A model generated the notes under the pieces. That model was not told the origin of the DNA. It did no database searches and saw only the letters and a list, made by a program, of their open reading frames with translations. A DNA stretch of 64,000 bases from NCBI GenBank assembly GCA_029953675.1, contig JAMWBK010000001.1, positions 1,178,001 to 1,242,000 on the forward strand, written 5' to 3'. The translations under genes were made by a program, and so were the position numbers. Positions 1 to 64,000 of the stretch are shown in pieces. The DNA comes from Rhodosorus marinus CCMP1338 (taxonomy: Eukaryota; Plantae; Rhodophyta). Every line of letters starts with the position of its first letter. Position 1 is the first letter of the stretch.

Positions 1-2535
1 CAACCTCAACCGTATGCCCTATCCGAGTGAAAAATTCGCTGAGGATGTACTTGAGGCAAGTGTGGCGCCTCGTACGGAGACCCCTCAACAGTCCGCAGGA
101 GCCCAGCAAGTGGTAGCCACAAGCGTCAATCCGACTCTCACATCCCTGACAGAAAGACGGCCGATTAGAGTGCCACGGAGCCTGTGGCAAACCGAGATAG
201 ATCCGTGCGGCAGAACGGAACTGGAAAGCATCGAGACGATGACTCAATGACGACGGTAGAGTGGTTAACCACAAGTGCGAGAGGTGGCCTCCCATGCCGC
301 GGAGACGAGCGGCAGTGGGAGGCGGCGTGAGAGGAGAATTGAGCATGACTGTGCGAGCGGCACTGTGTTGGCCCCAGGTGAGGCTATGTTGAATCACATC
401 AGTGCGGGAGCTCCACAATCGGCTCAAACCCGGGTAGTCTGCAACAGGTGACCCGGGGCTAGCCTCTCCGTCATCGGCAAAAACTCGGTCGAGGGGAGAA
501 TCCTCAATCTCTTCAGCTCGTCCCCATAACAGCTCCCTCCAGGAACGAAAGCGGCACCGATTTGCGTCCGGCACGGCGTTGCACCTCCTGAACGCGTGTT
601 GAATACCATCATAAATTGTCAAAAGCGGGGGCGGCAGGGTCCCTGGATCCTCGTTGGTCAAAGCTCGAGCCAAGAGGCAGGCACTTCGCATCTGGAAGGT
701 CACCAACGTTCGCAGCGCGGTAGCCCAGGAGGCAACCGCCGCTGGCGAGCATACCAGCCCACGGTCTGCGACGCCGAATCCCCCTAATCGCAACGGTAGA
801 GCGATCTGTGCACGAATCAAGTCCCTGTCGGGAGCAGCTTCAAGATCGAGGGGCTCATCCAAGAGCGTTCCCCAGTGTTGCAGGGTCATCTCGTCGGCTT
901 TAGCCGCGATCCACGAGCCCCAAGCTGGAGGCAGGCTGCGCAACCAGTAGTTGAGTCTGGGACCGGCACAAAAGCGGGAAAGCAAGCAGGCCGATTGCAG
1001 CATGCTGTCGGGTAGGTGCTCAATGGCGTCGGTGAGTTGCTTGTGCCGTGCCATAGTCGAAGAGTGGATGGCAGAGAGGCCAGCGACACGTCCCTCGGGG
1101 GGAGAAAGCGACATTTTTCTGTTTCCACAGTCAAACCGACGCGACGTGCAATCGCTTCGATCGCGGTCAGTCCCCTAGCCAGGGTGTCAGGGGTGCCCAG
1201 CAATGTTACGTCATCGTGGTACGCGCAGATTCGAAGATCCGAGACCTCAGTCGAAAGACGTAAAAGTACGAGCTGTAGGGCACAGGCATGAAGAAGAGGT
1301 CCGCAAGGGTCGCCTTTTTGGACGCCAGTATGTCCTTGAAAAACAGTGCCCTCCGTTGTCAAGTAGGGGAGGCTCTCCCCTCCGTAAATACCCGATAGAA
1401 ACGGCCACGCCTCCGGAAACACACGTCGGAGCACCTCTAGCGCATGCGTCCGCGACACGCTGTTGAATGCGTTCCGGAAATCAACCACCAAAACTCCCCA
1501 CTCCGGCCTACTGGCGCGTTCTAGCTCGATCCTATGGGTGATCAGTTCGCAACCCCCAGAAAATCCCACCCCTACTTGCAAGGGCGCCACAAAAGCTGTG
1601 ACGCGCTGGCGAAGGCGCTGGCATAGCCACCTCCCGGCTAACTTCCGTAGGCTCTCCACCATCCCGATCGGCAGAAGACGCGGGTGGGCCGGCTGGTGGT
1701 CAGGTTTCGTGAGCAAGCAAAGCTGTGCCTGCTGGAGATGTTCCCATGGCGCAGACGCACCCGATACGCCCTGGAACAACTTGTTAAGGATCCTCAGAAG
1801 CGCGCTCTGGCCAGGCTGGCTCAGGGCCTGCAATAGCTCTGTTCTTAGTCCGGAGGGTCCGGGACAGCGTCCCCGACGCGAGGTACGAAGTAAATCCTCC
1901 AGGTCAGACTCACTGAGCGTCAGATCGATGCGAAACCTGGCCAACTCCGGACGGTCTAAGAATACCTCGAATTCAGGGGACAAGTCCACGTCGGACTCAG
2001 GGAACAAAGACGACACCGTCTGGGCGAGACTATCATCGTAGAGGAGGACAGGCGCCTGGCCCTCCAAAACCCGCGCCGCTCGACTTAAATTGCCCACTGC
2101 TACCAATTTCTGTACTCGAGCCGGCACGGGCGACACTGTGCCATGCCGAGTCCGACGGGCGGATGGTGCTGACGACGCCAAATAGCTGCGCTGTAGTACT
2201 TCCAAGTCTCCCTTCCAGAACAGGGCCAGTCGGTCTCGTACTCGCCATCTGCGCTCCGATGTGTGAATGGTGGCCAGAATCAGGCGCGGCATGACCCCCA
2301 GAAAAACCCAAATGACTGTGTCCCGAATGTTACGAGCCAGGCTCGTGAAGATGAAATCGAGAATGGTTCCAGCTACTAGAAGGTCTCCACGAGGGAGGAT
2401 GACTGGGGGAATGCCCCCACGGAGGGGAAGCGAGCCTCCTTCCAAAGAAATCCACCGCCGGAGCCAACTCCGAAAACGCGTACGCCAAATGCCCCAGTCT
2501 CCGCCCTCCTTCAGGACATAAGACTGTAGATCCAT
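1..2535 (-). pseudogene. A1 ORF2 (RT, then CCHC/RLE region), frameshifted by an 82-bp deletion
   Basis: ORF 886..2535 (MDLQSYVLKEGG...AYHDDVTLLG). The sequence below ~1050 matches the C-terminal ORF 17389..19014 in another frame. Confidence 0.85.
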
Positions 2536-2566
2536 AGGCTGCGACCTCGCAGCCGTGCCTGGAGCG

Positions 2567-3699
2567 CTAATCGTGCTTCTCCCCCTTAGACCCGGGGGAG
2601 TCTGTCCTCGCTCTCTTACCTCCTATCCGCACCAAAGTCGTGAGCCGCCCACTCCGCGAGGCTCGCGGAACGGATCCCGCGGGCTTCAGCAAAGTAACCT
2701 GGGCGTCCTCCACCGCCATGCCCTCAGTCTGCTCCCCTGCCTCACCACTCTCGCTGGAAGTGGTGCTAGAAGCAGAGCCCTCTAAAATCCCCAACCGCTG
2801 CAGCTCTGTCTTGTAGCGCGAAGTTAGCACAAGTCGCCTCTCCAGATCGAAGAAGCTGGACACCGCCATGCGCAGGTGACGAGGGCCCGACCAGAACGCT
2901 CCAACAAGATCCTCTCAAGGCGCTGAATCCGTAGCCAATGGATCGCTGCCGCCTTCACGCTGCTCTCATGCTCAGAGAGCCCTGCAGTTTCTCCCGGAGA
3001 CAGGAAATTGCCCGAGAAACGGTCAAAATCCAAGTGCAAAACCACCTGCGGGTTGCAGCGCAGCCACCGGGCGCTCTCAGGCCACTGCTCGGTAGGCTTC
3101 GCCAGCAAAGCCTCCAGGTACTTGGCGGCGGTTGCGGAGACCAAAAACAGCACATCGCGGCCCTCATAGGTTGCGAAGAAGAAATCACCCCGGCTGCACC
3201 CTAACGATTCCGCAAAAGTGTCCCGGAAGTCTCGCATAGACGGAACCTGTCCTCGTGTAGTCTGGGGCCGGACATTTCGCACGCACAGAAATTGGAGAGT
3301 GGTCTCCACAGGTTCATCCTGAGGCTCGCGAGATGGTAGGAAACGGAGCATAGCCGCCGTACGTGTGGCAGTGGTGCCCTTCCGCAAGACTGAGGCGTAC
3401 GAAGCCCCCCCTTGCGGCCACCACGTGCCCCCGCAGTAGCCGGGAGCTGGTGGCCAGCAATCCCGATTCCAGCCCACCTAGCTTCTGGGTGAGCTGAGGG
3501 AGCACTCCACGATCACTCGCAGCCGTGATCAGGCAGGTGACAGCGGAGATAAGTGCACGCGCCTGGGTGCCAGAAGCGCCTTCCAAGTCAACCTCGGAAG
3601 AAAAGGTGCCGCAGCTACGCTGAGGCGAACACGGAGTCCCCCACCTGGCAGTGCCTCCTTGGGAGGAGGCTCCGTCGAGCACGGAGAGATCCCTACCAT
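2567..3699 (-). pseudogene. A1 ORF1, disrupted
   Basis: Pieces 3529..3930, 2824..3477 and 2567..2869 match the intact ORF1 at 37097..38506. The MVGISP start is at 3699. Confidence 0.8.
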
Positions 3700-3979
3700 C
3701 CTGAGGGAATGCGCAAAGGAAACGTTGCACCACCAATATGAAACCGCACCGAGAGAATAATCGACCAAACCCAACCCAAATAGGAAAGGCCCCGCAACAC
3801 ACCCACCCGGAAGACAGAAGTAGTTGCAAATGCAAACGACGCACCGCGGAAAATCGAGGGGAAGGCGTACCAGAGGAAGCGCTTCCCGTAAACGAACACG
3901 CTCGCGACCGAAAAAGAAGCAAAACCCCAATCCTCAGCCAAACCACAACGAGACACTTAAACCCCCAGTTCACTTTACC

Positions 3980-4445
3980 AAACCTTTACTATAGCCTGAG
4001 GCTAAGCAAGGCGTGATTACAATAGCCTTAGGCGCTACTCAAGCCGTGAAAAGGAATTAAGAACTAGGGAGGGAAGCGTGCAAACCCAGGCGCCGATGGC
4101 GCGACTCGGCATGCATGTTGCTAGAATATCGCCACAGGGCGGCATTCAAACGCCGTAAACGCGCCAAGTACCCAGTAGGATGCTCAGCGAAACATTTCCG
4201 CACCCACTCTAAATCCGACTTTTCCACATGACTAAAGCTTTCCACAATGAAAGGCTGGAACCGGTGGGAGTGACCTTCGGCGTAGGGCAGACTGGCCATG
4301 CTCTTGCCCAGGAGGCGACCGCCGCAGGCGAGCCGACGAGCCCCCGATCTGCGACACCGAATCCCCCCAAGCGCAACGGTAGAGGGAGCTGGGCACGAAT
4401 TAAGGCCCTGTCGGGAGCTGCTTCAAGATCGAGGGGTTCATCCTA
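3980..4445 (-). mobile_element. Family A2 3' fragments directly upstream (head-to-tail) of the A1 copy
   Basis: ORF 4057..4299 ends LGLHASLPSS*; degenerate 3'UTR and GGCTAT-AGTAAAG tail at ~3983-3996. Confidence 0.75.
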
Positions 4446-4639
4446 GCATAGCCTGAATGAGTTAAGATCACCTATATAAGTTGTGAGTTCGCCTCGCTTA
4501 TGCTTGGAAGCTAGGTGTGAAGGAATGAAGAAAAAATGGGTATATAGACGATTCGGCTCAAGTTTACTCTACTGTGCACGGGCCGACACGCTTCTCTGTA
4601 GGTCTGTAAGGACTTCTACTTTCAACAGAAGCGAAAACC

Positions 4640-4920
4640 GTTCTTTCGGAGCTGAGTGAATGAGCTTGTTTAACCGGACATTGAAGAAAAAACCCTCGGG
4701 GGGAGAAAAAAGGCTGGGCTTGAGCGTGTCGAAACTCGCGCGCCTCCAACATCAAAACAACGTTCATACGCCACAACAAGAAACTTAAACAGGTGCACAA
4801 CGAGGACAGATGTTCAAGGCGTTCGCGGGACACTTCCCGAAGTCAACGAGAACCACCGGAATCCAGAAACCCAAAGCGCTCAATGACCAGAGCTACCAGG
4901 CGAGGAGCTAAGGACCGATG
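4640..4920 (-). mobile_element. Degenerate family B-like 3' fragment
   Basis: Encodes LSFLLWRMNVVLMLEARE-like end of the RLE, followed by a T-rich 3'UTR and a TTCA-like tail. Confidence 0.65.
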
Positions 4921-5265
4921 AAGGCGAAAAATTCCGCTTACGTCTGTCACCTCAAGGTAGTTGCCGGATCACATTACCCAAGAGTGCCTAGTCTAGTCCA
5001 CTCTATTTTTTGAGTTCTCGCCGAATTAACAGCGTGCGCTGGTGCTGGTCAACGCACTGACCTATGTTTGAGGTGCGACGCAGAACGAGTTTTTATGCGG
5101 ACCTACTGAAAACACCAGCACAACCAATCGCCTCTATTTCTGCCACGCAATTGGAAAACAATCAAGACAGGTTTTCATGATCTTCCCATCTTATGGGGGA
5201 GGGGGGGTTGGTTCGGTGCATCCACACACAACCTGTCCTTTGACGGTATCTTGGAATTGGAGAAT

Positions 5266-6633
5266 CTAAGCAGGCAAGACGAGCATTTTTGTAAAATTTT
5301 CGATTAGCAAAGGAAGCGCTTGATATAAGAACGAGCGAAACTTTCGCCTTACCCCTTCTTCTCCAGCGGGGCCACACACCGATCCGAAACTCCCTATTTG
5401 GGCGTCAAAGATACAACGGCCGGGTTGGCGTGCCAATTCCACGTCAAATTGGCCTTCGTTGAGGCCCTCGGGTTGGCCGAGTTGCAAGCTTCTCCATTCT
5501 CCTGTCGGTGGCAGACTTGAGTTCAAGCAATATCCGCAAATAACGCTGCCGATGCGCCCTACGACTGCGTAGTCCAGAAGCGGCCCAAAATAGGAATTCG
5601 TTGCCGGCTGCCCTACTATCAATGGGCCAGAATTCGCATAAACCTCGGCACTGGCGAAAGAGATAAATTCTAACAGCTGTCGTGGTTGCTCGACGGCTCT
5701 CACTGAATACCTCAGGGGCACTGGATTCGGAGCAACGCGCTCGAGAGCAAAAGCGGCTATATTCAAAGTAGACAACTCTGGCACCAAAAACACCGCAATG
5801 CTGAAAGAGTCGGAGAATCCTACAGAAGCTGCCTGCCGACGGATCACCGTACGCGCTTCCGCAGGGATGCTCGACCCCGGCGATGGACTGGGTACTCCTT
5901 CGTAAACAGTAAGCTCGAGCGCCTCTGGTTGGAGATCCAAGGCGGCGGGTGAAAACACAACTTGAATTGTGCTGCTATCACGGTTGATACGGTTGATGCC
6001 GGCAAACTCTGGTTGGCCACCGATAAAAGAGCACGAACCCTCGAGCCCGCATGCCAAGAATTCAAGCCCATTCTCATCGTCGATAGAAGTGCATGAAATG
6101 AAATCTTGAGTGGGGAGACAGGTTATGCCCGCCATTCTTGTAGCAGGCCCGCCCAGTTTAGCAGTGCGCACTTTGCCGTCCTCCATTCGAACCTTCGCTT
6201 CAACCAACAGCGACGGAGCGAGAAATTGTTGACTGCAGCAGTCACGGTCTGTCCTGATATCGTCCAGGCATGCGTCTACTCTCACCGCGGTCGGCTCACT
6301 ATCTAGAAACTTCCTCTTACGAGTGAACCGAGCTTTACCGTTAGGAATGTCTCCCGCCCAAAGCCCGAGTTTGGCTCGTCTAATCCCAACTCCAGCACGC
6401 ACGATAAAAATGAACCTGATACACGTCTCTCCCATGTTCGGTCCCTGCGTCTTCACAACATCGCTATTGCTTACGATTCCCACCGTTTCACCTTCAACTT
6501 CCAGTGCCAAACAATAGCGAGAAAAGCCTAAGGATGAAACGAGCGGATTAAAAAAGCTTGCGCATGTGGCAACATCGGCAATCGCCAAGCCAAAGATGCC
6601 GGCAACCAGGATTACTACCAACCCGTACTTCAT
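5266..6633 (-). CDS. Secreted protein, paralog 1 (455 aa): signal peptide, Cys-rich N-domain, lamin-tail-like C-domain
   Basis: Uninterrupted ORF with a hydrophobic N-terminus (MKYGLVVILVAGIFGLAIA); two close paralogs in the window; TATA-like GGGTATATA about 105 nt upstream. Confidence 0.85.
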   Translation of the reverse strand: MKYGLVVILVAGIFGLAIADVATCASFFNPLVSSLGFSRYCLALEVEGETVGIVSNSDVVKTQGPNMGETCIRFIFIVRAGVGIRRAKLGLWAGDIPNGKARFTRKRKFLDSEPTAVRVDACLDDIRTDRDCCSQQFLAPSLLVEAKVRMEDGKVRTAKLGGPATRMAGITCLPTQDFISCTSIDDENGLEFLACGLEGSCSFIGGQPEFAGINRINRDSSTIQVVFSPAALDLQPEALELTVYEGVPSPSPGSSIPAEARTVIRRQAASVGFSDSFSIAVFLVPELSTLNIAAFALERVAPNPVPLRYSVRAVEQPRQLLEFISFASAEVYANSGPLIVGQPATNSYFGPLLDYAVVGRIGSVICGYCLNSSLPPTGEWRSLQLGQPEGLNEGQFDVELARQPGRCIFDAQIGSFGSVCGPAGEEGVRRKFRSFLYQALPLLIENFTKMLVLPA

Positions 6634-7289
6634 GAATAATATTTAAATTGCACCCCCAAAATCTAAGGATTGACCACCCATAGTTGCTCTCTCCCACGCC
6701 CCTTCCCTCCCCCCAACGCAGCATCTCAAGTGGTAGTTATATACCCTTCCGCGTATCTTCGTACTGAAGCCTCCACACAGCATCAAATCAATTGTAAAAC
6801 CATCATTGTGACAACCTGGTTTGTGTCTTGTCCAATGACATTGCAATCTGAGTAGCGCCAAACGCTGGATTGGCTAAACCACTGCTACGAACGATAGCAA
6901 GTACCATTCCATTCTTCAGTTGGGGGTCCCTCTAGTCTGTTTTTTTAAGTTTCGCATTGTTTCCCCTGCATCCAAAACCTGTTTTCGGAACAGCTTCCCC
7001 TTCACACCCCGTCCCCTGCCCTCCGTGGAGGACACCAATCTTCAGGAGAAAAAGCTCCTCCCAACGGCTTTTTCCTCATTTTGTTTAGATCGAATTTGTA
7101 CGTTTCGGGACTGGATAGGAAACAAACGAAAAAACTAGGACTGTGCCAATTGGGTCGTGTTTTTCGCTGCTTTCCTCTCTAAACCCCCCTGCTTTCGAGG
7201 GGCTTACCACTTCTTAGGTAACCATCGAAAAAGCCGACTGGTGGCAACCACGAAAAAAAACCGTTGGCGGATTGAAATGCGCTTAAAAA

Positions 7290-8090
7290 TGGTGTTTTTT
7301 TGCTGAAGCCTCAAATTCCAAGATTTTCTTATCGATTATTTTTCCAATGCTCTCCTTCAATTTCAATTCGAACTGAATGAATGTACTTGAGACTGAAAAA
7401 AAACAAAAACAAAACAAGGGGAGGGAAAAATAGAGGGAACTACGGACGAGGGCAGCGCACTGGCTCCAAGAAATTTAGACGGGTAAACAGCCAGGAGAGA
7501 CGGTCAGTGCAAAACCGTTGGACAACTCCCGAAAGCCAATAAGGCCAAGGGAATCCATAAATCCAAAACACTCAATGACCGGAGGCAACAGGAGATGCGG
7601 AGATGTAGTAGATATGAGCATGGCCTGTTATTCGATGTCAACAAAACAAGGGACGAGCGCTATTTCCTTCGACTTTAACCCTTTATTTCGAATAAAACCA
7701 ATCGGAATTTTTTGCTGAAGCCTCAAATTCCAAGAATTTCCTATCGACTATTTTTTCCAATTCTCTCCTTCAGTTGGAACTGATTGAATGTGGATTTGAG
7801 ACTGAGAAAAAGAAAAGCAAAACAAGCCGAGGGGGAAAGAAAAGGGAACTATTGAGCAAGGAAGCGCTAGTTTCCCAAGAAATTTAGACTGGTAAACGAG
7901 GGGGGCGTTCAGCAAAACCGTTGGGCGACTCCCGAAAGCCAATAAGGGCAAGGGAATCCATAAATCCAAAACACTCAATGACCAGAGGTAAGAGGAGTTG
8001 TTGGAGCAGCACGGGCTGTTGTCGATGTCAACAAAACAAGGTACGAGCGTTCGTTCCTTCGACGTTAACTCTTTGTTTCGAACCAAACCA
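7290..8090. repeat. ~415-bp diverged tandem duplication, each unit containing a B-like 3' fragment (minus strand)
   Basis: GCTGAAGCCTCAAATTCCAAGA...GAACTGA(A/T)TGAATGT...GAGACTGA occurs at ~7290 and ~7705. Confidence 0.75.
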
Positions 8091-8099
8091 TACTTGATG

Positions 8100-8700
8100 G
8101 CTTCAAGGATCGTATATATATGCCGTTCTATCTCTGAGATGCTTGGATTTAGGGAAAACGTTCATGCAGATGCGAAAATCCTAGTCCTAGCCAGCCTTGA
8201 TCCACAACACTCAGGTAGCTGACTAGCTACGAATCTGGCGACTACAATAAGGGTTTCCAGCAGCTGAAGGGCCCTTATGTCTGGGGTACATAGAGTGGCT
8301 TTAGACTAGTGGTATTGCCCTGTGGTAGCTGCCGAATAAAGGCTGCGGGCTTACGTTAGTCTGGGGAGCTGGACACTTCGACACAACATGGTCAGGGATG
8401 CACTGGCGACAGTGCTGAGACAATGGCGACTAGAAGTGACAGTCGAACCGACTGGACACTACCAAGACAGTCGGCTCCGGCCTGACACCCGAGCTCGACA
8501 CCCGCGAACAGGCAAGCTCTACGTGATCGCTGTGAAGGTGACCTCGCCATTGCAAAGAACACACCTACACAAAGCGTCTTGGGAGACCGGGTATGCGGCA
8601 CACAAAGCGGAAAAGTTTAAAGACTCCAAATACCGTGACAGTATCGGAGAACACAACGACGACATCTTCATCCGCTTCTGTCTGTAAACAGTTGGGCAGG
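8100..8700 (+). pseudogene. RLE-endonuclease region of a third CRE-like lineage (family C), degenerate
   Basis: Translates ...WTLRHNMVRDALATVLRQWRLEVTVEP...RPDT...YVIAVKVTSP...AEKFKDSKY...F, typical of the post-zinc-knuckle RHN and RPD...D...K motifs; upstream SLDPQHSGS*L. A homologous remnant lies at ~41780-41910. Confidence 0.7.
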
Positions 8701-11700
8701 TGGGAACACAGCCTCACCTGGGGTCAACACAGTGCCGCTCAGGCAATCTTGCTCAATTCTCCACTCACACCGCCTACCACCGCATTCAACATAGCCTTAC
8801 CTGGGGCCAACACAGTGCCGCTCACGCAATCTTGCTCAACTCTCCACTCACACGGCCTACCATCGCCGCTCACCTTCGTGGCATGGGAGGCCATCTCTCG
8901 CACCAGTGGTTAACGACTCTGCCTTCGTCGCCGGGTCACCGTCTCGATGCCTTCCAGTACCGCTCCGCCGCAAGGATCTACGTAGATTTGCCACAAGCTC
9001 CGTGGCACTCTAATCGGCCATCTTTCTGTCAGGGATGTGAGAGCCGGATTGACGCTTGTGGCTACCACTTCTTGGGTTCATGCGGACTGTTGCGAGGTCT
9101 CCGCACGAGGCTCCACACTCGTCTCAAGTACATCCTAAGCGAATGTTTAACTCGGGTAGGGCATACGGTTGAGATGGAATCGGAACTACGCAGATCGGTC
9201 TCGGACACGGCGCCGCCCCGCTGTATAGCAGATCTTCTTGTCTCAGACGCTGCCGCCCGACACTCAGCATATGTTGACCTCGCCATTACATGCCCTGTGG
9301 CGAGCGCCCACCTCACGGCTGCCGCCGGCCGCCGAGGGGCTGCCGCTTCGGCTCTTCGAAGAGTGAAGGAACGACGGTATGCTGAGAGCATGGCCAGTCT
9401 GCCCTACGCCGCGGGTCACTCCCACCGGTTCCACCCTTTTCATTGTGGAAAGCTTTGGTCACGTGGGGAAGTCGGGTTTGGAGTGGTTGCAGAAATGTTT
9501 TACTGAGCATCCTGTTGAATACTAGTTATTAGTTCATCTTCACGCCTTGCGTAGCGCTTCAGGCTATGCTAGTAGTCATTCAACATAGCCTCACCTGGGG
9601 CCAACACAGTGCCGCTCACACAGTCATGCTCAATTCTCCTCTCACGCCGCCTCCCACTGCCGCTCGTCTCCGCGGCATGGGAGGCCACCTCTCGCACTTG
9701 TGGTTAACCACTCTACCGTCGTCATTGAGTCATCGTCTCGATGCTTTCCAGTTCCGTTCTGCCGCACGGATCTATCTCGGTTTGCCACAGGCTCCGTGCT
9801 ACTCTAATCGGCCGTCTTTCTGTCAGGGATGTGAGAGCCGGATTGACGCTTGTGGCTACCACTTCCTGGGTTCCTGCGGACTGTTGCGAGGTCTCCGTAC
9901 GAGGCGTCACACTCGCCTCAAGTACATCCTCAGCGAATTTTTGACTCGGATAGGGCATACGGTTGAGGTTGAGTCGGAACTGCCCAGATCCATCTCGGAC
10001 TCTGCACCGCCCCGTTGTATAGCCGATCTCCTCGTCTCTGACGCTGCTGCCAGACGCTCAACATATGTGGACCTTGCGATTACCTGCCCCGTGGCCAGCG
10101 CCCACCTCACCGCAGCCGCGCGCCGCCGGGGGGCCGCGGCTTCAGCCCTTCGAAGAGTTAAGGAACGACGGTATGCTGAGAGCATGGCCAGTCTGCCTTG
10201 CGCTGAGGGTCGCTCTCACCGGTTCCAGCCATTCATTGTAGAAAGCTTTGGTCACGTGGATAAGTCGGGTTTAGAGTGGTTGCGGAAATGTTTTGCTGAG
10301 CATCCTACTGAATATTTGGCGCTCTTGAGGCGCTTAAGTGTCTCCCTTTGGCGATATTCCAGCGACATGCTTTCCGAGGCGCGCCATCGGCGCCTGGGGT
10401 TGCATGCTTCCCTCCCTAGTTATTAGTTCATCTTCACGCCTTGCGTAGCGCTTCAGGCTATGCTAGTAAAGTCGAGTAAAGTCCAGTAAAGTCGAGTCGA
10501 GTAAAGTCCAGTTGAATACTTGGAACTTTTGCGGCGCTTAAGTGCCTCTCTGTGGCGATATTCGAGTAGCATGCTTGCCGAGGCGTGCCATCGATGCCTG
10601 GGTTTGCACGCTTCCCTACCTAGTTCTTAGTTCCTTTTCACGGTTTGCGTAGCGCTGTAGGTTATGCTAATAAAGACAGTAAAGCCCCGGGTCATCGGTT
10701 GCCGATTACCCGAGTCTGAGCCGATTGTGGAGCTCGCGCACTGATGTGACTCAACATAGCCTCACCTGTGGCCAACACAGTGCCGCTCACGCAATCTTTC
10801 TCAACTCTCCACTCACACCGCCTACCGCCGCTCGCCTCCGCGGCTGCCGCCCGCCGCCGAGGAGCAGCTGCGGCGGCCCTTCGCCGCGTGAAGAGACAAC
10901 GGTATGCTGAGAGCATGGCCAGTCTGCCCTACACCGAGGGTCGCTCCCACCGGTTCCAGCCTTTTATTGTGGAGAGCTTTGGTCATGTGGATAAGTCGGG
11001 TTTAGAGTGGTCGCGGAAATGCTGAGCATCCTACTGAGTACTTGGCGCTTTTACGGCGTTTGAGTGCCTCCCTGTGGCGATGTTCTAGCAGCATGCTTGC
11101 CGAGTCGCGCCATCGGCGCCTGGGGTTGCACGCTTCCCGCCCTAGTTCTTAGCTGTTATGGGGACGAGCTGAAGCGATTGAGGATTGTCCCCTCGACCGA
11201 GTTCTTGCCGATGACGGAGAGGCTAGCCCCGGGTCACCTGTTGCAGACTACCCGGGTTTGAGCCGATTGTGGAGCTCCCGCACTGATGTGATTCAACATA
11301 GCCTCACCTGGGGCCAACACAGTGCCGCTCACACAGTCATGCTCAATTCTCCTCTCACGCCGCCTACCACTGCCGCTCGTCTCCGCGGCATGGGAGGCCA
11401 CCTCTCGCACTTGTGGTTAACCACTCTACCGTCGTCATTGAGTCATCGTCTCGATGCTTTCCAGTTCCGTTCTGCCGCACGGATCTATCTCGGTTTGCCA
11501 CAGGCTCCGTGGCACTCTAATCGGCCGTCTTTCTGTCAGGGATGTGAGAGCCGGATTGACGCTTGTGGCTACCACTTCCTGGGTTCCTGCGGACTGTTGC
11601 GAGGTCTCCGTACGAGGCGTCACACTCGCCTCAAGTACATCCTCAGCGAATTTTTGACTCGGATAGGGCATACGGTTGAGGTTGAGTCGGAACTGCCCAG

Positions 11701-12415
11701 ATAAATCTCGGACTCTGCACCGCCCCGTTGTATAGCCGATCTCCTCGTCTCTGACGCTGCTGCCAGACGCTCAACATATGTGGACCTTGCGATTACCTGC
11801 CCAGTGGCCAGCGCCCACCTCACCGCAGCCGCGCGCCGCCGGGGGGCCGCGGCTTCAGCCCTTCGAAGAGTTAAGGAACGACGGTATGCTGAGAGCATGG
11901 CCAGTCTGCCTTGCGCTGAGGGTCGCTCTCACCGGTTCCAGCCATTCATTGTGGAAAGCTTTGGTCACGTGGATAAGTCGGGTTTAGAGTGGTTGCGGAA
12001 ATGTTTTGCTGAGCATCCTACTGAATATTTGGCGCTCTTGAGGCGCTTAAGTGTCTCCCTTTGGCGATATTCCAGCGACATGCTTTCCGAGGCGCGCCAT
12101 CGGCGCCTGGGGTTGCATACTTCCCTCCCTAGTTATTAGTTCATCTTCAAGCCTTGCGTAGCGCTTCAGGCTATGCTAGTAAAGTCCAGTTCTTAGTTCC
12201 TTTTAACGCCTTGCGTAGCGCTTCAGGCTATGCTAGTATGCTAGTCCAGTTAAGCCCAGTAAAGCCAATAGGGAGCTCTTCAGTAAAGTGTACACGGTTA
12301 CCCACGCGCCGATGGCGCGCCTCGGCAAGCCGGTAGGGGGGGTTTGCACGCTGCCCTACCTAGTTCTTAGGCCCTTTTCACGCCTTGCGTAGCGCTTTAG
12401 GCTATGCTAATAAGT
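8700..12415 (+). mobile_element. Head-to-tail array of about 7 5'-truncated family A copies (approx. 8700-9575, 9576-10512, 10513-10690, 10690-11140, 11140-12190, 12190-12275, 12300-12415)
   Basis: ORFs 8700..9506, 9566..10426, 11258..11704 and 11780..12139 encode the CQGC...HFLGSC knuckle and RLE ending LGLHASLPSY/S. Most copies end in TTGCGTAGCGC...GGCTATGCTA plus tail, followed immediately by the next copy. Confidence 0.9.
10464..10512 (+). repeat. A1 3' tail: 10-nt AGTAAAGTC(C/G) units (4 full, plus partials)
   Basis: tagtaaagtc gagtaaagtc cagtaaagtc gagtc gagtaaagtc cagtt, directly after ggctatgc. Confidence 0.9.
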
Positions 12416-12534
12416 TGAAGGATCATTCACAAAAGGAGTCGGAGAGCCTGGAAGGGTTTTCTTCGACACATCCAGCCGCTAACTCAATCTTGCTCAACTC
12501 TTCACTCACACCGCCGACCACCGCCGTTCGCCTG

Positions 12535-15500
12535 GCAAGAGGGTTCTTCGGTGGAAGGCGCTTCTCTCTGCTGCCTTTCCCCCCGTTTTTTCGGGTTTTG
12601 TTGTTGGTAGCCGAGTCATTCATCTTTTGGTTGTTGGGTCGTGACGGGGATTTTCCTCCTGTGGAGTTGGGTGGTGTGTGTTTTCGCCGGGGGGGGGATT
12701 GGTGGTTAAAGTATCGTCACTAAATTCTCTCGTGATGGTAGGGGTTTCCCCGCGCCCTGCTCCGTCAAGAGCGGAGCTCCCTGGCAACGAGGTGTGCTTG
12801 GGGGTTGGGCACCGGGTGTGTCTAAGTTCGGGCCCCTTCTCTACGCAGGTGGAGCTGCAGGGCGCCGCTGGTATGGAGGTGTGAGCCCTCATGTCAGCCG
12901 TCACCAGCCTAATCACCGCCGCGGGGGATAAGGGCGTGCTGCCGCAGCTGACCCAACGCCGTGGTTTCCTGGAATCCAGTCGCCTGCCATAAAATCTGAC
13001 ACTGCGGCCACGCGGCCCCCAGGCAGTCAAAATCAAGGGGTCAGTCACTCTGCGCCTGTCTCCGAACAGGCGCGGGCTGCTGAGCCTGTAGTTGGTGGTC
13101 CCTCGACTGGCGCCTCTTGGGGGAGGGGTGCAACTATCTCTACTCCTTTGCACGTCCCCTCAACGGGAGCGGACTTTCCTGTGCAGGGTTAGCCCTCAGG
13201 TGGGGGACAGCTCCAGGCCAAGGCAGGGACACGTAGTGGCCCTAAGGGGGGCCCGTCGCACACCTCGGTTTTACGGAAGGGTACTACATCCGCCCGTACG
13301 GCGGATATGCTAAAGTTATTGCCCTCTCGCGAGCAGCAGGGCAGACCTGATGCGACTACTTTGCAATTCCTTTTGGTACGCAAGGTTCGGCCCCAGACTA
13401 CACCGGGCCAGGTCCCATCCACGCGTGATTTACGGAATACTTTCGCGGAGTCCTTGGGCTGTTGCCGAGACGTCTTCCTTTTTGCGAACTACGAGGGCCG
13501 GGATGTTCTCTTCGCGATCACTGCAACAGCGGCCACGTACCTGCAGGCTCTACTGGCCAAGCCTACCGAGCAATGGCCTGAGAGTGCCCCCTGGTTGCGC
13601 TCTCATCCCCAGGTCGTTCTCCACTTTGACTTTGACCGCTTCTCGGGCACCTTCCTGTCTCCCGGAGAAACAGCAGGACTCTCACAGCACGAGTCCAGAT
13701 CAGCGTGAGAGCCGCAGCCATCCATTGGCTACGCATTCACCGCATTGAGCGTATATTCTTGGAGCGTTTCGCGTCGGGGCCACCTGCGTACAGCCGTCTC
13801 TACCCTTTTCGACCAGGAGAGGCGCCTTGTGCTGAGCTCGAGTCACACGGCGGAGTTGCAGAGGTTTGGGGTATTAGAGGGCTCTGCTACCAGCACCACT
13901 TCCAGTGAGAGTGGTGAGGAAGGGGAGCAGAATCAGGGCATATCGGTGGAGAACGCCCCTATTACTTTGTTGAAGCCCGAGGGAGTTATCCCGCGAGCCT
14001 CGCGGAGTGGGCGGCTGACCATTCTAGTGAGGTTAGACGGAAAATGTGCGAGGACCGACTCCCCCGGGTCAAAGGGGGAGAAGCACGATTAGCTCCCCGG
14101 GTACGGCTGCGAGGTCGCAGCCAATGGATTTGCGGTCTTATGTCGTGAAGGAGGGCGGAGACTGGGGCATTCGGCGTACGCGTTTACGAAGTTGGCTCCG
14201 GCGTTGGATGTCTTTGGAATGAGGCTAGCTTTCCCTCCGTGGCAGAATTCCGCCTGTCGTCCTACCTCGCGGCGAGCTCTTAGTGGCTGAGACCATCCTG
14301 GACTTCATCTTCACGAGCCTGGCGAGTAACCTTCGGGACACCGTCATGGGGGAATTTCTGGGGGTCATGCCGCGCCTGATTCTGGCCCCAACTCACACGC
14401 CGGAGCGCAGATGGCGTGTCCGAGATCGGCTTGCCATGTTCCCTCCTGAAAGGGGAATTCGAGGTGTTGCAGGAAAGCTACTTGGCATCGTTGGAACCAT
14501 CCGTTCGTCGGACCCGGGCTGGAACCGTCTCGCCCTTGACGGCTCGAGTACAGAAATTGGTAGCGGTGGGCGACTTGAGTCGAGCGGCGAGAGTTCTGGA
14601 GGGCCAATTGCCTGTCCTCTCCTACGAAGAAAGTCTCGCCCAGACGGTGTCATCTTTGTTCCCCTCGTCCAACGTGGACTTGCTACCCGAATTCGAGTCA
14701 TTCTTGGACCGTCCGGAGTTGGCCCGGTTTCAAATCGACCTGAGTCTCAACGAGTCTGATCTGGAGGATTTGCTTCGTTACCTCGCGTCGTGGACGCTGT
14801 CCTGGACTGTCAGGGTTTCGAACCGTATTATTGCAGGTCTTGGGCAAGCCTGGCCGGAGCTCACTGCTCAAGATCCTGAACAAAATATTCCAGGGCACAT
14901 CGGGCGCATCCCCCCCATGGGAACATCTCCGAAGGGGACAACTTTGCTTGCTCACGAAGCCTGGCCATTAGCCGGCCCACCCGCGTCTCCGGCCGATCGG
15001 TATGGTTGAGAGCCTACGGAAGCCAGCTGGAATGTGGCTATGCCAGCGCCTTCGCCAGCGGGTCACAGCTTTTATGGTGCCCTTGCAAGTGGGGATGGGA
15101 TTTTCTGGGGGTTGCGAATTGATCACCCATAGGATCGAGCTGGAGCGTGCCTGTAGGCCGGACTGGGGAGTTTTGGTGGTTGATTATTTTCGAAAAGCAT
15201 TCGACAGCGTCTCACGGACGCATGTGTTGGAGATGATCCGACGGGTTTTTCCGGAGGCGTGGCCCTTCTCCTCTGGTTTTTACGGAAGGGGGAGCCTCCC
15301 TTACTGCACTAGGGAGGGCACTGCCTTCCAAGCACATACTGGAGTCCAACAAGGTGATCCTTGTGGGCCTCTAATTCATGCCTGTGCCTTGCAGCTCGTT
15401 CTCCTGCGCCTCGCGACTGAGGTGCCGGCTCTTCTTATCTACGCCTATCACGACGACGTGACCTTGCTAGGCGCCCCTGAAACCCTGGCTCGGGGGTTGA

Positions 15501-16727
15501 CCCAGATCGAAACGATTGCACCCGGAGTAGGTCCGACTTTGGAACCCGAAAAGTGTCGTTTGCTCGCTCCAAGTGAAGGTTCGATGGCCTCTCTGCCATC
15601 TAATCTACGAACCATTGCCGAACGTGAAGGACTGGAGCACCACGGCGTCGGTTTCGGAAGCAACAACTTCGTCCAAGCCTCTTGCGAACGAGTTTTGACT
15701 CGGCACAAGCAGCTCTCTGACGCCATTGAGCGCCTTCCAGACAGCATGCTGCAATCGGCCTGCTTACTTTCCCGCTTTTGTGCCGGTCCCCGACTCAACT
15801 ACTGGTTGCGTAGCCTACCACCCGACTGGGGTTCGTGGGTCGCCACCAAGGCCGACGAGATGACGCTGAACCACTGGGGAACGCTCTTGGATGAAGCTCT
15901 CGATCTTGAAGTTGCTCCCGATAGGGACTTAATTCGTGCCCAGCTCGCTCTACCATAGTGCTTAGGGGGATTTGGTGTCGCAGATCGGGAGCTCGTCTGC
16001 TCGCCTGCGGGGTCGCCTCGTGGGCAACCGCGCTCCGTACCTTGGTGACTTTCCGGATACAAAGTGCCTGAATTTTGAATCGAGCACTGACTAGGGTGGA
16101 CCCAGTGACCCTTTCGCCCCAGATTTTGACGATCTATGACAGTCTACAACAGGCGTTCCGGAAGTGCAACGCGCCTGCCGGACGAGAATCGATCCCGTTT
16201 TCTCTCCTGGCGGGAACTGACATGGTGACGAACTGAGGCGATTGAGGACTCACCCATTGACAGAGTTCTTGCCGATGAGGGAGAAGCTAGCCCCAGATCA
16301 CCTATTGTAGATTACTCAGGTCTGAGTCGACTGTGGAGCTCCCGCACTGATGTTATTCAACACAGCCTCACCTGGGGCCAACACAGTGCCGCTCACGCAA
16401 TTTTCCTCAACTCTGCCCTCACACCGCCTACCACCGCCGCTCGCCTTCGCGGCATGGGAGGCCATCTCTCGCACCTGTGGTTAACCACTCTGCCTTCATC
16501 GCCGGGTCACCGTCTCGATGCCTTCCAGTTCCGCTCCGTCGCAAGGATCTACTTAGGTTTGCCACAAGCCCCGTGGCACACTAATCGGCCGTCTTTCTGT
16601 CAGGGATGTGAGAGCCGGATAGGCGTTTGCGGCTACCACTTCTTGGGTTCATGCGGACTGTTGCCAGATCTCCGCACGAGGCGCCAGACTCGTCTCAAGT
16701 ACATCCTAAGCGAATGTTTAACTGGAC
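12535..16727 (+). mobile_element. Family A2 element, nearly full length, multiply frameshifted, 3' end broken off
   Basis: ORF1 remnants from ATG 12735 (MVGVSPRP...) to TAG 14092 (...GSKGEKHD). ORF2 from ATG 14124 (MDLRSYVVKEGGDWG). ORF 15002..15958 has QQGDP and YHDD. Ends within the RLE region at ...GAATGTTTAACT. Confidence 0.88.
14105..14122 (+). promoter_or_regulatory. Conserved inter-ORF hairpin GGCTGCGAGGTCGCAGCC, 1 nt before the ORF2 ATG
   Basis: Identical in A2 (14105-14122) and A1 (2537-2554 and 37067-37084, minus strand), within a 31-nt spacer whose flanks differ. Confidence 0.6.
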
Positions 16728-16898
16728 TTTACTAGCATAGCCTGAAGCGCTACGCAAGGCGTGAAGATGAACTAATAACTGGGAGGGAAGCGTGCAACCC
16801 CAGGCGCCGATGGCGCGCCTCGGAAAGCATGTGGCTGGAATATCGCCAAAGGGAGACACTTAAACGCCTCAAGAGCGCCAAATATTCAGTAGGATGCT
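16726..16898 (-). mobile_element. Short A1 3' fragment joined tail-first to the broken A2 copy
   Basis: Top strand reads GAATGTTTAACT|GGACTTTACTAGCATAGCCTGAAGCGC. Confidence 0.85.
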
Positions 16899-16899
16899 G

Positions 16900-17340
16900 C
16901 CGGAAAAGTGGGACACCGTGTCACTTCGGTAGTTATTAATACGTCCCACCTGGGCACTGCCTCAATTATTCCAGAATACAAGGTTTATTTCTATCCTAAT
17001 TGCTCCCTAATTAGGTAGTTTATCCCAAAACTAGCTTTCCTTTTCTAACTAACTGTGGTTCTTCTTTCCTTACCTTTTTTCTTCTCTACCTGCCAGCTAA
17101 CCTCGAACGTATTGGGTGGGGTTCCATCGTACTTATACGCTTACTTCATCGAAATGGGCAATACCGCCGAGACTAAAATAAGAGTTGTTAGCTCCATAAA
17201 CTCTGGTAGTACCTGAGCATAATTTTAGCTCTTCCGGATGATAGTGGTGGAAGGTTGAATTGCTTAGAAGGGCTCAGAAGTCACAGTTATTTTTTCAATG
17301 ATTAATTTCTGTTTGGTGGGTTGACTATTTTTATTTGATT
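16900..17340. repeat. AT-rich ~440-bp block X, copy 1
   Basis: Near-identical to 23950-24390 (offset 7050; I counted about 4 substitutions). No ORF. Confidence 0.9.
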
Positions 17341-19647
17341 GGACTTTACTAACAAAGCCTGAAGCGCTACGCAAGGCGTGAAGATGAACTAATAACTAGG
17401 GAGGGAAGCATGCAACCCCAGGCGCCGATGGCGCGCCTCGGAAAGCATGTCGCTGGAATATCGCCAAAGGGAGACACTTAAACGCCTCAAGAGCGCCAAA
17501 TATTCAGTAGGATGCTCAGCAAAACATTTCCGCAACCACTCTAAACCCGACTTATCCACGTGACCAAAGCTTTCCACAATGAATGGCTGGAACCGGTCAG
17601 AGCGACCCTCAGCGCAAGGCAGACTGGCCATGCTCTCAGCACACCGTCGTTCCTTAACTCTTCGAAGGGCTGAAGCCGCGGCCCCCCGGCGGCGCGCGGC
17701 TGCGGTGAGGTGGGCGCTGGCCACGGGGCAGGTAATCGCAAGGTCCACATATGTTGAGCGTCTGGCAGCAGTGTCGGAGACGAGGAGATCGGCTATACAA
17801 CGGGGCGGTGCAGAGTCCGAGATTGATCTGGGCAGTTCCGACTCAACCTCAACCGTATGCCCTATCCGAGTCAAAAATTCGCTGAGGATGTACTTGAGGC
17901 GAGTGTGACGCCTCGTACGGAGACCTCTCAACAGTCCGCAGGAGCCCAGCAAGTGGTAGCCACAAGCGTCAACCCGGCTCTCACATCCCTGACAGAAAGA
18001 CGGCCGATTAGAGTGCCACGGAGCCTGTGGCAAACCGAGATAGATCCGTGCGGCAGAACGGAACTGGAAAGCATCGAGACGATGACTCAATGACGACGGT
18101 AGAGTGGTTAACCACAAGTGCGAGAGGTGGCCTCCCATGCCGCGGAGACGAGCGGCAGTGGTAGGCGGCGTGAGAGGAGAATTGAGCATGACTGTGTGAG
18201 CGGCACTGTGTTGGCCCCAGACGAGGCTATGTTGAATCACATCAGTGCGGGAGCTCCACAATCGGCTCAAACCCGGGTGGTCTGCAACAGGTGACCCGGG
18301 GCTGGCCTCTCCGTCATCGGCAAGAACTCGGTCGAGGGGAGAATCCTCAATCGCTTCAGTTCGTCCCCATAACAGCTCCCTCCAGGAACGAAAGCGGGAC
18401 CGATTTGCGTCCGGCACGGCGTTGCACCTCCTGAACGCGTGTTGAAGACCATCATAAATTGTCAAAAGCGGGGGCGGCAGGGTCCCTGGATCCTCGTTGG
18501 TCAAAGCTCGAGCCAAGAGGCAGGCATTTCGCATCTGGAAGGTCACCAACGTTCGCAGCGCGGTAGCCCAGGAGGCAACCGCCGCTGGCGAGCATACTAG
18601 CCCACGGTCTGCGACGCCGAATCCCCCTAATCGCAACGGTAGAGCGATCTGTGCACGAATCAAGTCCCTGTCGGGAGCAGCTTCAAGATCGAGGGGCTCA
18701 TCCAAGAGCGTTCCCCAGTGTTGCAGGGTCATCTCGTCGGCTTTAGCCGCGATCCACGAGCCCCAAGCTGGAGGCAGGCTGCGCAACCAGTAGTTGAGTC
18801 TGGGACCGGCACAAAAGCGGGAAAGCAAGCAGGCCGATTGCAGCATGCTGTCGGGTAGGTGCTCAATGGCGTCGGTGAGTTGCTTGTGCCGTGGCGAAAC
18901 TCGCTCGCAGGATGCTTGGACAAAGTTGTCAGTCCCCAATCCGACGCCGTGGTGTTCGAACCCTTCACGTTCGCTGATTAGTCGCAGAGTGGGTGGCAGA
19001 GAGGCCAGCGACACGTCCCTCGGGGGGAGAAAGCGACATTATTCTGTTTCCACAGTCAAACCGACTCGACGTACTTGCAAGGGCGCCATAAAAGCTGTGA
19101 CGCGCTGGCGAAGGCGCTGGCATAGCCACCTCCCGGCTAACTTCCGTAGGCTCTCCACCATCCCGATCGGCCGGAGACGCGGGTGGGCCGGCTGGTGGTC
19201 AGGTTTCGTGAGCAAGCAAAGCTGTGCCTGCCGGAGATGTTCCCATGGCGCAGACGCACCCGATACGCCCTGGAACAACTTGTTAAGGATCCTCAGAAGC
19301 GCGCTCTGGCCAGGCTGGCTCATGGCCTGCAATAGCTCTGTTCTTATTCCGGAGGGTCCGGGACAGCGTCTCCGACGCGAGGTACGAAGCAAATCCTCCA
19401 GGTCAGACTCACTGAGCGTCAGATCGATGCGAAACCTGGCCAACTCCGGACGGTCCAAGAATACCTCGAATTCAGGGGACAAGTCCACGTCGGACTCAGG
19501 GAACAAAGACCACACCGTCTGGGCGAGACTATCATCGTAGGGGAGGACAGGCGCCTGGCCCTCCAAAACCCGCGCCGCTCGACTTAAATCGGCCACTGCT
19601 ACCAATTTCTGTCTCGAGCCGGCACGGGCGACACTGTACCATGCGCT
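17341..19647 (-). mobile_element. 5'-truncated A1 copy with an in-frame 426-bp deletion of the RT core and a nonsense codon; intact C-terminal ORF
   Basis: ORF 19039..19605 reads ...APLQV|RRVGLTVETE*. ORF 17389..19014 (541 aa) covers RT thumb, CCHC and RLE. Tail at 17341-17350. Confidence 0.9.
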
Positions 19648-20496
19648 TTAGGATGCATGCCATATTCAAGGATGTTAATGTCCGGAAATTGTTTCCTCTA
19701 TAACCTGGCGTCCTACCCCGATATGAGGTCTCCGTAGTCTAGCTTTATTGGATCGTGTTGCGTATACTTGAAATGAAGGTGTTTACTCGAGGAAGCTTGA
19801 TATGCGCTATACTCGGTAACTGCGATAACGCATACACCAATTGTGCCAACCGATGTGCCAAAGCCTGGCAAATCTATCTTGAAATCTCTATATAGTTCGC
19901 AGCGGCTAGTTTATCCCAACCACAAGCATACAGAGATCCGCCCTTCAAATCCTCTCGCCGATGGGGAAAAGGGTAGGGAATTTTGTCAGTCGCTGAGAGA
20001 TAATGCAACCTCCCTCCCCCCCCCACCCCGGCTCCTCAGCCGAGCCCGGTCACGCAGAGATGAGACCATTTGCGCAAAAACTAGGCCATAGGCAGCACGG
20101 TGGAAGTTCGGAGACAGATTTTGGCAACTCATCCGAACGCGGTTGGACTCGACTCCCAGTGACCTGAAAACTATTACTCAAATGAGTAGGGTTCTACTCT
20201 TCCAAAGCCACAACGGGATTGATCCGGTACAAATCTTGAGTCGGTAGGGCCTCGGTTACTGAGTTGCGGGCTCGGCGAAAGACAGACCGAGCCAATCAGG
20301 AAGAAATGGGACAGCGTATATCCATTGAACGAATACGTTTACTTGGAGACAAAAAAAACAACCCTAGGGGAAGAAAAGGAAGAGCACTGAAAGTATTGAA
20401 TGAATGAATGGTTTAATCGAAGCCGCAAGTCACACGGCATCCAACATCAAAGCAGCGTTCGTAAGGAAAATATCTATGAAGATACCGTTTTTCTGC

Positions 20497-21051
20497 TTAT
20501 TTCATCATGTTTGGTGGTAGCATTGGTTGGAAATGCTCTCCCTCGGCAAGCAAAAGTTGTTGTTGAAAAGTAGCAGGCAACGCGTAGTATGCCAATGGTG
20601 CTTGAGCGTAGAGTGCTGGACCGTAGGGTGCTGGACCGTAGGGTAGTGCTGCAGCGAATGAATTTGGCCTTGCGGGGAATCCGCCTGGAGGCATAAATTG
20701 CCGTTGAGCCGCGTTCAGTGCTGCTTCCCGTTCAGCTGGATCGATTCCTGCTGCCTCCCGTTCAACCGCATCGACTTCTCCTGCTTCCCGTTGAACAGGC
20801 TCCATCCTTGGTACTCCTCCCGCCTCTCCGGCGTATGCCACAGGACCTCCTCTGGTTCCCAACCCGTAGTAAGCCACTCCATAACCTCCATATCCTGCAT
20901 AGTATGCGGGATGATATGCAAACTGCCGTTGAGCCGCATCGACTTCTGCTTCCCGTTCAACCGGCTCCGCTTCTGGCACCATTACCGCCTCTCCCATTAG
21001 CATTCCACAGGACAGGGCCAAAAGGGCCAATGCTGAAACCGTCATCTTCAT
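20497..21051 (-). CDS. Secreted 184-aa Gly/Tyr/Pro-rich protein with repeated (E/Q)REA spacers; peptide-precursor-like
   Basis: Signal-peptide-like MKMTVSALALLALSCGMLMG; four (E/Q)REA motifs and two AAQR-QF motifs; TATATAAA about 150 nt upstream. Confidence 0.75.
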   Translation of the reverse strand: MKMTVSALALLALSCGMLMGEAVMVPEAEPVEREAEVDAAQRQFAYHPAYYAGYGGYGVAYYGLGTRGGPVAYAGEAGGVPRMEPVQREAGEVDAVEREAAGIDPAEREAALNAAQRQFMPPGGFPARPNSFAAALPYGPAPYGPALYAQAPLAYYALPATFQQQLLLAEGEHFQPMLPPNMMK

Positions 21052-23325
21052 GTTTACTTCTTAACTGGTGGTGGCTTGACTACTTGCTTCCTGTTCAGCT
21101 TCCTTCCGATTTCTTATCGCTGTACTACTCCCTGAGAAACAAGTGATTGTCGATGCCTGCTACTCGACCACCAGATGGACTGATTTAGCTCTTCCAACAC
21201 TTTATATACTCTTTCACATAGTCTTCGAGTCTGAAGCCAGCAGCTGGAAAAGCCAAGATTGCTCGTGTATAACCCACTCTTTGGGGGCGCTAGTGGAACA
21301 ACGAAGTTTCATCAGCAATCACGGAAAAGATTCGAAAGTGAGCTATTAGATACTTTGGCTACATTTCCTGCGACTTTGGATCCAAAAAAAGGTCGATTTT
21401 CCTCCTTCTCCTGGCACAACACTCATCCAACTGACCCTCATCGTACTGACCAGGTCTGTTCATGTTGAAACCGCTCCTCTGGGGCGGCTGTGGAACACAG
21501 AAGTTTCATCAGTAATCGCGAAAAGAATTGCTAGTTAGCTCTTGTATGCTCTGGATATATAACTTGTAACTTTAGGATTGAAATATAAGCCCGAGCCAAT
21601 GATCGCTATTACAACAATCGTTGAAGCGCGACTCTCACCGGCTAACAACAGCTAGGATCGTTTGTTGGATGCACTGTACAACCGACAGCGCTGCGGAGCA
21701 AATAATAATCTATCGATCGTTTCAAGTTCATCGATCTAATTACCCTGTTAGAGCGAAAGAATGTCGGGAAAAATTGAGTGTGGAACTGTCCTTGTTAGGA
21801 AATTGTGGAACAGATAAGTTTCATTATTAATTGCAATGGGGACCCCGAATTTGTGCGTTAGATACCGCAAGTTGCATCTCTTGGGTTTGGCATAAAAGTC
21901 GTATAAAATCCCCGAATTCACAACATTTACTGAATACTGTTAGCGGTGTGTTGACGGGTCCGACGTTTAAGGAGCAGAAAAGAGCATAAAACTGACGGAC
22001 TCGAGAGAAAAACAGACTGACAGTTGCGAGTTTCATCGTTCCAGTCAAGAAGCTACTCCCTGAGTGGCTCCCTGTGACGCTCACACTCCAAAAATAGCTC
22101 ACTGATCACAAAACACGTCTTGAAATTCGTATCAAGCTAGTCTCTATCTCACCTCACCACATCCGATGACCGCATCAGCCATCTCTCGGCTACCCCAACG
22201 GTTTTCGGATTTCCACCCATCCGCGACTCGGTAAGCGACTCGGGGGGTGACTCAACATGGCACCATAACTCACCCGTCAAAAATTCTCGATAACACACGC
22301 GTCAAATATCTAGCCAGTATCTCAGTTGACTACATCCGACGACCTCATCAGCCATCTACCGGTTTCCCCAATGTACTTCCTAAAATACATTCATTCTATC
22401 GCACACGTTCCTGATCACATCCGAATCGAACCAATCAGTGGTGATGGTTGGGTGGTTACGTGCGGTCGCTGCAGTAGGTAGCTCTCGGATAAAAGTTACG
22501 GGGTTACGTTAGGCTGCGATGAGATTAGCTGCGCTGTGGTAGGTAGCTGCCAAAGAAGGCTACCGGGTTGTGAACCAGCCAGCATCTCAGCTCTCCTCGC
22601 TGATCACCCGTTTGAAGTCCTGATTGTGACGTATCGCGAAAGCGATTCCAAAATCGAGCCCTCATATGCTCCGTTAGTACTACTACTATCGGCGGTACGC
22701 ACTAAGCGGGACTGGGGGCGCGATGCGCACTAGTTGCTAGGAAAAATAGCGTACAATCCAAGGGGCGCTAGTATGCTGCTGGAGCGCAATAAGCCGAAAC
22801 TGAGCAGATGAGTAGGAGTACTCAGCAGAGTGGTCAGCAAAGATTTTGCGCAGGCACCCCATGCTTGACTTTTGAAGATGATCAAAGCTTTTCCAAAGTG
22901 GAAGGCTATATTTGCACCGGGCTATATGTTGACTATGTTTCTTTTCAAGTCACCTTTGGTTCAAATAAAAGTCAGATCGAATTACCGTATCTGCTACATT
23001 ATTGTTGAATATTATTAAGGCCTATCTAAACTGATCCGACGTTGAAAAAGCAAAACCGACAACCTCAATAGCCATCTATCGGTACCCGAGAGACGTTGGG
23101 GTTCAATCAAAAGGTGAGCAGCGACCGGCTCGGTTTGAGTACCTCTTTGACGCCACACCCCAACCGTTATCTAAAAGAGCACGACCAATTTCTGATCAAG
23201 TTCACATCAACACAGTCAGTATCTCAGACCACTACATTGGTCGGAATGACCAGCAATCTATTGGTGTCAACTGCAAGATCATCATGCTCCCATAAGCAGT
23301 GTCTACAGTCCAAACGGCTTCCGGG

Positions 23326-23522
23326 TTGTACCCCCCAAGCCGTTGTACCCCGAAGCCGCTGTACCCCGAAGCCGTTGTACCTCGAAGCCATTGTACCCCC
23401 GAAGCCGTTGTACCCCGAAGCCGTTGTACCCCGGAGCCGTTGTACCTCGAAGCCATTGTACCCCCGAAGCCGTTGTACCCCGATTCCGTTGTACCCCGAA
23501 GCCGTTGTACCCCCGAAAGCCG
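23326..23522. repeat. 16-17-nt minisatellite (TTGTACCCCGAAGCCG), 12 units
   Basis: Counted directly. The C-run varies from 4 to 6; a variant pair (ttgtacctcgaagcca + 5-C unit) recurs at units 4-5 and 8-9. Confidence 0.95.
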
Positions 23523-23542
23523 TTGGAGACTCCAATGGCGGT

Positions 23543-23836
23543 ATCAAATACGCGGGGGCTTTGTCTTCCCCTGGTGTTCGTGCTTCGGCACTAGCACATC
23601 GCTTGGTACCCCTGATCATTGAGTGCTTTGGGTTCATGGACTCTGTTGGTTCTCGCTGGCTTCGGGAGTTGTTCCGCGAACGCCCTGACCGTCTTCAATC
23701 GTTGTTTACCCGCTTAAGTTTCCTGCTGTGGCGCATGAATGCCGCTTTGATGTTGGAGGCGCGAGTACTTCGCCGCGCTTAGTCTTTTTTTCCCCTCGGG
23801 GTTTTTTTTTCAGCCTCCGATTAAACCATTCATTCA
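23543..23836 (+). mobile_element. Family B 3' fragment (~290 bp)
   Basis: Essentially identical to the B 3' end (IKYAGALSSPG...MLEARVLRRA*), ending AACCATTCATTCA. Confidence 0.9.
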
Positions 23837-23949
23837 ATGGCGGTTCGGATATTAAATTACATTATATTTTTATACCGTCCAACAACAAGCCCTACAATAT
23901 ATTTAAAAAACTAGAAATGGTAGGAATTTTTTTTGCGGAACAAGAGTGA

Positions 23950-24390
23950 CCGAAAAAGTGGGACACCGTGTCACTTCGGTAGTTATTAATACGTCCCACC
24001 TGGGCACTGCCTCAATTATTCCAGAATACAAGGTTTATTTCTATCCTAATTGCTCCCTAATTAGGTAGTTTATCCCAAAACTAGCTTTCCTTTTCTAACT
24101 AACTGTGGTTCTTCTTTCCTTACCTTTTTTCTTCTCTACCTGCCAGCTAACCTCGAACGTATTGGGTGGGGTTCCATCGTACTTATATGCTTACTTCATC
24201 GGAATGGGCAATACCGCCGAGACTAAAATAAGAGTTGTTAGCTCCATAAACTCTGGTAGTACCTGAGCATAATTTTAGCTCTTCCGGATGATAGTGGTGG
24301 AAGGTTGAATTGCTTGGAAGGGCTCAGAAGTCACAGTTATTTTTTCAATGATTAATTTCTGTTTGGTGGGTTGACTATTTTTATTTGATT
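23950..24390. repeat. AT-rich block X, copy 2
   Basis: Matches 16900-17340, and is again followed by an A-type terminus. Confidence 0.9.
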
Positions 24391-24465
24391 GGACTTTTCT
24401 AACATAGCCTGAATGAATGGTTTAATCCGAGGCTGAAAAAAAAAAACCGCGAGGGGAAAAAAAGA

Positions 24466-27400
24466 CTAAGCGCGGCGAAGTACTCGCGCCTCCAACATCA
24501 AAGCGGCATTCATGCGCCACAGCAGGAAACTTAAGCGGGTAAACAACGATTGAAGACGGTCAGGGCGTTCGCGGAACAACTCCCGAAGCCAGCGAGAACC
24601 AACAGAGTCCATGAACCCAAAGCACTCAATGATCAGGGGTACCAAGCGATGTGCTAGTGCCGAAGCACGAACACCAGGGGAAGACAAAGCCCCCGCGTAT
24701 TTGATCTCTTTGCGGCGTCTCATGCTGGCGGCGGCAGATCCACGGCGCTCCCCCGCAGCCGGGAGATAACGACTAGCTTGAGGGTTGGGAACAGCAAGAT
24801 CAACGTATGTGGTACGGCGGCTGTCGTCACAGGTGATCACCAGGTCGGCTACACGGCGTTCATCATTTTGAAAGTCCGCGACGGGTAAAGGTTTCTCACG
24901 TTCGATTTCCAGACCGGCTTGCCGGACTATAGGCCGAAGTTCCCGGTATAACAGGTTCAAGATCCGTGTGTGGCGGCGGGTTCGAGCACCTTTCACCGCC
25001 GGGCAACTAGCGAGCAGGTGGGCGCCAAAATCTGCGTTGTCTTCAGTCTGAGAGCAGAGAGGGCACGACGAACCCATCTCGTACGGCCAAGGGGGCTGCT
25101 GTAAGCCGAGGTATAAGCGCAGTGAAGTACGCACTTCGAAATCCGACAGTGTGAGTGGCGGAAAGGCTGGTACGGTCATGAGCCACTGAGAGCTAAGAAC
25201 CCCTCCAAGACTACGTAGGCGGGCGCGAGCGCGAGAAGATGAGACCATCTGCGCGAGGAGTCGGCCATATGCAGCACGGTGCAAGTCCCAAGAAAGGATA
25301 TTTTGCAGCGCATCCGTGCGTGCTTGAGCTCGGCTCCCAGCGCGCTGGGAATCATCAGGAGGATCAACTGGAACTTCTTCTTCTGCGGCAACCACTGGGT
25401 CAATCTCCCCTAGAACAGGTTCAGGCGCAGGACGAATCCCCGGGGCGGAGCCTCGAGAGCGGTCAAATACAGCTCGCCAGTCAGGAAGACGGGGTTGAAC
25501 GGTTTCGGGGAGACTAGTACAGGAGTTCAGGGCGGTTTGGAGCTCCAGAAACAAGTCTTGGGCGCTTTCCGGTACGCTGGGAAGCAAGACACCCCGCGAG
25601 AGGCTCGCCATCAAATTGCGGAACTTCGAGATACCCAAGCTGCTCAAAGTGGGAAGTGCGGTTCCCCAGGCCCCTACTGCGGCTGCAGGTTGGACCACAA
25701 CACGATTGCAGAGGCCCAGTCCCCCCAATCGCAATGGGAGGCCTACCTGGGCGCGCACAACATCACAGGTGGGTCGCGGCAGAGCGCTCAGCTCTTCATC
25801 GAGAAATACCCCAGGTCACGGAAACTTTCAGCATCCGCACGAGTGGCCAACCACCGGCCCCAATGAGTTGGAAGTGAGCGAAGCCAATAGGTTAACCGCT
25901 GACTGCAACAATACCGAAACAGCAACAACGAGCACTGGAGAAAGCCCGGAGGTAGCCGTCGAAGCTCTGCAACCAGCTGTCTGTGCTTACCGAGGAGCTG
26001 CAGCAACTCGCCTTCAACGAAGGACGGCGACCCGTAGGGGATGCCTAAGTGGACAAAACCATCCGGTCTCCAAATATCCTGGAACGACGCAGGTACCTGC
26101 TGCTCTTGTGCAGCTACACCTCCCCAGTAGAACGATTTGTGATGATTAACCTCCAGGTCAACCCGCGAAGCCAAGGAGCGGAGACGATCATAAGCGAGCG
26201 CTAGAGTATCAGGGGGCCCCAGGAGGCACACGTCGTCGTGGTATGCAACCGTACGAACCTGCGGGAATTCGGAGCGAAGACAAAGCAAGACGAGTTGTAG
26301 TCCACAGGCATGTAGGAAAGGGGACAAGGGATCACCCTGTTGTACCCCTGTGCGCGCCGCAAACGTGTGTGAGGAAGCGCCAAGGGTGTCATAGGTAGCC
26401 CCACGACCAAGCGGAGAATAAAGTCTACTAACAAAGGGAAAGCCTACAGGGAAGACTTCGCGCACCACGTGCATGAGAGCCGGACGAGAGACGCGGTTGA
26501 ACGCATTGGTAAAATCTACAGAGAGGAGCCCAGAATCTGGGGAGTACGCCATTTCCGAACGGAGTAAAACAGACAACAACTCACAGCCACCACGATAGCC
26601 CACGCCTAACTGCACGTGCCCAAAGAAACGGCGGGATTCGGGAACCAGGATTTTCACTAACCATCGCGCCGCCAATTTGCGGACCACCTCAACCAGGCCA
26701 ATAGGGCGAATAGCAGGGCTCGAGGCCGTGTGGCTGGGCTTCGAAAGCAGACACAACTGCGAACGCCCGACCAAGAACCACGCACACTCACACAGGGGAT
26801 CACCATTCACAAGCGCTTCGACCACCCACGCCAACGCCTTCAAACCTTCATCACTTAAGAAACGGAGATATTCCACCCGCAGCCCCGAGGGCCCTGGGGA
26901 ACGGCCCTTCGGAGCATCATGAACCAACTCACGCACCGCCTCCAGATTGACCACTAACCGCGCACTGGGATGTGGCGCGGCGCGGTACTCTTCCAACACT
27001 GATTCAAACGAGGAGTCCCAAGGGGAGCCTTCCGAGGGAAAGAGCAAACGGAGCGGTGAAGAAAGATCATCGGAGTATGGAACCACAGGTTGCCGCTGCT
27101 GGAGGATCCCGGCTGCCCGCCGCAGATCACCGCCTGCCACCGCGTGACGCGCCCGATTCTGTCGAGAAGACCTAAAAGCTGAGGAAGCACTAGGAGAAAA
27201 GGAAGAGAGAGAAGCGAAATAAAGACGTTCGAGGTCCTCAAAGTCGCCGGAAAGGAACATTTGCAGTTTTCGGCGAGGGTGGACCCGGCGAGGATGTGGG
27301 TTGAGGGGGACGGTAGAGGATGTGAGCACGAGGCGGGGAAAAAGAACAAGAGTTCCCAGCGAAGAGAGCAGTGAGGGTTCGCGGCGACCTGCTGCCAGAG

Positions 27401-27607
27401 AAAATCCAACACCAATCCTAGGGGCTTATGAAGTCGACGAGGGAGCCGTACGGCCGTGCTCTGACGACAAAGGGGAAGGGAACCGTCCGGGTAGGAGGCG
27501 ATAAGGTGCGAAAACCACGAGAGAACACGCTCATGCCAGGCTGAGCGGTCACTGGTAAACAGGGGTAACCGGGACGACACGCACGCGGAGGAGGAAGACT
27601 CAGACAT
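24466..27607 (-). pseudogene. Family B ORF2 (~1050 aa if repaired): RT, CCHC, RLE; two apparent 1-nt deletions (~27335 and ~25800)
   Basis: Pieces 26954..27826 (from MSESSSS), 25788..27329 and 24466..25758 join by homology to family A and to the 31.5-kb remnant (FP|RLVL and GYF|LDEEL). Confidence 0.85.
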
Positions 27608-28898
27608 CGGGCCTCCCCTCAGTCGGGAAGGCAGATCGAATATCCGGAGGAGGTGCCTCGGAGGGAGGCTCAGGAGCCGCACGACGCTTACGTGGAGGGC
27701 GCACGAAGGAACTAAAAGACCTGAAGAAAGTAGACACAGGGTTTTCAGCAGCGGAGTCTTGACTGAGGGTGTCCAGAGCCAGCGGATTGGGAGAGGCCGA
27801 TGGTGCTTCTGCCATGTCGGTGTCACGAGCCTCGGAGACAGGGCGAGGGGAGGAAGGGTGCTCAGGAGTCGGCGGCAGAAGGTCAGACGCAGGGTGGGCT
27901 TCCAGCAGGGTGGCCTCAGTGGAGAGGAAGGCCTCTAGCGCGGTGCGGAGGACCCCGCGAGGAGGAAAACGCGCGAAGAGGCTCGCCTGTATGCGCGAGA
28001 GCCGCGCCGCATGAGTGTGTAGCGCGACAACCGAAGCCTGCGAGGCATCCAGGTTTTGCAAGGCCGACGGTGGAACCCAGCCGGCGTCAAAACGATCGAA
28101 CTCGACAAACAAAGAGACATGAGGACGAGTCAGTATCATGTTGGCCAGAGCAGAGCGCTGGGGCGCGGGGGTGGTTACAAGCGATTGAAGGAACTGGTAA
28201 GCCGAGTCAGTAACAAGAAAACAGGCATGAGGGCCCGTGAAGTCCACATATAGGAATTCAGACGGGGCGACCCCAAGGGAGGAAGCCATGGTGTCGCGAA
28301 AATCGCGGTAGTGGACGGGCGCGCGGCCCCGACCACGAGAGGGGGTCTGGGGACGCACGTTCGTCATCCAAACAAAGTGGAACGGAGATAGTTGGCGAGA
28401 AGAGTCAATAGGGATGTGTTGTGGCATCATACGCACCATTGCCGTCGTGCGTTGTTCAGAAGAGCCCCTGCGTAGGACCTGCGAATAGGTCGCACGTGGG
28501 GCACTGGAGGGAGCAGGATTCGGGCCCGACGCGGGCCCAGGAGGCGTCTGTCCTTGAATAGGGGTAGGCCAGTCGGAATCAGGAATGACCGGAGCGGAGC
28601 GCTCGGGTCGGGTGGAGGCAGGCCCCGCTGTACCGTGCGGATCCGCGGGGACGGGCACCGGGGGGTATGGGGCAGGCGCGGAGGCGGAGAAGCGCTCCAA
28701 ATAGGCGATCAGCAGGGGCAGGCGGTGTTCCTGGGAAGCAGTCACAAGAAGACTCGTCAGTTTCGAGCAGATCCCATGGGCTAACTCGTCAGCGCAGTCC
28801 GTGAGGGTGGCCGCGGTACTAAACCCGCCCACGCTGAGCTCCACGCGCGCTGAGAGAACGGCTCCGTCCGCCGGAATGGGTGGGGAAACCCCAACCAT
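27600..28898 (-). CDS. Family B ORF1 (~432 aa from MVGVSPPIP), putative nucleic-acid-binding protein
   Basis: Open frame 27600..29087; N-terminus MVGVSP is shared with A1/A2; TYSQVLRRG and WMTNVRPQ...RDFRDT motifs are homologous to A ORF1. Confidence 0.8.
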   Translation of the reverse strand: MVGVSPPIPADGAVLSARVELSVGGFSTAATLTDCADELAHGICSKLTSLLVTASQEHRLPLLIAYLERFSASAPAPYPPVPVPADPHGTAGPASTRPERSAPVIPDSDWPTPIQGQTPPGPASGPNPAPSSAPRATYSQVLRRGSSEQRTTAMVRMMPQHIPIDSSRQLSPFHFVWMTNVRPQTPSRGRGRAPVHYRDFRDTMASSLGVAPSEFLYVDFTGPHACFLVTDSAYQFLQSLVTTPAPQRSALANMILTRPHVSLFVEFDRFDAGWVPPSALQNLDASQASVVALHTHAARLSRIQASLFARFPPRGVLRTALEAFLSTEATLLEAHPASDLLPPTPEHPSSPRPVSEARDTDMAEAPSASPNPLALDTLSQDSAAENPVSTFFRSFSSFVRPPRKRRAAPEPPSEAPPPDIRSAFPTEGRPDV

Positions 28899-29155
28899 AA
28901 CGATTGGAAGGTGTGAAAAACCGATTCCCCCACGAAACCCCCAAAAAGAGAACTTGTTCCCAACGTTTGCAACCAAAGAAAAACCACCACGACCTCCAAG
29001 GGGCGCTAGCAACCCCCAGCACGCACCACACCAATAGAAGATGCGGGGGAAAGGCTGCAGAAAGAAGCGCCTCCCACCGAAGAACACAATTGCGACTCAA
29101 AACCACCAAAAGCCAGCACCATACACCCTCACGAAACCAAAAACTGCTTCTTTGT

Positions 29156-29390
29156 ACATAGCCTGAAGCGCTACGCAAGGCGTGAAGATGAACTAATAAC
29201 TAGGGAGGGAAGCATGCAACCCCAGACGCCGATGGCGCGCCTCGGAAAGCATGTGGCTGGAATATCGCCAAAGGGAGACGCTTAAACGCCTCAAGAGCGC
29301 CAAATATTCAGTAGGATGTTCAGCAAAACATTTCCGCAACCACTCTAAACCCGACTTATCCACGTGACCAAAGCTTTCCACAATGAATGG
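29156..29390 (-). mobile_element. A1 3' fragment whose terminus is interrupted by the B insertion
   Basis: ORF 29193..29381 ends LGLHASLPSY*; the UTR continues to ...CTTCAGGCTATG|TACAAAG (B 5' end). Confidence 0.85.
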
Positions 29391-29754
29391 TCTATTTGAT
29401 TTGCGGCGGACTCACAACGAACATCTTCATGGCGACCTATGCGAAGAACAGTCTTTCTGTTGGCGCCTTCGCAAGCGAGGTCTGAGTGGTCTCCGCGATA
29501 AAAAGGGGCGAACATGAAATTCTCGAGGCGTGAAGCCAAAACACTGAATTTGCCAAAGGTGACAAGCCGATAGAGCAAAGCGGGAATATGTATCGCGGCA
29601 CCCACCCCATCGATTCTCTGAACGATCACGAAAAAAAAAAAAATCTCATGAAATCCCACTTTGGCATAGTACAGTATCTCAAACCATACATCCGTCGGCT
29701 TGACCCAGCCATTTCTGTTGGCGTCAGCTGCATCTTCATTGTACACCCAAAGAG

Positions 29755-30098
29755 ACGTCGCAAAGAGTTGAAATATGCGGGGGCCTTGTCTTCCCCAGGC
29801 TTTCGTGCTTCGGCTAGCTCATCGCCTGGTACCTCTGGTCATTGAGTGCTTTGGGTTTATGGATTCCGTTGGTTCTCGTTGGCTTCGGGAATTGTTCCGC
29901 GAACGCCTTGACCAACTATCCTCGTTGTTTACCCGCGTAAGTTTCTTGCTGGACTTTACTACCCGTCTAAGTTTCTTGCTGTGGAGCATGAACGCTGCTT
30001 TGATGTTGGCGCGCGATCTTCGCCGCGCTTAGTCTTCTTTTTCCCCTCGGCTCGGGGTTTTTTTTCTTTTAGCCTCCGATCAAACCAATTCATTCATC
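29755..30098 (+). mobile_element. Diverged B-like 3' fragment
   Basis: RRRKELKYAGALSSPG...LVIECFGFMDSVGSRWLRELFRE...; ends AATTCATTCA. Confidence 0.8.
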
Positions 30099-30740
30099 AA
30101 ACTTCTTGTTCACGTTTATTCAGAGCCTAACTAATCAGACAGTGTTCTACGTTCCAACCGGCTTCGGGGTTGTACCGGGAACCCCGAAACCCCGCCGTGG
30201 TGGTTGCTGGGGTGGTTGGTCGGAGATTTAGATTACATTATATTTGACAGTGTCCGGACAAAAAGTTGTACGATACTAACAAAACTTGAGATTGCAGAAA
30301 GTTTTCTTTTATGGAACAAAATCGAACGGAAAGATGTGAGACAGTTTGTCTTCCAAGTTTTCATTAAGTTGAATGATTGGCTTTCTATTTAATTGTCGTG
30401 TGGGGGAAGCAACTCAACGGTGCTTCCACGGAGTGTGAGTCTGTAAAGGACAAGCATTCTGTTGCCGCTGATTTGCAATCCGTAAGAATGCCTGGATAAA
30501 CTATAGAATTATGAAATCCTCGCCAGGTAAACTAAAACACTGAAGTGCCGAGGGTAACACATGCCGGTGGGTCAAAGCCGAAGCGCGAATTCCCCGTGGT
30601 AGCTAAACTCTCCCCGCCGTATAACACTTCTTTTTGACGTTGTAATGTGGCAGCCGCAGTTCCACGGCACTCCCGCGAAGTCCACAGGGAACGGTTAGCT
30701 GGGGGATTTGGAACGTACAGATCTACATATGTAGCTCGAT

Positions 30741-31045
30741 GGCTATGTTGTGATTTTGTTGGCTTTGTTTGGCTTTATTGGTTGGTTTTATTGGGCTTTA
30801 CTGGGCTTTATTAGGCTTTATTAGCATAGCCTACAGCGCTACGCAAACCGTTAAAAGGAACTAAGAACTAGGTAGGGAAGCGTGCAAACCCAGGCGCCGA
30901 TGGCGCGCCTCGGCAAGCATGCTGCTCGAATATCGCCACAGAGAGACACTTAACTGGGCTTTGTTAGCAGAGCCTGAAGCGCTACGCAAGGCGTGAAAAG
31001 GAACTAAGAACTAGGGAGGGAAGCGTGCAAACCCAGGCGCCGAAG
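30741..31045 (-). mobile_element. Two head-to-tail A2 3' fragments; the first has a long ~8-unit tail (30741-30824)
   Basis: Element sense: ggctatgc taataaagcc taataaagcc cagtaaagcc caataaaacc aac caataaagcc aaacaaagcc... Confidence 0.85.
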
Positions 31046-31049
31046 GGTA

Positions 31050-32170
31050 TTTCGCAACGCACCCGTGCGTGCGGAGGCGCGCCTCCTAGAACCCGGTCCA
31101 CTATCAGAAGGATCGCGAGGGACCTCCGTTTACTCAGCAACTACATAACCAAGCGGGGCAGGTACACGACCGGCAGCTGTTCGGGTCGCGGGGCCGCGAG
31201 CACGCATCAAAACGGCTCGTCGGCCAGCCAAGCGTGGGTGCGGGTCTGCGGAGACTGGCACCGCCGATTGGAGCTCGAGAAATAAACCACGGATACTTTC
31301 AGGGGCATTAAGACTGTAGATCATCAGTGGAAGGATTGACCTCTAAATTCCCGAAACTTGACACCCCAACGCGGTCAAAGCCCGACCGCGGCCGTGGGTT
31401 GGATACCAGCTCGGTTGAAGAGGTCTAGACCACCCAGACGTAAAACGAGGCCCACCTGGGCACGAGCTATATCACGGGTGGGTCGCGGAAGATGACCCAG
31501 CTCCTCATCTAAGAAATATCCCAACTCACCAAAGCTCTCGTCGTCGGCACTGGTTGCCAGCAACCGGCCCCAGTGAACCGGGAGCGAGCGGAACCAATAG
31601 GTGAGTCGCTAACTGCAAAAAATATCGATAAAGCAACAACGAGCACTGCAGGAAGCCACGAGGCAGACGACGGAGCTCCAAGGTGAGCTGCCGGTGCTCA
31701 CTCAGAAACTGCGACAACTCACCTTTCACGAACGCGCGGACCAGCGGGAACTCTGAACCCAGGCTAAGGAAACCGACCTGAAGCCCCAAGGCGTGCAAGA
31801 AAGGCGCCAAGGGATCACCCTGGTGAACCCCAGTTCGCGCCTCAAAAGGGTGCGAGGATGGACCGAGGGTGTCACGTATAACCATTGGCCCATCAAAGAG
31901 TAAAAAAAAACGACCAACGAAGGCAAAAAACCTACGGGGAAGACAAGATGCACCACGTGCATGATGGCCGGTAGAGAGAGACGATTAAGCCCATTCCTAA
32001 ATTCAAGGGATAGTAACTCGTAATCCGACGAGTAGGTCAGATCTGAGCGAAGTTCTGGCAGCAACTCACATCCATATGTTCTCGGGGTGTACTTCAGACG
32101 CCGTGACGTTTCGTACGATAACCTCTCAATACTCCACACGAGCCGAGAAAGCGGTATCCACAACCGTTAA
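31050..32170 (-). pseudogene. Degenerate B-related RT region
   Basis: ORFs 31726..32163, 31526..31885 and 31375..31563 translate to FEARTGVHQGDPLAPFLHALGLQ and ELGYFLDEEL...RAQVGL; the YHDD segment is missing. Confidence 0.75.
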
Positions 32171-32971
32171 TACGGCGCTCACAGCCTAGGCGGATGGAAG
32201 GTCTTTTAGAGTTGGGTTCAAAGATTTCGTTGGTTCTTGTTGGCTACGAGAGTGGTTCTGCGAGCGTCCCGGCTCTCCTCGTTGTTTACTCGTCTAATTT
32301 TTCCCCTCTGTTTAGTCGGAGTCTAACTACCCTGAAAATCGAGAAACAATACGCTGAAGACTTGTGTCCAACAATAAAGCAGCGTTGGAATGCCAGAGGG
32401 TCAACCAGGCACAGCTCCGAGAGGGCCTATCAAGGGATGCCCTGGATTGCTGCAAAAAAAAAAAAAAAGCGCAAGCCAACGAGAACCTGCACTACAAATT
32501 AAACCAAAGCATTCGATGAAGAGCGGGGCAAACCGGTAGAACAATGCCTGAGTTTACTCCTGTGGGTTTATGGAAGCGCTGATTTGCAGCACCCGATATC
32601 CTCTCCGCCCCATAGTCCATTCTTTTTATTCCCACAATTTTTGGTTATTGTCTTACACCCTCAGTCACGTTCATTCAGTTCTGCTGAACGAGAGATAGAA
32701 TCTGGGAATCTGGACGTTAGAAACTCCCTTTTTTTAACGCGTTTCAATCTCCCAACGGTTTTTTTTTGTCTCATACTTCGAACAAGGAAAAAAAGCCGGT
32801 GGGAGAACTGGCTACTTGACCAGCAAGCAAGCACCATTCATGGTGCTGACTTGCTGCAAAGCTTGTATGAGCAGTTTTTTGTCAAAACGGCCTTTGGCTC
32901 TAGTGAGATCGTACTGTCATTGGAGAACACGCAAGCCCCAGTAAAGCCTAGTTGATCTAATGCTGTGTAGA

Positions 32972-33005
32972 GGCTTCACTGGGCTTTACTAGCATAGGCT
33001 TCACT
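32972..33005 (-). mobile_element. 16-nt family A terminus-only insertion with 9-bp TSD
   Basis: GGCTTCACT-[GGGCTTTACTAGCATA]-GGCTTCACT. The insert is the reverse complement of TATGCTAGTAAAGCCC and is absent at the matching position of paralog 1. Confidence 0.75.
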
Positions 33006-33137
33006 AGGAAGGTACGAGGAAGGGTATATATATCACTTGAGGTTCTGCTTGGCTGGCAGATGGGGAAGGTGTGGGATGAGCTAGCCGTGGGCGGACAATA
33101 TTCATATTTTTTTTGGGGTGCAGTTGATACAATATTC

Positions 33138-34586
33138 ATGAGGTGCGGGTTGGTAGCAATCCTGCTCGTCGGGATTTTCGGCTTGACGTCTGGCGAAGTT
33201 AGCACATGCGCAAGGTTTTTTAATCCCCTCGTTTCCTCCTTCACGAGCATTACCGCATGCTATGAACTGGAAGTTGACGGGGAGACGGTGGGAGTCGTCA
33301 GCAATAGCGATGTCGTGAAGACGCAGGGACCGAACCAGGGAGAAACGTGTATCAGGTTCACTTTTGTTGTGCGCGATGGACTTGGAATTAGGCGCGCCAA
33401 AGTGGGGCTGTGGAATGGAGGCGGCTTTCCTCGCGATAAAACTCGCTTCACTCGTAAGAGGAAGTTTCTAGAAAGTGAGCCGACCAGGGTGAGAATAGAC
33501 GCATGCCTGGACGATATCCGGTCAGTAGCTGACTGCTGCACTGGAGAGGGCAGCTTCCCTTTCTTCGTGGCTGAAGCGAAGGTTCGCATGGAGGACGGCA
33601 AAGTGCGTACTGCTATACTGGTTGATAGAAGTGTCGCACCAGTGAGACAGCAAGTCTCGGATAATCCACTGGCAGCGTCGGAAATAACATGCGAGGGGAT
33701 TCCACCTGGAAAGTCCCGATGCGATCGCATTAGCGACCAGAATGAGATTATATTCTGGCTATGCACTGTCCAGCTTTCCTGCAGTACCGTAGGCGACGAA
33801 CCGCAGTTTGCCGGCATCAACCGTATCAACCGTGCGACGAAAACAGTTCAATTCGTGGTTTCACCCGTCGCATGGGAGCTCTATCCGGAGGAGCTCGAAC
33901 TTACTGTTTACGAAGCAACACCCGTGGCATCTCGGCTATCCATCCCTGCGCAGGCGAATACAGTGGTCCGTCGGCCTGCAGAGTCTATTCAACATTTTGA
34001 GTCATTCTCCATTGCGACATTTGCGGTGCAAGAACTCAATGCTTTGAGTGTAGTCGCTTTTGCTGTGGAGTTCGTAGTTGGGGGTCCAATTGACGTGAGG
34101 TTTTCAGTGAGGGCCGTCCCGCAAACACGAGAGCTACTAGAATTTATCGGGTTCGCCGATGCCCAGGTTATTGCGGATTCTGGCCCATTGAGCTTAGGAC
34201 AGCTGGCAACGAATTCCTATTTTGGGCCACTTCCGGACGCCGCAGTCGTCGGACGGATCGGCAGTGTTATTTGCGGATATTGCTTGAATCCAAGTCTGCC
34301 ACCGAGAGGAGAATGGGAGGTCTTGACAAGTGGCGAACCCGAGGGCCTAAACGGAGGCCAATTCGAAGCTGAATTGGCACGCCAACCCGGCCGTTGTATT
34401 TTTGACGCCCAAATAAGGGATGTCGGATCCGTGTGTGGCCCAGCTGGAGAAGAAGGGGTAAGTCGAAAATTTCACTCGTTCTTATATCAAGCGCTTCCCT
34501 TGCTAACGAAATTCTTACAAAACATCCGTCTTGCCTGCTTAGATCCTCCAAGTACGAGATACCGTCAAAGGACAGGTTGTGTGTGA
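33138..34586 (+). CDS. Secreted protein, paralog 2 (482 aa from MRCGLVAILLVG)
   Basis: Start assigned by alignment with paralogs 1 and 3; the upstream in-frame ATG at 33060 precedes the shared signal peptide. C-terminus is frameshifted relative to the paralogs. Confidence 0.85.
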   Translation: MRCGLVAILLVGIFGLTSGEVSTCARFFNPLVSSFTSITACYELEVDGETVGVVSNSDVVKTQGPNQGETCIRFTFVVRDGLGIRRAKVGLWNGGGFPRDKTRFTRKRKFLESEPTRVRIDACLDDIRSVADCCTGEGSFPFFVAEAKVRMEDGKVRTAILVDRSVAPVRQQVSDNPLAASEITCEGIPPGKSRCDRISDQNEIIFWLCTVQLSCSTVGDEPQFAGINRINRATKTVQFVVSPVAWELYPEELELTVYEATPVASRLSIPAQANTVVRRPAESIQHFESFSIATFAVQELNALSVVAFAVEFVVGGPIDVRFSVRAVPQTRELLEFIGFADAQVIADSGPLSLGQLATNSYFGPLPDAAVVGRIGSVICGYCLNPSLPPRGEWEVLTSGEPEGLNGGQFEAELARQPGRCIFDAQIRDVGSVCGPAGEEGVSRKFHSFLYQALPLLTKFLQNIRLACLDPPSTRYRQRTGCV

Positions 34587-34793
34587 ATGCACTGAACCAA
34601 CCCCCAAGCTCCCCGAGTAAAGTGGATGGGCAGCAACGGGTAAAACCGGGCCATCTTATCGTAAGATCATGAAAAACTGCCTTGGATTTTCCAATCGCGC
34701 ATCAAAACTAGAGCCAACGGTGTTGCCCCTGGTATTTTGAGTAGATTTGGATAAACACTCGTATTGCGGCCTACTTGAAATGGTTTTAATTGG

Positions 34794-34947
34794 ACTTTAC
34801 TGGACTTTACTAGCATAGCCTGAAGCGCTACGCAAGGCGTGAAGATGAACTAATAACTAGGGAGGGAAGTATGCAACCCCAGGCGCCGATGGCGCGCCTC
34901 GGAAAGCATGTCGCTGGAATATCGCAAAAGGGAGACTTTACTAGCAT
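34794..34947 (-). mobile_element. Short A1 3' insertion plus a tail-only piece, flanked by 15-bp TSD AATGGTTTTAATTGG
   Basis: Direct repeats at 34779-34793 and 34948-34962. Confidence 0.8.
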
Positions 34948-34962
34948 AATGGTTTTAATTGG

Positions 34963-35295
34963 CATAGCCTAAAGCGCTACGCAAACCGTGAAAAGGAACT
35001 AAGAACTAGGTAGGGAGACGTGCAAACTCAGGCGCCGATGGCGCGCCTCGGCAAGCACGCTGCTCAAATATCGCCACAGAGAGACACTTAGATGCCGCAA
35101 AAGTTCCGGGTATTCAACAAGATGTTCAGTGAAACATCTCCGCAAGAACTCCAAACCCGCCTCCCCCACGTGACCAAAGCTTTCCACAATGAAAGGATGG
35201 AACCGGTGGGAGCGACCCTCAGCGCGAGGCGGACTGGCCATACTCTCAGCATACCGTCGTTCCTTCACTCGTCGAAGAGCCGAAGCGGCTGCCCC
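34963..35295 (-). mobile_element. A2-type 3' end fused to the long A1 copy
   Basis: ORF 34999..35268 ends LSLHVSLPSS*; junction via TCGG microhomology near 35296. Confidence 0.75.
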
Positions 35296-38200
35296 TCGGG
35301 AGCAGCTTCAAGATTTAGGGGCTCATCCAAGAGCGTTCCCCAGTGTTGCAGGGTCATCTCGTCGGCTTTAGCCGTGATCCACGAGCCCCAAGCTGGAGGC
35401 AGGCTGCGCAACCAGTAGTTGAGTCTGGGACCGGCACAAAAGCGGGAAAGCAAGCAGGCCGATTGAAGCATGCTGTCGGGTAGGTGCTCAATGGCGTCGG
35501 TGAGTTGCTTGTGCCGTGCCAAAACTCGCTCGCAGGATGCTTGGACAAAGTTGTCAGTCCCCAATCCGACGCCGTGGTGTTCGAACCCTTCACGTTCGCT
35601 GATTAGTCGCAGAGTGGGTGGCAGAGAGGCCAGCGACACGACCCTCGGGGGGAGAAAGCGACATTTTTCTGTTTCCACAGTCAAACCGACGCGACGTGCA
35701 ATCGCTTCGATCTCGGTCAGCCCCCTAGCCAGGGTCTCAGGGGTGCCCAGCAATGTTACGTCATCGTGGTACGCACAGATTCGAAGATCCGAGACCTCAG
35801 TCGAAAGACATAAAAGTACGAGCTGTAAGGCACAGGCATGAAGAAGAGGTCCGCAAGGGTCGCCTTGTTGGACGCCAGTATGTGCTTGAAAAACAGTGCC
35901 CTCCGTTGTCAAGTAGGGGAGGCTCTCCCCTCCGTAAATACCCGATAGAAACGGCCACGCCTCCGGAAACACTCGTCGGAGCACCTCTAGCGCATGCGTC
36001 CGCGACACGCTGTTGAATGCGTTCCGGAAGTCAACCACCAAGACTCCCCACTCCGGCCTACTGGCGCGTTCTAGCTCGATCCCATGGGTGATCAGTTCGC
36101 AATCCCCAGAGAATCCCACCCCTACTTGCAAGGGCGCCATAAAAGCTGTGACGCGCTGGCGAAGGCGCTGGCATAGCCACCTCCCGGCTAACTTCCGTAG
36201 GCTCTCCACCAACCCGATCGGCCGGAGACGCGGGTGGGCCGGCTCAAAGCTGTGCCTGCCGGAGATGTTCCCATGGCGCAGACGCACCCGATACGCCCTG
36301 GAACAACTTGTTAAGGATCCTCAGAAGCGCGCTCTGGCCAGGCTGGCTCAGGGCCTGCAATAGCTCTGTTCTTAGTCCGGAGGGTCCGGGACAGCGTCTC
36401 CGACGCGAGGTAGGAAGCAAATCCTCCAGGTCAGACTCACTGAGCGTCAGATCGATGCGAAACCTGGCCAACTCCGGACGGTCTAAGAATACCTCGAATT
36501 CAGGGGACAAGTCCACGTCGGACTCAGGGAACAAAGACGACACCGTCTGCGCGAGACTATCATCGTAGGGGAGGACAGGCGCCTGGCCCTCCAAAACCCG
36601 CGCCGCTCGACTTAAATCGCCCACTGCTACCAATTTCTGTACTCGAGCCGGCACGGGCGACACGGTGCCATGCCGAGTCCGACGGGCGGATGGTGCTGAC
36701 GACGCCAAATAGCTGCGCTGTAGTACTTCCAAGTCTCCCTTCAAGAACAGGGCCAGTCGGTCTCGTACTCGCCATCTGCGCTCCTCCGATGTGTGAATGG
36801 GGGCCAGAATCAGGCGCGGCATGACCCCCAGAAAAACCCAAATGACTGTGTCCCGAATGTTACGAGCCAGGCTCGTGAAGATGAAATCGAGAATGGTTCC
36901 AGCTACTAGAAGGTCACCACGAGGGAGGACGACTGGGGGAATGCCCCCACGGAGGGGAAGCGAGCCTCCTTCCAAAGAAATCCACCGCCAGAGCCAACTC
37001 CGGAAACCCGTACGCCAAATGCCCCAGTCTCCGCTCTCCTTCAGGACATAAGACTGTAGATCCATAGGCTGCGACCTCGCAGCCGTGCCTGGAGCGCTAA
37101 TCGTGCTTCTCCCCCTTAGACCCGGGGGAGTCGGTCCTCGCTCTCTTACCTCCTATCCGCACCAAAGTCGTGAGCCGCCCACTCCGCGAGGCTCGCGGAA
37201 CGGATCCCGCGGGCTTCAGCAAAGTAACCTGGGCGTCCTCCACCGCCATGCCCTCAGTCTGCTCCCCTGCCTCACCACTCTCGCTGGAAGTGGTGCTGGA
37301 AGCAGAGCCCTCCAAAATCCCCACCCGCTGCAGCTCTGTCTTGTTGCGCGAAGTCAGCACAAGGCGCCTCCCCAGATCGAAGAAGCTGGACACCGCCATG
37401 CGCAGGTGACGAGGGCCCGACCGGAACCGCTCCAACAAGATCCTCTCAAGGCGCTGAATCCGTAGCCAATGGATCGCTGCCGCCTTCACGCTGCTCTCAT
37501 GCTCAGAGAGCCCTGCCGTTTCTCCCGGAGAAAGGAAATTGCCCGAGAAACGGTCAAAATCGAAGTGCAAAACCACCTGCGGGTTGCAGCGCAGCCACCG
37601 GGCGCTCTCAGGCCACTGCTCGGTAGGCTTCGCCAGCAAGGCCTCCAGGTACTTGGCGGCGGTTGCGGAGACCAAAAACAGCACATCGCGGCCCTCATAG
37701 TTTGCGAAGAAGAAATCACCCCGGCTGCACCCAAACGATTCCGCAAAAGTGTCCCGGAAGTCTCGCATGGACGGAACCTGTCCTCGTGTAGTCTGGGGCC
37801 GGACATTTCGCACCCACAGAAATTGGAGAGTGGTCTCCACAGGTCCATCCTGAGGCTCGCGAGATGGTAGGAAACGGAGCATAGCCGCCGTACGTGTGGC
37901 AGTGGTGCCCTTCCGCAAGACTGATGCGTACGAAGCGCCCCCTTTGCGGCCACCACCTGCCCCCGCAGTAGCCGGGAGCTGGTGACCACCTGAGGGCTGG
38001 TCCAAGAGAGGGAAGTCCACAGCTGCAGTCTCCTCCACACCGGTTGCCGCACAGTCACCACCACCATTGCCTCGAGTCCCCGAGCGCTGAAGCGCCTTTT
38101 GGCCCGGCCTGCCGCTCCCCAACGTCGTACTGTCCCGCGCAGAAGCAACCGCCCTCGCCTGTCCCGGGACAGGTTCATGTTGATTGACCTGATGTTGACT

Positions 38201-39150
38201 GCCTTCAGCCAACGCTGCCACTCTGGGGCAATTCAAATTCTCGTCCGAATTTGAATTTGACCTGGCCAGCAATCCCGATTCCAGCCCACCTAGCTTCTGG
38301 GTGAGCTGAGGGAGCACTCCACGATCACTCGCAGCAGTGATCAGGCTGGTGACAGCGGAGATAAGTGCACGCGCCTGGGTGCCAGAAGCGCCTTCCAAGT
38401 CAACCTCGGAAGAAAACGTGCCGCAGCTGAGGCGAACACGGAGTCCCCCACCTGGCAGTGCCTCCTTGGGAGGAGGCTCCGTCGAGCGCGGAGATATCCC
38501 TACCATCCTGAGGGAATGCGCAAAGGAAACGTTGCACCACCAATATGAAACCGCACCGAGAGAATAATCGACCAAACCCAACCCAAATAGGAAAGGCCCC
38601 GCAACACACCCACCCGGAAGACAGAAGTAGTTGCAAATGCAAACGACGCCCCGCGGAAAACCGAGGGGAAGGCGTACCAGAGGAAGCGCTTCCCGTAAAC
38701 GAACACGCTCACGACCGAAAAAGAAACAAAACCCCAATCCTCGACAACAACTCCTCCCTTTACAGTGTTCAGTAACTCCACCTGCGTGGAGAAAGGGCCC
38801 GCACGAAGAGACACCCTATGTCCACCCTCAGTGGACACCTCCGCCCGCGGGATCTCCGGATCCTCAGGAGTGGAGCGCGGAGGAACCCCGGCCATCACGG
38901 AAGAGTATGTTGAACAGGAGTTTCACGAAGGAACCCAACCAAAATATCCCGCACAATCCAGCGCCGCAGACCGAAAACTCTGGCTCGAACACACCCAAAG
39001 AGGGAGAATCTCCGATAACCAACCACGAAACCCCCAAAAGCGGGGGAAAAGACAGCGAGAGGCTGCGCCTGCAACGAGGAACACCCTCGGACCGGAACAC
39101 GACTCCAATCGCAATCCGGAAACCAACTCAAACCCCCCTAATAACAACGT
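35296..39150 (-). mobile_element. Family A1 element with the longest 5' region; ORF2 frameshifted (~36240) and fused past the RT
   Basis: ORFs 36244..37065 and 35265..36287 (QQGDP, YHDD); intact ORF1; G/T-rich 5' region to ~39150, preceded by a degenerate tail CTATGGTTAGTAAAACC. Confidence 0.9.
37097..38506 (-). CDS. Family A1 ORF1, intact (469 aa from MVGISPRS)
   Basis: Open frame; start chosen from the MVG(I/V)SP motif shared with A2 and B; SYASVLRKG followed by an RRM-like pattern. Confidence 0.8.
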   Translation of the reverse strand: MVGISPRSTEPPPKEALPGGGLRVRLSCGTFSSEVDLEGASGTQARALISAVTSLITAASDRGVLPQLTQKLGGLESGLLARSNSNSDENLNCPRVAALAEGSQHQVNQHEPVPGQARAVASARDSTTLGSGRPGQKALQRSGTRGNGGGDCAATGVEETAAVDFPLLDQPSGGHQLPATAGAGGGRKGGASYASVLRKGTTATRTAAMLRFLPSREPQDGPVETTLQFLWVRNVRPQTTRGQVPSMRDFRDTFAESFGCSRGDFFFANYEGRDVLFLVSATAAKYLEALLAKPTEQWPESARWLRCNPQVVLHFDFDRFSGNFLSPGETAGLSEHESSVKAAAIHWLRIQRLERILLERFRSGPRHLRMAVSSFFDLGRRLVLTSRNKTELQRVGILEGSASSTTSSESGEAGEQTEGMAVEDAQVTLLKPAGSVPRASRSGRLTTLVRIGGKRARTDSPGSKGEKHD

Positions 39151-39229
39151 GGTTTTACTAACCATAGAACAGCAAAGTAAAAGCGTGCACAACAGGAAAG
39201 TTTTGGAAGCGGACAACCAACGAGTATAG

Positions 39230-40240
39230 ACGATCGGGGCCCAGACAGCTAGTAGGAAAAACAACGGAACCCATAAGCCCAAAACACTCAGTGACCAGAG
39301 CTACCAAGAGATATTAGAACCTGGGCTGTTTGACGAGCCGACAGTAAACAGGTATACCTTACGATCCTATCCTGTAACTTGTTCCTCGGAAATTCCGGAA
39401 ATTCCACTTAAACCAAAAACTTTAGTAAAACCACCGTTTAATGAACGTGGTTAACGGGAGACTGAAAAAAAAGAAAAGAAAACAAGCCACGAAGGGAAAA
39501 GGAAGACTGGTGAAGGCCAAGGTCATGTGCCTCGAACATCAAAGCGTCGTTCGTCATACGCCACAGGAAACTCAAACGGGTTAAAACGGGAGAGCCGGTC
39601 GGAACAATTCGAGAACGCCAATGGAAACCCAACCGAGTAAACAATCACCAGGAGGGTACCAGACCATAAGCTAAAGTGGAAGCTCGACTTCCCGAGGGAA
39701 GACAAAGCTCGCCCTACATATTTTGGTTCTTTGTGCCGTTCCATAGTTGCAACGGCAGATCCACCCACCGACCACTAACGTCTTCTTCGTGATCTCCGAT
39801 CGAAACGAAGAAGACGTTGGGGGTAAATCGGTAAATCGTCCGCAAGCCTTCAGTCGGCCCGAAGAAACTACTAAGAATCTACTGTGCTTAAAAACTACTG
39901 AAATTACAAATATCATTGTCAATCATTTATGACCTTGACTGACTTGGTCCACCACCAGCTCTGGTGACCTAAAAACCCAACCCGTTTAAACACAAAATCT
40001 GAACCTATTTCTAAATATCCACTAGAGACGTGATGACTATCAACGCACGTGGGCGATTGATGGCCTTATACGACCCCATCTCCAGTAGCCAAGAAGGCTC
40101 AACAGCTTCGATCCTTTGCGCGAGAACGAGCCTCTTGCGCTGACGGTGTTCAAGCTCAAATCAACACGCGATCAACCAGCCCTTCCCACCTTCAACTCTC
40201 TAAGTCCCAAGAACTCATTTGTGTCTTAGTTGTACTCCAT
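39230..40240. repeat. ~1-kb diverged segment duplicated at ~46740-48070 (B-like remnants plus unique flank)
   Basis: Shared strings include AAAAACTACTGAAATTACAAATATCA(T/C)GTCAATCATTTATGA and GTGGGCGATTG...CCCTTCCCACCTT...AAGTCCCAAGAA. Confidence 0.8.
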
Positions 40241-40729
40241 ATGTGATCTAGGCACCTCATGCTAGTTTAGGGCTATTTTTTAGATTAGAACCACCTACTC
40301 CTATATCTAGCATCATCTAGGGCACATAAATGTGTAGCCACTCTGTGATCAGAGGGGTTGCTCGAGTAAGAGGTAACGCTTTACGCGCCTGCCTCCACGG
40401 GTGTCTATTGCTCTGCAGGAACACAATCTAGTTTCAGCCTCTTCGTTTTTCTTTCAGTCTCCGACTAATCAATTTCATTCAATCAATGAAACGATCTGAT
40501 TTTTCAGACTTTGCACTTGGAACAGTACGTGTATGAGCGAACAATGTACTTCGCGTATACGATTCTTTTTTATATCCTGTCCTGGAGTTTCCGTGACTAA
40601 TATGCTAACAAGCTTGGCTTATATGGGTCTCACAGGGTTTCCTCCAATCTCCTCTATATCATCTCAGAATCTACACGGTTGTGTCTAGAGTTGACTCATC
40701 TGTTTCTCATCTACCGGCTGCAAGTTTCT

Positions 40730-41125
40730 TAGATTCCACCAACACGTTTCAGGGAGGCGAGGGAACAATAAAAGCCCTTGGGAAACGGTTCCCGGCAAGA
40801 AATTCGATTTCCGCATCATGTCTCCTTTCGGCTGTCTAGCGATCGCGCACGCACAAAAGGAAGATGGTGCCATACGTGGCAAGCTCGATGAACCAACGAT
40901 GCGCGGGATTATACTCCGATGTGAGCGAGCCTGCAACCAACTGATACAACTCGGAGATGGTCGCAGAAGATGGACAAAAAACATCGCAGTACAGGAGGAG
41001 ACCTTCGCCCTGAAGCAACCCCATGCCGGGCTTACCCCGGACATCCAAGAAGCCATTGACTACGCCAAGTCGAAAGACTACATCAGTCTGAATCGTGATC
41101 CATCGAGCTGCGAAGATGACTAGAA
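40730..41125 (+). pseudogene. Ty1/copia LTR-retrotransposon remnant (integrase C-terminal/SH3-like region)
   Basis: Frame of ORF 40818..41123 extended upstream reads KSPWETVPGKKFDFRIMSPFGCLAIAHAQK...RGKLD...GIIL, resembling the copia pattern TPYE.W.GKKP....R.FGC.AY.H....R.KLD....GIFLGY. Confidence 0.6.
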
Positions 41126-42146
41126 ACACCAGCTCGAAAAGCCCACCATAAACCCCGCAGTGAGAATGTGAAACTTGGCAACAACACCGAAGGGTGTGAA
41201 CATATCCAACAAACAGCGAAAGATGTCAAAGTTTAAGTCACAAACTTACCACTGCAAGTAAGGTCAGGCGCGATAGAGAATACCCTGCCTTTGGTTCATG
41301 TTCTCTGCTAGCAAAGTTTTTGTCTTCTTCCACAATGCGTATTTGCAGTCTTGCTTCGCCTGAGTTCGTAGGCTCTCTGCGTCCGGTTAGCTGTCATTAT
41401 CAACCAATTGCTCTCCACGAAACCTCCACATCCGGTCTTTCGCTTCGGGACAAGCAGCTAGACTAGGTCCTCCTTCGCCAAGGACTCCTTAAACCATTAA
41501 CCATCTCTACAATCCAGTTCATCCTCATCTTCTTGGTTCACGCAGCTCCCAGGCGGTGAGCGCGGCTCATAACCTGTTAGAACTTGGGAGTCCTTACAGA
41601 GCATTAGAGACCCGTAGAGGCGAATACCGCGTTCGCTTTTACTCGAGTAACCCCTCTGATCACAGAGTGGCTAATATTATCAACAACACTAGGTGTATGA
41701 GTGTTGTTCATCCACTGGTTGTCATGTTTATTCCGAACCTACCATACTTGATTCTAGGATCACTATATATTCAATACCAGTCCCTGAGATCCTTGCTTAG
41801 GAAAACGTTCATGCATGCGCAAGCATGTAAAAACCCTTATCCAACCCAGGCTTTATCCCTAATACTCTGGAAGCTGACAATCTACGAATCTCTAGTGGCG
41901 ACTACAGTGGCTCTGTGTTAGAACCCTGTTCGTCGCTATGCCCTCTTGATCATAAGAAAACCCCCCATCTAAGTCCAGTCATTATAAAGATCTTGATTGG
42001 CAAATGGCCTTTTCGATTGACCTACGAGAGTCCCAGATCTGGACTTATACCAGACCCTTAGGAACCTAGAACCCCTCACGTGGAGCTGGAGGGGAGGATT
42101 CGTGCCTGCAGATCAGTCGTAATCTGCGAACATGTGGCCCAAACAT

Positions 42147-42750
42147 TATGTTGAAACGGTCACACGGTCAACGGTGACCATCCGCTCTCAGCACGTAGAA
42201 GGACAATCCTCACATCATCCTACATATGGTAACACCAGTGTGTAGATGGTATACGGTAGGCTAACCGGATGGAGGTTAAAACGTTTGAATTAGTTTGAAC
42301 CGTACAAGACATCGATCATTTCCACGGTATAGTAGATTTCTTAAGTGGGAGATATCGACCCCAATGGTCAGGCAAACAATAAAAAACCTATCGAAGTTTG
42401 GCTGACAGGACTTTGGTTCAGGTCAGGAATCCTTGAAAATTCCTACATATTATGTAGAGATTTTTACTGGTTTCCAACCTTGAAAGAAGCAAGCGAACTT
42501 CGATGGTTTCTTTATTGGTTCCCCTGACCCTTGTGTTCGATATCTACCACTTAAGTATCCTACGATACTATGGGGAAGATCGATACCTTGTACTGTTCAA
42601 ACTATTTCAAATGTTTGAGCCTCTACAAGGTTTGTCTACCGTATACTGTTTGTACATCGGTCCTACGTATGTGTGACCATGTGTGAATCATCCTCTTGGA
42701 TGCTGAGAGCGTATCGTCACCGTTGATCGCGTGACCGTTTCAACATATTA
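42147..42750. repeat. Old imperfect palindrome, ~300-bp arms, centre at 42449-42451
   Basis: ATGTTGAAACGGTCACACGGTCAACGGTGAC versus GTCACCGTTGATCGCGTGACCGTTTCAACAT; arms align through to CTACAT-ATT-ATGTAG. Confidence 0.8.
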
Positions 42751-42869
42751 TATACCCTACATTTGTGCTAGATATAGGAGTAGCTGGTTCTAATCGGAGT
42801 CAATAGTCCTAGACTAGTATGAGATGCCTATATCAAACATGGAGTTAGACCAACATTTTATTCTGAACT

Positions 42870-43600
42870 AGTCGGAACTGAATGAATGTGTCCTGAGACT
42901 GAAAAAAAAACAAAAAACGAGGGGACAAGCGAAAGACATTGAATCACGGCGAAGATATCGTACTTCCAACATCAAAGCAGCGCGTTCATACGCCATAGCA
43001 GGAAACTTTGGATACGGGTATCGCATGAGGAGAAACAAGCTCCTGAAATACATCCTGAGCGACCACTTGACAAGAATTGGCTACACGGTCGAGGTGGAAT
43101 CGGCACTGCTTAGTACAACCGCAGCAACCACCGCTACTCGTTGCATCGCGGATCTCGTGGTATCGGACGAAGCCGCCAGACGCTCAACATATGTGGAGTT
43201 CGCTGGCACATGCCCCGGGTCCGGTACATATCTCGCCTCTGCCGCGCTCAGCAATGGGGCAGCAACTTCGGTACTTCGCCGCGTTAAGGGACGACGGTAC
43301 GCTGAGAACATGGCCATGCTTCCCCGGGAAGAGGGCCGGTTTCACAGGTTCTAGCCTTTCATTGTGGAAAGCTTTTGGTGTGTGGAAAATTCAAGCTCGG
43401 AGTGGCTGCGTAAGTGTTTTAACAGAACATCCTGAAGAATATCTGGCGCTCCTCCCGCCGTTTAAGTATCGTTCTCTGGCGGTATACAACCAGCACATGC
43501 TCCCCGAGGCACGCCACCGCCGCCTGGGCTTACCACCTTCTTCTAACTAGTCCCTAGTTTCCTTCTAGCTCTTGCGTAGCGCATCAGGCTATGTTTGTAA
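42870..43600. mobile_element. Degenerate B-like 3' piece (minus, ~42870-43020) joined to a diverged A-like RLE and 3' end (plus, ~43020-43600)
   Basis: ORF 43025..43354 reads LKYILSDHLTRIGYTVEVES...CIADLVVSD; ends TTGCGTAGCGCATCAGGCTATG. Confidence 0.75.
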
Positions 43601-43676
43601 GACCACTTTACAAGGCCAAGGGGTCAGTGCATTCACACACAACCTGTCCCTTGAAGACACCTCGTTTTGTTAGAAT

Positions 43677-45080
43677 CTAAGCAGGTAAGACGGGCGTTTT
43701 TAAAAGAGTTTCGATTAGCAAGGGAAGCACTTGATACAAACACGAGCGAAACTTTCTTCTTACCCCTTCTTCTCCAGCTGGGCCACACACCGATTCGAGG
43801 ATCCCTATTTGGGCGTCATATATACAGCGGCCGAGCTGGCGTGCCAATGCAGCCACGAATTGGCCATCGTTTAAGCCCTGCGGTTGGACGGGTTGCAATA
43901 CCTCCCATTCTCCTCTCAATGGCTCACAATACCCGCAAATAACGCTGCCGATCCGTCCGACGACCCCGGCGGCCGGAAGTGCTCCAAAATAGGAATCAGC
44001 AGCCAGCTGTCCTGGCTCCACTGGGCCTGAATTCGCAATGACCTGACTGCTACTGAAGCTGATAAATTCTAATAGCTCTCGTTGTTGCGGGAAGGCCCTC
44101 ACCGAATACCTCATGTCGATTGGACCCGTAAATACGAGCTCGAGAGCAAAAGCGACTACATCCAAATCAGAGAGCTCTGGCACCAGAAATATCGCAATGG
44201 AGAATGACTCATATGCTTCCACAGCCACTGCAGGCCGGCGGGCCACCGTATTCGCATACGCAGGGATGGATGTCCCCGGAGATGGTACCGGTGATGGTTC
44301 GTAAACAGTCAGTTCGAGCGCTTCCGACGCGAGATTCTCTGCGACGGGTGAAATCACGACTTGAACTATTCCTGCGTCAAGGTCGATACGGTTGACGCCG
44401 GCAAACTCTGGTTTGCCGCCGACGAAATCGCACGAAAGCTGGACCGGGCATGCCTCGAAACGGATGGAACTGCTCCCTGCAGAAAATGCTATGCACGGGG
44501 AAGATGGTAGTAGACGCTCGGCGCAGGCTATATCCGACGTTGCCAGTGGAGGACCCGATATCTGCTGTCTCAATGGTACGATCCTATTATCAACCAGCGC
44601 AGCAGTACGCACTTTGCCGTCCTCCATGCGAACCTTCGCTTCAACCACGACAAAAGGTGCGCTACCCCCTCCACTGCAGCAGTCACCCACTGCCCGGACA
44701 TCGTCCAGACATGCGTCTATTCTCACCGTGGTCGGCTCACTATCTAGGAACTTCCTCTTTCGAGTGAACCGAGTGTTATCAAGAGGAACGTTGGAACTTT
44801 CAAGCCATAGGCCGACCTTTGCTCGTCTTATCCGAACTCCCTCGCGCACAACAAAAGTGAACCTGACACACGTTTCATGCTCATTGGGTCCCTGCGTCTT
44901 CACGACAGTGCTTGTTGTTACGATTCCCACTCTTCCACCATCAACTTCCAGCTCATAGCACGTGGAAACACTCGTGTAGGAGGAAACTAAGGGATTATAA
45001 GAGGTTGCGCACGTGCTAACTTCACAAACCGTCAAGCCGAAAATCCCGGCGAGCAGGATCAATACCAAACCGTACTTCAT
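43677..45080 (-). CDS. Secreted protein, paralog 3 (467 aa from MKYGLVLILLAG)
   Basis: Open ORF collinear with paralogs 1 and 2; ends ...PVLPA*. Confidence 0.85.
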   Translation of the reverse strand: MKYGLVLILLAGIFGLTVCEVSTCATSYNPLVSSYTSVSTCYELEVDGGRVGIVTTSTVVKTQGPNEHETCVRFTFVVREGVRIRRAKVGLWLESSNVPLDNTRFTRKRKFLDSEPTTVRIDACLDDVRAVGDCCSGGGSAPFVVVEAKVRMEDGKVRTAALVDNRIVPLRQQISGPPLATSDIACAERLLPSSPCIAFSAGSSSIRFEACPVQLSCDFVGGKPEFAGVNRIDLDAGIVQVVISPVAENLASEALELTVYEPSPVPSPGTSIPAYANTVARRPAVAVEAYESFSIAIFLVPELSDLDVVAFALELVFTGPIDMRYSVRAFPQQRELLEFISFSSSQVIANSGPVEPGQLAADSYFGALPAAGVVGRIGSVICGYCEPLRGEWEVLQPVQPQGLNDGQFVAALARQLGRCIYDAQIGILESVCGPAGEEGVRRKFRSCLYQVLPLLIETLLKTPVLPA

Positions 45081-45724
45081 GAATATTCTTTCGACTACAC
45101 CACCAACATATAATGATTGTCCACACGCAGCTGTTCCTACGTGCGCCCCCCACACCCGTCGAACTGCATCCCAAGTGATATTTACACCCTTCTCTTCCTA
45201 CGAAATCTTCCTCTTCCTACGGAAACCTCTACACAGCATCAGATCAATTGTGACACTCAGGTTTGTGTATTGTCCACTGACATTACCATCTAAGTCCTCC
45301 AAAGGCCGGATTGGAAAAACCACTGTTTGTAGTAAGTAAGAGGCACCATTCATCTAGTCAGTGTTGGGACTCCCCCTCCCCCCCCCACCCGGCCGACGGA
45401 AGCTGCGAGGATCTTGATGCTCAATCCATCCCTTAGTGCTCATTTCGCGGATGCTGCTCAGGTTTCGCATTGTTTTCAATTGTATCCATATAATCTGTTC
45501 CCACAGCAGACTACCAACCCACCCCACCCCACCCCACCCCACCCCCCGGGCCGGCTCGACCAACTCCCATGGAATCTCCCAACGGCTTTTCCTCTTTGAT
45601 TGGATTGTATTCCCTTTTCTCTGGGATCGAAGAAACAAAAAAAAACGTTGGGAAATTGAAATACGTTTAAAAGAATGAGAGTTCTTAATGTCGAAATTCC
45701 TGGATTTTTCCCTGAACTATTTGG

Positions 45725-47250
45725 AACTGAATGAATGTGTCCGCGGGCGAGGAAAAAAGCAGCAAAACCCGAGCGGAAAAAACTGAAGAGGCTGCACGAC
45801 GAAGAAATATCGTACCTCCAACATCAAAGCAGCGCGTTCATACGCCACAGCAGGAAACTCTTTGATACACTGGGTAAACAACGAGTAGGGACGGTCCGGG
45901 CGTTCGCTGAACAGGGCTCCCTCAAGCCAAAACGGACCAACGGAATCCGGAAACGTAAAATGTAGAATGACGACATTGAATGAATTGGTGTAAGCGGAGA
46001 CTGAAAAGAAAAAACCCGGAAGGGACAAAAAGGACTGTGCAACGAAGATCGCACGTCTGGTCAGCGTACGCGGAACAACTCCGGAAACCAACGAAAGCCG
46101 ACGGAATCCATAAACCCAAGCAGTCAATGACCAGAGGTACCCTCTTGAGAATTTTTTACACTCTGATACACCTTTTTAGATTGTACATCTGAGGTCCCCC
46201 TCCCTCATCCTCGTACGAGGTTACTGATGCTCAATCCGTCGATTGACTGCTCACTTCGCGGGTGGTTTTCAGGTTTCGGATTGCTTCCCATTGAATCTGT
46301 AACCTGTTTCCCAGAACAGGCTGCCCGCACCAACCTCTCGTCTCTCTGCCCCCGGACCAACTCTTCTGGCTCCCCAGCGGGGGAGCTAAAGCCGTTGGGG
46401 AGCCAGAAGCGTTGTTTGGAATGAACGTAATTTTTTCCGGGGATTGAGGAAGGGAAAAAAAAAAACAAGCCGTTAGAAAACTGAAATACGTTTAAAAAAA
46501 AGAGGACTGGCTGAGGTCCAATTCCAAGATTTTTTTCGAACTCTTCGGAACTGAAAGTGTCGTCAGAGACCGAAAGAAAAAATAAAAATCACAGTGCAGG
46601 CAGACAAACGGACTATGTTGGCGCAGAAGATATCGCGGGCCTCGAACAGCAAAGCAGCTCGCGTTCATACGCCACACACCAGGAAACTTTTGGACACGGG
46701 TACAACAACAAGAGACGGTCGAGGCGAAACCAACAAGAGAGTACCAACGGAATCAAAAAACCGAAAACACTCAATGACCAGAGGTACCTAAGGCGATATT
46801 AGAAGCTTATAAGCTGTTTTAACGAGCGTGCAGTAAACAGGTAAACCTACGATCCTAGGGGAGATTCCAGTTACCAAAGACTTGGCGAACTATTTAACGA
46901 ACGTAGTTGGAGACTGCAAAAAAAAGAGAAGAAAACAAGTCACGAGGGGAGAAAGAAGACTAGTGAAGGCGAAGGTCATGCGCCTCCAATATCAAAGCAG
47001 CGTTCGTCATACATCAAAAGAGGAAACTCAAACAGGTAAAACGACGAGGAGAGCCGGTTAGAAACAATTCGCGATCGTTACCCGGAAACCAACAGAAGAC
47101 TCAATCACCAAGACATTACAAGAGGATGAGCTAACGCGGAAACTCGACTTCCCAGGAGAAGACAATGCTCGCCCTGCATATTTCGATGCTTTGTACCGTT
47201 CCCCCCTTAGGTAGCAACGACAGATCTGCGGACCACCAACGTCCTCTTCG
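45725..47250 (-). mobile_element. Cluster of 4-5 degenerate B-like 3' fragments
   Basis: Repeated TGAATGAATG/GAGACTGAAAA and CTCCAACATCAAAGCAGCGTTCATACGCCAC strings at ~45730, 45975, 46550 and 46900. Confidence 0.7.
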
Positions 47251-48290
47251 TCATCTCCGATCGAAATCGTCCGACAGCCTGTCAAACGATTTGCCTCCAG
47301 TCCCAAGAAACTACTATAACTCTCACTGGGCTAAAAACTACTGAAATTACAAATATCATCGTCAATCATTTATGATCTTGACTGACTTGTTCCATCAGCT
47401 CTTGTGACCTAAAAAAACTAAGTACGTCTTATAGGTGTTTTTCAGATGGGTTGCTTTAGTGTTTAGTTCTTCCTCATTGTGCCAAATATAGGTCTCCCAC
47501 ATTGCTCAACATTAGGCTACTACGAATACACGGCTCTTCCATAATCTGTCTGTCCTGCCGTGACTAAAGCCCACTCCACTGTAAACTGACTTTGGGATGC
47601 GTAAACCTCAATAAAAACCGTTGGGGTTCTCGTTGGCCTCGAAAATTGTTCCGCGGACGCCCTGTTTACCCGTCTATAGGTTTCTTGTTGTGGCGTATGA
47701 ACGCTGCTTTGATGTTAGAGGTGCGCTATCTTCGCCGCACTTAGTCTTTTTTTCCCCTCCAGCAGCAGACTAAATAAATTCATTCAACGAAAGCCCACAA
47801 AATCTCGACCTGTTTCTAAACTACCCCAGACTAACGTAACTCCAGACTAAACTTCCGCTGAAGCCATGATGATCAACCCAAGTGGGCGATTGTTGGTCTT
47901 ACGCGACCCAATCTCCAGTGGCCAAGAAGGTTCAGCAACTTTGATCCTTTTCGCAAGAACTAGTCTCTCGCACTGGATGGTGTTCAAGCTCAGAACATCA
48001 AGCGGTCAAGCAGCCCTTCCCACCTTTTCAACTCTCTCAAGTCCCAAGAATTCATCTGTTTCTTAAGCCTGTTCCTCCAAAAGTCCTCCTTTCTACTTCT
48101 ATCCCTCCTCACCTTTCCCTTTTGGACCTGGAATTATCAATGCATCTCCGTCAAACACTACGAGCTGTCAATCATGAATTATCAATACATCTACCTGAGT
48201 AGGATGTGCCACTACCACTCACTGTGAGCACAATTCAGTAAAGAATCGAATTTCCCGACATCTGGCTTTTGCCGTGGCGGCTTTACTAAG

Positions 48291-49211
48291 ATGGAAATTC
48301 GGACCGGACTCATCAGTGCGGATTGCTGCGATGGCTGGACCCCACCAAATCACAGCAACTCACTTTTTCGAATTGTATATCAAGCTCCCACCGTTGTTTT
48401 TTTTTTGTTCATCTTCTTCAGTCTCTAGTCTCTTGTAGATGTTGGGAAATTCGATGATTGTAATAGAGTAGGAGAGAATACTAACCAAGTCTCGGCTACC
48501 GCCATCTTGGCCACCCCGACTAGTGCGGAGATTGCTGCGGAGGATGTACGCATCCAAATCACAGCTACTCACTTTTTCTGAATGCATGTCAATCTCGCAA
48601 CGTTTTTCCCTCCCTCCAGTTCGTCCTGTTTGACGGAGATGAGTTGATAATTCCCAAGACGGCGATAGCGAGACTTGGAATACTAACCAACTCTCGCTAC
48701 AGCCACATTGCTTACCCCGTCTAGTGCGCATTGCTGCGGAGACTGTAAACATCCAAATCACGGCTAGAGCACTAGTCCGGGTAAGCAATGTGGCGGTAGT
48801 GAGACTTGGTTAGTATTCCAAGTCTCGTTACCGCCGTCTTGGGAATTATCAACTCATCTCCATCAACCACGACGAACTGGGGGGGGGGCCGGGGGGAGGA
48901 ACGTTTCGAGATTGACATGCATTCAGAAAAAGTGAGTAGCTGTGATTTGGATGCTTACATCCTCCACAGCAATCCCCGCACTAGTCGGGGTGGCCAAGAT
49001 GGCGGTAGCCGAGACTTGGTTAGTATTCTCTTCTACCATTACAATCATCGAATTCCCCAACATCTACAGAGACTGAAGAAGAAGAAGAAGAAAAAAAAAA
49101 CAAAAAAACGGTGGGAGATTGATATACGTTTCGAAAAAGTGAGTTGCTCTGATTTGGAGGGGTCCAGCCACCGCAGTAATCCGCACCGATGAGTCCGGTC
49201 CGAATTTCCAT
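48291..49211. repeat. ~920-bp imperfect palindrome (fold-back), ~437-bp arms, 41-nt spacer
   Basis: ATGGAAATTCGGACCGGACTCATC ... GATGAGTCCGGTCCGAATTTCCAT; inner ends CTAGTGC (48721-48727) and GCACTAG (48769-48775). Confidence 0.92.
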
Positions 49212-49699
49212 AGCATACCTAGCAATAATGCGATGGGCGTGGGAGGAGGGTGGTGGTGGTGGAGTGGAGGGTTTTCCATGGGCTGGCGCCGATGCGGTAA
49301 TGATAAAGAAATTGGATGGGTCGCTCCTTTTAGATGTTGGGGCACTATAGAAGGACTGTCGCAAAGTTCCACACTGCTTTGAAATATACTCTGAGGCAAA
49401 CCTAGCAAAGCATTGTAGGACGCACTCCTCTATGTGACGTCACAAAGAAGAGAAACAAGCTGGGGAGAGGGGAGTTTCATCTTCCCGTAGACTTTGAGCT
49501 TCGGCTCTACCTCATTATCTGGTATCGTTTTCCATTATGGAATCCGCTGATTCGCGTTACCTTGTGCGAATTGTTCCGCGAGCTCCCCGACCTGCTTTCC
49601 TCGTTGCCCCGCGTTTCAGTTTCTTATTCGCGACACACTAACGGACTAGCCTGACGGTGCGTAGATGTTGCGGGAGAGCGCGGTGGACTTGCCGCTGCC

Positions 49700-49945
49700 A
49701 ATAAGAGACGCCGCAAAGACTTGAACTATGCGGGGGCCTTGTCTTCCCCAGGCATTCGGCTCTAGCTCATCGCATGGTACCTCTGGTCATTGAGTGCTTT
49801 GGGCTTATGGATTCCGTTGGTTCTCATTGGCTTCAGGGCATTGTTCCGCGAACGCCCTGACTGTCTGTGTCCTCGTCGATTTTTCGCCTTGGTTTTTTTT
49901 CTAAAAAAAGAAACCAAGGCGATTAAACCAACTCATTCATTCATT
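49700..49945 (+). mobile_element. Diverged B-like 3' fragment
   Basis: GAGACGCCGCAAAGACTTGAACTATGCGGGGGCCTTGTCTTCC...; ends ACTCATTCATTC. Confidence 0.75.
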
Positions 49946-50459
49946 CGATGTTGGAGGGGCACGTGACCTTTGCGCTGCAGTAACGAAAACGAAACGAATG
50001 GTTAACCGTCCATGTCCCTCATTCGTTTTTTTTCTTCTTTTTCAGCTTTCGAGTGCAAACACTTTCATTTCATCTCTTTGTGTGGTTGGGAGCGAAATCC
50101 ACCTAGGCCCAGTGCCGAAATACACCGCTTCTTCATATACGATTTAAAAAATACAATATTCGATTTTATCATAGTGTGAATGTTCCCGTTTAACTTTCCC
50201 CCCCCGTTTCCTCCGTTTCCACACCATAACCTCTCTACAGGCTCTGGAAACCCTTGGTTTGAATTAGTAAGAAAATACGAAGATTGGCTACCAAACTAAT
50301 CAACGGGCATTGATTGGATTTTCTCGAAAGGAAAAACTTGTATTCAATAATATTGTGTTACTATGGCTAGTTAGTACGTACGTATCAAAGAAACGTACAC
50401 CAATAATAGAGGATTTATTCTCTCAAGGGAATGTGAATGGCAAATCTCGTTCACTCAAC

Positions 50460-51400
50460 ATCTTCTATTGGCCAGAGCGTTTCCTTGTACTGTTGTAGTT
50501 TATGCAAGTAAACTTCTAATCCTCCATCCTTTCCAAACGACTGTTTTTTCCAATCCCCAAAACTTCCCGGTCAATTTCCGTCCGTGAACTCGTCGAAAAC
50601 TGCGGGAGATTTCCAGTTCCTCACTAAAATTCCCCCACAAACGGCAAAACCTCACCGCAGCCCCGCGGAACCCGAAATCTGTGAAGGCTGCCCATAACTG
50701 TATCTCTCCTGCGTGCTAGAGTTACCCTTTTTTTTTACTCGAGACCTATCCAAGTACCATGCTAAGCCTAATTATACCGTTCGTCGACCTGGTTTGGTAC
50801 GCTAGCGTCGTTCTTCCTTTCCTTATCGTCTATCCCTTAAGCAGAATGTAGTTACTCTGCCTACGCAAGCTATCGAAGGAAGGGGGCCTGATCCCGCAAC
50901 AACAAACCAAATGGTCCAGAACCGCGGATCTCGTAAACTACGCAAACATCTTCTATTGGCCGCCAGAGTGTTTCCCTTTTTATTGTTGCAGTTCATGGCC
51001 GGTAAGTTTCCTAATATCTCCCCCATCCTTGCAAAAGACCCTTTTTTCCAATCCCCACATTTGCCACATCAATGCCCCACTGAACCATCTAAACTGGTTG
51101 CGATTCCCAGTTCACGGTTCAAATACCCACAGATGGCAATCTATGCCCGCCAAAAAATCTGACCTGTATCAAACTGGAATCAAACAATTCCGCATCTTTT
51201 ATCCACCACCAAACCAACGAAAACGACGCTGTTTTCCATGTTTCGCCCCCAAGTGGCGAAACGATGAAAACAGCATCGACCCTGCACTGGAATCGACAAT
51301 TCCCTCACCTTTTATCCTCCACCAAACCAAGGAAAACGATGCTGTTTTCCTCGTTTCCCTCCTTTTCGGTAGGGAAATCCCCCTTCCCCTCCCCCCTCCC
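50460..51400. repeat. Diverged local direct repeats (~490-bp and ~110-bp periods)
   Basis: TTCTATTGGCC...TTTTTTCCAATCCCC at ~50463 and ~50952; CACCAAACCAA.GAAAACGA.GCTGTTTTCC at ~51207 and ~51320. Confidence 0.6.
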
Positions 51401-52699
51401 CAACCCAAACTTGTCCCAATCCGCCCCACCACAAAAAAAACATAGCAAATTAGGATCATGTGAATTTCTTTTACGAATCGACCGCAGTAAATCGACCCAA
51501 TTACGATTGGCAACATTCGGCATGGCCACTGTTAGCTTTTTTTCCGAAATTGCTTGCTACATCACAAACGTAAAGCGAACAAGCAATGACAACTCAAGAT
51601 TTTGTACTCTTTCCATTTTTAGAAAATAATTCTTGCCCAAATGACCAATTATTTTATCAAATATAAATTCGTGGATAAATTTTTCGTCGAATTTTGCTGA
51701 TTTCGTCGCCGAAGTTTGTTGCGGGACAAGTGGGGCAGAGCGGCTGTTTTTATACTGAAATATGAATCAAGATGAGTTAATCCATTGCTCCGACATAGCT
51801 ACAGGGAGCGGGGGATGTCGTGTTGGTAATTTAGTTTTCGTACAGTAGTAAAGAGCAATTGCGAATATCTTCTCCAGTGACTTGGAATGGGGGATTTTAA
51901 ATTTGAGTTCGTTATTACTTGGATTTTAAAGTATGGTATTAAAATAGTATGAAAGGATAAAAATGTTAATCAGGATTTTATCACCCAATTTACAAGTATA
52001 AAATAAGAAGTACATTATATTATAGAAATACCAATGAAATGCGAACGTAAAAGACGGAAGAGGGTTGAAAACCCCTTGCTGATAAAACTCTCCTTTCCCA
52101 ATAGATTTGTGTAAACTATCTTCGTTTATTCATTTGTTCCGAAACGAGAACGTATCGGACGAACCCTGACAATCCGGGAAAACTAACTCTCTAATACATA
52201 AGAGGTTTACAAAACATAAAGCAGCTGTTTGATTGGATAGAAATATTCTCCTTCTCCAATCAGAAAGGGGTAAACGACAGGGGCAATCCCCCAAAGAAGC
52301 GCGAGGAAATCCACCAAAGGCGGTAGTGATGAGGGACCATCAAAAATCCACCTCTACTAAAACCTCTGCCAATTTGATGCATTTGACTTTTTTTTTTGGT
52401 TTACAGACTGTGGACTTTGGTTATTTATAAATAAAAAACCCGTCTCTGATGAGGACGAGGTTTTGCGTCTACAAAAGAGTGTATTGGAAGAAATATTTGC
52501 GTAGTTCCTGGGGGTCTGATAGGGAGCTCATATAGAAAGAAAGAGTTCGAATTTGTTTTTGTAAACGTATTGTGTAACTTTTTCAAGCAGGGACACATGG
52601 GGTGATCATTGATCTGCTACAACAAATTGAATTAGCAAAAGGCGAGTAAGCGGGAGGGCGGGTTTGTGGAGGAAAGCCAGGGGGTTGACAATTTTCTCC

Positions 52700-53430
52700 C
52701 CGCTTCTGTTATCGCTGAACAACCCGGATGGTCACGCAACCCGCAACATATCTAGTTAATATCGTCACCTCCCCCTGGGTAGATGACGGGTAGAGGAGTG
52801 GGGGAGGGATGGAGGGGGGTGGTTATAGATATCCCACACCAAAGGGGAGATTGCGTAGTATAGGTAGGAGACCGGGAATAGGAGCAGCACTGGTTGTCCC
52901 TCTCGTCTTCCGATCGCGCGGAGACCGTAGAGGGGGGGGCAGGTGGGAGGGGGAAAAGGAGATTTGTGTTCGCAACCTTCCTCTTTTGTATATAGTTGAA
53001 CAGCCGGGAAATAGATCCGCCGTGGCACATCTAGCTAATGTAGTGACCTCCCCTGGGGAAGGATAGAGAGGAAGGGAGAGGGGAGGCGAAACATATCCCT
53101 CCCTAAAAGGGAGATTTGGCGTAGTATGGGTTGGTCCTATTCCCGCTAAAGAATAGGAACGGCACTGGTGGTCCCTCTCCTTCCCCAATCCGTTTTTCGT
53201 TCAAGTGGAGACCGCAAAGCCGGGGGGAAGGCAGGAGTTTGTGTTGCTATTTTCTTCCCTTGACTATAGCTGAGTAACCGGGACGATAGACCCGCTCACA
53301 TCTAGTTCATGTCATGACCTCCCCTGGAGCAGAGGAGGGATCGAGGGAGGGAGAGGGGAGGCGATAGATATCCCTCACCAAAAGGAGGATTGGTAGTACG
53401 GCTCTGGCTGCCGCACTCCCTTCTCCTTTC
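52700..53430. repeat. ~275-bp G-rich tandem repeat, about 3 diverged units
   Basis: CA(T/C)ATCTAG...ACCTCCCC(C)TGG...ATATCCC...AAA(A)GG recurs at ~52749, 53026 and 53298. Confidence 0.75.
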
Positions 53431-53953
53431 CGTTTTTCGATCCCGGGTTACCAGCAACAACGCTTTGTGCCGTTATCTCTTAGCTCAGAGCACCCCGGTA
53501 GAGGTAAGGCCGCATTGGCCGCATGTTGGAGTTTGGTGAGGACCTCTTGTTTCTAAAGATGTCTGAAGGAGTTTAGATATCTCAAGATTCCCCCCCCCCC
53601 CCGTATTTTAGTGTGGGGTATCTTTCACCACCCCTTCTCCAATCCTCTCCATTACTCTACCCTTCATAGAGTACCCACGGGGAGGTGACCCCCGGTAGGG
53701 GTCACATCCCCCTGTAGGGGGGTTGTTCGGAGGGAGTGAGGAAATGAGAACAAGGACAAAAGGACAGGTCCCGAAAAGACTGAAACTCTATTGAGATATC
53801 GGATCTGGCTGTGCATAAACTAGCTGGGATGCAATCGCTCCCGACCAAAAAATAGATAATCGACTCCCGACCAAAAAATAGATAATCTTCGGAAAGGTTG
53901 GTCGTCGGATTGGGATTCGGAATATTGTTTATGGATTGGAGTTCATAGGGGGG

Positions 53954-53961
53954 TATATAAA
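53954..53961 (+). promoter_or_regulatory. TATA-like box of the 204-aa gene
   Basis: TATATAAA 100 nt upstream of ATG 54061. Confidence 0.45.
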
Positions 53962-54060
53962 GCATAACTGCAGCGGGTGGGGAGGGGTGGTGGCTTTGCG
54001 GAAGTAGGGAAGGTGGGCAAAAATTGAGCAAGTATTGGAGGGTGTGTGGAGGGAAGAAAG

Positions 54061-54675
54061 ATGAGGAGTGTTTCCCTGTTTGTGGTCGTCGTTGTTCTAG
54101 GGTATGCACTTGCCCAGGACATGAGTCTGACGGAGCAGGCAGTGGTTCGTTCCGGCGATTATACCTGCGCCTCCTGGGCGGATACTTTCAATATCGTCAC
54201 GCTTGGGAGTATTCTCAACCTCGTTTGCTCGCCACTTATTGTTGGTGGAAAATACAGCGTCATCGGGGGCGTCTGTTCGTTCGTCACTAGATTCGGGGGA
54301 AGGACTTGCATCGGGTTCACGTTCGCTGCTAAGCCGCACTGGAAAGTTACCAATTTGTACGCCGGCGTTCGTGACAACTGCGATGACACCCCTGATTATC
54401 CGTTCCAAAGCAGGTCGAGACAATTTTTCTTTGGGAAGACCCTTTACGTCTGCTTAGACGAGTACTCTTCCGACTCGCCTGGGTGCTGCAACAAGCGTCA
54501 GTGCTTGTACGCGAAGGTGAAAGCCAAGAGGAAGATGTGCGATGAATCGGGCAACTGTACCTACGGTAGGACGAAGTTCGGCTACCCACCTTTGGCGCTT
54601 CCAAATTGTGAACCCAAGCTCTGGTATGTGGGTTGTAGTGTCCAATTAAAATGCTCGTGGCCAAAGAGAACCTAG
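54061..54675 (+). CDS. Secreted Cys-rich 204-aa protein, distant relative of the paralog N-domain
   Basis: MRSVSLFVVVVVLGYALA signal peptide; TCIGFTF, VCLDE...CC and CSVQLKC match TCIRFxF, ACLDD...CC and C(T/P)VQLSC of the paralogs. Confidence 0.8.
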   Translation: MRSVSLFVVVVVLGYALAQDMSLTEQAVVRSGDYTCASWADTFNIVTLGSILNLVCSPLIVGGKYSVIGGVCSFVTRFGGRTCIGFTFAAKPHWKVTNLYAGVRDNCDDTPDYPFQSRSRQFFFGKTLYVCLDEYSSDSPGCCNKRQCLYAKVKAKRKMCDESGNCTYGRTKFGYPPLALPNCEPKLWYVGCSVQLKCSWPKRT

Positions 54676-55939
54676 AAACCTGACGTGAACGGCGATGCGG
54701 CGAGGTCTTGCCCCTCAAACTCGCAATATCCTGCGCGGAAACTGCGAGATGGAGAGAATCCAGGGTGGTCTACAGGGCCAGTCCTCATGACGCGCAGACA
54801 TGTCGACAAACCAAAGTTCGATTTGGATAGAGTGACGAAGCGAGCTGTTTCAAAGTAAAAGACCCTCCCACATTGCAACGAAACCCAAATGGACGAAATA
54901 GACGGTCCAAACGTCTACAAACCCATGCCAACCACCTCCGCCTGCTAGGAAGAAAGTGTGAATTCCCTACCTCACATCCGGCTGTCGGATCTGCGGGTCC
55001 AAACCGTCAATCCGAACCGCTCCACCTCGGCACCAGCTCGTCTTCTCTCCTTTCTTGCAATCACGCCTACCCGGCATTCGATACGTACGGGGGTTCATCT
55101 TGTCACCAGCAACAAAGGGCGTGAGATTCCACCTACTAAAGGGGTCTGAGTTTGACCAGCTCCGAAGCTGGTTCAACGATCTCAACGCGTTCAATAGTCA
55201 TCAAATCCAACTCCTCGGCAAGAAACGGAGACAGTGTCTCGTTCAGGTGACCAATAGCACAGTCCCCATCGAAATGAGTTCCAGCGTTAAACTCTTCTAT
55301 CAGAGGGCTATGCTGAGCCTCCTTTCCCGGCTTCATAACAAACCTCAGTCGAGGCAAGCGGATCAGGGCTCACAGCCCCCTGTACCCTGACGACCACGGC
55401 CCGAGCCCTCAACTCCAGGGCCAACCGCCTTCCCCTCAGACATCGAAGCATCAAGCATATTTTGCAGATCCAAAAAAATTCCGAGAGCTTCCAATCAACT
55501 ATTTCAACCCTAACACATCTTGTTGGGGTCTTCCAGGGGAACGGCCTTAGACTCTTCGAGTACTCTCGATGCAGACGATGCGCGATCGAAGCTCGCCCCA
55601 CTTGGTCGCTTAGAGACACTCTCCGGGGTAGTAGGCTACCCGTCAACGTACCAGCCACAACCCTATTTTTATTTTCAGTCCTGCAGAAACAAAACGAGAA
55701 AAAGGTGCTGGCTTTAGAAACCATCGAAAGATTCGTACGTTAAGGCGGAAGGATGAAAACTGATGCTGGCGATGCTCCCCTTTAACAGGCTGTTAAAACC
55801 CCACAGCTTCATCTGAGCTTCAACTGGGTGACAAGATTCAATCGGAATGGATCCTGACTTATCTGCCATAAATACGATCGCCTCCTATACCGCTCTTCTT
55901 CCCTACAAATTCAATACAATCGTGCTCGCAGGGGGCAGC

Positions 55940-56470
55940 AGCAGCTTCTGTACTACTCGCCGCGTGAAGGAACGATGGTACGCTGGGAGCATGGCCACGC
56001 TTCCCCGGGAAGAGGGCCGGTCCCACAGGCTCCAGCCTTTCATTGTGGAAAGCTTTGGGTATCTGGAAAAGACAAGCTTGGAGTGGCTGCGCAAATCTTT
56101 AGTGGCTGCTCTGAATAAAAGGATAATCGTTGTTTCACCGAACATCCTGAAAGAATATCTGGTGCTTTTTTCGCCGTTTAAGTGTCACTCTCTGGCGGTA
56201 TTCTAGCAACATGCTCGCCGAGGCACGCCACCGCCGCCTGGGCTTGCATGTTCTTTTCTCTAGTCCCTAGCTTCCTTTTAAGTCTTCCAGAGCGCCGCGA
56301 AGATCGCGCGCCTCCAACATCAAAGCAGCGTTCATATTCCACGGCAAGGAACTTAAAAACGGGTAAAAACGAGGAGAGACGGTCAGGCGTTCAGTTAGCA
56401 ACTCCCGAAGCCAATGGGAACTAACGGAATCCATAAACCCAAAGGACGCAATGGCCAAAGGTACCAGACC
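55940..56470. mobile_element. Degenerate A-like 3' fragment (plus, ~55940-56280) and B-like 3' fragment (minus, ~56285-56470)
   Basis: ORF 55847..56206 reads RRVKERWYAGSMATLPREEGRSHRLQPFIVESFG; ORF 56267..56458 reads FGFMDSVSSHWLRELL. Confidence 0.7.
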
Positions 56471-59332
56471 ATGAGTTGGACCCGAAGCACGAATGTCTCG
56501 GGAGGACAGAGCCTCTCCACATTTCGACTCTTTGCGAGGTCTTAAGAGGCGTCGAGAAGTCGAGAAATGAGTTTATTTCTGAAGGGGAAGTCGATACTGT
56601 TTTGAAAGGTTTTATAAACGGCAAGTGTTTGGGGCGATATGGAGCCGTTAGTCTGGGGTTATCAGAAACCAGCAAGAATCCTTCCAAGCAGCCAGAGGAC
56701 GTTTTTTGGGGCTTCAGCGAAAATCGGCGCGCTGAGTTAGTGAGGTTTTCGGTCTCATGGCGAACTTTATCCTTAGCAACCTCACTGTGAGGGCGAATTG
56801 CTCCTTCCTATTCACGCTTGACTCACCTATACTCGACCGGTGGGGCAAGGTGCGTTTGTCCAATGTCCAATTGAATCTTTTTGGGGGTTATGAGTAACAA
56901 TACGTTAAGAACGTTACGCAGCGAGCAATGCGAAATAGGAGCGAAGAATAAAAGCGTGTAAGCCAAGTCCGCGGTAGCGAGCCTCGGCTAACAAGCGGGT
57001 AGAATAACGCCAAACGGCGATGTTCTGGGCTTGAATTTTCAAGATAAACAAATCATATATACAAGATAAGGCTGAAACCTGAGCGCCAATCCTCAGCGCA
57101 GGGGAGGCTGGCCATGCTCTCGGCACAACGGTTGTTCCTCCTGTCGGCTGGGCTTACTTGGACTGCGCGATGTACTTCAAAACAGTTTTTGATGAGCTCT
57201 TATCTCCAGTTCGCCTAGATGGAAAAGGTTGGTACTGAAACATGAAAGTGAAGTACCACGCCGTTTTGGATCAGGGCTATGTCGGTTTCATCAGCACTGA
57301 GTGGTAATTCGAAGTGGTTTCTTCAAGAAGCCAGTGCTGGTCAAGGCAGTATCTAGCGCACCGGAGAACAACACTCACCACGGAGATGATTCCGTCGTTT
57401 CGTGAATACTGATACCGTATCCAGACTTGTCGAGTTTGCATATCTCTCTGTATGCTATTGCTCGCGCGTTAAACCGTAAGTCGTTGATAACATACAACGA
57501 TTCCGACCCCTGGCTCCTGAGAGCACGAGCACGCACATTGGTTTCTAATTATGTGAGTGCTTGACTAATATGTCAGCTAATTACAGCTTCCATCACCTAC
57601 TTCCTGAGGCATACCGTTCCCGTCTACCCTCACCAAGCCCAATCGTAAAGATTGATTTCCACCATTTGCCAAACCAGCTACCCGACAAATCTTTCCAACA
57701 TTGATTGAACCATACCCCCAATAGATTGAACCAAATTGTCAATTTGTTTTGTGGTGTTTTTCCTCCCTAGTTCGACCGAAGTTAAGAAAAGAGACTATAA
57801 TCTAAATAAATTAAATAATTCAAATGATATTTCAGTATGAGAATGTCTGAAAGGGGGGTGACGAAAAGATTTATTTTTTGTTGTACGATTGTCAGCATTG
57901 ATTGAATTCAGACCGATTGATTGAATAGCCCGTCCGGCAGATGAAGGATGGGTACCAAAAACGTTGAATTAATTTTAATAATATATGTAACCTTTGATTT
58001 TACTAGATTCCAGCGGGGTGGTGAAGATGGCTATTTTTGGGAGTGTGTGACTGTCGGCCCGTTGAGGTAGTTGCTTTTAGATCGTTTTTCTACAAGGAGT
58101 ACGCAGCGAGGCCCCTTAGCAAGGGGCCTGGGGTTGTGGTACTCAAAACGATTCTGTGCCCCCGTGGTTGCTGCTAGGGTCAAAATTTCGAGGATTGGGT
58201 ATGATTTGCTGTAGAAGGAGTCCCAAGCTCCTGAAAGTGTGATGATAGCTGCTGTCTTTTACTCGTCGACTTTTGACATGGAACCTCTAAACTTGGAAAT
58301 CCTAGAAGAAAATCGTGAAATTAGGACCCCCCGCTTTTCGTTCGTTAACGATGTCAATATGGGAGCCCTTGGACAAGCAGCGTTCTTTAGCGCCACAGTT
58401 GGTGGTTGCCATGAATAGAACAACTACCCCAACGCGTTCTGCGGCCAGTGAAGTTGGACTCGGTTCAAAATCATTACGTGAACAGGACTCTATTGTGAGC
58501 TTTATGGTTTGTTTTTTGTGCCACTATGTCGCTGCATCGAACATGGACGAAGCGGGTCGAATTTTGCCGTCGGTGTCGGTCATGCAGTCCTCATCAGCAA
58601 AGTAACCCCTGTCACCTGGTGAGCAGTGAGCTGTAGAGCCGTAAAAGACAATGGCTAGTACTTAATTATAATGTAGGTTCGATGATTAGCATTGATTTTT
58701 GGTGCTGTCAATACCGCTAAACAGCGTGCAAGCACGGACAAACCACAACTACAGTCCTCATGAAAAAACCTCACCACGTCCGACACCCGCTTCAAGCTCC
58801 AATGTACGCCATAAATGAAAAAATCAAGCAGAAAGCTTAAAAAATTCCCAGAGTAAACTGAAACCGACAGAAAGGAGCCGCTATACGTTCCCAGACAACC
58901 CGCCCATTCCACAAAACTCGACAAAAGCATCCTGTGCAGTTTACTATCAGCAAACAGAGTGTCTCCATCATCGCCAAAACTATGAACTCCTCCGACTCAG
59001 TGAAATTATTCTGCGAAACCCATACTTTGTTGACCAAGACAACGCGCGCACTCTCTTCAGCGTTCGCTGGCAACCGCGCTCTCTCTCTCGTCCCCAGTGC
59101 AACAAATAAATTCTTAGCCGATCTTATACAGTAGAAAGCGTATATATGTTTTAACATTTCATTATTTATATCGTTAATAAAGATGTATTTACTTAATATC
59201 GTGTTAACGGATATAAACAGCACAGATTGTCTTTGCCGACAAACGCATCGGTTAGGTGCCGTTGGCAGGTCAGTACGGAGGAGGTTGAGGAGCTCTACGT
59301 AACAGCGACGGGAAACAGTGATAGTACATGAC

Positions 59333-59340
59333 TATAAATA
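59333..59340 (+). promoter_or_regulatory. TATA box of the Hint gene
   Basis: TATAAATA about 120 nt upstream of ATG 59460. Confidence 0.45.
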
Positions 59341-59459
59341 GGCCCAAAGTATGGCCTTCTGGTTGTGAAGTGGTTATGTTCTAGAGAAGTGCACAGTAAA
59401 TGGGTTTTCTGAAGACAAAGATTAGTATTGAAGAAGAGGTCGTTTTGAAGTGAGGAAAG

Positions 59460-61018
59460 ATGACCAAGTGCATGGTTTTGATGTTACTTTTGGGTCTGAT
59501 CGTCGGATCCAGGGCAACGGGTGAACTTAATAAGAAGCTTACGGTTAGCCCTGTGGCGGCGTGGACTCCCGTTCAGGAGATAATGTATCCGAGTTCCGGT
59601 GTGTGTGTGGACTCTGTTCTAATTAAATGGCGGTTGACGAATGAGCCGGTTCAAGACTTCGACTTCCGGTATAGACTCTACCCTGTCACGTCGCTGCATT
59701 TTGGTGCCGTTTGCACATCTGAAGATTCTGCCTATTCCTCAGCAATCTTCTATAACTCATTTGTAAGCACAATCGGGAATCGGAGTGATTTTTGCTCATT
59801 CTCGCGCGCTGAACCGACCTGTCTCTTCCCTATTGCTTCCTTCAGAACTATGCGGACGTTCCCGGCATTATGGACAGTTTATCGTATGTTCTGTTGGACG
59901 ATGATGTTGGCGGGTTTGTCTATGAGCTCATGACCATGAAGACATCGATCACTTACTATTTTAACCAAGAGATCAACTGTTCTGGAGATGTTGGGTTCTC
60001 TGCGACGGTGAACAGTCAGGACTACTCTCCCGAGAACCCTGTCTCAAATCCCATTGGATTTGTCTTCACGGGTGAGTTCCATGAACCATGTTGCGGGCGA
60101 ACACATCTGACCTCAACCCTCTCCTTTTTTATCTGTCTGTTTGTCTGCTTGACAGCTCAGGAAGGAATGATGCTCAACGGATACGTGTTCCAGGCCGGTG
60201 TCAGATACTTGAACTATATCTTAATGGACAGCAACGGATATGTGGAAAGATTTTGCTCTTACGTTGATGAGTGTGCACCAACTTCAACTCCAACGGCAAT
60301 TCCGACGCAGTCTCCAACCCCGACCCCTACCCCAACGCAGACGGCGACGCAGACTCCTACCCCAACACAGACGGCGACGCAGACTCCTACCCCAACGCAG
60401 ACGACGGCACCGACTGAGACTCCAATCGAGACACCGACGGCGTCGCCGTCGCCTTTTGCAACGCCAGTGTGCTTCCCTGCGGACGCCGTTGTGGAACTTG
60501 AGGATGGATCACTCAAGACGATGCCCGAGCTCGTCGTTGGAGAATCCGTCCGAGTCGGACCTGAGGACTTCTCTGAGGTGTTCTTCTTTGGACACCGTGA
60601 CGGCGATGAGACGGCGGAGTACGTTAAGCTGCACGGGGAGAACGACGTATCCGTGAGCCTCTCCAGCCTCCACTACATCTACGCCAACGGCGTTCTCGTC
60701 AGCGGCTCCCACGTCAAGCTGGGTGACGTACTAAGTCTTTCCAATGGGCAAACGTCGAAGGTCATCGCGATCAGCAAACAGCCCATGACCGGCGCATTCG
60801 CTCCGCATACTCTTCACGGAGATATCGTCGTCAACGGCGTCATCGCTTCGAGCTACACTCGCGTCGTTCACCCTAACCTCGCTCATAAACTCCTGGCTCC
60901 AATCAGATTCCTTTACCGTATAGGATTCCCATCTCTCACCTTCCTGGAGAAGAGCTCCAGAGCCAACTTCGTTACAACCATGCGCCTACCAACCGGGCCG
61001 CCCTCTTTTCAGGTCTAG
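59460..61018 (+). CDS. Secreted Hedgehog-type Hint (Hog) autoprocessing protein, 463 aa; exons 59460-59762, 59846-60071, 60156-61018
   Basis: Intron 1 is GTAAGC...TTCAG (83 nt) and restores the frame; intron 2 is GTGAGT...CTGAC...GACAG (84 nt, in frame). Signal peptide, Thr/Pro linker, then V|CFPADAVV (Cys codon 60470), SSLH, GDIVVNGVIASSY and an SRR-like AHKLLAPIR. Confidence 0.88.
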
Positions 61019-61165
61019 AACAAAGAACCAATCCATAATACCTAACTATAGAAATTCTCGTCTACATATTACCTATTCTATAGTATATAATAAAAATGGG
61101 AGGATTTGTTCGTATTATATGAACACTATAATTCATAATTTAGACTATACTTACCTCATTTTCTC

Positions 61166-61903
61166 TGACGGATATCGAAGTGCGTACTTCACTGCGCTTA
61201 TACCTCGGCTTACATCAGCCCCCTTGGCCGTACGAGATGGGTTCGTCGTGCCCTCTCTGCTCTCAGACTGAAGACAACGCAGATTTTGGCGCCCACCTGC
61301 TCGCTAGTTGCCCGGCGGTGAAAGGTGCTCGAACCCGCCGCCACACACGGATCTTGAACCTGTTATACGGGGAACTTCGGCCTATAGTCCGGCAAGCCGG
61401 TCTGGAAATCGAACGTGAGAAACCTTTACCCGTCGCGGACTTTCAAAATGATGAACGCCGTGTAGCCGACCTGGTGATCACCTGTGACGACAGCCGCCGT
61501 ACCACATACGTTGATCTTGCTGTTCCTAACCCTCAAGCTAGTCGTTATCTCCCGGCTGCGGGGGAGCGCCGTGGATCTGCCGCCGCCAGCATGAGACGCC
61601 GCAAAGAGATCAAATACGCGGGGGCTTTGTCTTCCCCTGGTGTTCGTGCTTCGGCACTAGCACATCGCTTGGTACCCCTGATCATTGAGTGCTTTGGGTT
61701 CATGGACTCTGTTGGTTCTCGCTGGCTTCGGGAGTTGTTCCGCGAACGCCCTGACCGTCTTCAATCGTTGTTTACCCGCTTAAGTTTCCTGCTGTGGCGC
61801 ATGAATGCCGCTTTGATGTTGGAGGCGCGAGTACTTCGCCGCGCTTAGTCTTTTTTTACCCTCGGGGTTTTTTTTTCAGCCTCCGATTGAACCATTCATT
61901 CAA
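61166..61903 (+). mobile_element. 5'-truncated family B copy (CCHC + RLE + 3'UTR)
   Basis: ORF 61180..61848 is almost identical to the C-terminal part of 24466..25758; ends AACCATTCATTCA. Confidence 0.92.
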
Positions 61904-62949
61904 CAACAGTGGGGAATGAAGAAAGTTTCTATTTTCTGATAGTATTTGACTTAGTTTATGTCGCATTCACCGGCGTTTTGTGGAGGTCAGGCTATCGAGG
62001 TCAGGCATAAACGGTTTTAAAGCATTAGCGGTGGCGCTTGGAAGAGGCTTCACCGCATGACCATCCCATGCGTCGTGATAAGAACATGCAGGTCAGTGGT
62101 TTGAGGGAAGCGAAGGATAGCACAACAAAAGATTAGGTCTGCGTCGTCGCCACGCGCGTTTGCCGAAGCTCGCAGGTCTACCTGCCTCTCGATTCTCGAA
62201 CTGTTCGGTGTTCTCTTGACACTTTTGTGAGTCGGACGCTCATATGAACGCCTGCATTCCAAGACGGTCATATAAAACTGTGCCAAGGTCGTCGTCGTGC
62301 TGAGTGCAAAATGGGTATCCGTTTCGATAAGCGGTAACGATTTTTGTCAACTTCCCCCATCTCCCATCTTGATCTTCACCAAGAAGCGGAGGTTAGGCGG
62401 TGTTTTTGTTAACACAGCTTGAAGCTCTACGCGGGGCGTACTGCGAACTCGTACCAGAGAATAAAGATCTCAAGTCAAGGCGGTGGTATAAGCCTCGCCT
62501 AGTATTCTCCAGGGACACCGAACCCACGTAAGTGTATTGGAAATCCTGCAGGATGTTTCAATAAGGCGTTCGCAAAGTCGTTCCAAGCTTGAGCTCTCAG
62601 GTGACGGAGCAGGGGGAATTCTTAGCCTCGCTTATTTGCTTTTCTTGACCAGCCATAGAATACATGTGATAACTTGAAGCAACCGGTCGCTAGTTCACAT
62701 TACGCCTTGTGTAGCGCTTAAGGGTACTTGTAAAACTTCTATCGTTCGTATGTTGAATGATTATCGAAATCATCCAGATCCAACGGTTGATCGCATATCA
62801 ACTACATTACACGGCCTACCTTGCCATGGTGGACGATCTGGTGGTCCCAATCTTCACTCTTGCTTGTATTCACTCCGTGACTGGTGGGTGGCAGTGGTAC
62901 CTGGCCTACAGACATCCTTATGAAGCATCGTGAGGAGTACTCGCGATCC

Positions 62950-63420
62950 CAGATGTTGGAGAATATTCGTCAGCCCCTTAGAGTTCCGCACCCACAGAGT
63001 CCGGCCCATGAAGTATGCTCATACTGCCATCGTTCTCATAATCGGTATGGATGACAGCGAAATCATTAATTGCCAGTTATCCCGCGGAATTTGAGTTTAC
63101 CTCACAATAACCTTGTCAACCAATTGGCTACGCTCCTCAGAGAGCGAGGATTCGAGCAGGTACTGGTCGAGTCCGGGCCTGTTAGCGTAGGGTACGCGTA
63201 TATGGAGCCAATGTTGAGGCTATCCATCCGGTCCCCAAAACAATTGTCCCTCTTCGATATCACTGCAGCAAGCCCCCGACGCGGTTCCATAGACAACGTG
63301 CTGTTGTTAGGTCGCACCGAGACTGGATACAAAGAGGGACTTGAGCTCGGAAGGGTGGCATACGAATCAAGATCAATTTTCCAAGAATTCAACTCCTGCC
63401 CTTCTAACAGAAGTTGTCTC
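62950..63420 (+). pseudogene. Degenerate zinc-knuckle/RLE region of a fourth lineage (family D)
   Basis: CSYCHRSHNRYG...HNNLVNQLATLLRERGFEQVLVE...FDITAASP. Confidence 0.5.
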
Positions 63421-63559
63421 AAGGCGCGTACCGGGCGCGGACCCTCTGATCCTCCTCGCAAGAAGCCAACGACCCAGCGAAATCAGACGAATCCACCAAG
63501 GACAAAGTGCGCGTCAAGGCTAAGGAGTTTGTGGGAAGCTGAGGTATACGGATCGGCTT

Positions 63560-64000
63560 TGAGCATTGGGGCCAACACAGTGCCGCTCACGCAATCTTGC
63601 TCAACTCTCCCCTCGGTTTCGGTTTCCTCGGTTTCGGTTTGCGTAGAATTTTAGGTAATGCTAACAATAATCGCGAGGTAGCTCTGTCTTGTACGAACTC
63701 TCTTTTCGCTTTTTAATAAAGGAGACCGGGCTTAGCTACCAACACTCGCGCACCAAGAATTTTTTTCGTCGCGCAAGCGACTTTTCCCTTCATGCGGACT
63801 GTTGCGAGGTCTCCGCACGAGGCGCCACACTCGTCTCAAGTACATCCTAAGCGAATGTTTAACTCGGATAGGGCATACGGTTGAGGTGAAATCGGAACTA
63901 CCCAGATCGGTCTCGGACGCGGCGCCGGCCCGCTGTATCGCAGATCTTCTTGTCTGAGGCCCTGCCGCCCGACGCTCAGCATATGTTGACCTCGCGATTA
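63560..64000 (+). mobile_element. A2-type internal fragments running to the window end
   Basis: GGGGCCAACACAGTGCCGCTCACGCAATC; CATGCGGACTGTTGCGAGGTCTCCGCACGAGG...CTAAGCGAATGTTTAACTCGG. Confidence 0.8.

Follow-up and report, generated by a model that had tools for sequence, protein, structure and literature searches.

An R2-like non-LTR retrotransposon that favours its own 3′ ends as targets and probably builds head-to-tail arrays by template switching

In the stretch of DNA analysed here (64,000 nucleotides; hereafter, the window), new copies of a retrotransposon, family A, preferentially enter resident copies at or close to their 3′ ends and tails and share their orientation, so that resident copies act as landing pads and self-targeting of the family is supported. 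We consider it likely that this R2-group element builds its head-to-tail arrays by combining target-primed reverse transcription (TPRT) near its own 3′ ends with template switching.

Family A is an uncatalogued R2-like non-LTR retrotransposon with a restriction-enzyme-like endonuclease (RLE), as indicated by its RVT_1 domain, by matches to R2 proteins in the PDB and by a model of its endonuclease. The presence of a reverse transcriptase (RT) and an RLE-type domain in ORF2 bears out the identification as a retrotransposon made in an earlier note on this DNA. No domain was recognised in ORF1 (~546 aa), while ORF2 presents, in this order, the reverse transcriptase, a CCHC motif and a PD-(D/E)xK endonuclease. 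Pfam RVT_1 is present in four copies (E 8e-16 to 3e-8), and, among solved proteins, those of R2 come closest in sequence (PDB, E 4e-9). The C-terminal CCHC and endonuclease motif of ORF2 is CQGCESRVDACGYHLLGSC; no variation is seen across seven homologues in its columns C, C, H, C, H, D and K, and seven distant homologues keep the columns CCHC, RH, D, D and K. When the C-terminal 229 aa were modelled with AlphaFold (pLDDT 67, pTM 0.63), R2 proteins were the top seven PDB matches (E 8e-6 to 2e-3, probability 1.00, TM about 0.5) and other PD-(D/E)xK nucleases ranked after them; the PD-(D/E)xK assignment is of moderate confidence. An APE domain (Exo_endo_phos) is absent from ORF1, the ORF2 N-terminus and the RT-bearing ORFs at a threshold of E 0.01, nor was a zinc-finger or Myb motif recognised at the N-terminus. 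Among 1.84 billion representatives, nothing but a few fragments from close relatives exceeds 45% protein identity, and the sole close relative found is a 1.5-kb JGI transcript-like contig (L002; 76% nucleotide identity). Metagenome contigs scanned with the exact pattern of the 3′ hairpin, a protein-seeded scan for copies beyond the window and exact-protein look-ups with two window ORFs gave no match.

Complete family A 3′ ends finish in GCGTAGCGCTTCAGGCTATGCTA, followed by a decamer-type tail of 4-75 nt whose unit is subfamily-specific, (GTAAAGTCCA)n or (ATAAAGCCYA)n; alpha copies carry GTAAAGTCC units and beta-type copies ATAAAGCC or ACAAAGCC units. This short tail is templated, that is, copied from the element RNA. 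A conserved 7-bp hairpin precedes it at the RNA end and, as covariation offers just one compensatory pair, the structure is plausible but unproven; when the 84-nt 3′ end at 10391-10474 was folded, its stability did not exceed that of shuffled sequence. A sister family, B, was also considered as a second A-targeting element and rejected, since other B copies have unrelated flanks beginning with TCA, and the B hit in the loop of an A hairpin (TTCA) therefore looks like microhomology.

The region described in the earlier note as an array of same-orientation, 5′-truncated repeats (8700-12415) is indeed filled, from 8705 to 12413 (+), by such family A pieces. They are given below together with the long copy that follows ("reference" denotes positions on the mapping reference):

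8705-8783 (+): isolated ORF2-internal patch of 79 nt (reference 3593-3671), at the 5′ edge of the array
8784-9522 (+): left part of old copy O1 (reference 3589-4326), encoding the CCHC/endonuclease of ORF2 and ending in the left target-site duplication (TSD) GTTGAATAC (9514-9522)
9523-9574 (+): young alpha 3′-end fragment, the last ~50 nt plus gtagtca as a short tail, lying at the 5′ boundary of the copy that follows
9575-10510 (+): young alpha copy (reference 3586-4476, 98% identity) with a 45-nt tail of GTAAAGTCSA units (10466-10510)
10511-10686 (+): right part of O1, with the right TSD GTTGAATAC (10511-10519), a beta-type 3′ UTR, the terminal hairpin and the tail ATAAAGACAGTAAAGCC (10670-10686)
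10683-11152 (+): left part of old copy O2, reference 3523-3687 fused to 4123-4437 (internal deletion), ending in the left TSD AGTTCTTAG (11144-11152)
11153-12187 (+): young alpha copy in the O2 3′ UTR (reference ~3451-4476, 98.7% identity), with the tail GTAAAGTCC (12179-12187)
12188-12269 (+): right part of O2, with the right TSD AGTTCTTAG (12188-12196), the hairpin, the 3′ end at 12235 and a tail region (12236-12269) that holds a re-copied tatgctagt fragment
12270-12413 (+): old copy O3, comprising 31 nt without assignment, an inverted segment (12301-12330), the terminal 70 nt of the element (12340-12409) and an ATAA tail
12414-16723 (+): long copy c2, of a divergent subfamily (79-83% identity to the reference), starting directly after the O3 tail

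The array is nested: three older copies (O1, O2 and O3) lie head-to-tail and are followed by the long copy. Instead of the seven or so serial copies that had been counted, it contains five real copies and two or three small fragments. The two young copies, 96-100% alike, sit within the 3′ UTRs of O1 and O2, the inserts 9523-10510 and 11153-12187 each being flanked by its own 9-bp TSD. When the O1 and O2 flanks are joined across these inserts, they become collinear with other copies without gaps, and two of the pieces listed previously, 10513-10687 and 12188-12238, are consequently the 3′ parts of the split O1 and O2. True tail-to-5′-end junctions are found at about 9575, 10685, 12270 and 12412, with overlaps of 2-5 nt (AGCC, for instance, between the O1 tail and the O2 5′ end). 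Three junctions of the earlier list stand (9575, 10685 and 12410, the last at about 12412), but 10512 and 12190 are tail/TSD edges of the 3′ UTR insertions. The old junctions at 10685, 12270 and 12412 may derive from serial insertion into tails or from a single multi-template event. ORF2-internal patches like that at the array edge are also seen at 12466-12536, in the 5′ region of c2, and at 63567-63614.

Amplification at the DNA level, through unequal crossing-over or the segmental duplication of an ancestral dimer, is a very improbable origin for these arrays. TRF does report two-copy repeats of 83 bp (8705-8866) and 57 bp (12131-12238), but tandem duplication was rejected for both, as the first is read as a junction patch at the O1 5′ end and the second is accounted for by a TSD-flanked insert. 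A 464-bp segment, with one A 3′ end in it, is present in duplicate with 98.7% identity (17363-16900 and 24413-23950); the AATCAAATA site is thereby present twice, so rearrangement also shapes the region. By contrast, the units of the arrays differ in 5′ truncation, subfamily (80-100% identity), tail and internal deletions, and follow no period. As the junctions all differ from one another, the array is not a segmental duplication.

As the earlier note had remarked for two of the long copies in the window, all four (starting at 3982 for c1, ~12414 for c2, 29155 for c3 and ~39150 for c4) begin just past an A 3′ end. The features outside the array that are needed below are:

1-3982 (-): long alpha copy c1, cut by the window edge and preceded by a 26-nt 3′-end fragment with tail (4012-3983)
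34794-34947 (-): young alpha insert in the c4 tail, made of a 14-nt 3′-end fragment, a 126-nt copy and a tail
34962-39150 (-): long copy c4, with ORF1 at 38737-37097 and an ORF2 with RT
63641-64000 (+): A-like hairpin and tail (63641-63669), U5 snRNA (63670-63783) and truncated A copy (63790 onward)

An older copy (4446-4022) precedes c1 and is in turn preceded by a 13-nt 3′-end fragment (4449-4437). The long copy c2 is devoid of its 3′ end, where an antisense alpha copy (16733-16898) sits. For its part, c4 is a chimera in which an alpha 5′ part is fused, at reference 3155/4137, to a beta-type 3′ end, with loss of the endonuclease region; its insertion site follows an A 3′ end that is old and degenerate, and its probable TSD is TAAAACCA. 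The insert in its tail is flanked by the 15-bp TSD CCAATTAAAACCATT (34779-34793 and 34948-34962). Finally, the U5 snRNA at 63670-63783 is complete and the 5′-truncated A copy beside it starts at reference 3883, an arrangement that we interpret as a chimera of snRNA and LINE.

Five insertions in the window have TSDs of 9-15 bp (GTTGAATAC, AGTTCTTAG, CCAATTAAAACCATT, AATCAAATA and, for sister family B, TTCAGGCTATGT), and one of 8-15 bp accompanies every resolvable insertion; in random window pairs, a TSD of at least 9 bp has a chance of 0.3% (0.003). About 10 of the 12 readable events lie, in sense orientation, within ~160 nt of an A 3′ end, although A 3′ ends and tails make up 2.4% of strand-specific positions (binomial P about 4e-15), and the same is true of four of the six TSD-verified events (P about 5e-6); these P values are rough, as events may be non-independent, and target preference was judged from a single 64-kb window plus a short contig from a relative. 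In that transcript contig, L002, an A 3′ end and its tail come first and a truncated copy follows. The window region forms an island rich in transposons, and tolerance to insertion there could inflate the enrichment.

The idea that resident copies serve as landing pads, and the expectation that A inserts would be enriched at tail-like sites, are thus borne out, but the tail itself cannot be the target of every insertion, since the two young copies of the array landed in the 3′ UTR, 40-155 nt upstream of the tail. The similarity of these two target sites to the tail is just 3-4 nt; as tail pairing alone cannot explain them, additional recognition, of the protein-DNA or RNA-DNA type, must be assumed. 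A bolder proposal is that the ORF2 protein recognises the DNA form of its own hairpin and tail, as a self-homing LINE, and that the same-orientation arrays grown in this way serve or mark a chromosome-structural domain, either centromere-like, as with Zepp, or subtelomeric with occasional end healing; we regard it as doubtful.

In the mechanism that we favour, new copies enter internal chromosomal sites by TPRT, as the observed TSDs of 8-15 bp show. The bottom-strand nick would be chosen where the RNA tail can pair, which is suggested by the start of the TSDs, AGT(T/A) or AAT(T/C), probably in phase with the tail unit. If so, the tails of older A copies, along with the 3′ UTR next to them, would be the best targets and the orientation would be fixed; the enrichment is observed, and pairing is its presumed cause. 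At the far end, the enzyme may often switch template, as judged from footprints that match the published behaviour of R2. By moving to another A RNA at its 3′ end, it would yield 3′-end fragments of 13-52 nt or whole extra copies; one jump would have reached a U5 snRNA, and switches from one subfamily RNA to another, or inside a single RNA, would produce chimeras and internal deletions. Self-targeting and template switching combined would explain why the arrays are head-to-tail and 3′-biased. The array at 8700-12415 consists of three old copies in series and a long copy, and a young subfamily hit it twice at a later time.

The footprints on which template jumping rests are diverse. There are 3′-end fragments at 4449-4437, 34947-34936, 9523-9574, 4012-3987 and 12237-12252; those at 5′ junctions (13-52 nt), the U5 snRNA, the subfamily chimeras and a small inversion (in O3, a segment of 28-30 nt inverted in place) point, by analogy with R2, to template jumping, so the parallel with R2 drawn in the earlier note was a good one. 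In the case of 9523-9574, 53 nt are 100% identical to 10416-10468 and a single TSD pair encloses both the fragment and the adjoining young alpha copy; we read it as a template-jump product. For R2, it has been documented that the enzyme jumps to additional 3′ UTR RNAs and gives U6 fusions, snap-backs and head-to-tail repeats (PMC11371274), and that in vivo jumps reach U12 snRNA and tRNA (PMC3414825).

Could each junction be instead an independent insertion into the tail of the previous copy, with no template jumping? Two TSD-flanked insertions in tails (34794-34947 and c4), as well as the tails that stand between O1 and O2, O2 and O3, and O3 and c2, would fit such a serial process. However, the 13- and 14-nt fragments would require separate insertions followed by hits exactly at their last base, the 13-nt fragment has no tail whatsoever, U5 snRNA is incapable of inserting alone, the 52-nt fragment and the 891-nt copy have one TSD pair in common, and the two young copies lie in 3′ UTRs rather than tails. 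We consequently find this explanation unlikely. Alternatively, read-through transcripts of existing arrays might have been reverse-transcribed from the last 3′ end, junctions and short fragments being inherited from the source array. It is true that the diverged O1 and alpha unit 2 have a common 5′ start, CATTCAACATAGCC, that four of 16 5′ ends cluster at reference 3586-3607 (P about 0.02), and that L002 includes a junction and arrays are therefore transcribed. Nevertheless, with the exception of the 464-bp duplicate, no identical junctions exist in the window, tails and fragment lengths all differ, and the U5 fusion and the alpha/beta chimera are left unexplained, so the copying of whole arrays is, in our opinion, rather improbable. 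As for the 5′-end hot spot itself, a self-cleaving ribozyme was rejected, as the whole window has no Rfam ribozyme (E 5 or better). Compared with shuffled sequence, the stretch around reference 3586-3720 does fold better (z = -3.2), but as its hairpin is 3′ of the hot spot, it alone explains nothing about it.

The earlier note also proposed that the system may extend or heal chromosome ends. In such a scenario, A copies would be added to free ends, as in HeT-A/TART, or would target telomere repeats, as in MoTeR, and the array would be a former or current terminus. This proposal is not supported. Only the head-to-tail geometry, the repeat-type tail and the existence of RLE elements that target telomere repeats (MoTeR; PMC7367193) speak for it, whereas TSDs of 8-15 bp at all resolvable insertions indicate staggered cleavage of internal duplex instead of free-end addition. 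In addition, A copies occur in both orientations within 64 kb, ORFs lie on both sides, with an ORF and an snRNA on the flanks (the window also holds a host-like ORF with a Hint domain), and the tails are merely 4-75 nt and subfamily-specific. Neither canonical telomere-type repeats nor free-standing decamer arrays away from A 3′ ends were found in the window; the decamer-like matches away from these ends (65 versus 49 expected, both strands) are at background level. A telomeric role is thus extremely improbable, and the array raises no new telomere question.

Compared with known systems, family A resembles the RLE elements (R2, R4/Dong, NeSL/Utopia, CRE and HERO) in its RT, C-terminal CCHC, PD-(D/E)xK domain and absence of APE, as well as in the need for a specific 3′ end and the preference for repeated targets; with R2 it would also share template jumps to 3′ UTR RNAs and snRNAs, snap-backs and head-to-tail products (PMC11371274, PMC3414825). 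Repeats such as rRNA genes and microsatellites are, according to Kojima and Jurka, what the majority of RLE elements target (PMC4640811), but family A, instead of a host multicopy gene or a free-standing microsatellite, prefers its own 3′ region and tail. Unlike the RLE elements just named, it has a separate ORF1 and its N-terminus has no recognised zinc-finger/Myb motif, and, while microsatellite-targeting LINEs (Dong, Togen and some HERO) use free-standing arrays of the tail repeat, such arrays are absent from this window.

Stringent-type LINEs also end in a terminal stem-loop and a tandem-repeat tail, for instance (TGTAA)n in UnaL2 and octamers in CR1/L2, which is copied from RNA, variable in number and able to pair with the nicked target. 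The 10-nt unit of family A is unusually long. Stringent-type LINEs are APE-type, and self-nesting is not known to have been reported among them. HeT-A/TART are added to free ends without TSDs. These elements, MoTeR, Cnl1 and TRAS-SART form head-to-tail arrays like those of family A; however, MoTeR, which has an RLE domain (PMC7367193), Cnl1 and TRAS-SART sit in or replace telomere repeats, and the MoTeR terminus has telomere-like repeats, whereas family A inserts internally, with TSDs and without telomere repeats nearby.

Family A adds a deeply divergent RLE-type lineage, useful for the annotation of such genomes and for understanding how 3′-end recognition and tail pairing select targets, a choice of practical interest now that R2-like enzymes serve targeted insertion. 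In green algae, the copies of Zepp and Zepp-like elements also target resident copies and form 3′-biased, same-orientation arrays. Zepp has APE and a poly(A) tail, in contrast to the RLE-type endonuclease, hairpin and decamer tail of family A, and its clusters mark putative centromeres. Self-nesting had until now been best described for Zepp, an L1-clade LINE (PMC8226300); in family A, it is combined with what appear to be genomic footprints of R2-style serial template jumping, namely 3′-end fragments, a U5 snRNA fusion and subfamily chimeras.

The array at 8700-12415, which the earlier note had read as about seven serial head-to-tail copies of repeat family A, is nested. Two old, 5′-truncated copies (O1 and O2) are each split by an insert of the young alpha subfamily and, once rejoined, their flanks align to other copies without gaps across the join; hence the pieces that begin at 10513 and 12188 do not represent new copies. 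The earlier description is partly confirmed: the repeats are real, but two of the listed junctions, 10512 and 12190, are edges between a tail and a target-site duplication (TSD).

Parts and true junctions of the array
8784-9522 plus 10511-10686, plus strand: O1, split by alpha insert 9523-10510, flanks GTTGAATAC
10683-11152 plus 12188-12269, plus strand: O2, split by alpha copy 11153-12187, flanks AGTTCTTAG
~9575: junction within the first alpha insert, 52-nt 3′-end fragment to 891-nt copy
~10685: O1 tail to O2 head, AGCC common to both
~12270: O2 tail to head of O3, another old truncated copy
~12412: O3 tail to head of long copy c2

Additionally, a 79-nt ORF2-internal patch lies directly upstream of O1, O2 has an internal deletion and, at the 5′ edge of O3 (12301-12330), a near-palindromic segment of 28-30 nt is inverted in place, resembling twin-priming or snap-back products.

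By self-comparison, family A makes up about 30% of this repeat-rich window. Its copies were mapped on a composite reference of 4476 nt, which serves as a coordinate scale only. A sister family, B, shares the ORF layout of A, and the proteins of the two are 37-40% identical.

Long copies and other family B locations
3982 to 1, minus strand: c1, cut by the window edge
about 12414 to 16723, plus strand: c2, divergent subfamily
29155 to 24414, minus strand: c3, family B
39150 to 34962, minus strand: c4, family A
23548-23833, 61614-61899, 29773-30093 (+): other family B sequences

The window, in which no tRNA genes were found over 64 kb, is eukaryotic in character: its GC content is about 52%, and it includes a U5 snRNA and an ORF with a Hint domain. 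That ORF (59870-61018, plus strand), the only clearly host-like one seen, carries the Hint (hedgehog/intein-type) module at its C terminus (E 1e-25) and also contains a 30-nt repeat region rich in Thr and Pro (60303-60439). Next to a family B 3′ end, at 23325-23525, lie about 12 tandem copies of a 16-bp unit (GTTGTACCCCGAAGCC). Three copies of a repeat, 'G' (5079-6884, plus; 32996-34768, minus; 43621-45325, plus; 72-81% identity), each located about 20 bp past an A- or B-like 3′ end, encode an ORF of 455-508 aa, antisense to the neighbouring element and without a Pfam match; the repeat may represent a so far unknown gene family or a further mobile element.

In the long copies, ORF1 (about 546 aa) gives no Pfam hit, and ORF2 contains a reverse transcriptase (RVT_1), whose closest solved proteins by sequence are those of R2 retrotransposons (E 4e-9). 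A CCHC motif, CQGCESRVDACGYHLLGSC (CX2CX9HX4C), follows 3′ of this domain, and then RH, D, D and K positions, all of them unchanged when aligned with seven distant homologues that share the layout. When the 229-aa C-terminal region was modelled (pTM 0.63), its seven best PDB matches were R2 proteins and the next were other PD-(D/E)xK nucleases, while a domain search of the family A ORFs found no apurinic/apyrimidinic endonuclease. Together, these sequence and model data point to a non-LTR retrotransposon with a restriction-like endonuclease (RLE), an assignment made at the level of the RLE group. Family A is isolated: among 1.84 billion representative proteins, five short fragments are 71-86% identical and all others at most 45%. 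The only C-terminal match at E below 1e-5, P0001 (30% identity), is located on an ENA metagenome scaffold (L001, 1-3547), where 1661-bp units of a 5′-truncated RLE element are repeated in perfect tandem; this may reflect either a genuine tandem array or a loop in the assembly.

Every A copy, including one diverged at 71% and a JGI contig, terminates in TTGCGTAGCGCTTCAGGCTATGCTA, where GCGTAGC and GCTATGC could pair as a 7-bp hairpin; conservation, one compensatory pair and five wobble changes are suggestive of this predicted structure. The tails that follow (4-75 nt) depend on the subfamily, with units of GTAAAGTCC(A) in young alpha copies (96-100% mutual identity) and of ATAAAGCC or ACAAAGCC in beta-type and other older copies, so the tail is copied from the RNA and not taken from the target. 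From the ATG in the terminal hairpin (ggctATGcta) of the upstream fragment, a frame of 286 aa (9566-10426, plus strand) extends into the following copy across its truncated endonuclease region; it is probably fortuitous.

Five of the window's insertions are flanked by TSDs of 9-15 bp (a 9-bp match has a null probability of 0.003).

Insertions with TSDs
9523-10510, alpha, in O1
11153-12187, alpha, in O2
alpha insert in the c4 tail, CCAATTAAAACCATT
alpha copy in unique DNA, AATCAAATA
c3, a full B copy, in the terminal hairpin (last 12 nt) of the alpha copy in unique DNA, 12 bp, TTCAGGCTATGT

Additionally, c4 probably lies, with an 8-bp TSD (TAAAACCA), inside an old degenerate A tail. Since TSDs imply staggered nicking of an internal duplex, insertion is by ordinary target-primed reverse transcription. 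The A-family TSDs start with AGTT, GTTG, AATT, AATC or TAAA, in phase with the tail unit after ...GTCC, which suggests that the nicked target strand would pair with the RNA tail. Family B, whose 3′ end is ...GATTAAACCATTCAT, offers a parallel, as its flanks start with TCA after ...CCATTCAT.

The proposal that A targets itself is supported. About 10 of 12 events with a readable target are in an A tail or no more than about 160 nt from an A 3′ end, in sense orientation; this zone makes up 2.4% of the strand-specific positions (P about 4e-15). When the count is restricted to TSD-verified events, the figure is 4/6 (P about 5e-6). The start of each of the four long copies follows closely on an A 3′ end. 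The one related sequence found, a 1468-nt contig (76% nucleotide identity) from a JGI data set that we take to be a transcriptome, opens with an A 3′ end and tail, CAATAAACCAAAC, followed by a 5′-truncated, internally deleted copy. As two insertions into the A 3′ UTR have only 3-4 nt in common with the tail, further recognition of the 3′ region is likely. A 464-bp segment, made up of 13 nt from the very 3′ end of an A element, the tail and 441 bp of flanking sequence, occurs twice, at 16900-17363 and 23950-24413 (98.7% identity), downstream of different partners, a 2.3-kb alpha copy and c3; it may stem from a segmental duplication, a transduction or one site having been used more than once.

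Fragments of the extreme A 3′ end were found repeatedly, at five sites in the window, at 5′ junctions.

3′-end fragments at 5′ junctions
4012-3987: 26 nt
4449-4437: 13 nt, tailless
9523-9574: 52 nt
12237-12252: re-copied tatgctagt
34947-34936: 14 nt

At 63641-64000, a U5 snRNA, complete by its Rfam match (55 bits, model positions 1-117), lies exactly between an A-like hairpin with tail and a 5′-truncated A copy, with (CCTCGGTTTCGGTTT)x2 and a 48-nt ORF2 patch upstream. This looks like a serial template-switch chimera, and the U5 copy may not be the functional U5 gene. In c4, a 5′ part of alpha type (96-98% identity) is fused to a 3′ end of beta type (82%), and the endonuclease region is skipped. 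At the old junctions, the expected structure is the same whether copies were inserted one after another into tails or a single event used several templates.

The 5′ ends of A copies cluster at reference positions 3586-3607 (4/16, P about 0.02); for instance, the independent copies beginning at 8784 and 9575 start at most 22 nt apart on the reference and have CATTCAACATAGCC in common. An ORF2-internal patch of about 50-80 nt (reference ~3590-3690) is isolated three times at 5′ junctions (8705-8783, 12466-12536 and 63567-63614). These observations hint that a distinct short RNA exists or that one acceptor site is preferred; an Rfam search of the window found no ribozyme.

Extension or healing of chromosome ends, which the earlier note had also proposed, finds no support within the 64-kb window: TSDs flank each resolvable insertion, both orientations occur, ORFs lie on the flanks, and neither telomere-type repeats nor free decamer arrays were found there. 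The defining features of telomeric families and, within this one window, of microsatellite-targeting families are absent from A. Zepp inserts into resident copies, producing arrays of 3′ ends (PMC8226300), and A functions in like manner. Members of the RLE group, to which A is assigned, mostly target repeated sequences (PMC4640811), and A looks biochemically like R2. For R2, reported products include jumps of finished cDNA onto further 3′ UTR RNAs, U6 fusions, snap-backs and head-to-tail repeats (PMC11371274), as well as in vivo jumps onto U12 snRNA and tRNA (PMC3414825); the 3′-end fragments, U5 fusion and c4 chimera of A are the same footprints.

Follow-up and report, generated by a model that had tools for sequence, protein, structure and literature searches.

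At positions 10465-10510 of the DNA analysed here, the 3' end of a retroelement copy is followed by a short run of ten-nucleotide units, and runs of varying length follow other copies of the same family, here called "A". The question is whether these units belong to the element and are copied from its RNA, or belong to the DNA in which it lies. The window, by which we mean the whole stretch of 64,000 nucleotides, comes from Rhodosorus marinus CCMP1338 (assembly GCA_029953675.1, contig JAMWBK010000001.1, positions 1,178,001-1,242,000), and all coordinates below are window-based. The sample comprises about 16 three-prime ends from one 71-kb stretch, many of them from one young lineage.

Tail units and the UTR lineages they follow

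The exact core of the A 3' UTR, TTGCGTAGCGCT, occurs 13 times in the window, plus twice with one mismatch (0.25 expected), and the unit pattern ARTAAAGYCS occurs 15 times against 0.73 expected. Copies with the A1 version of the UTR share the layout ..CACGCC TTGCGTAGCGCT TCAGGCTATGCT, followed by AGTAAAGTCC-type units. The tails and the copies that carry them are as follows.

10465..10510 (+): tail of young A1 copy c, AGTAAAGTCG AGTAAAGTCC AGTAAAGTCG AGTCG AGTAAAGTCC A, i.e., four units plus a 5-nt AGTCG stutter; the locus that raised the question
10443..10463 (+): predicted 7-bp hairpin (GCGUAGC / GCUAUGC, loop GCUUCAG), one base 5' of the tail and conserved in all copies
10669..10687 (+): tail of older A2 copy d, AATAAAGAC AGTAAAGCCC
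11153..12187 (+): young, 5'-truncated A1 copy f, with exactly one terminal unit (12178-12187)
12235..12266 (+): older copy g, tail of mixed type, AGT ATGCTAGT CC AGTTAAGCCC AGTAAAGCC, which can also be given as AGTATGCTAGTCC AGTTAAGCCC AGTAAAGCC; an 8-nt duplication of ATGCTAGT spans the UTR/tail border
16724..16733 (-): A1 copy j (16717-16898), tail of one unit; j adjoins an older A copy of opposite orientation
17341..17350 (-): A1 copy k (17341-19644), tail of one unit
30741..30822 (-): A2 copy m, the longest of the tails, AATAAAGCCT AATAAAGCCC AGTAAAGCCC, then degenerate units of 9-13 nt
30953..30965 (-): tail of n, an 89-nt 3' fragment stacked at the 5' end of m; sequence AACAAAGCCC AGT
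34779..34960 (-): A1 copy o, ending in two units (34792-34811) and having a 13-bp duplication, AATTAAAACCATT, at 34779-34791 and 34948-34960

Units of the AGTAAAGTCC type follow A1 UTRs at five sites (10465-10510 and 12178-12187 on the plus strand; 16724-16733, 17341-17350, and 34792-34811 on the minus strand), and A(A/G)TAAAGCC(C)-type units follow A2 or intermediate UTRs at 10669-10687, 30741-30822(-), and 30956-30965(-), with 12235-12266 mixed. The expectation from a sequence-only reading of this DNA that A1 copies end in AGTAAAGTCC-type and A2 copies mostly in A(A/G)-type units was thus borne out: tail type is not independent of UTR class among the window copies (5/0 versus 0/5, Fisher p = 0.008, where the A1 copies are kin rather than five independent trials, because their 96-98% identity makes them one young lineage). 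The unit ending also goes by lineage, with GTCC in A1 and GCCC in A2 and its relatives.

Unit number ranges from 0 to about 8 per copy across the window, and is 0, 1, 1, 1, 2, and 4.5 among A1 copies that are 96-98% identical. The earlier estimate of up to about eight units therefore holds as a range but not as a count of clean units, since only the first three at 30741-30822 are clean and the rest are 9-13 nt variants; likewise, the AGT that trails several tails marks, at one site at least (12188-12196), where a target-site duplication begins. The tails are short tandem repeats located directly 3' of the UTR, not poly(A), and no poly(A) run was found 3' of the units in any of the copies listed above.

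Element identity and insertion footprints

The coding capacity of A was assessed from two parts of its ORF.

886..2535 (-): reverse-transcriptase (RT) part
17389..19014 (-): C-terminal 541 aa, with thumb plus linker, CCHC knuckle, and restriction-like endonuclease

Three ORFs match Pfam RVT_1 (E 8e-16 to 2e-11), and the top PDB sequence matches of the RT part are R2 proteins (E 4e-9). The CCHC knuckle of A aligns with the R2 knuckle, and residues C341, C344, H354, C359, D424, and K454 are invariant in nine relatives, the CCHC, D, K, and G columns being fixed. In an AlphaFold model with pLDDT 70-93 over residues 340-530, the only significant fold matches are seven R2 structures (E 5e-6 to 3e-3). 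A search for an AP-endonuclease gave no Exo_endo_phos match in any upstream ORF scanned; a long upstream ORF (37097-38737, 546 aa) without a Pfam match precedes the RT region. Judged by sequence and predicted fold, A is a non-LTR retrotransposon with an RT, a CCHC knuckle, and an R2-type restriction-like endonuclease. Homologue searches yielded nine relatives for the RT part and one for the C-terminal part, with no further R. marinus copies among them, and a metagenome scan with TTGCGTAGCGCTNNAGG, a pattern too short for that collection, returned 120 loci that were all chance matches except the known one. Expression is indicated by the JGI transcript contig L001, which has an ORF 77% identical in protein and stacked copies with related tails. 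In the RepeatMasker table for R. marinus, LINE/CRE-SLACS elements make up 9.04% of the genome (PMC10250338, supplement file 8), and family A is probably among them, this label being the one pointer to the CRE clade.

Footprints of target-primed reverse transcription are present in the form of many 5'-truncated copies and of duplications of 9, 9, 10, 13, and 20 bp. Besides copies f and o, the informative insertions and their hosts are:

9523..10510 (+): composite insertion consisting of a 48-nt A1 3' piece, AGTAGTC, copy c from ATTCAACATAGCC, and the tail
8784-9522 and 10511-10687: older copy, b plus d, that hosts the composite insertion, with a 9-bp duplication, GTTGAATAC, at 9514-9522 and 10511-10519
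10843-11152 and 12188-12234: older A2-like copy, e plus g, that hosts copy f, with a 9-bp duplication, AGTTCTTAG, at 11144-11152 and 12188-12196
29931..29980 (-): tail-only insertion of a single AGTAAAGTCC (29951-29960) inside a family-B ORF, within a 20-bp target duplication (29931-29950 and 29961-29980, two mismatches); three intact B copies have the empty site
32971..33005 (-): mini-insertion ATGCT AGTAAAGCCC (32981-32995, 15 nt) between 10-bp duplications, AGTGAAGCCT
34934-34947 (-): 14-nt 5' filler of copy o, ATGCTAGTAAAGTC, equal to the RNA 3' end

Because the target-site duplications bracket UTR and tail together, the tail arrives with the element. At copy f, one clean unit lies between the UTR and the AGTTCTTAG duplication, and the surrounding older copy has no such repeat there. 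These brackets, the tail-only insertion with its empty-site comparator, and the interior position of the window agree with the earlier proposal that the tail is templated by the element RNA and is not host telomere, and they support a tail that is part of the element and has been copied from its own RNA. Simple nesting of 5'-truncated insertions into tails was considered for the f/g and c/d stacks and rejected, as the duplications place the young copy inside the older one.

Older LINE copies as well as unique DNA served as targets at the mapped sites. Strict single-site specificity is typical of restriction-like-endonuclease LINEs, although not universal, and it was not found here: the five mapped targets differ and have in common only an A-R-Y start, present in 4/5 of the target duplications (p = 7e-5), with unit-like starts in AGTGAAGCCT, AATTAAAACC, and AGCAAGAAAC. 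No target duplication of 8 nt or more was found at copy k. Since the duplications mostly start with A-R-Y, as the unit does, the sequences suggest that the RNA tail base-pairs with the nicked target.

Possible slippage and template jumping, and the source of the units

Every difference among A1 units falls at position 10, which is also the most variable position in non-A1 units, where length varies as well. Stutter duplications include AGTCG AGTCG and ATGCTAGT ATGCTAGT, with a CGGTTT stutter in another UTR, and the 5-nt and 10-nt stutters are located at AGT triplets. We infer slippage by the reverse transcriptase as the source of the stutters. The earlier reading also held that units would be copied repeatedly, as by telomerase, before elongation; the AGT stutters and the junction-limited variation fit slippage and, equally well, a multi-unit RNA tail primed in different registers. 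At 10465-10510, position 10 alternates between G and C in a pattern that suggests a two-unit block, which could reflect either a template of two units or DNA slippage at a later time. Heterogeneity at 30741-30822 exceeds what copying of one unit would give, and part of this tail may be A-rich target DNA. Both the alignment and single folds predict the 3' hairpin, and it is present in the MFE structure; with z of about -1 and little covariation (1/7 pairs changed on both sides), we retain it solely as a prediction.

Several junctions bear on the other end of the copying process. Besides the 14-nt filler ATGCTAGTAAAGTC at the 5' junction of copy o, there is the 48-nt 3' piece 5' of copy c, and fragment n on top of m; the AG in the tail of n is not native m sequence and therefore derives from the RNA tail. 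A further case involves a host RNA.

63560..64000 (+): A-U5-A chimera, consisting of an old A 3' end plus AACAATA, a full-length U5 snRNA (63670-63783), and a 5'-truncated A copy

Here the U5 snRNA lies between A pieces, and U5 position 1 directly adjoins the A tail. As read from these junctions, the stacked 3' fragments and the A-U5 snRNA-A chimera point to template jumping.

Taken together, we consider it probable that the 10-nt units form a tandem-repeat tail at the 3' end of A, an R2-like R. marinus LINE with an endonuclease, and that they are produced by a combination of priming, slippage, and jumping. In this mechanism, A RNA would terminate in one or more units just 3' of the small hairpin, and the endonuclease would nick just 5' of an A-R-Y resembling the unit start, so that the nicked strand could pair with a unit of the RNA tail and prime reverse transcription, the pairing register setting how many units are copied. 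The nascent cDNA might then re-align on AGU triplets, spaced 5 nt apart in AGUAA-AGUCC, gaining or losing 5-nt and 10-nt steps and leaving sloppy junctions at unit position 10. Finally, end-to-end jumps of the A enzyme to the 3' ends of other RNAs may account for the stacked 3' fragments and the snRNA chimera.

The units might instead be ordinary inherited 3' UTR, with master copies that differ in unit number and with later DNA replication slippage, deletion, and point mutation, but without any reiterative copying by the RT. Most tails have only one or two units, the tail at 10465-10510 resembles a duplicated 20-nt block, and tail type goes with lineage, as expected of anything inherited. However, the spread from 0 to 4.5 units among nearly identical A1 copies, and the confinement of variation to the unit junction, including 5-nt steps at AGT triplets, count against this explanation, as does the rarity of replication slippage in arrays of two to four 10-nt units; we regard it as rather unlikely. 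At the opposite extreme, the A RT could run true repeat-addition cycles on a template of about 1.3 units (AGUAAAGUCC-AGU) that terminates its own RNA, re-aligning on the 3-nt redundancy before entering the element. We think this decidedly unlikely, but if true, telomerase-style template translocation would exist in a natural LINE enzyme, within the restriction-like-endonuclease lineage of retroelements. A much less likely extension is that the motif or A elements also cap R. marinus chromosomes.

A reading compatible with tandem-repeat tailing by the LINE is that the A(A/G)UAAA in the units, a hexamer resembling a poly(A) signal, is kept as an aid to transcript 3'-end formation. Nearly all units contain AATAAA or AGTAAA, and several tails end in ...CC A, a CA-type cleavage context; yet no copy has a poly(A) run after its units, and transcript contig L001 runs about 270 nt past its tail, and the tail that follows its 3' UTR has no such hexamer, making such a role quite improbable. 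Alternatively, the repeats could be target DNA, with the element inserting into a pre-existing (AGTAAAGYCC)n microsatellite, as Dong inserts in (TAA)n, and the tail being a remnant of the target. Although the duplications open with unit-like sequence and the degenerate outer part of 30741-30822 could be target, the intact versions of the copy f and tail-only sites lack the repeat, the targets differ from one another, and the unit variant follows the UTR of the inserted element rather than the site. We therefore judge this very improbable.

As to chromosome ends, the opposite strand of the units had been described as looking telomeric. This impression was not supported: the window is not a chromosome end, being about 1.2 Mb inside a 3,806,663-bp contig; it has no long arrays (the longest is 82 nt and degenerate); units occur in both orientations; every array lies directly after a UTR or between duplications; and, unlike in telomere-targeting retrotransposons such as MoTeR, SART/TRAS, and GilM/GilT, none of the mapped targets is host telomere repeat. 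That the units are host telomeric repeats, (GGACTTTACT)n, or telomerase healing products captured between telomere-associated elements thus has a next to negligible probability, even though the head-to-tail stacks of 5'-truncated copies resemble telomeric retrotransposon arrays and the genome paper does not state the R. marinus repeat, given that clean units never exceed 3-4, some lie inside target duplications, the element has its own endonuclease, and the complementary strand is not G-rich. Telomeres are described as assembled in the R. marinus genome paper, which does not give the repeat sequence (PMC10250338), and a red-algal telomere survey contains no Rhodosorus data. A Penelope-like, endonuclease-deficient, telomere-bound element was also considered and rejected, given the endonuclease domain and the interior position.

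Relation to known elements

Variable tandem-repeat tails other than poly(A), located beside a conserved 3' stem-loop, have been attributed to RT slippage in the I factor and UnaL2 (PMC3747384). Drosophila I factor (TAA)n and eel UnaL2 (TGTAA)n resemble A in having a short-repeat tail of variable number, but their units are 3-5 nt, compared to 10 nt with an internal 5-nt sub-period in A, and I and L2 are APE-type LINEs whereas A is an R2-type restriction-like-endonuclease LINE in a red-algal host. Tu (2004) and Chaboissier (2000), as cited in PMC3747384 and PMC6007223, reportedly dealt with slippage-type tails too, including "slippage retrotransposition" in an Aedes SINE. The A tail matches this known slippage-type LINE tail, in an apparently undescribed family. 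Among RTE-clade LINEs and SINEs whose tails resemble microsatellites, the duplication opens with bases that match the tail repeat, suggesting pairing of the RNA tail with the nicked strand or steering of the nick (PMC6007223, section 18); this overlap amounts to one or two bases in RTE, and to a 3-nt A-R-Y start, often with more of the unit, in A.

R2 of Bombyx, birds, and turtle has the same order of RT, CCHC, and restriction-like endonuclease as A, and its 3' UTR is recognised by the R2 protein; however, R2 uses one 28S rDNA site and lacks a 10-nt repeat tail, while A uses many sites, often older LINE copies. U6/L1-type chimeras, in which a full-length snRNA is joined by its 3' end to a 5'-truncated LINE, are explained by template switching. 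The A chimera differs in involving U5 snRNA, an R2-like LINE, and a second jump, at the 5' end of the snRNA, to another A RNA. For R2 RT, jumping from the end of one template to another has been documented (Bibillo and Eickbush, 2004, cited in PMC2881922). As for the CRE clade, to which A may belong, A is not in telomeres or spliced-leader genes; according to PMC7367193, the telomere-targeted CRE-clade element MoTeR of Magnaporthe has telomere-like repeats at one of its ends, whereas those of A are 3'-terminal and apparently not the host telomere motif. By analogy, telomerase also re-aligns its product on a short terminal template redundancy (AGU...AGU in the idea for A) and re-adds a unit, but its template is a dedicated RNA molecule of its own, it acts at chromosome ends, and its arrays are long and homogeneous, while A would add no more than a few units each time, at internal sites, before the rest of the element is copied.

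The A tails leave knowledge of telomeres unchanged. LINEs constitute about 9% of the R. marinus genome, and no red-algal LINE family appears to have been described for its ends and insertion sites. A carries unusually legible footprints of three probable RT behaviours, namely pairing of the tail with the nicked target, 5-nt and 10-nt slippage, and end-to-end jumping, including an snRNA chimera. As A probably begins on a short defined repeat and tolerates many targets, and R2-type enzymes are under development for gene insertion, it could be a useful comparison.

The element and its tailed 3' ends

The ORFs upstream of the tailed 3' ends contain an RVT_1 domain; among proteins of solved structure, R2 proteins match them best. 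A CCHC knuckle within the last 541 residues ahead of the stop can be aligned with that of R2. When A is aligned with a second family from the window plus seven distant relatives, the invariant columns C, C, H, C, D, K, G form a restriction-like endonuclease pattern. In a fold search with an AlphaFold model (mean pLDDT 65; 70-93 across residues 340-530), the sole significant matches were seven R2 structures, followed weakly by restriction enzymes, and no AP-endonuclease domain was found in the ORFs scanned upstream. On these grounds, A is an R2-like LINE carrying its own endonuclease. LINE/CRE-SLACS elements account for 9.04% of the genome in the RepeatMasker table of the R. marinus genome paper. 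An old copy (b, from 8784) and a young copy (c, from 9578) share an internal start position, ATTCAACATAGCC, which may mark the 5' end of a subgenomic RNA, a strong stop, or a preferred site of joining; a 79-nt fragment (8705) begins 4 nt further in.

The 3' UTR core TTGCGTAGCGCT has 13 exact matches in the window (0.25 expected), and the pattern ARTAAAGYCS has 15 (0.73 expected). Alignment of all 3' ends resolved a young A1 lineage (96-98% mutual identity), an A2 lineage (81-86% identity to A1), and intermediates. A1 tails are built of AGTAAAGTCC units:

10465-10510, + strand: A1 tail, four units plus a 5-nt AGTCG
12178, + strand: A1 tail, one unit
16724, - strand: A1 tail, one unit
17341, - strand: A1 tail, one unit
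34792, - strand: A1 tail, two units
29157, - strand: A1 end, zero units

A2 and intermediate tails consist of A(A/G)TAAAGCC(C)-type units (10669, 30741-30822(-), 30956(-), and 12235-12266), and two further A2-type ends lie just beyond the window edge (L122:15300 and L122:17400). The sequence-only reading, that such tails exist and that their unit type follows the UTR class, is borne out by the 13 cores and by the class counts (5/0 vs. 0/5, p = 0.008). Its description of the tails is accurate in general, except that the long tail (30741-30822) has just three clean units and that some trailing AGT triplets are target sequence. Because the A1 copies represent one recent burst, the match shows inheritance along the lineage more than repeated independent association. 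Nearly every unit in all tails contains a poly(A)-signal-like hexamer (AATAAA or AGTAAA), and a poly(A) run is absent from every A copy examined.

Alignment and single folds weakly suggest a 7-bp hairpin (GCGUAGC/GCUAUGC) one base 5' of the tail, which is itself predicted to be unpaired. Another predicted stem (CUGGGG...CCCUAG; 10395-10421 and homologous positions) spans the ORF end, and A1 and A2 (five sequences each) differ in it by a compensatory G:C to U:A change. In the JGI transcript contig L001 (80% identity to A in DNA, 77% in the ORF), stacked copies bear the related tails CAATAAACCAAAC and AAATGAACC AGTGAAACC; relatives are thus transcribed, with units that have drifted along with the lineage.

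Origin of the tail units and genomic setting

Four inserts bear on where the units come from. Copy f (11153-12187) interrupts an older A2-like copy, which reads ...CCCT AGTTCTTAG up to 11152 and AGTTCTTAG TTCC... from 12188, and exactly AGTAAAGTCC stands between the f UTR and the AGTTCTTAG duplication. Similarly, 9523-10510 interrupts another older copy between GTTGAATAC duplications (9514-9522 and 10511-10519). A tail-only insert at 29951-29960(-), within an ORF of the second family, is a single AGTAAAGTCC flanked by two copies of a 20-bp sequence, and its empty site is visible in three intact copies of that family. At 32981-32995(-), ATGCT AGTAAAGCCC is flanked by AGTGAAGCCT duplications. 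The intact targets lack such a repeat, so the tail arrives with the element, its units copied from the element RNA rather than from a host telomere, as had been proposed. For these four inserts, telomeric capture is ruled out, as is a microsatellite already present at the target.

The telomeric look of the repeats finds no support from their location. The window lies about 1,178,001-1,242,000 within the 3,806,663-bp contig JAMWBK010000001.1 (assembly GCA_029953675.1), and is therefore interior DNA of this unicellular red alga with no chromosome end; 49460-64000 is 100% identical to R. marinus DNA around gene NDN08_005326. Positions 1-39400 form a ~40-kb island (about 1.18-1.22 Mb along the 3.8 Mb contig) of nested copies of A and of B, the second R2-like LINE family, almost throughout and in both orientations. 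B (24414-29100(-), 23543-23810(+), 61165-61901(+), and about 29880-30040(+)) has a constant 3' end, ...TTTTTTTTTCAGCCTCCGATTAAACCATTCATTC, without a variable repeat tail, and one B copy interrupts an A 3' UTR at 24413/24414. Immediately next to the 5' end of one B fragment, 23325-23525 holds some 12 tandem copies of a 16-nt repeat (GTTGTACCCCGAAGCC), with higher-order periods of 49 and 65 nt. The pair 16900-17340 and 23950-24390 (99% identity), which takes in an A copy end (tail and flank AATCAAATAAAAATAG), is a segmental duplication within the island.

One ORF (about 455-510 aa) occurs in three copies with 72-80% DNA identity (5266-6633(-), 33060-34586(+), and 43677-45155(-), the start of the last resembling a signal peptide); all three lack Pfam matches, and they represent either a host gene family or a piece of another repeat. 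The gene at 59460-61018 encodes a Hint domain (hedgehog/intein-type) and linker repeats of TPTPTQTATQ; its ORF (59870-61018) is 97% identical to R. marinus protein NDN08_005326 and covers no more than about half of that NCBI protein, introns being the presumed reason.

Probable priming, and proposed slippage and template jumping

Target duplications start with AGTTCTTAG, AATTAAAACC, AGTGAAGCCT, AGCAAGAAAC, and GTTGAATAC; four of the five begin A-R-Y, as does the unit (p = 7e-5 against the trinucleotide content of the window), and several match it beyond the first three bases. As with L1 poly(A) or RTE microsatellite-like tails (PMC6007223), the nicked strand probably pairs with one unit of the RNA tail, and the register of pairing would decide how many units are copied.

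The unit, AGTAA-AGTCC, has AGT every 5 nt. In ten A1 units all differences fall at position 10, the junction between units, and in 17 other units this position varies most and changes length, giving units of 9-13 nt. A 5-nt step is seen in the additional AGTCG at 10495-10499; ATGCTAGT occurs twice across a UTR/tail border (12227-12242), and another UTR shows a CGGTTT stutter. These patterns fit, short of proof, a slippage in which nascent cDNA re-aligns on the RNA, a mechanism put forward for UnaL2 and I factor (PMC3747384). In the 10465-10510 tail, the alternation of G and C may stem from a two-unit template or from later slippage of the DNA, and the 30741-30822 tail varies too much in its outer part to have come from one-unit copying.

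Several junctions point to template jumping. The copy at 34792-34933(-) has at its 5' junction, within AATTAAAACCATT duplications, a 14-nt filler, ATGCTAGTAAAGTC, that equals the UTR end plus tail; copy c is preceded by a 48-nt 3' piece and AGTAGTC, all within one duplication pair; and copy m, which bears the 30741-30822(-) tail, has stacked on its 5' end a 3' fragment of 89 nt whose own tail, AACAAAGCCC AG, closes with an AG that does not belong to native m sequence. A full-length U5 snRNA (63670-63783, 55 bits), the only Rfam match in the window, begins right where the AACAATA tail of an old A copy stops, and is directly followed by a 5'-truncated A copy. This stretch (63560-64000, continuing to L122:14901) looks like an A-U5-A template-switch chimera. 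End-to-end jumping by R2 reverse transcriptase is documented in work cited in PMC2881922, and would explain much of the head-to-tail stacking, which could pass for a telomeric array.

Telomerase-like reiterative copying before elongation, the mechanism originally suggested, is a reasonable candidate. LINEs and SINEs offer well-known cases of tandem-repeat tails that vary in number and are put down to slippage of the reverse transcriptase, and those of A are similar; what is new in A is the 10-nt unit with a 5-nt sub-period, the red-algal host, and an R2-type enzyme that lacks strict site specificity.
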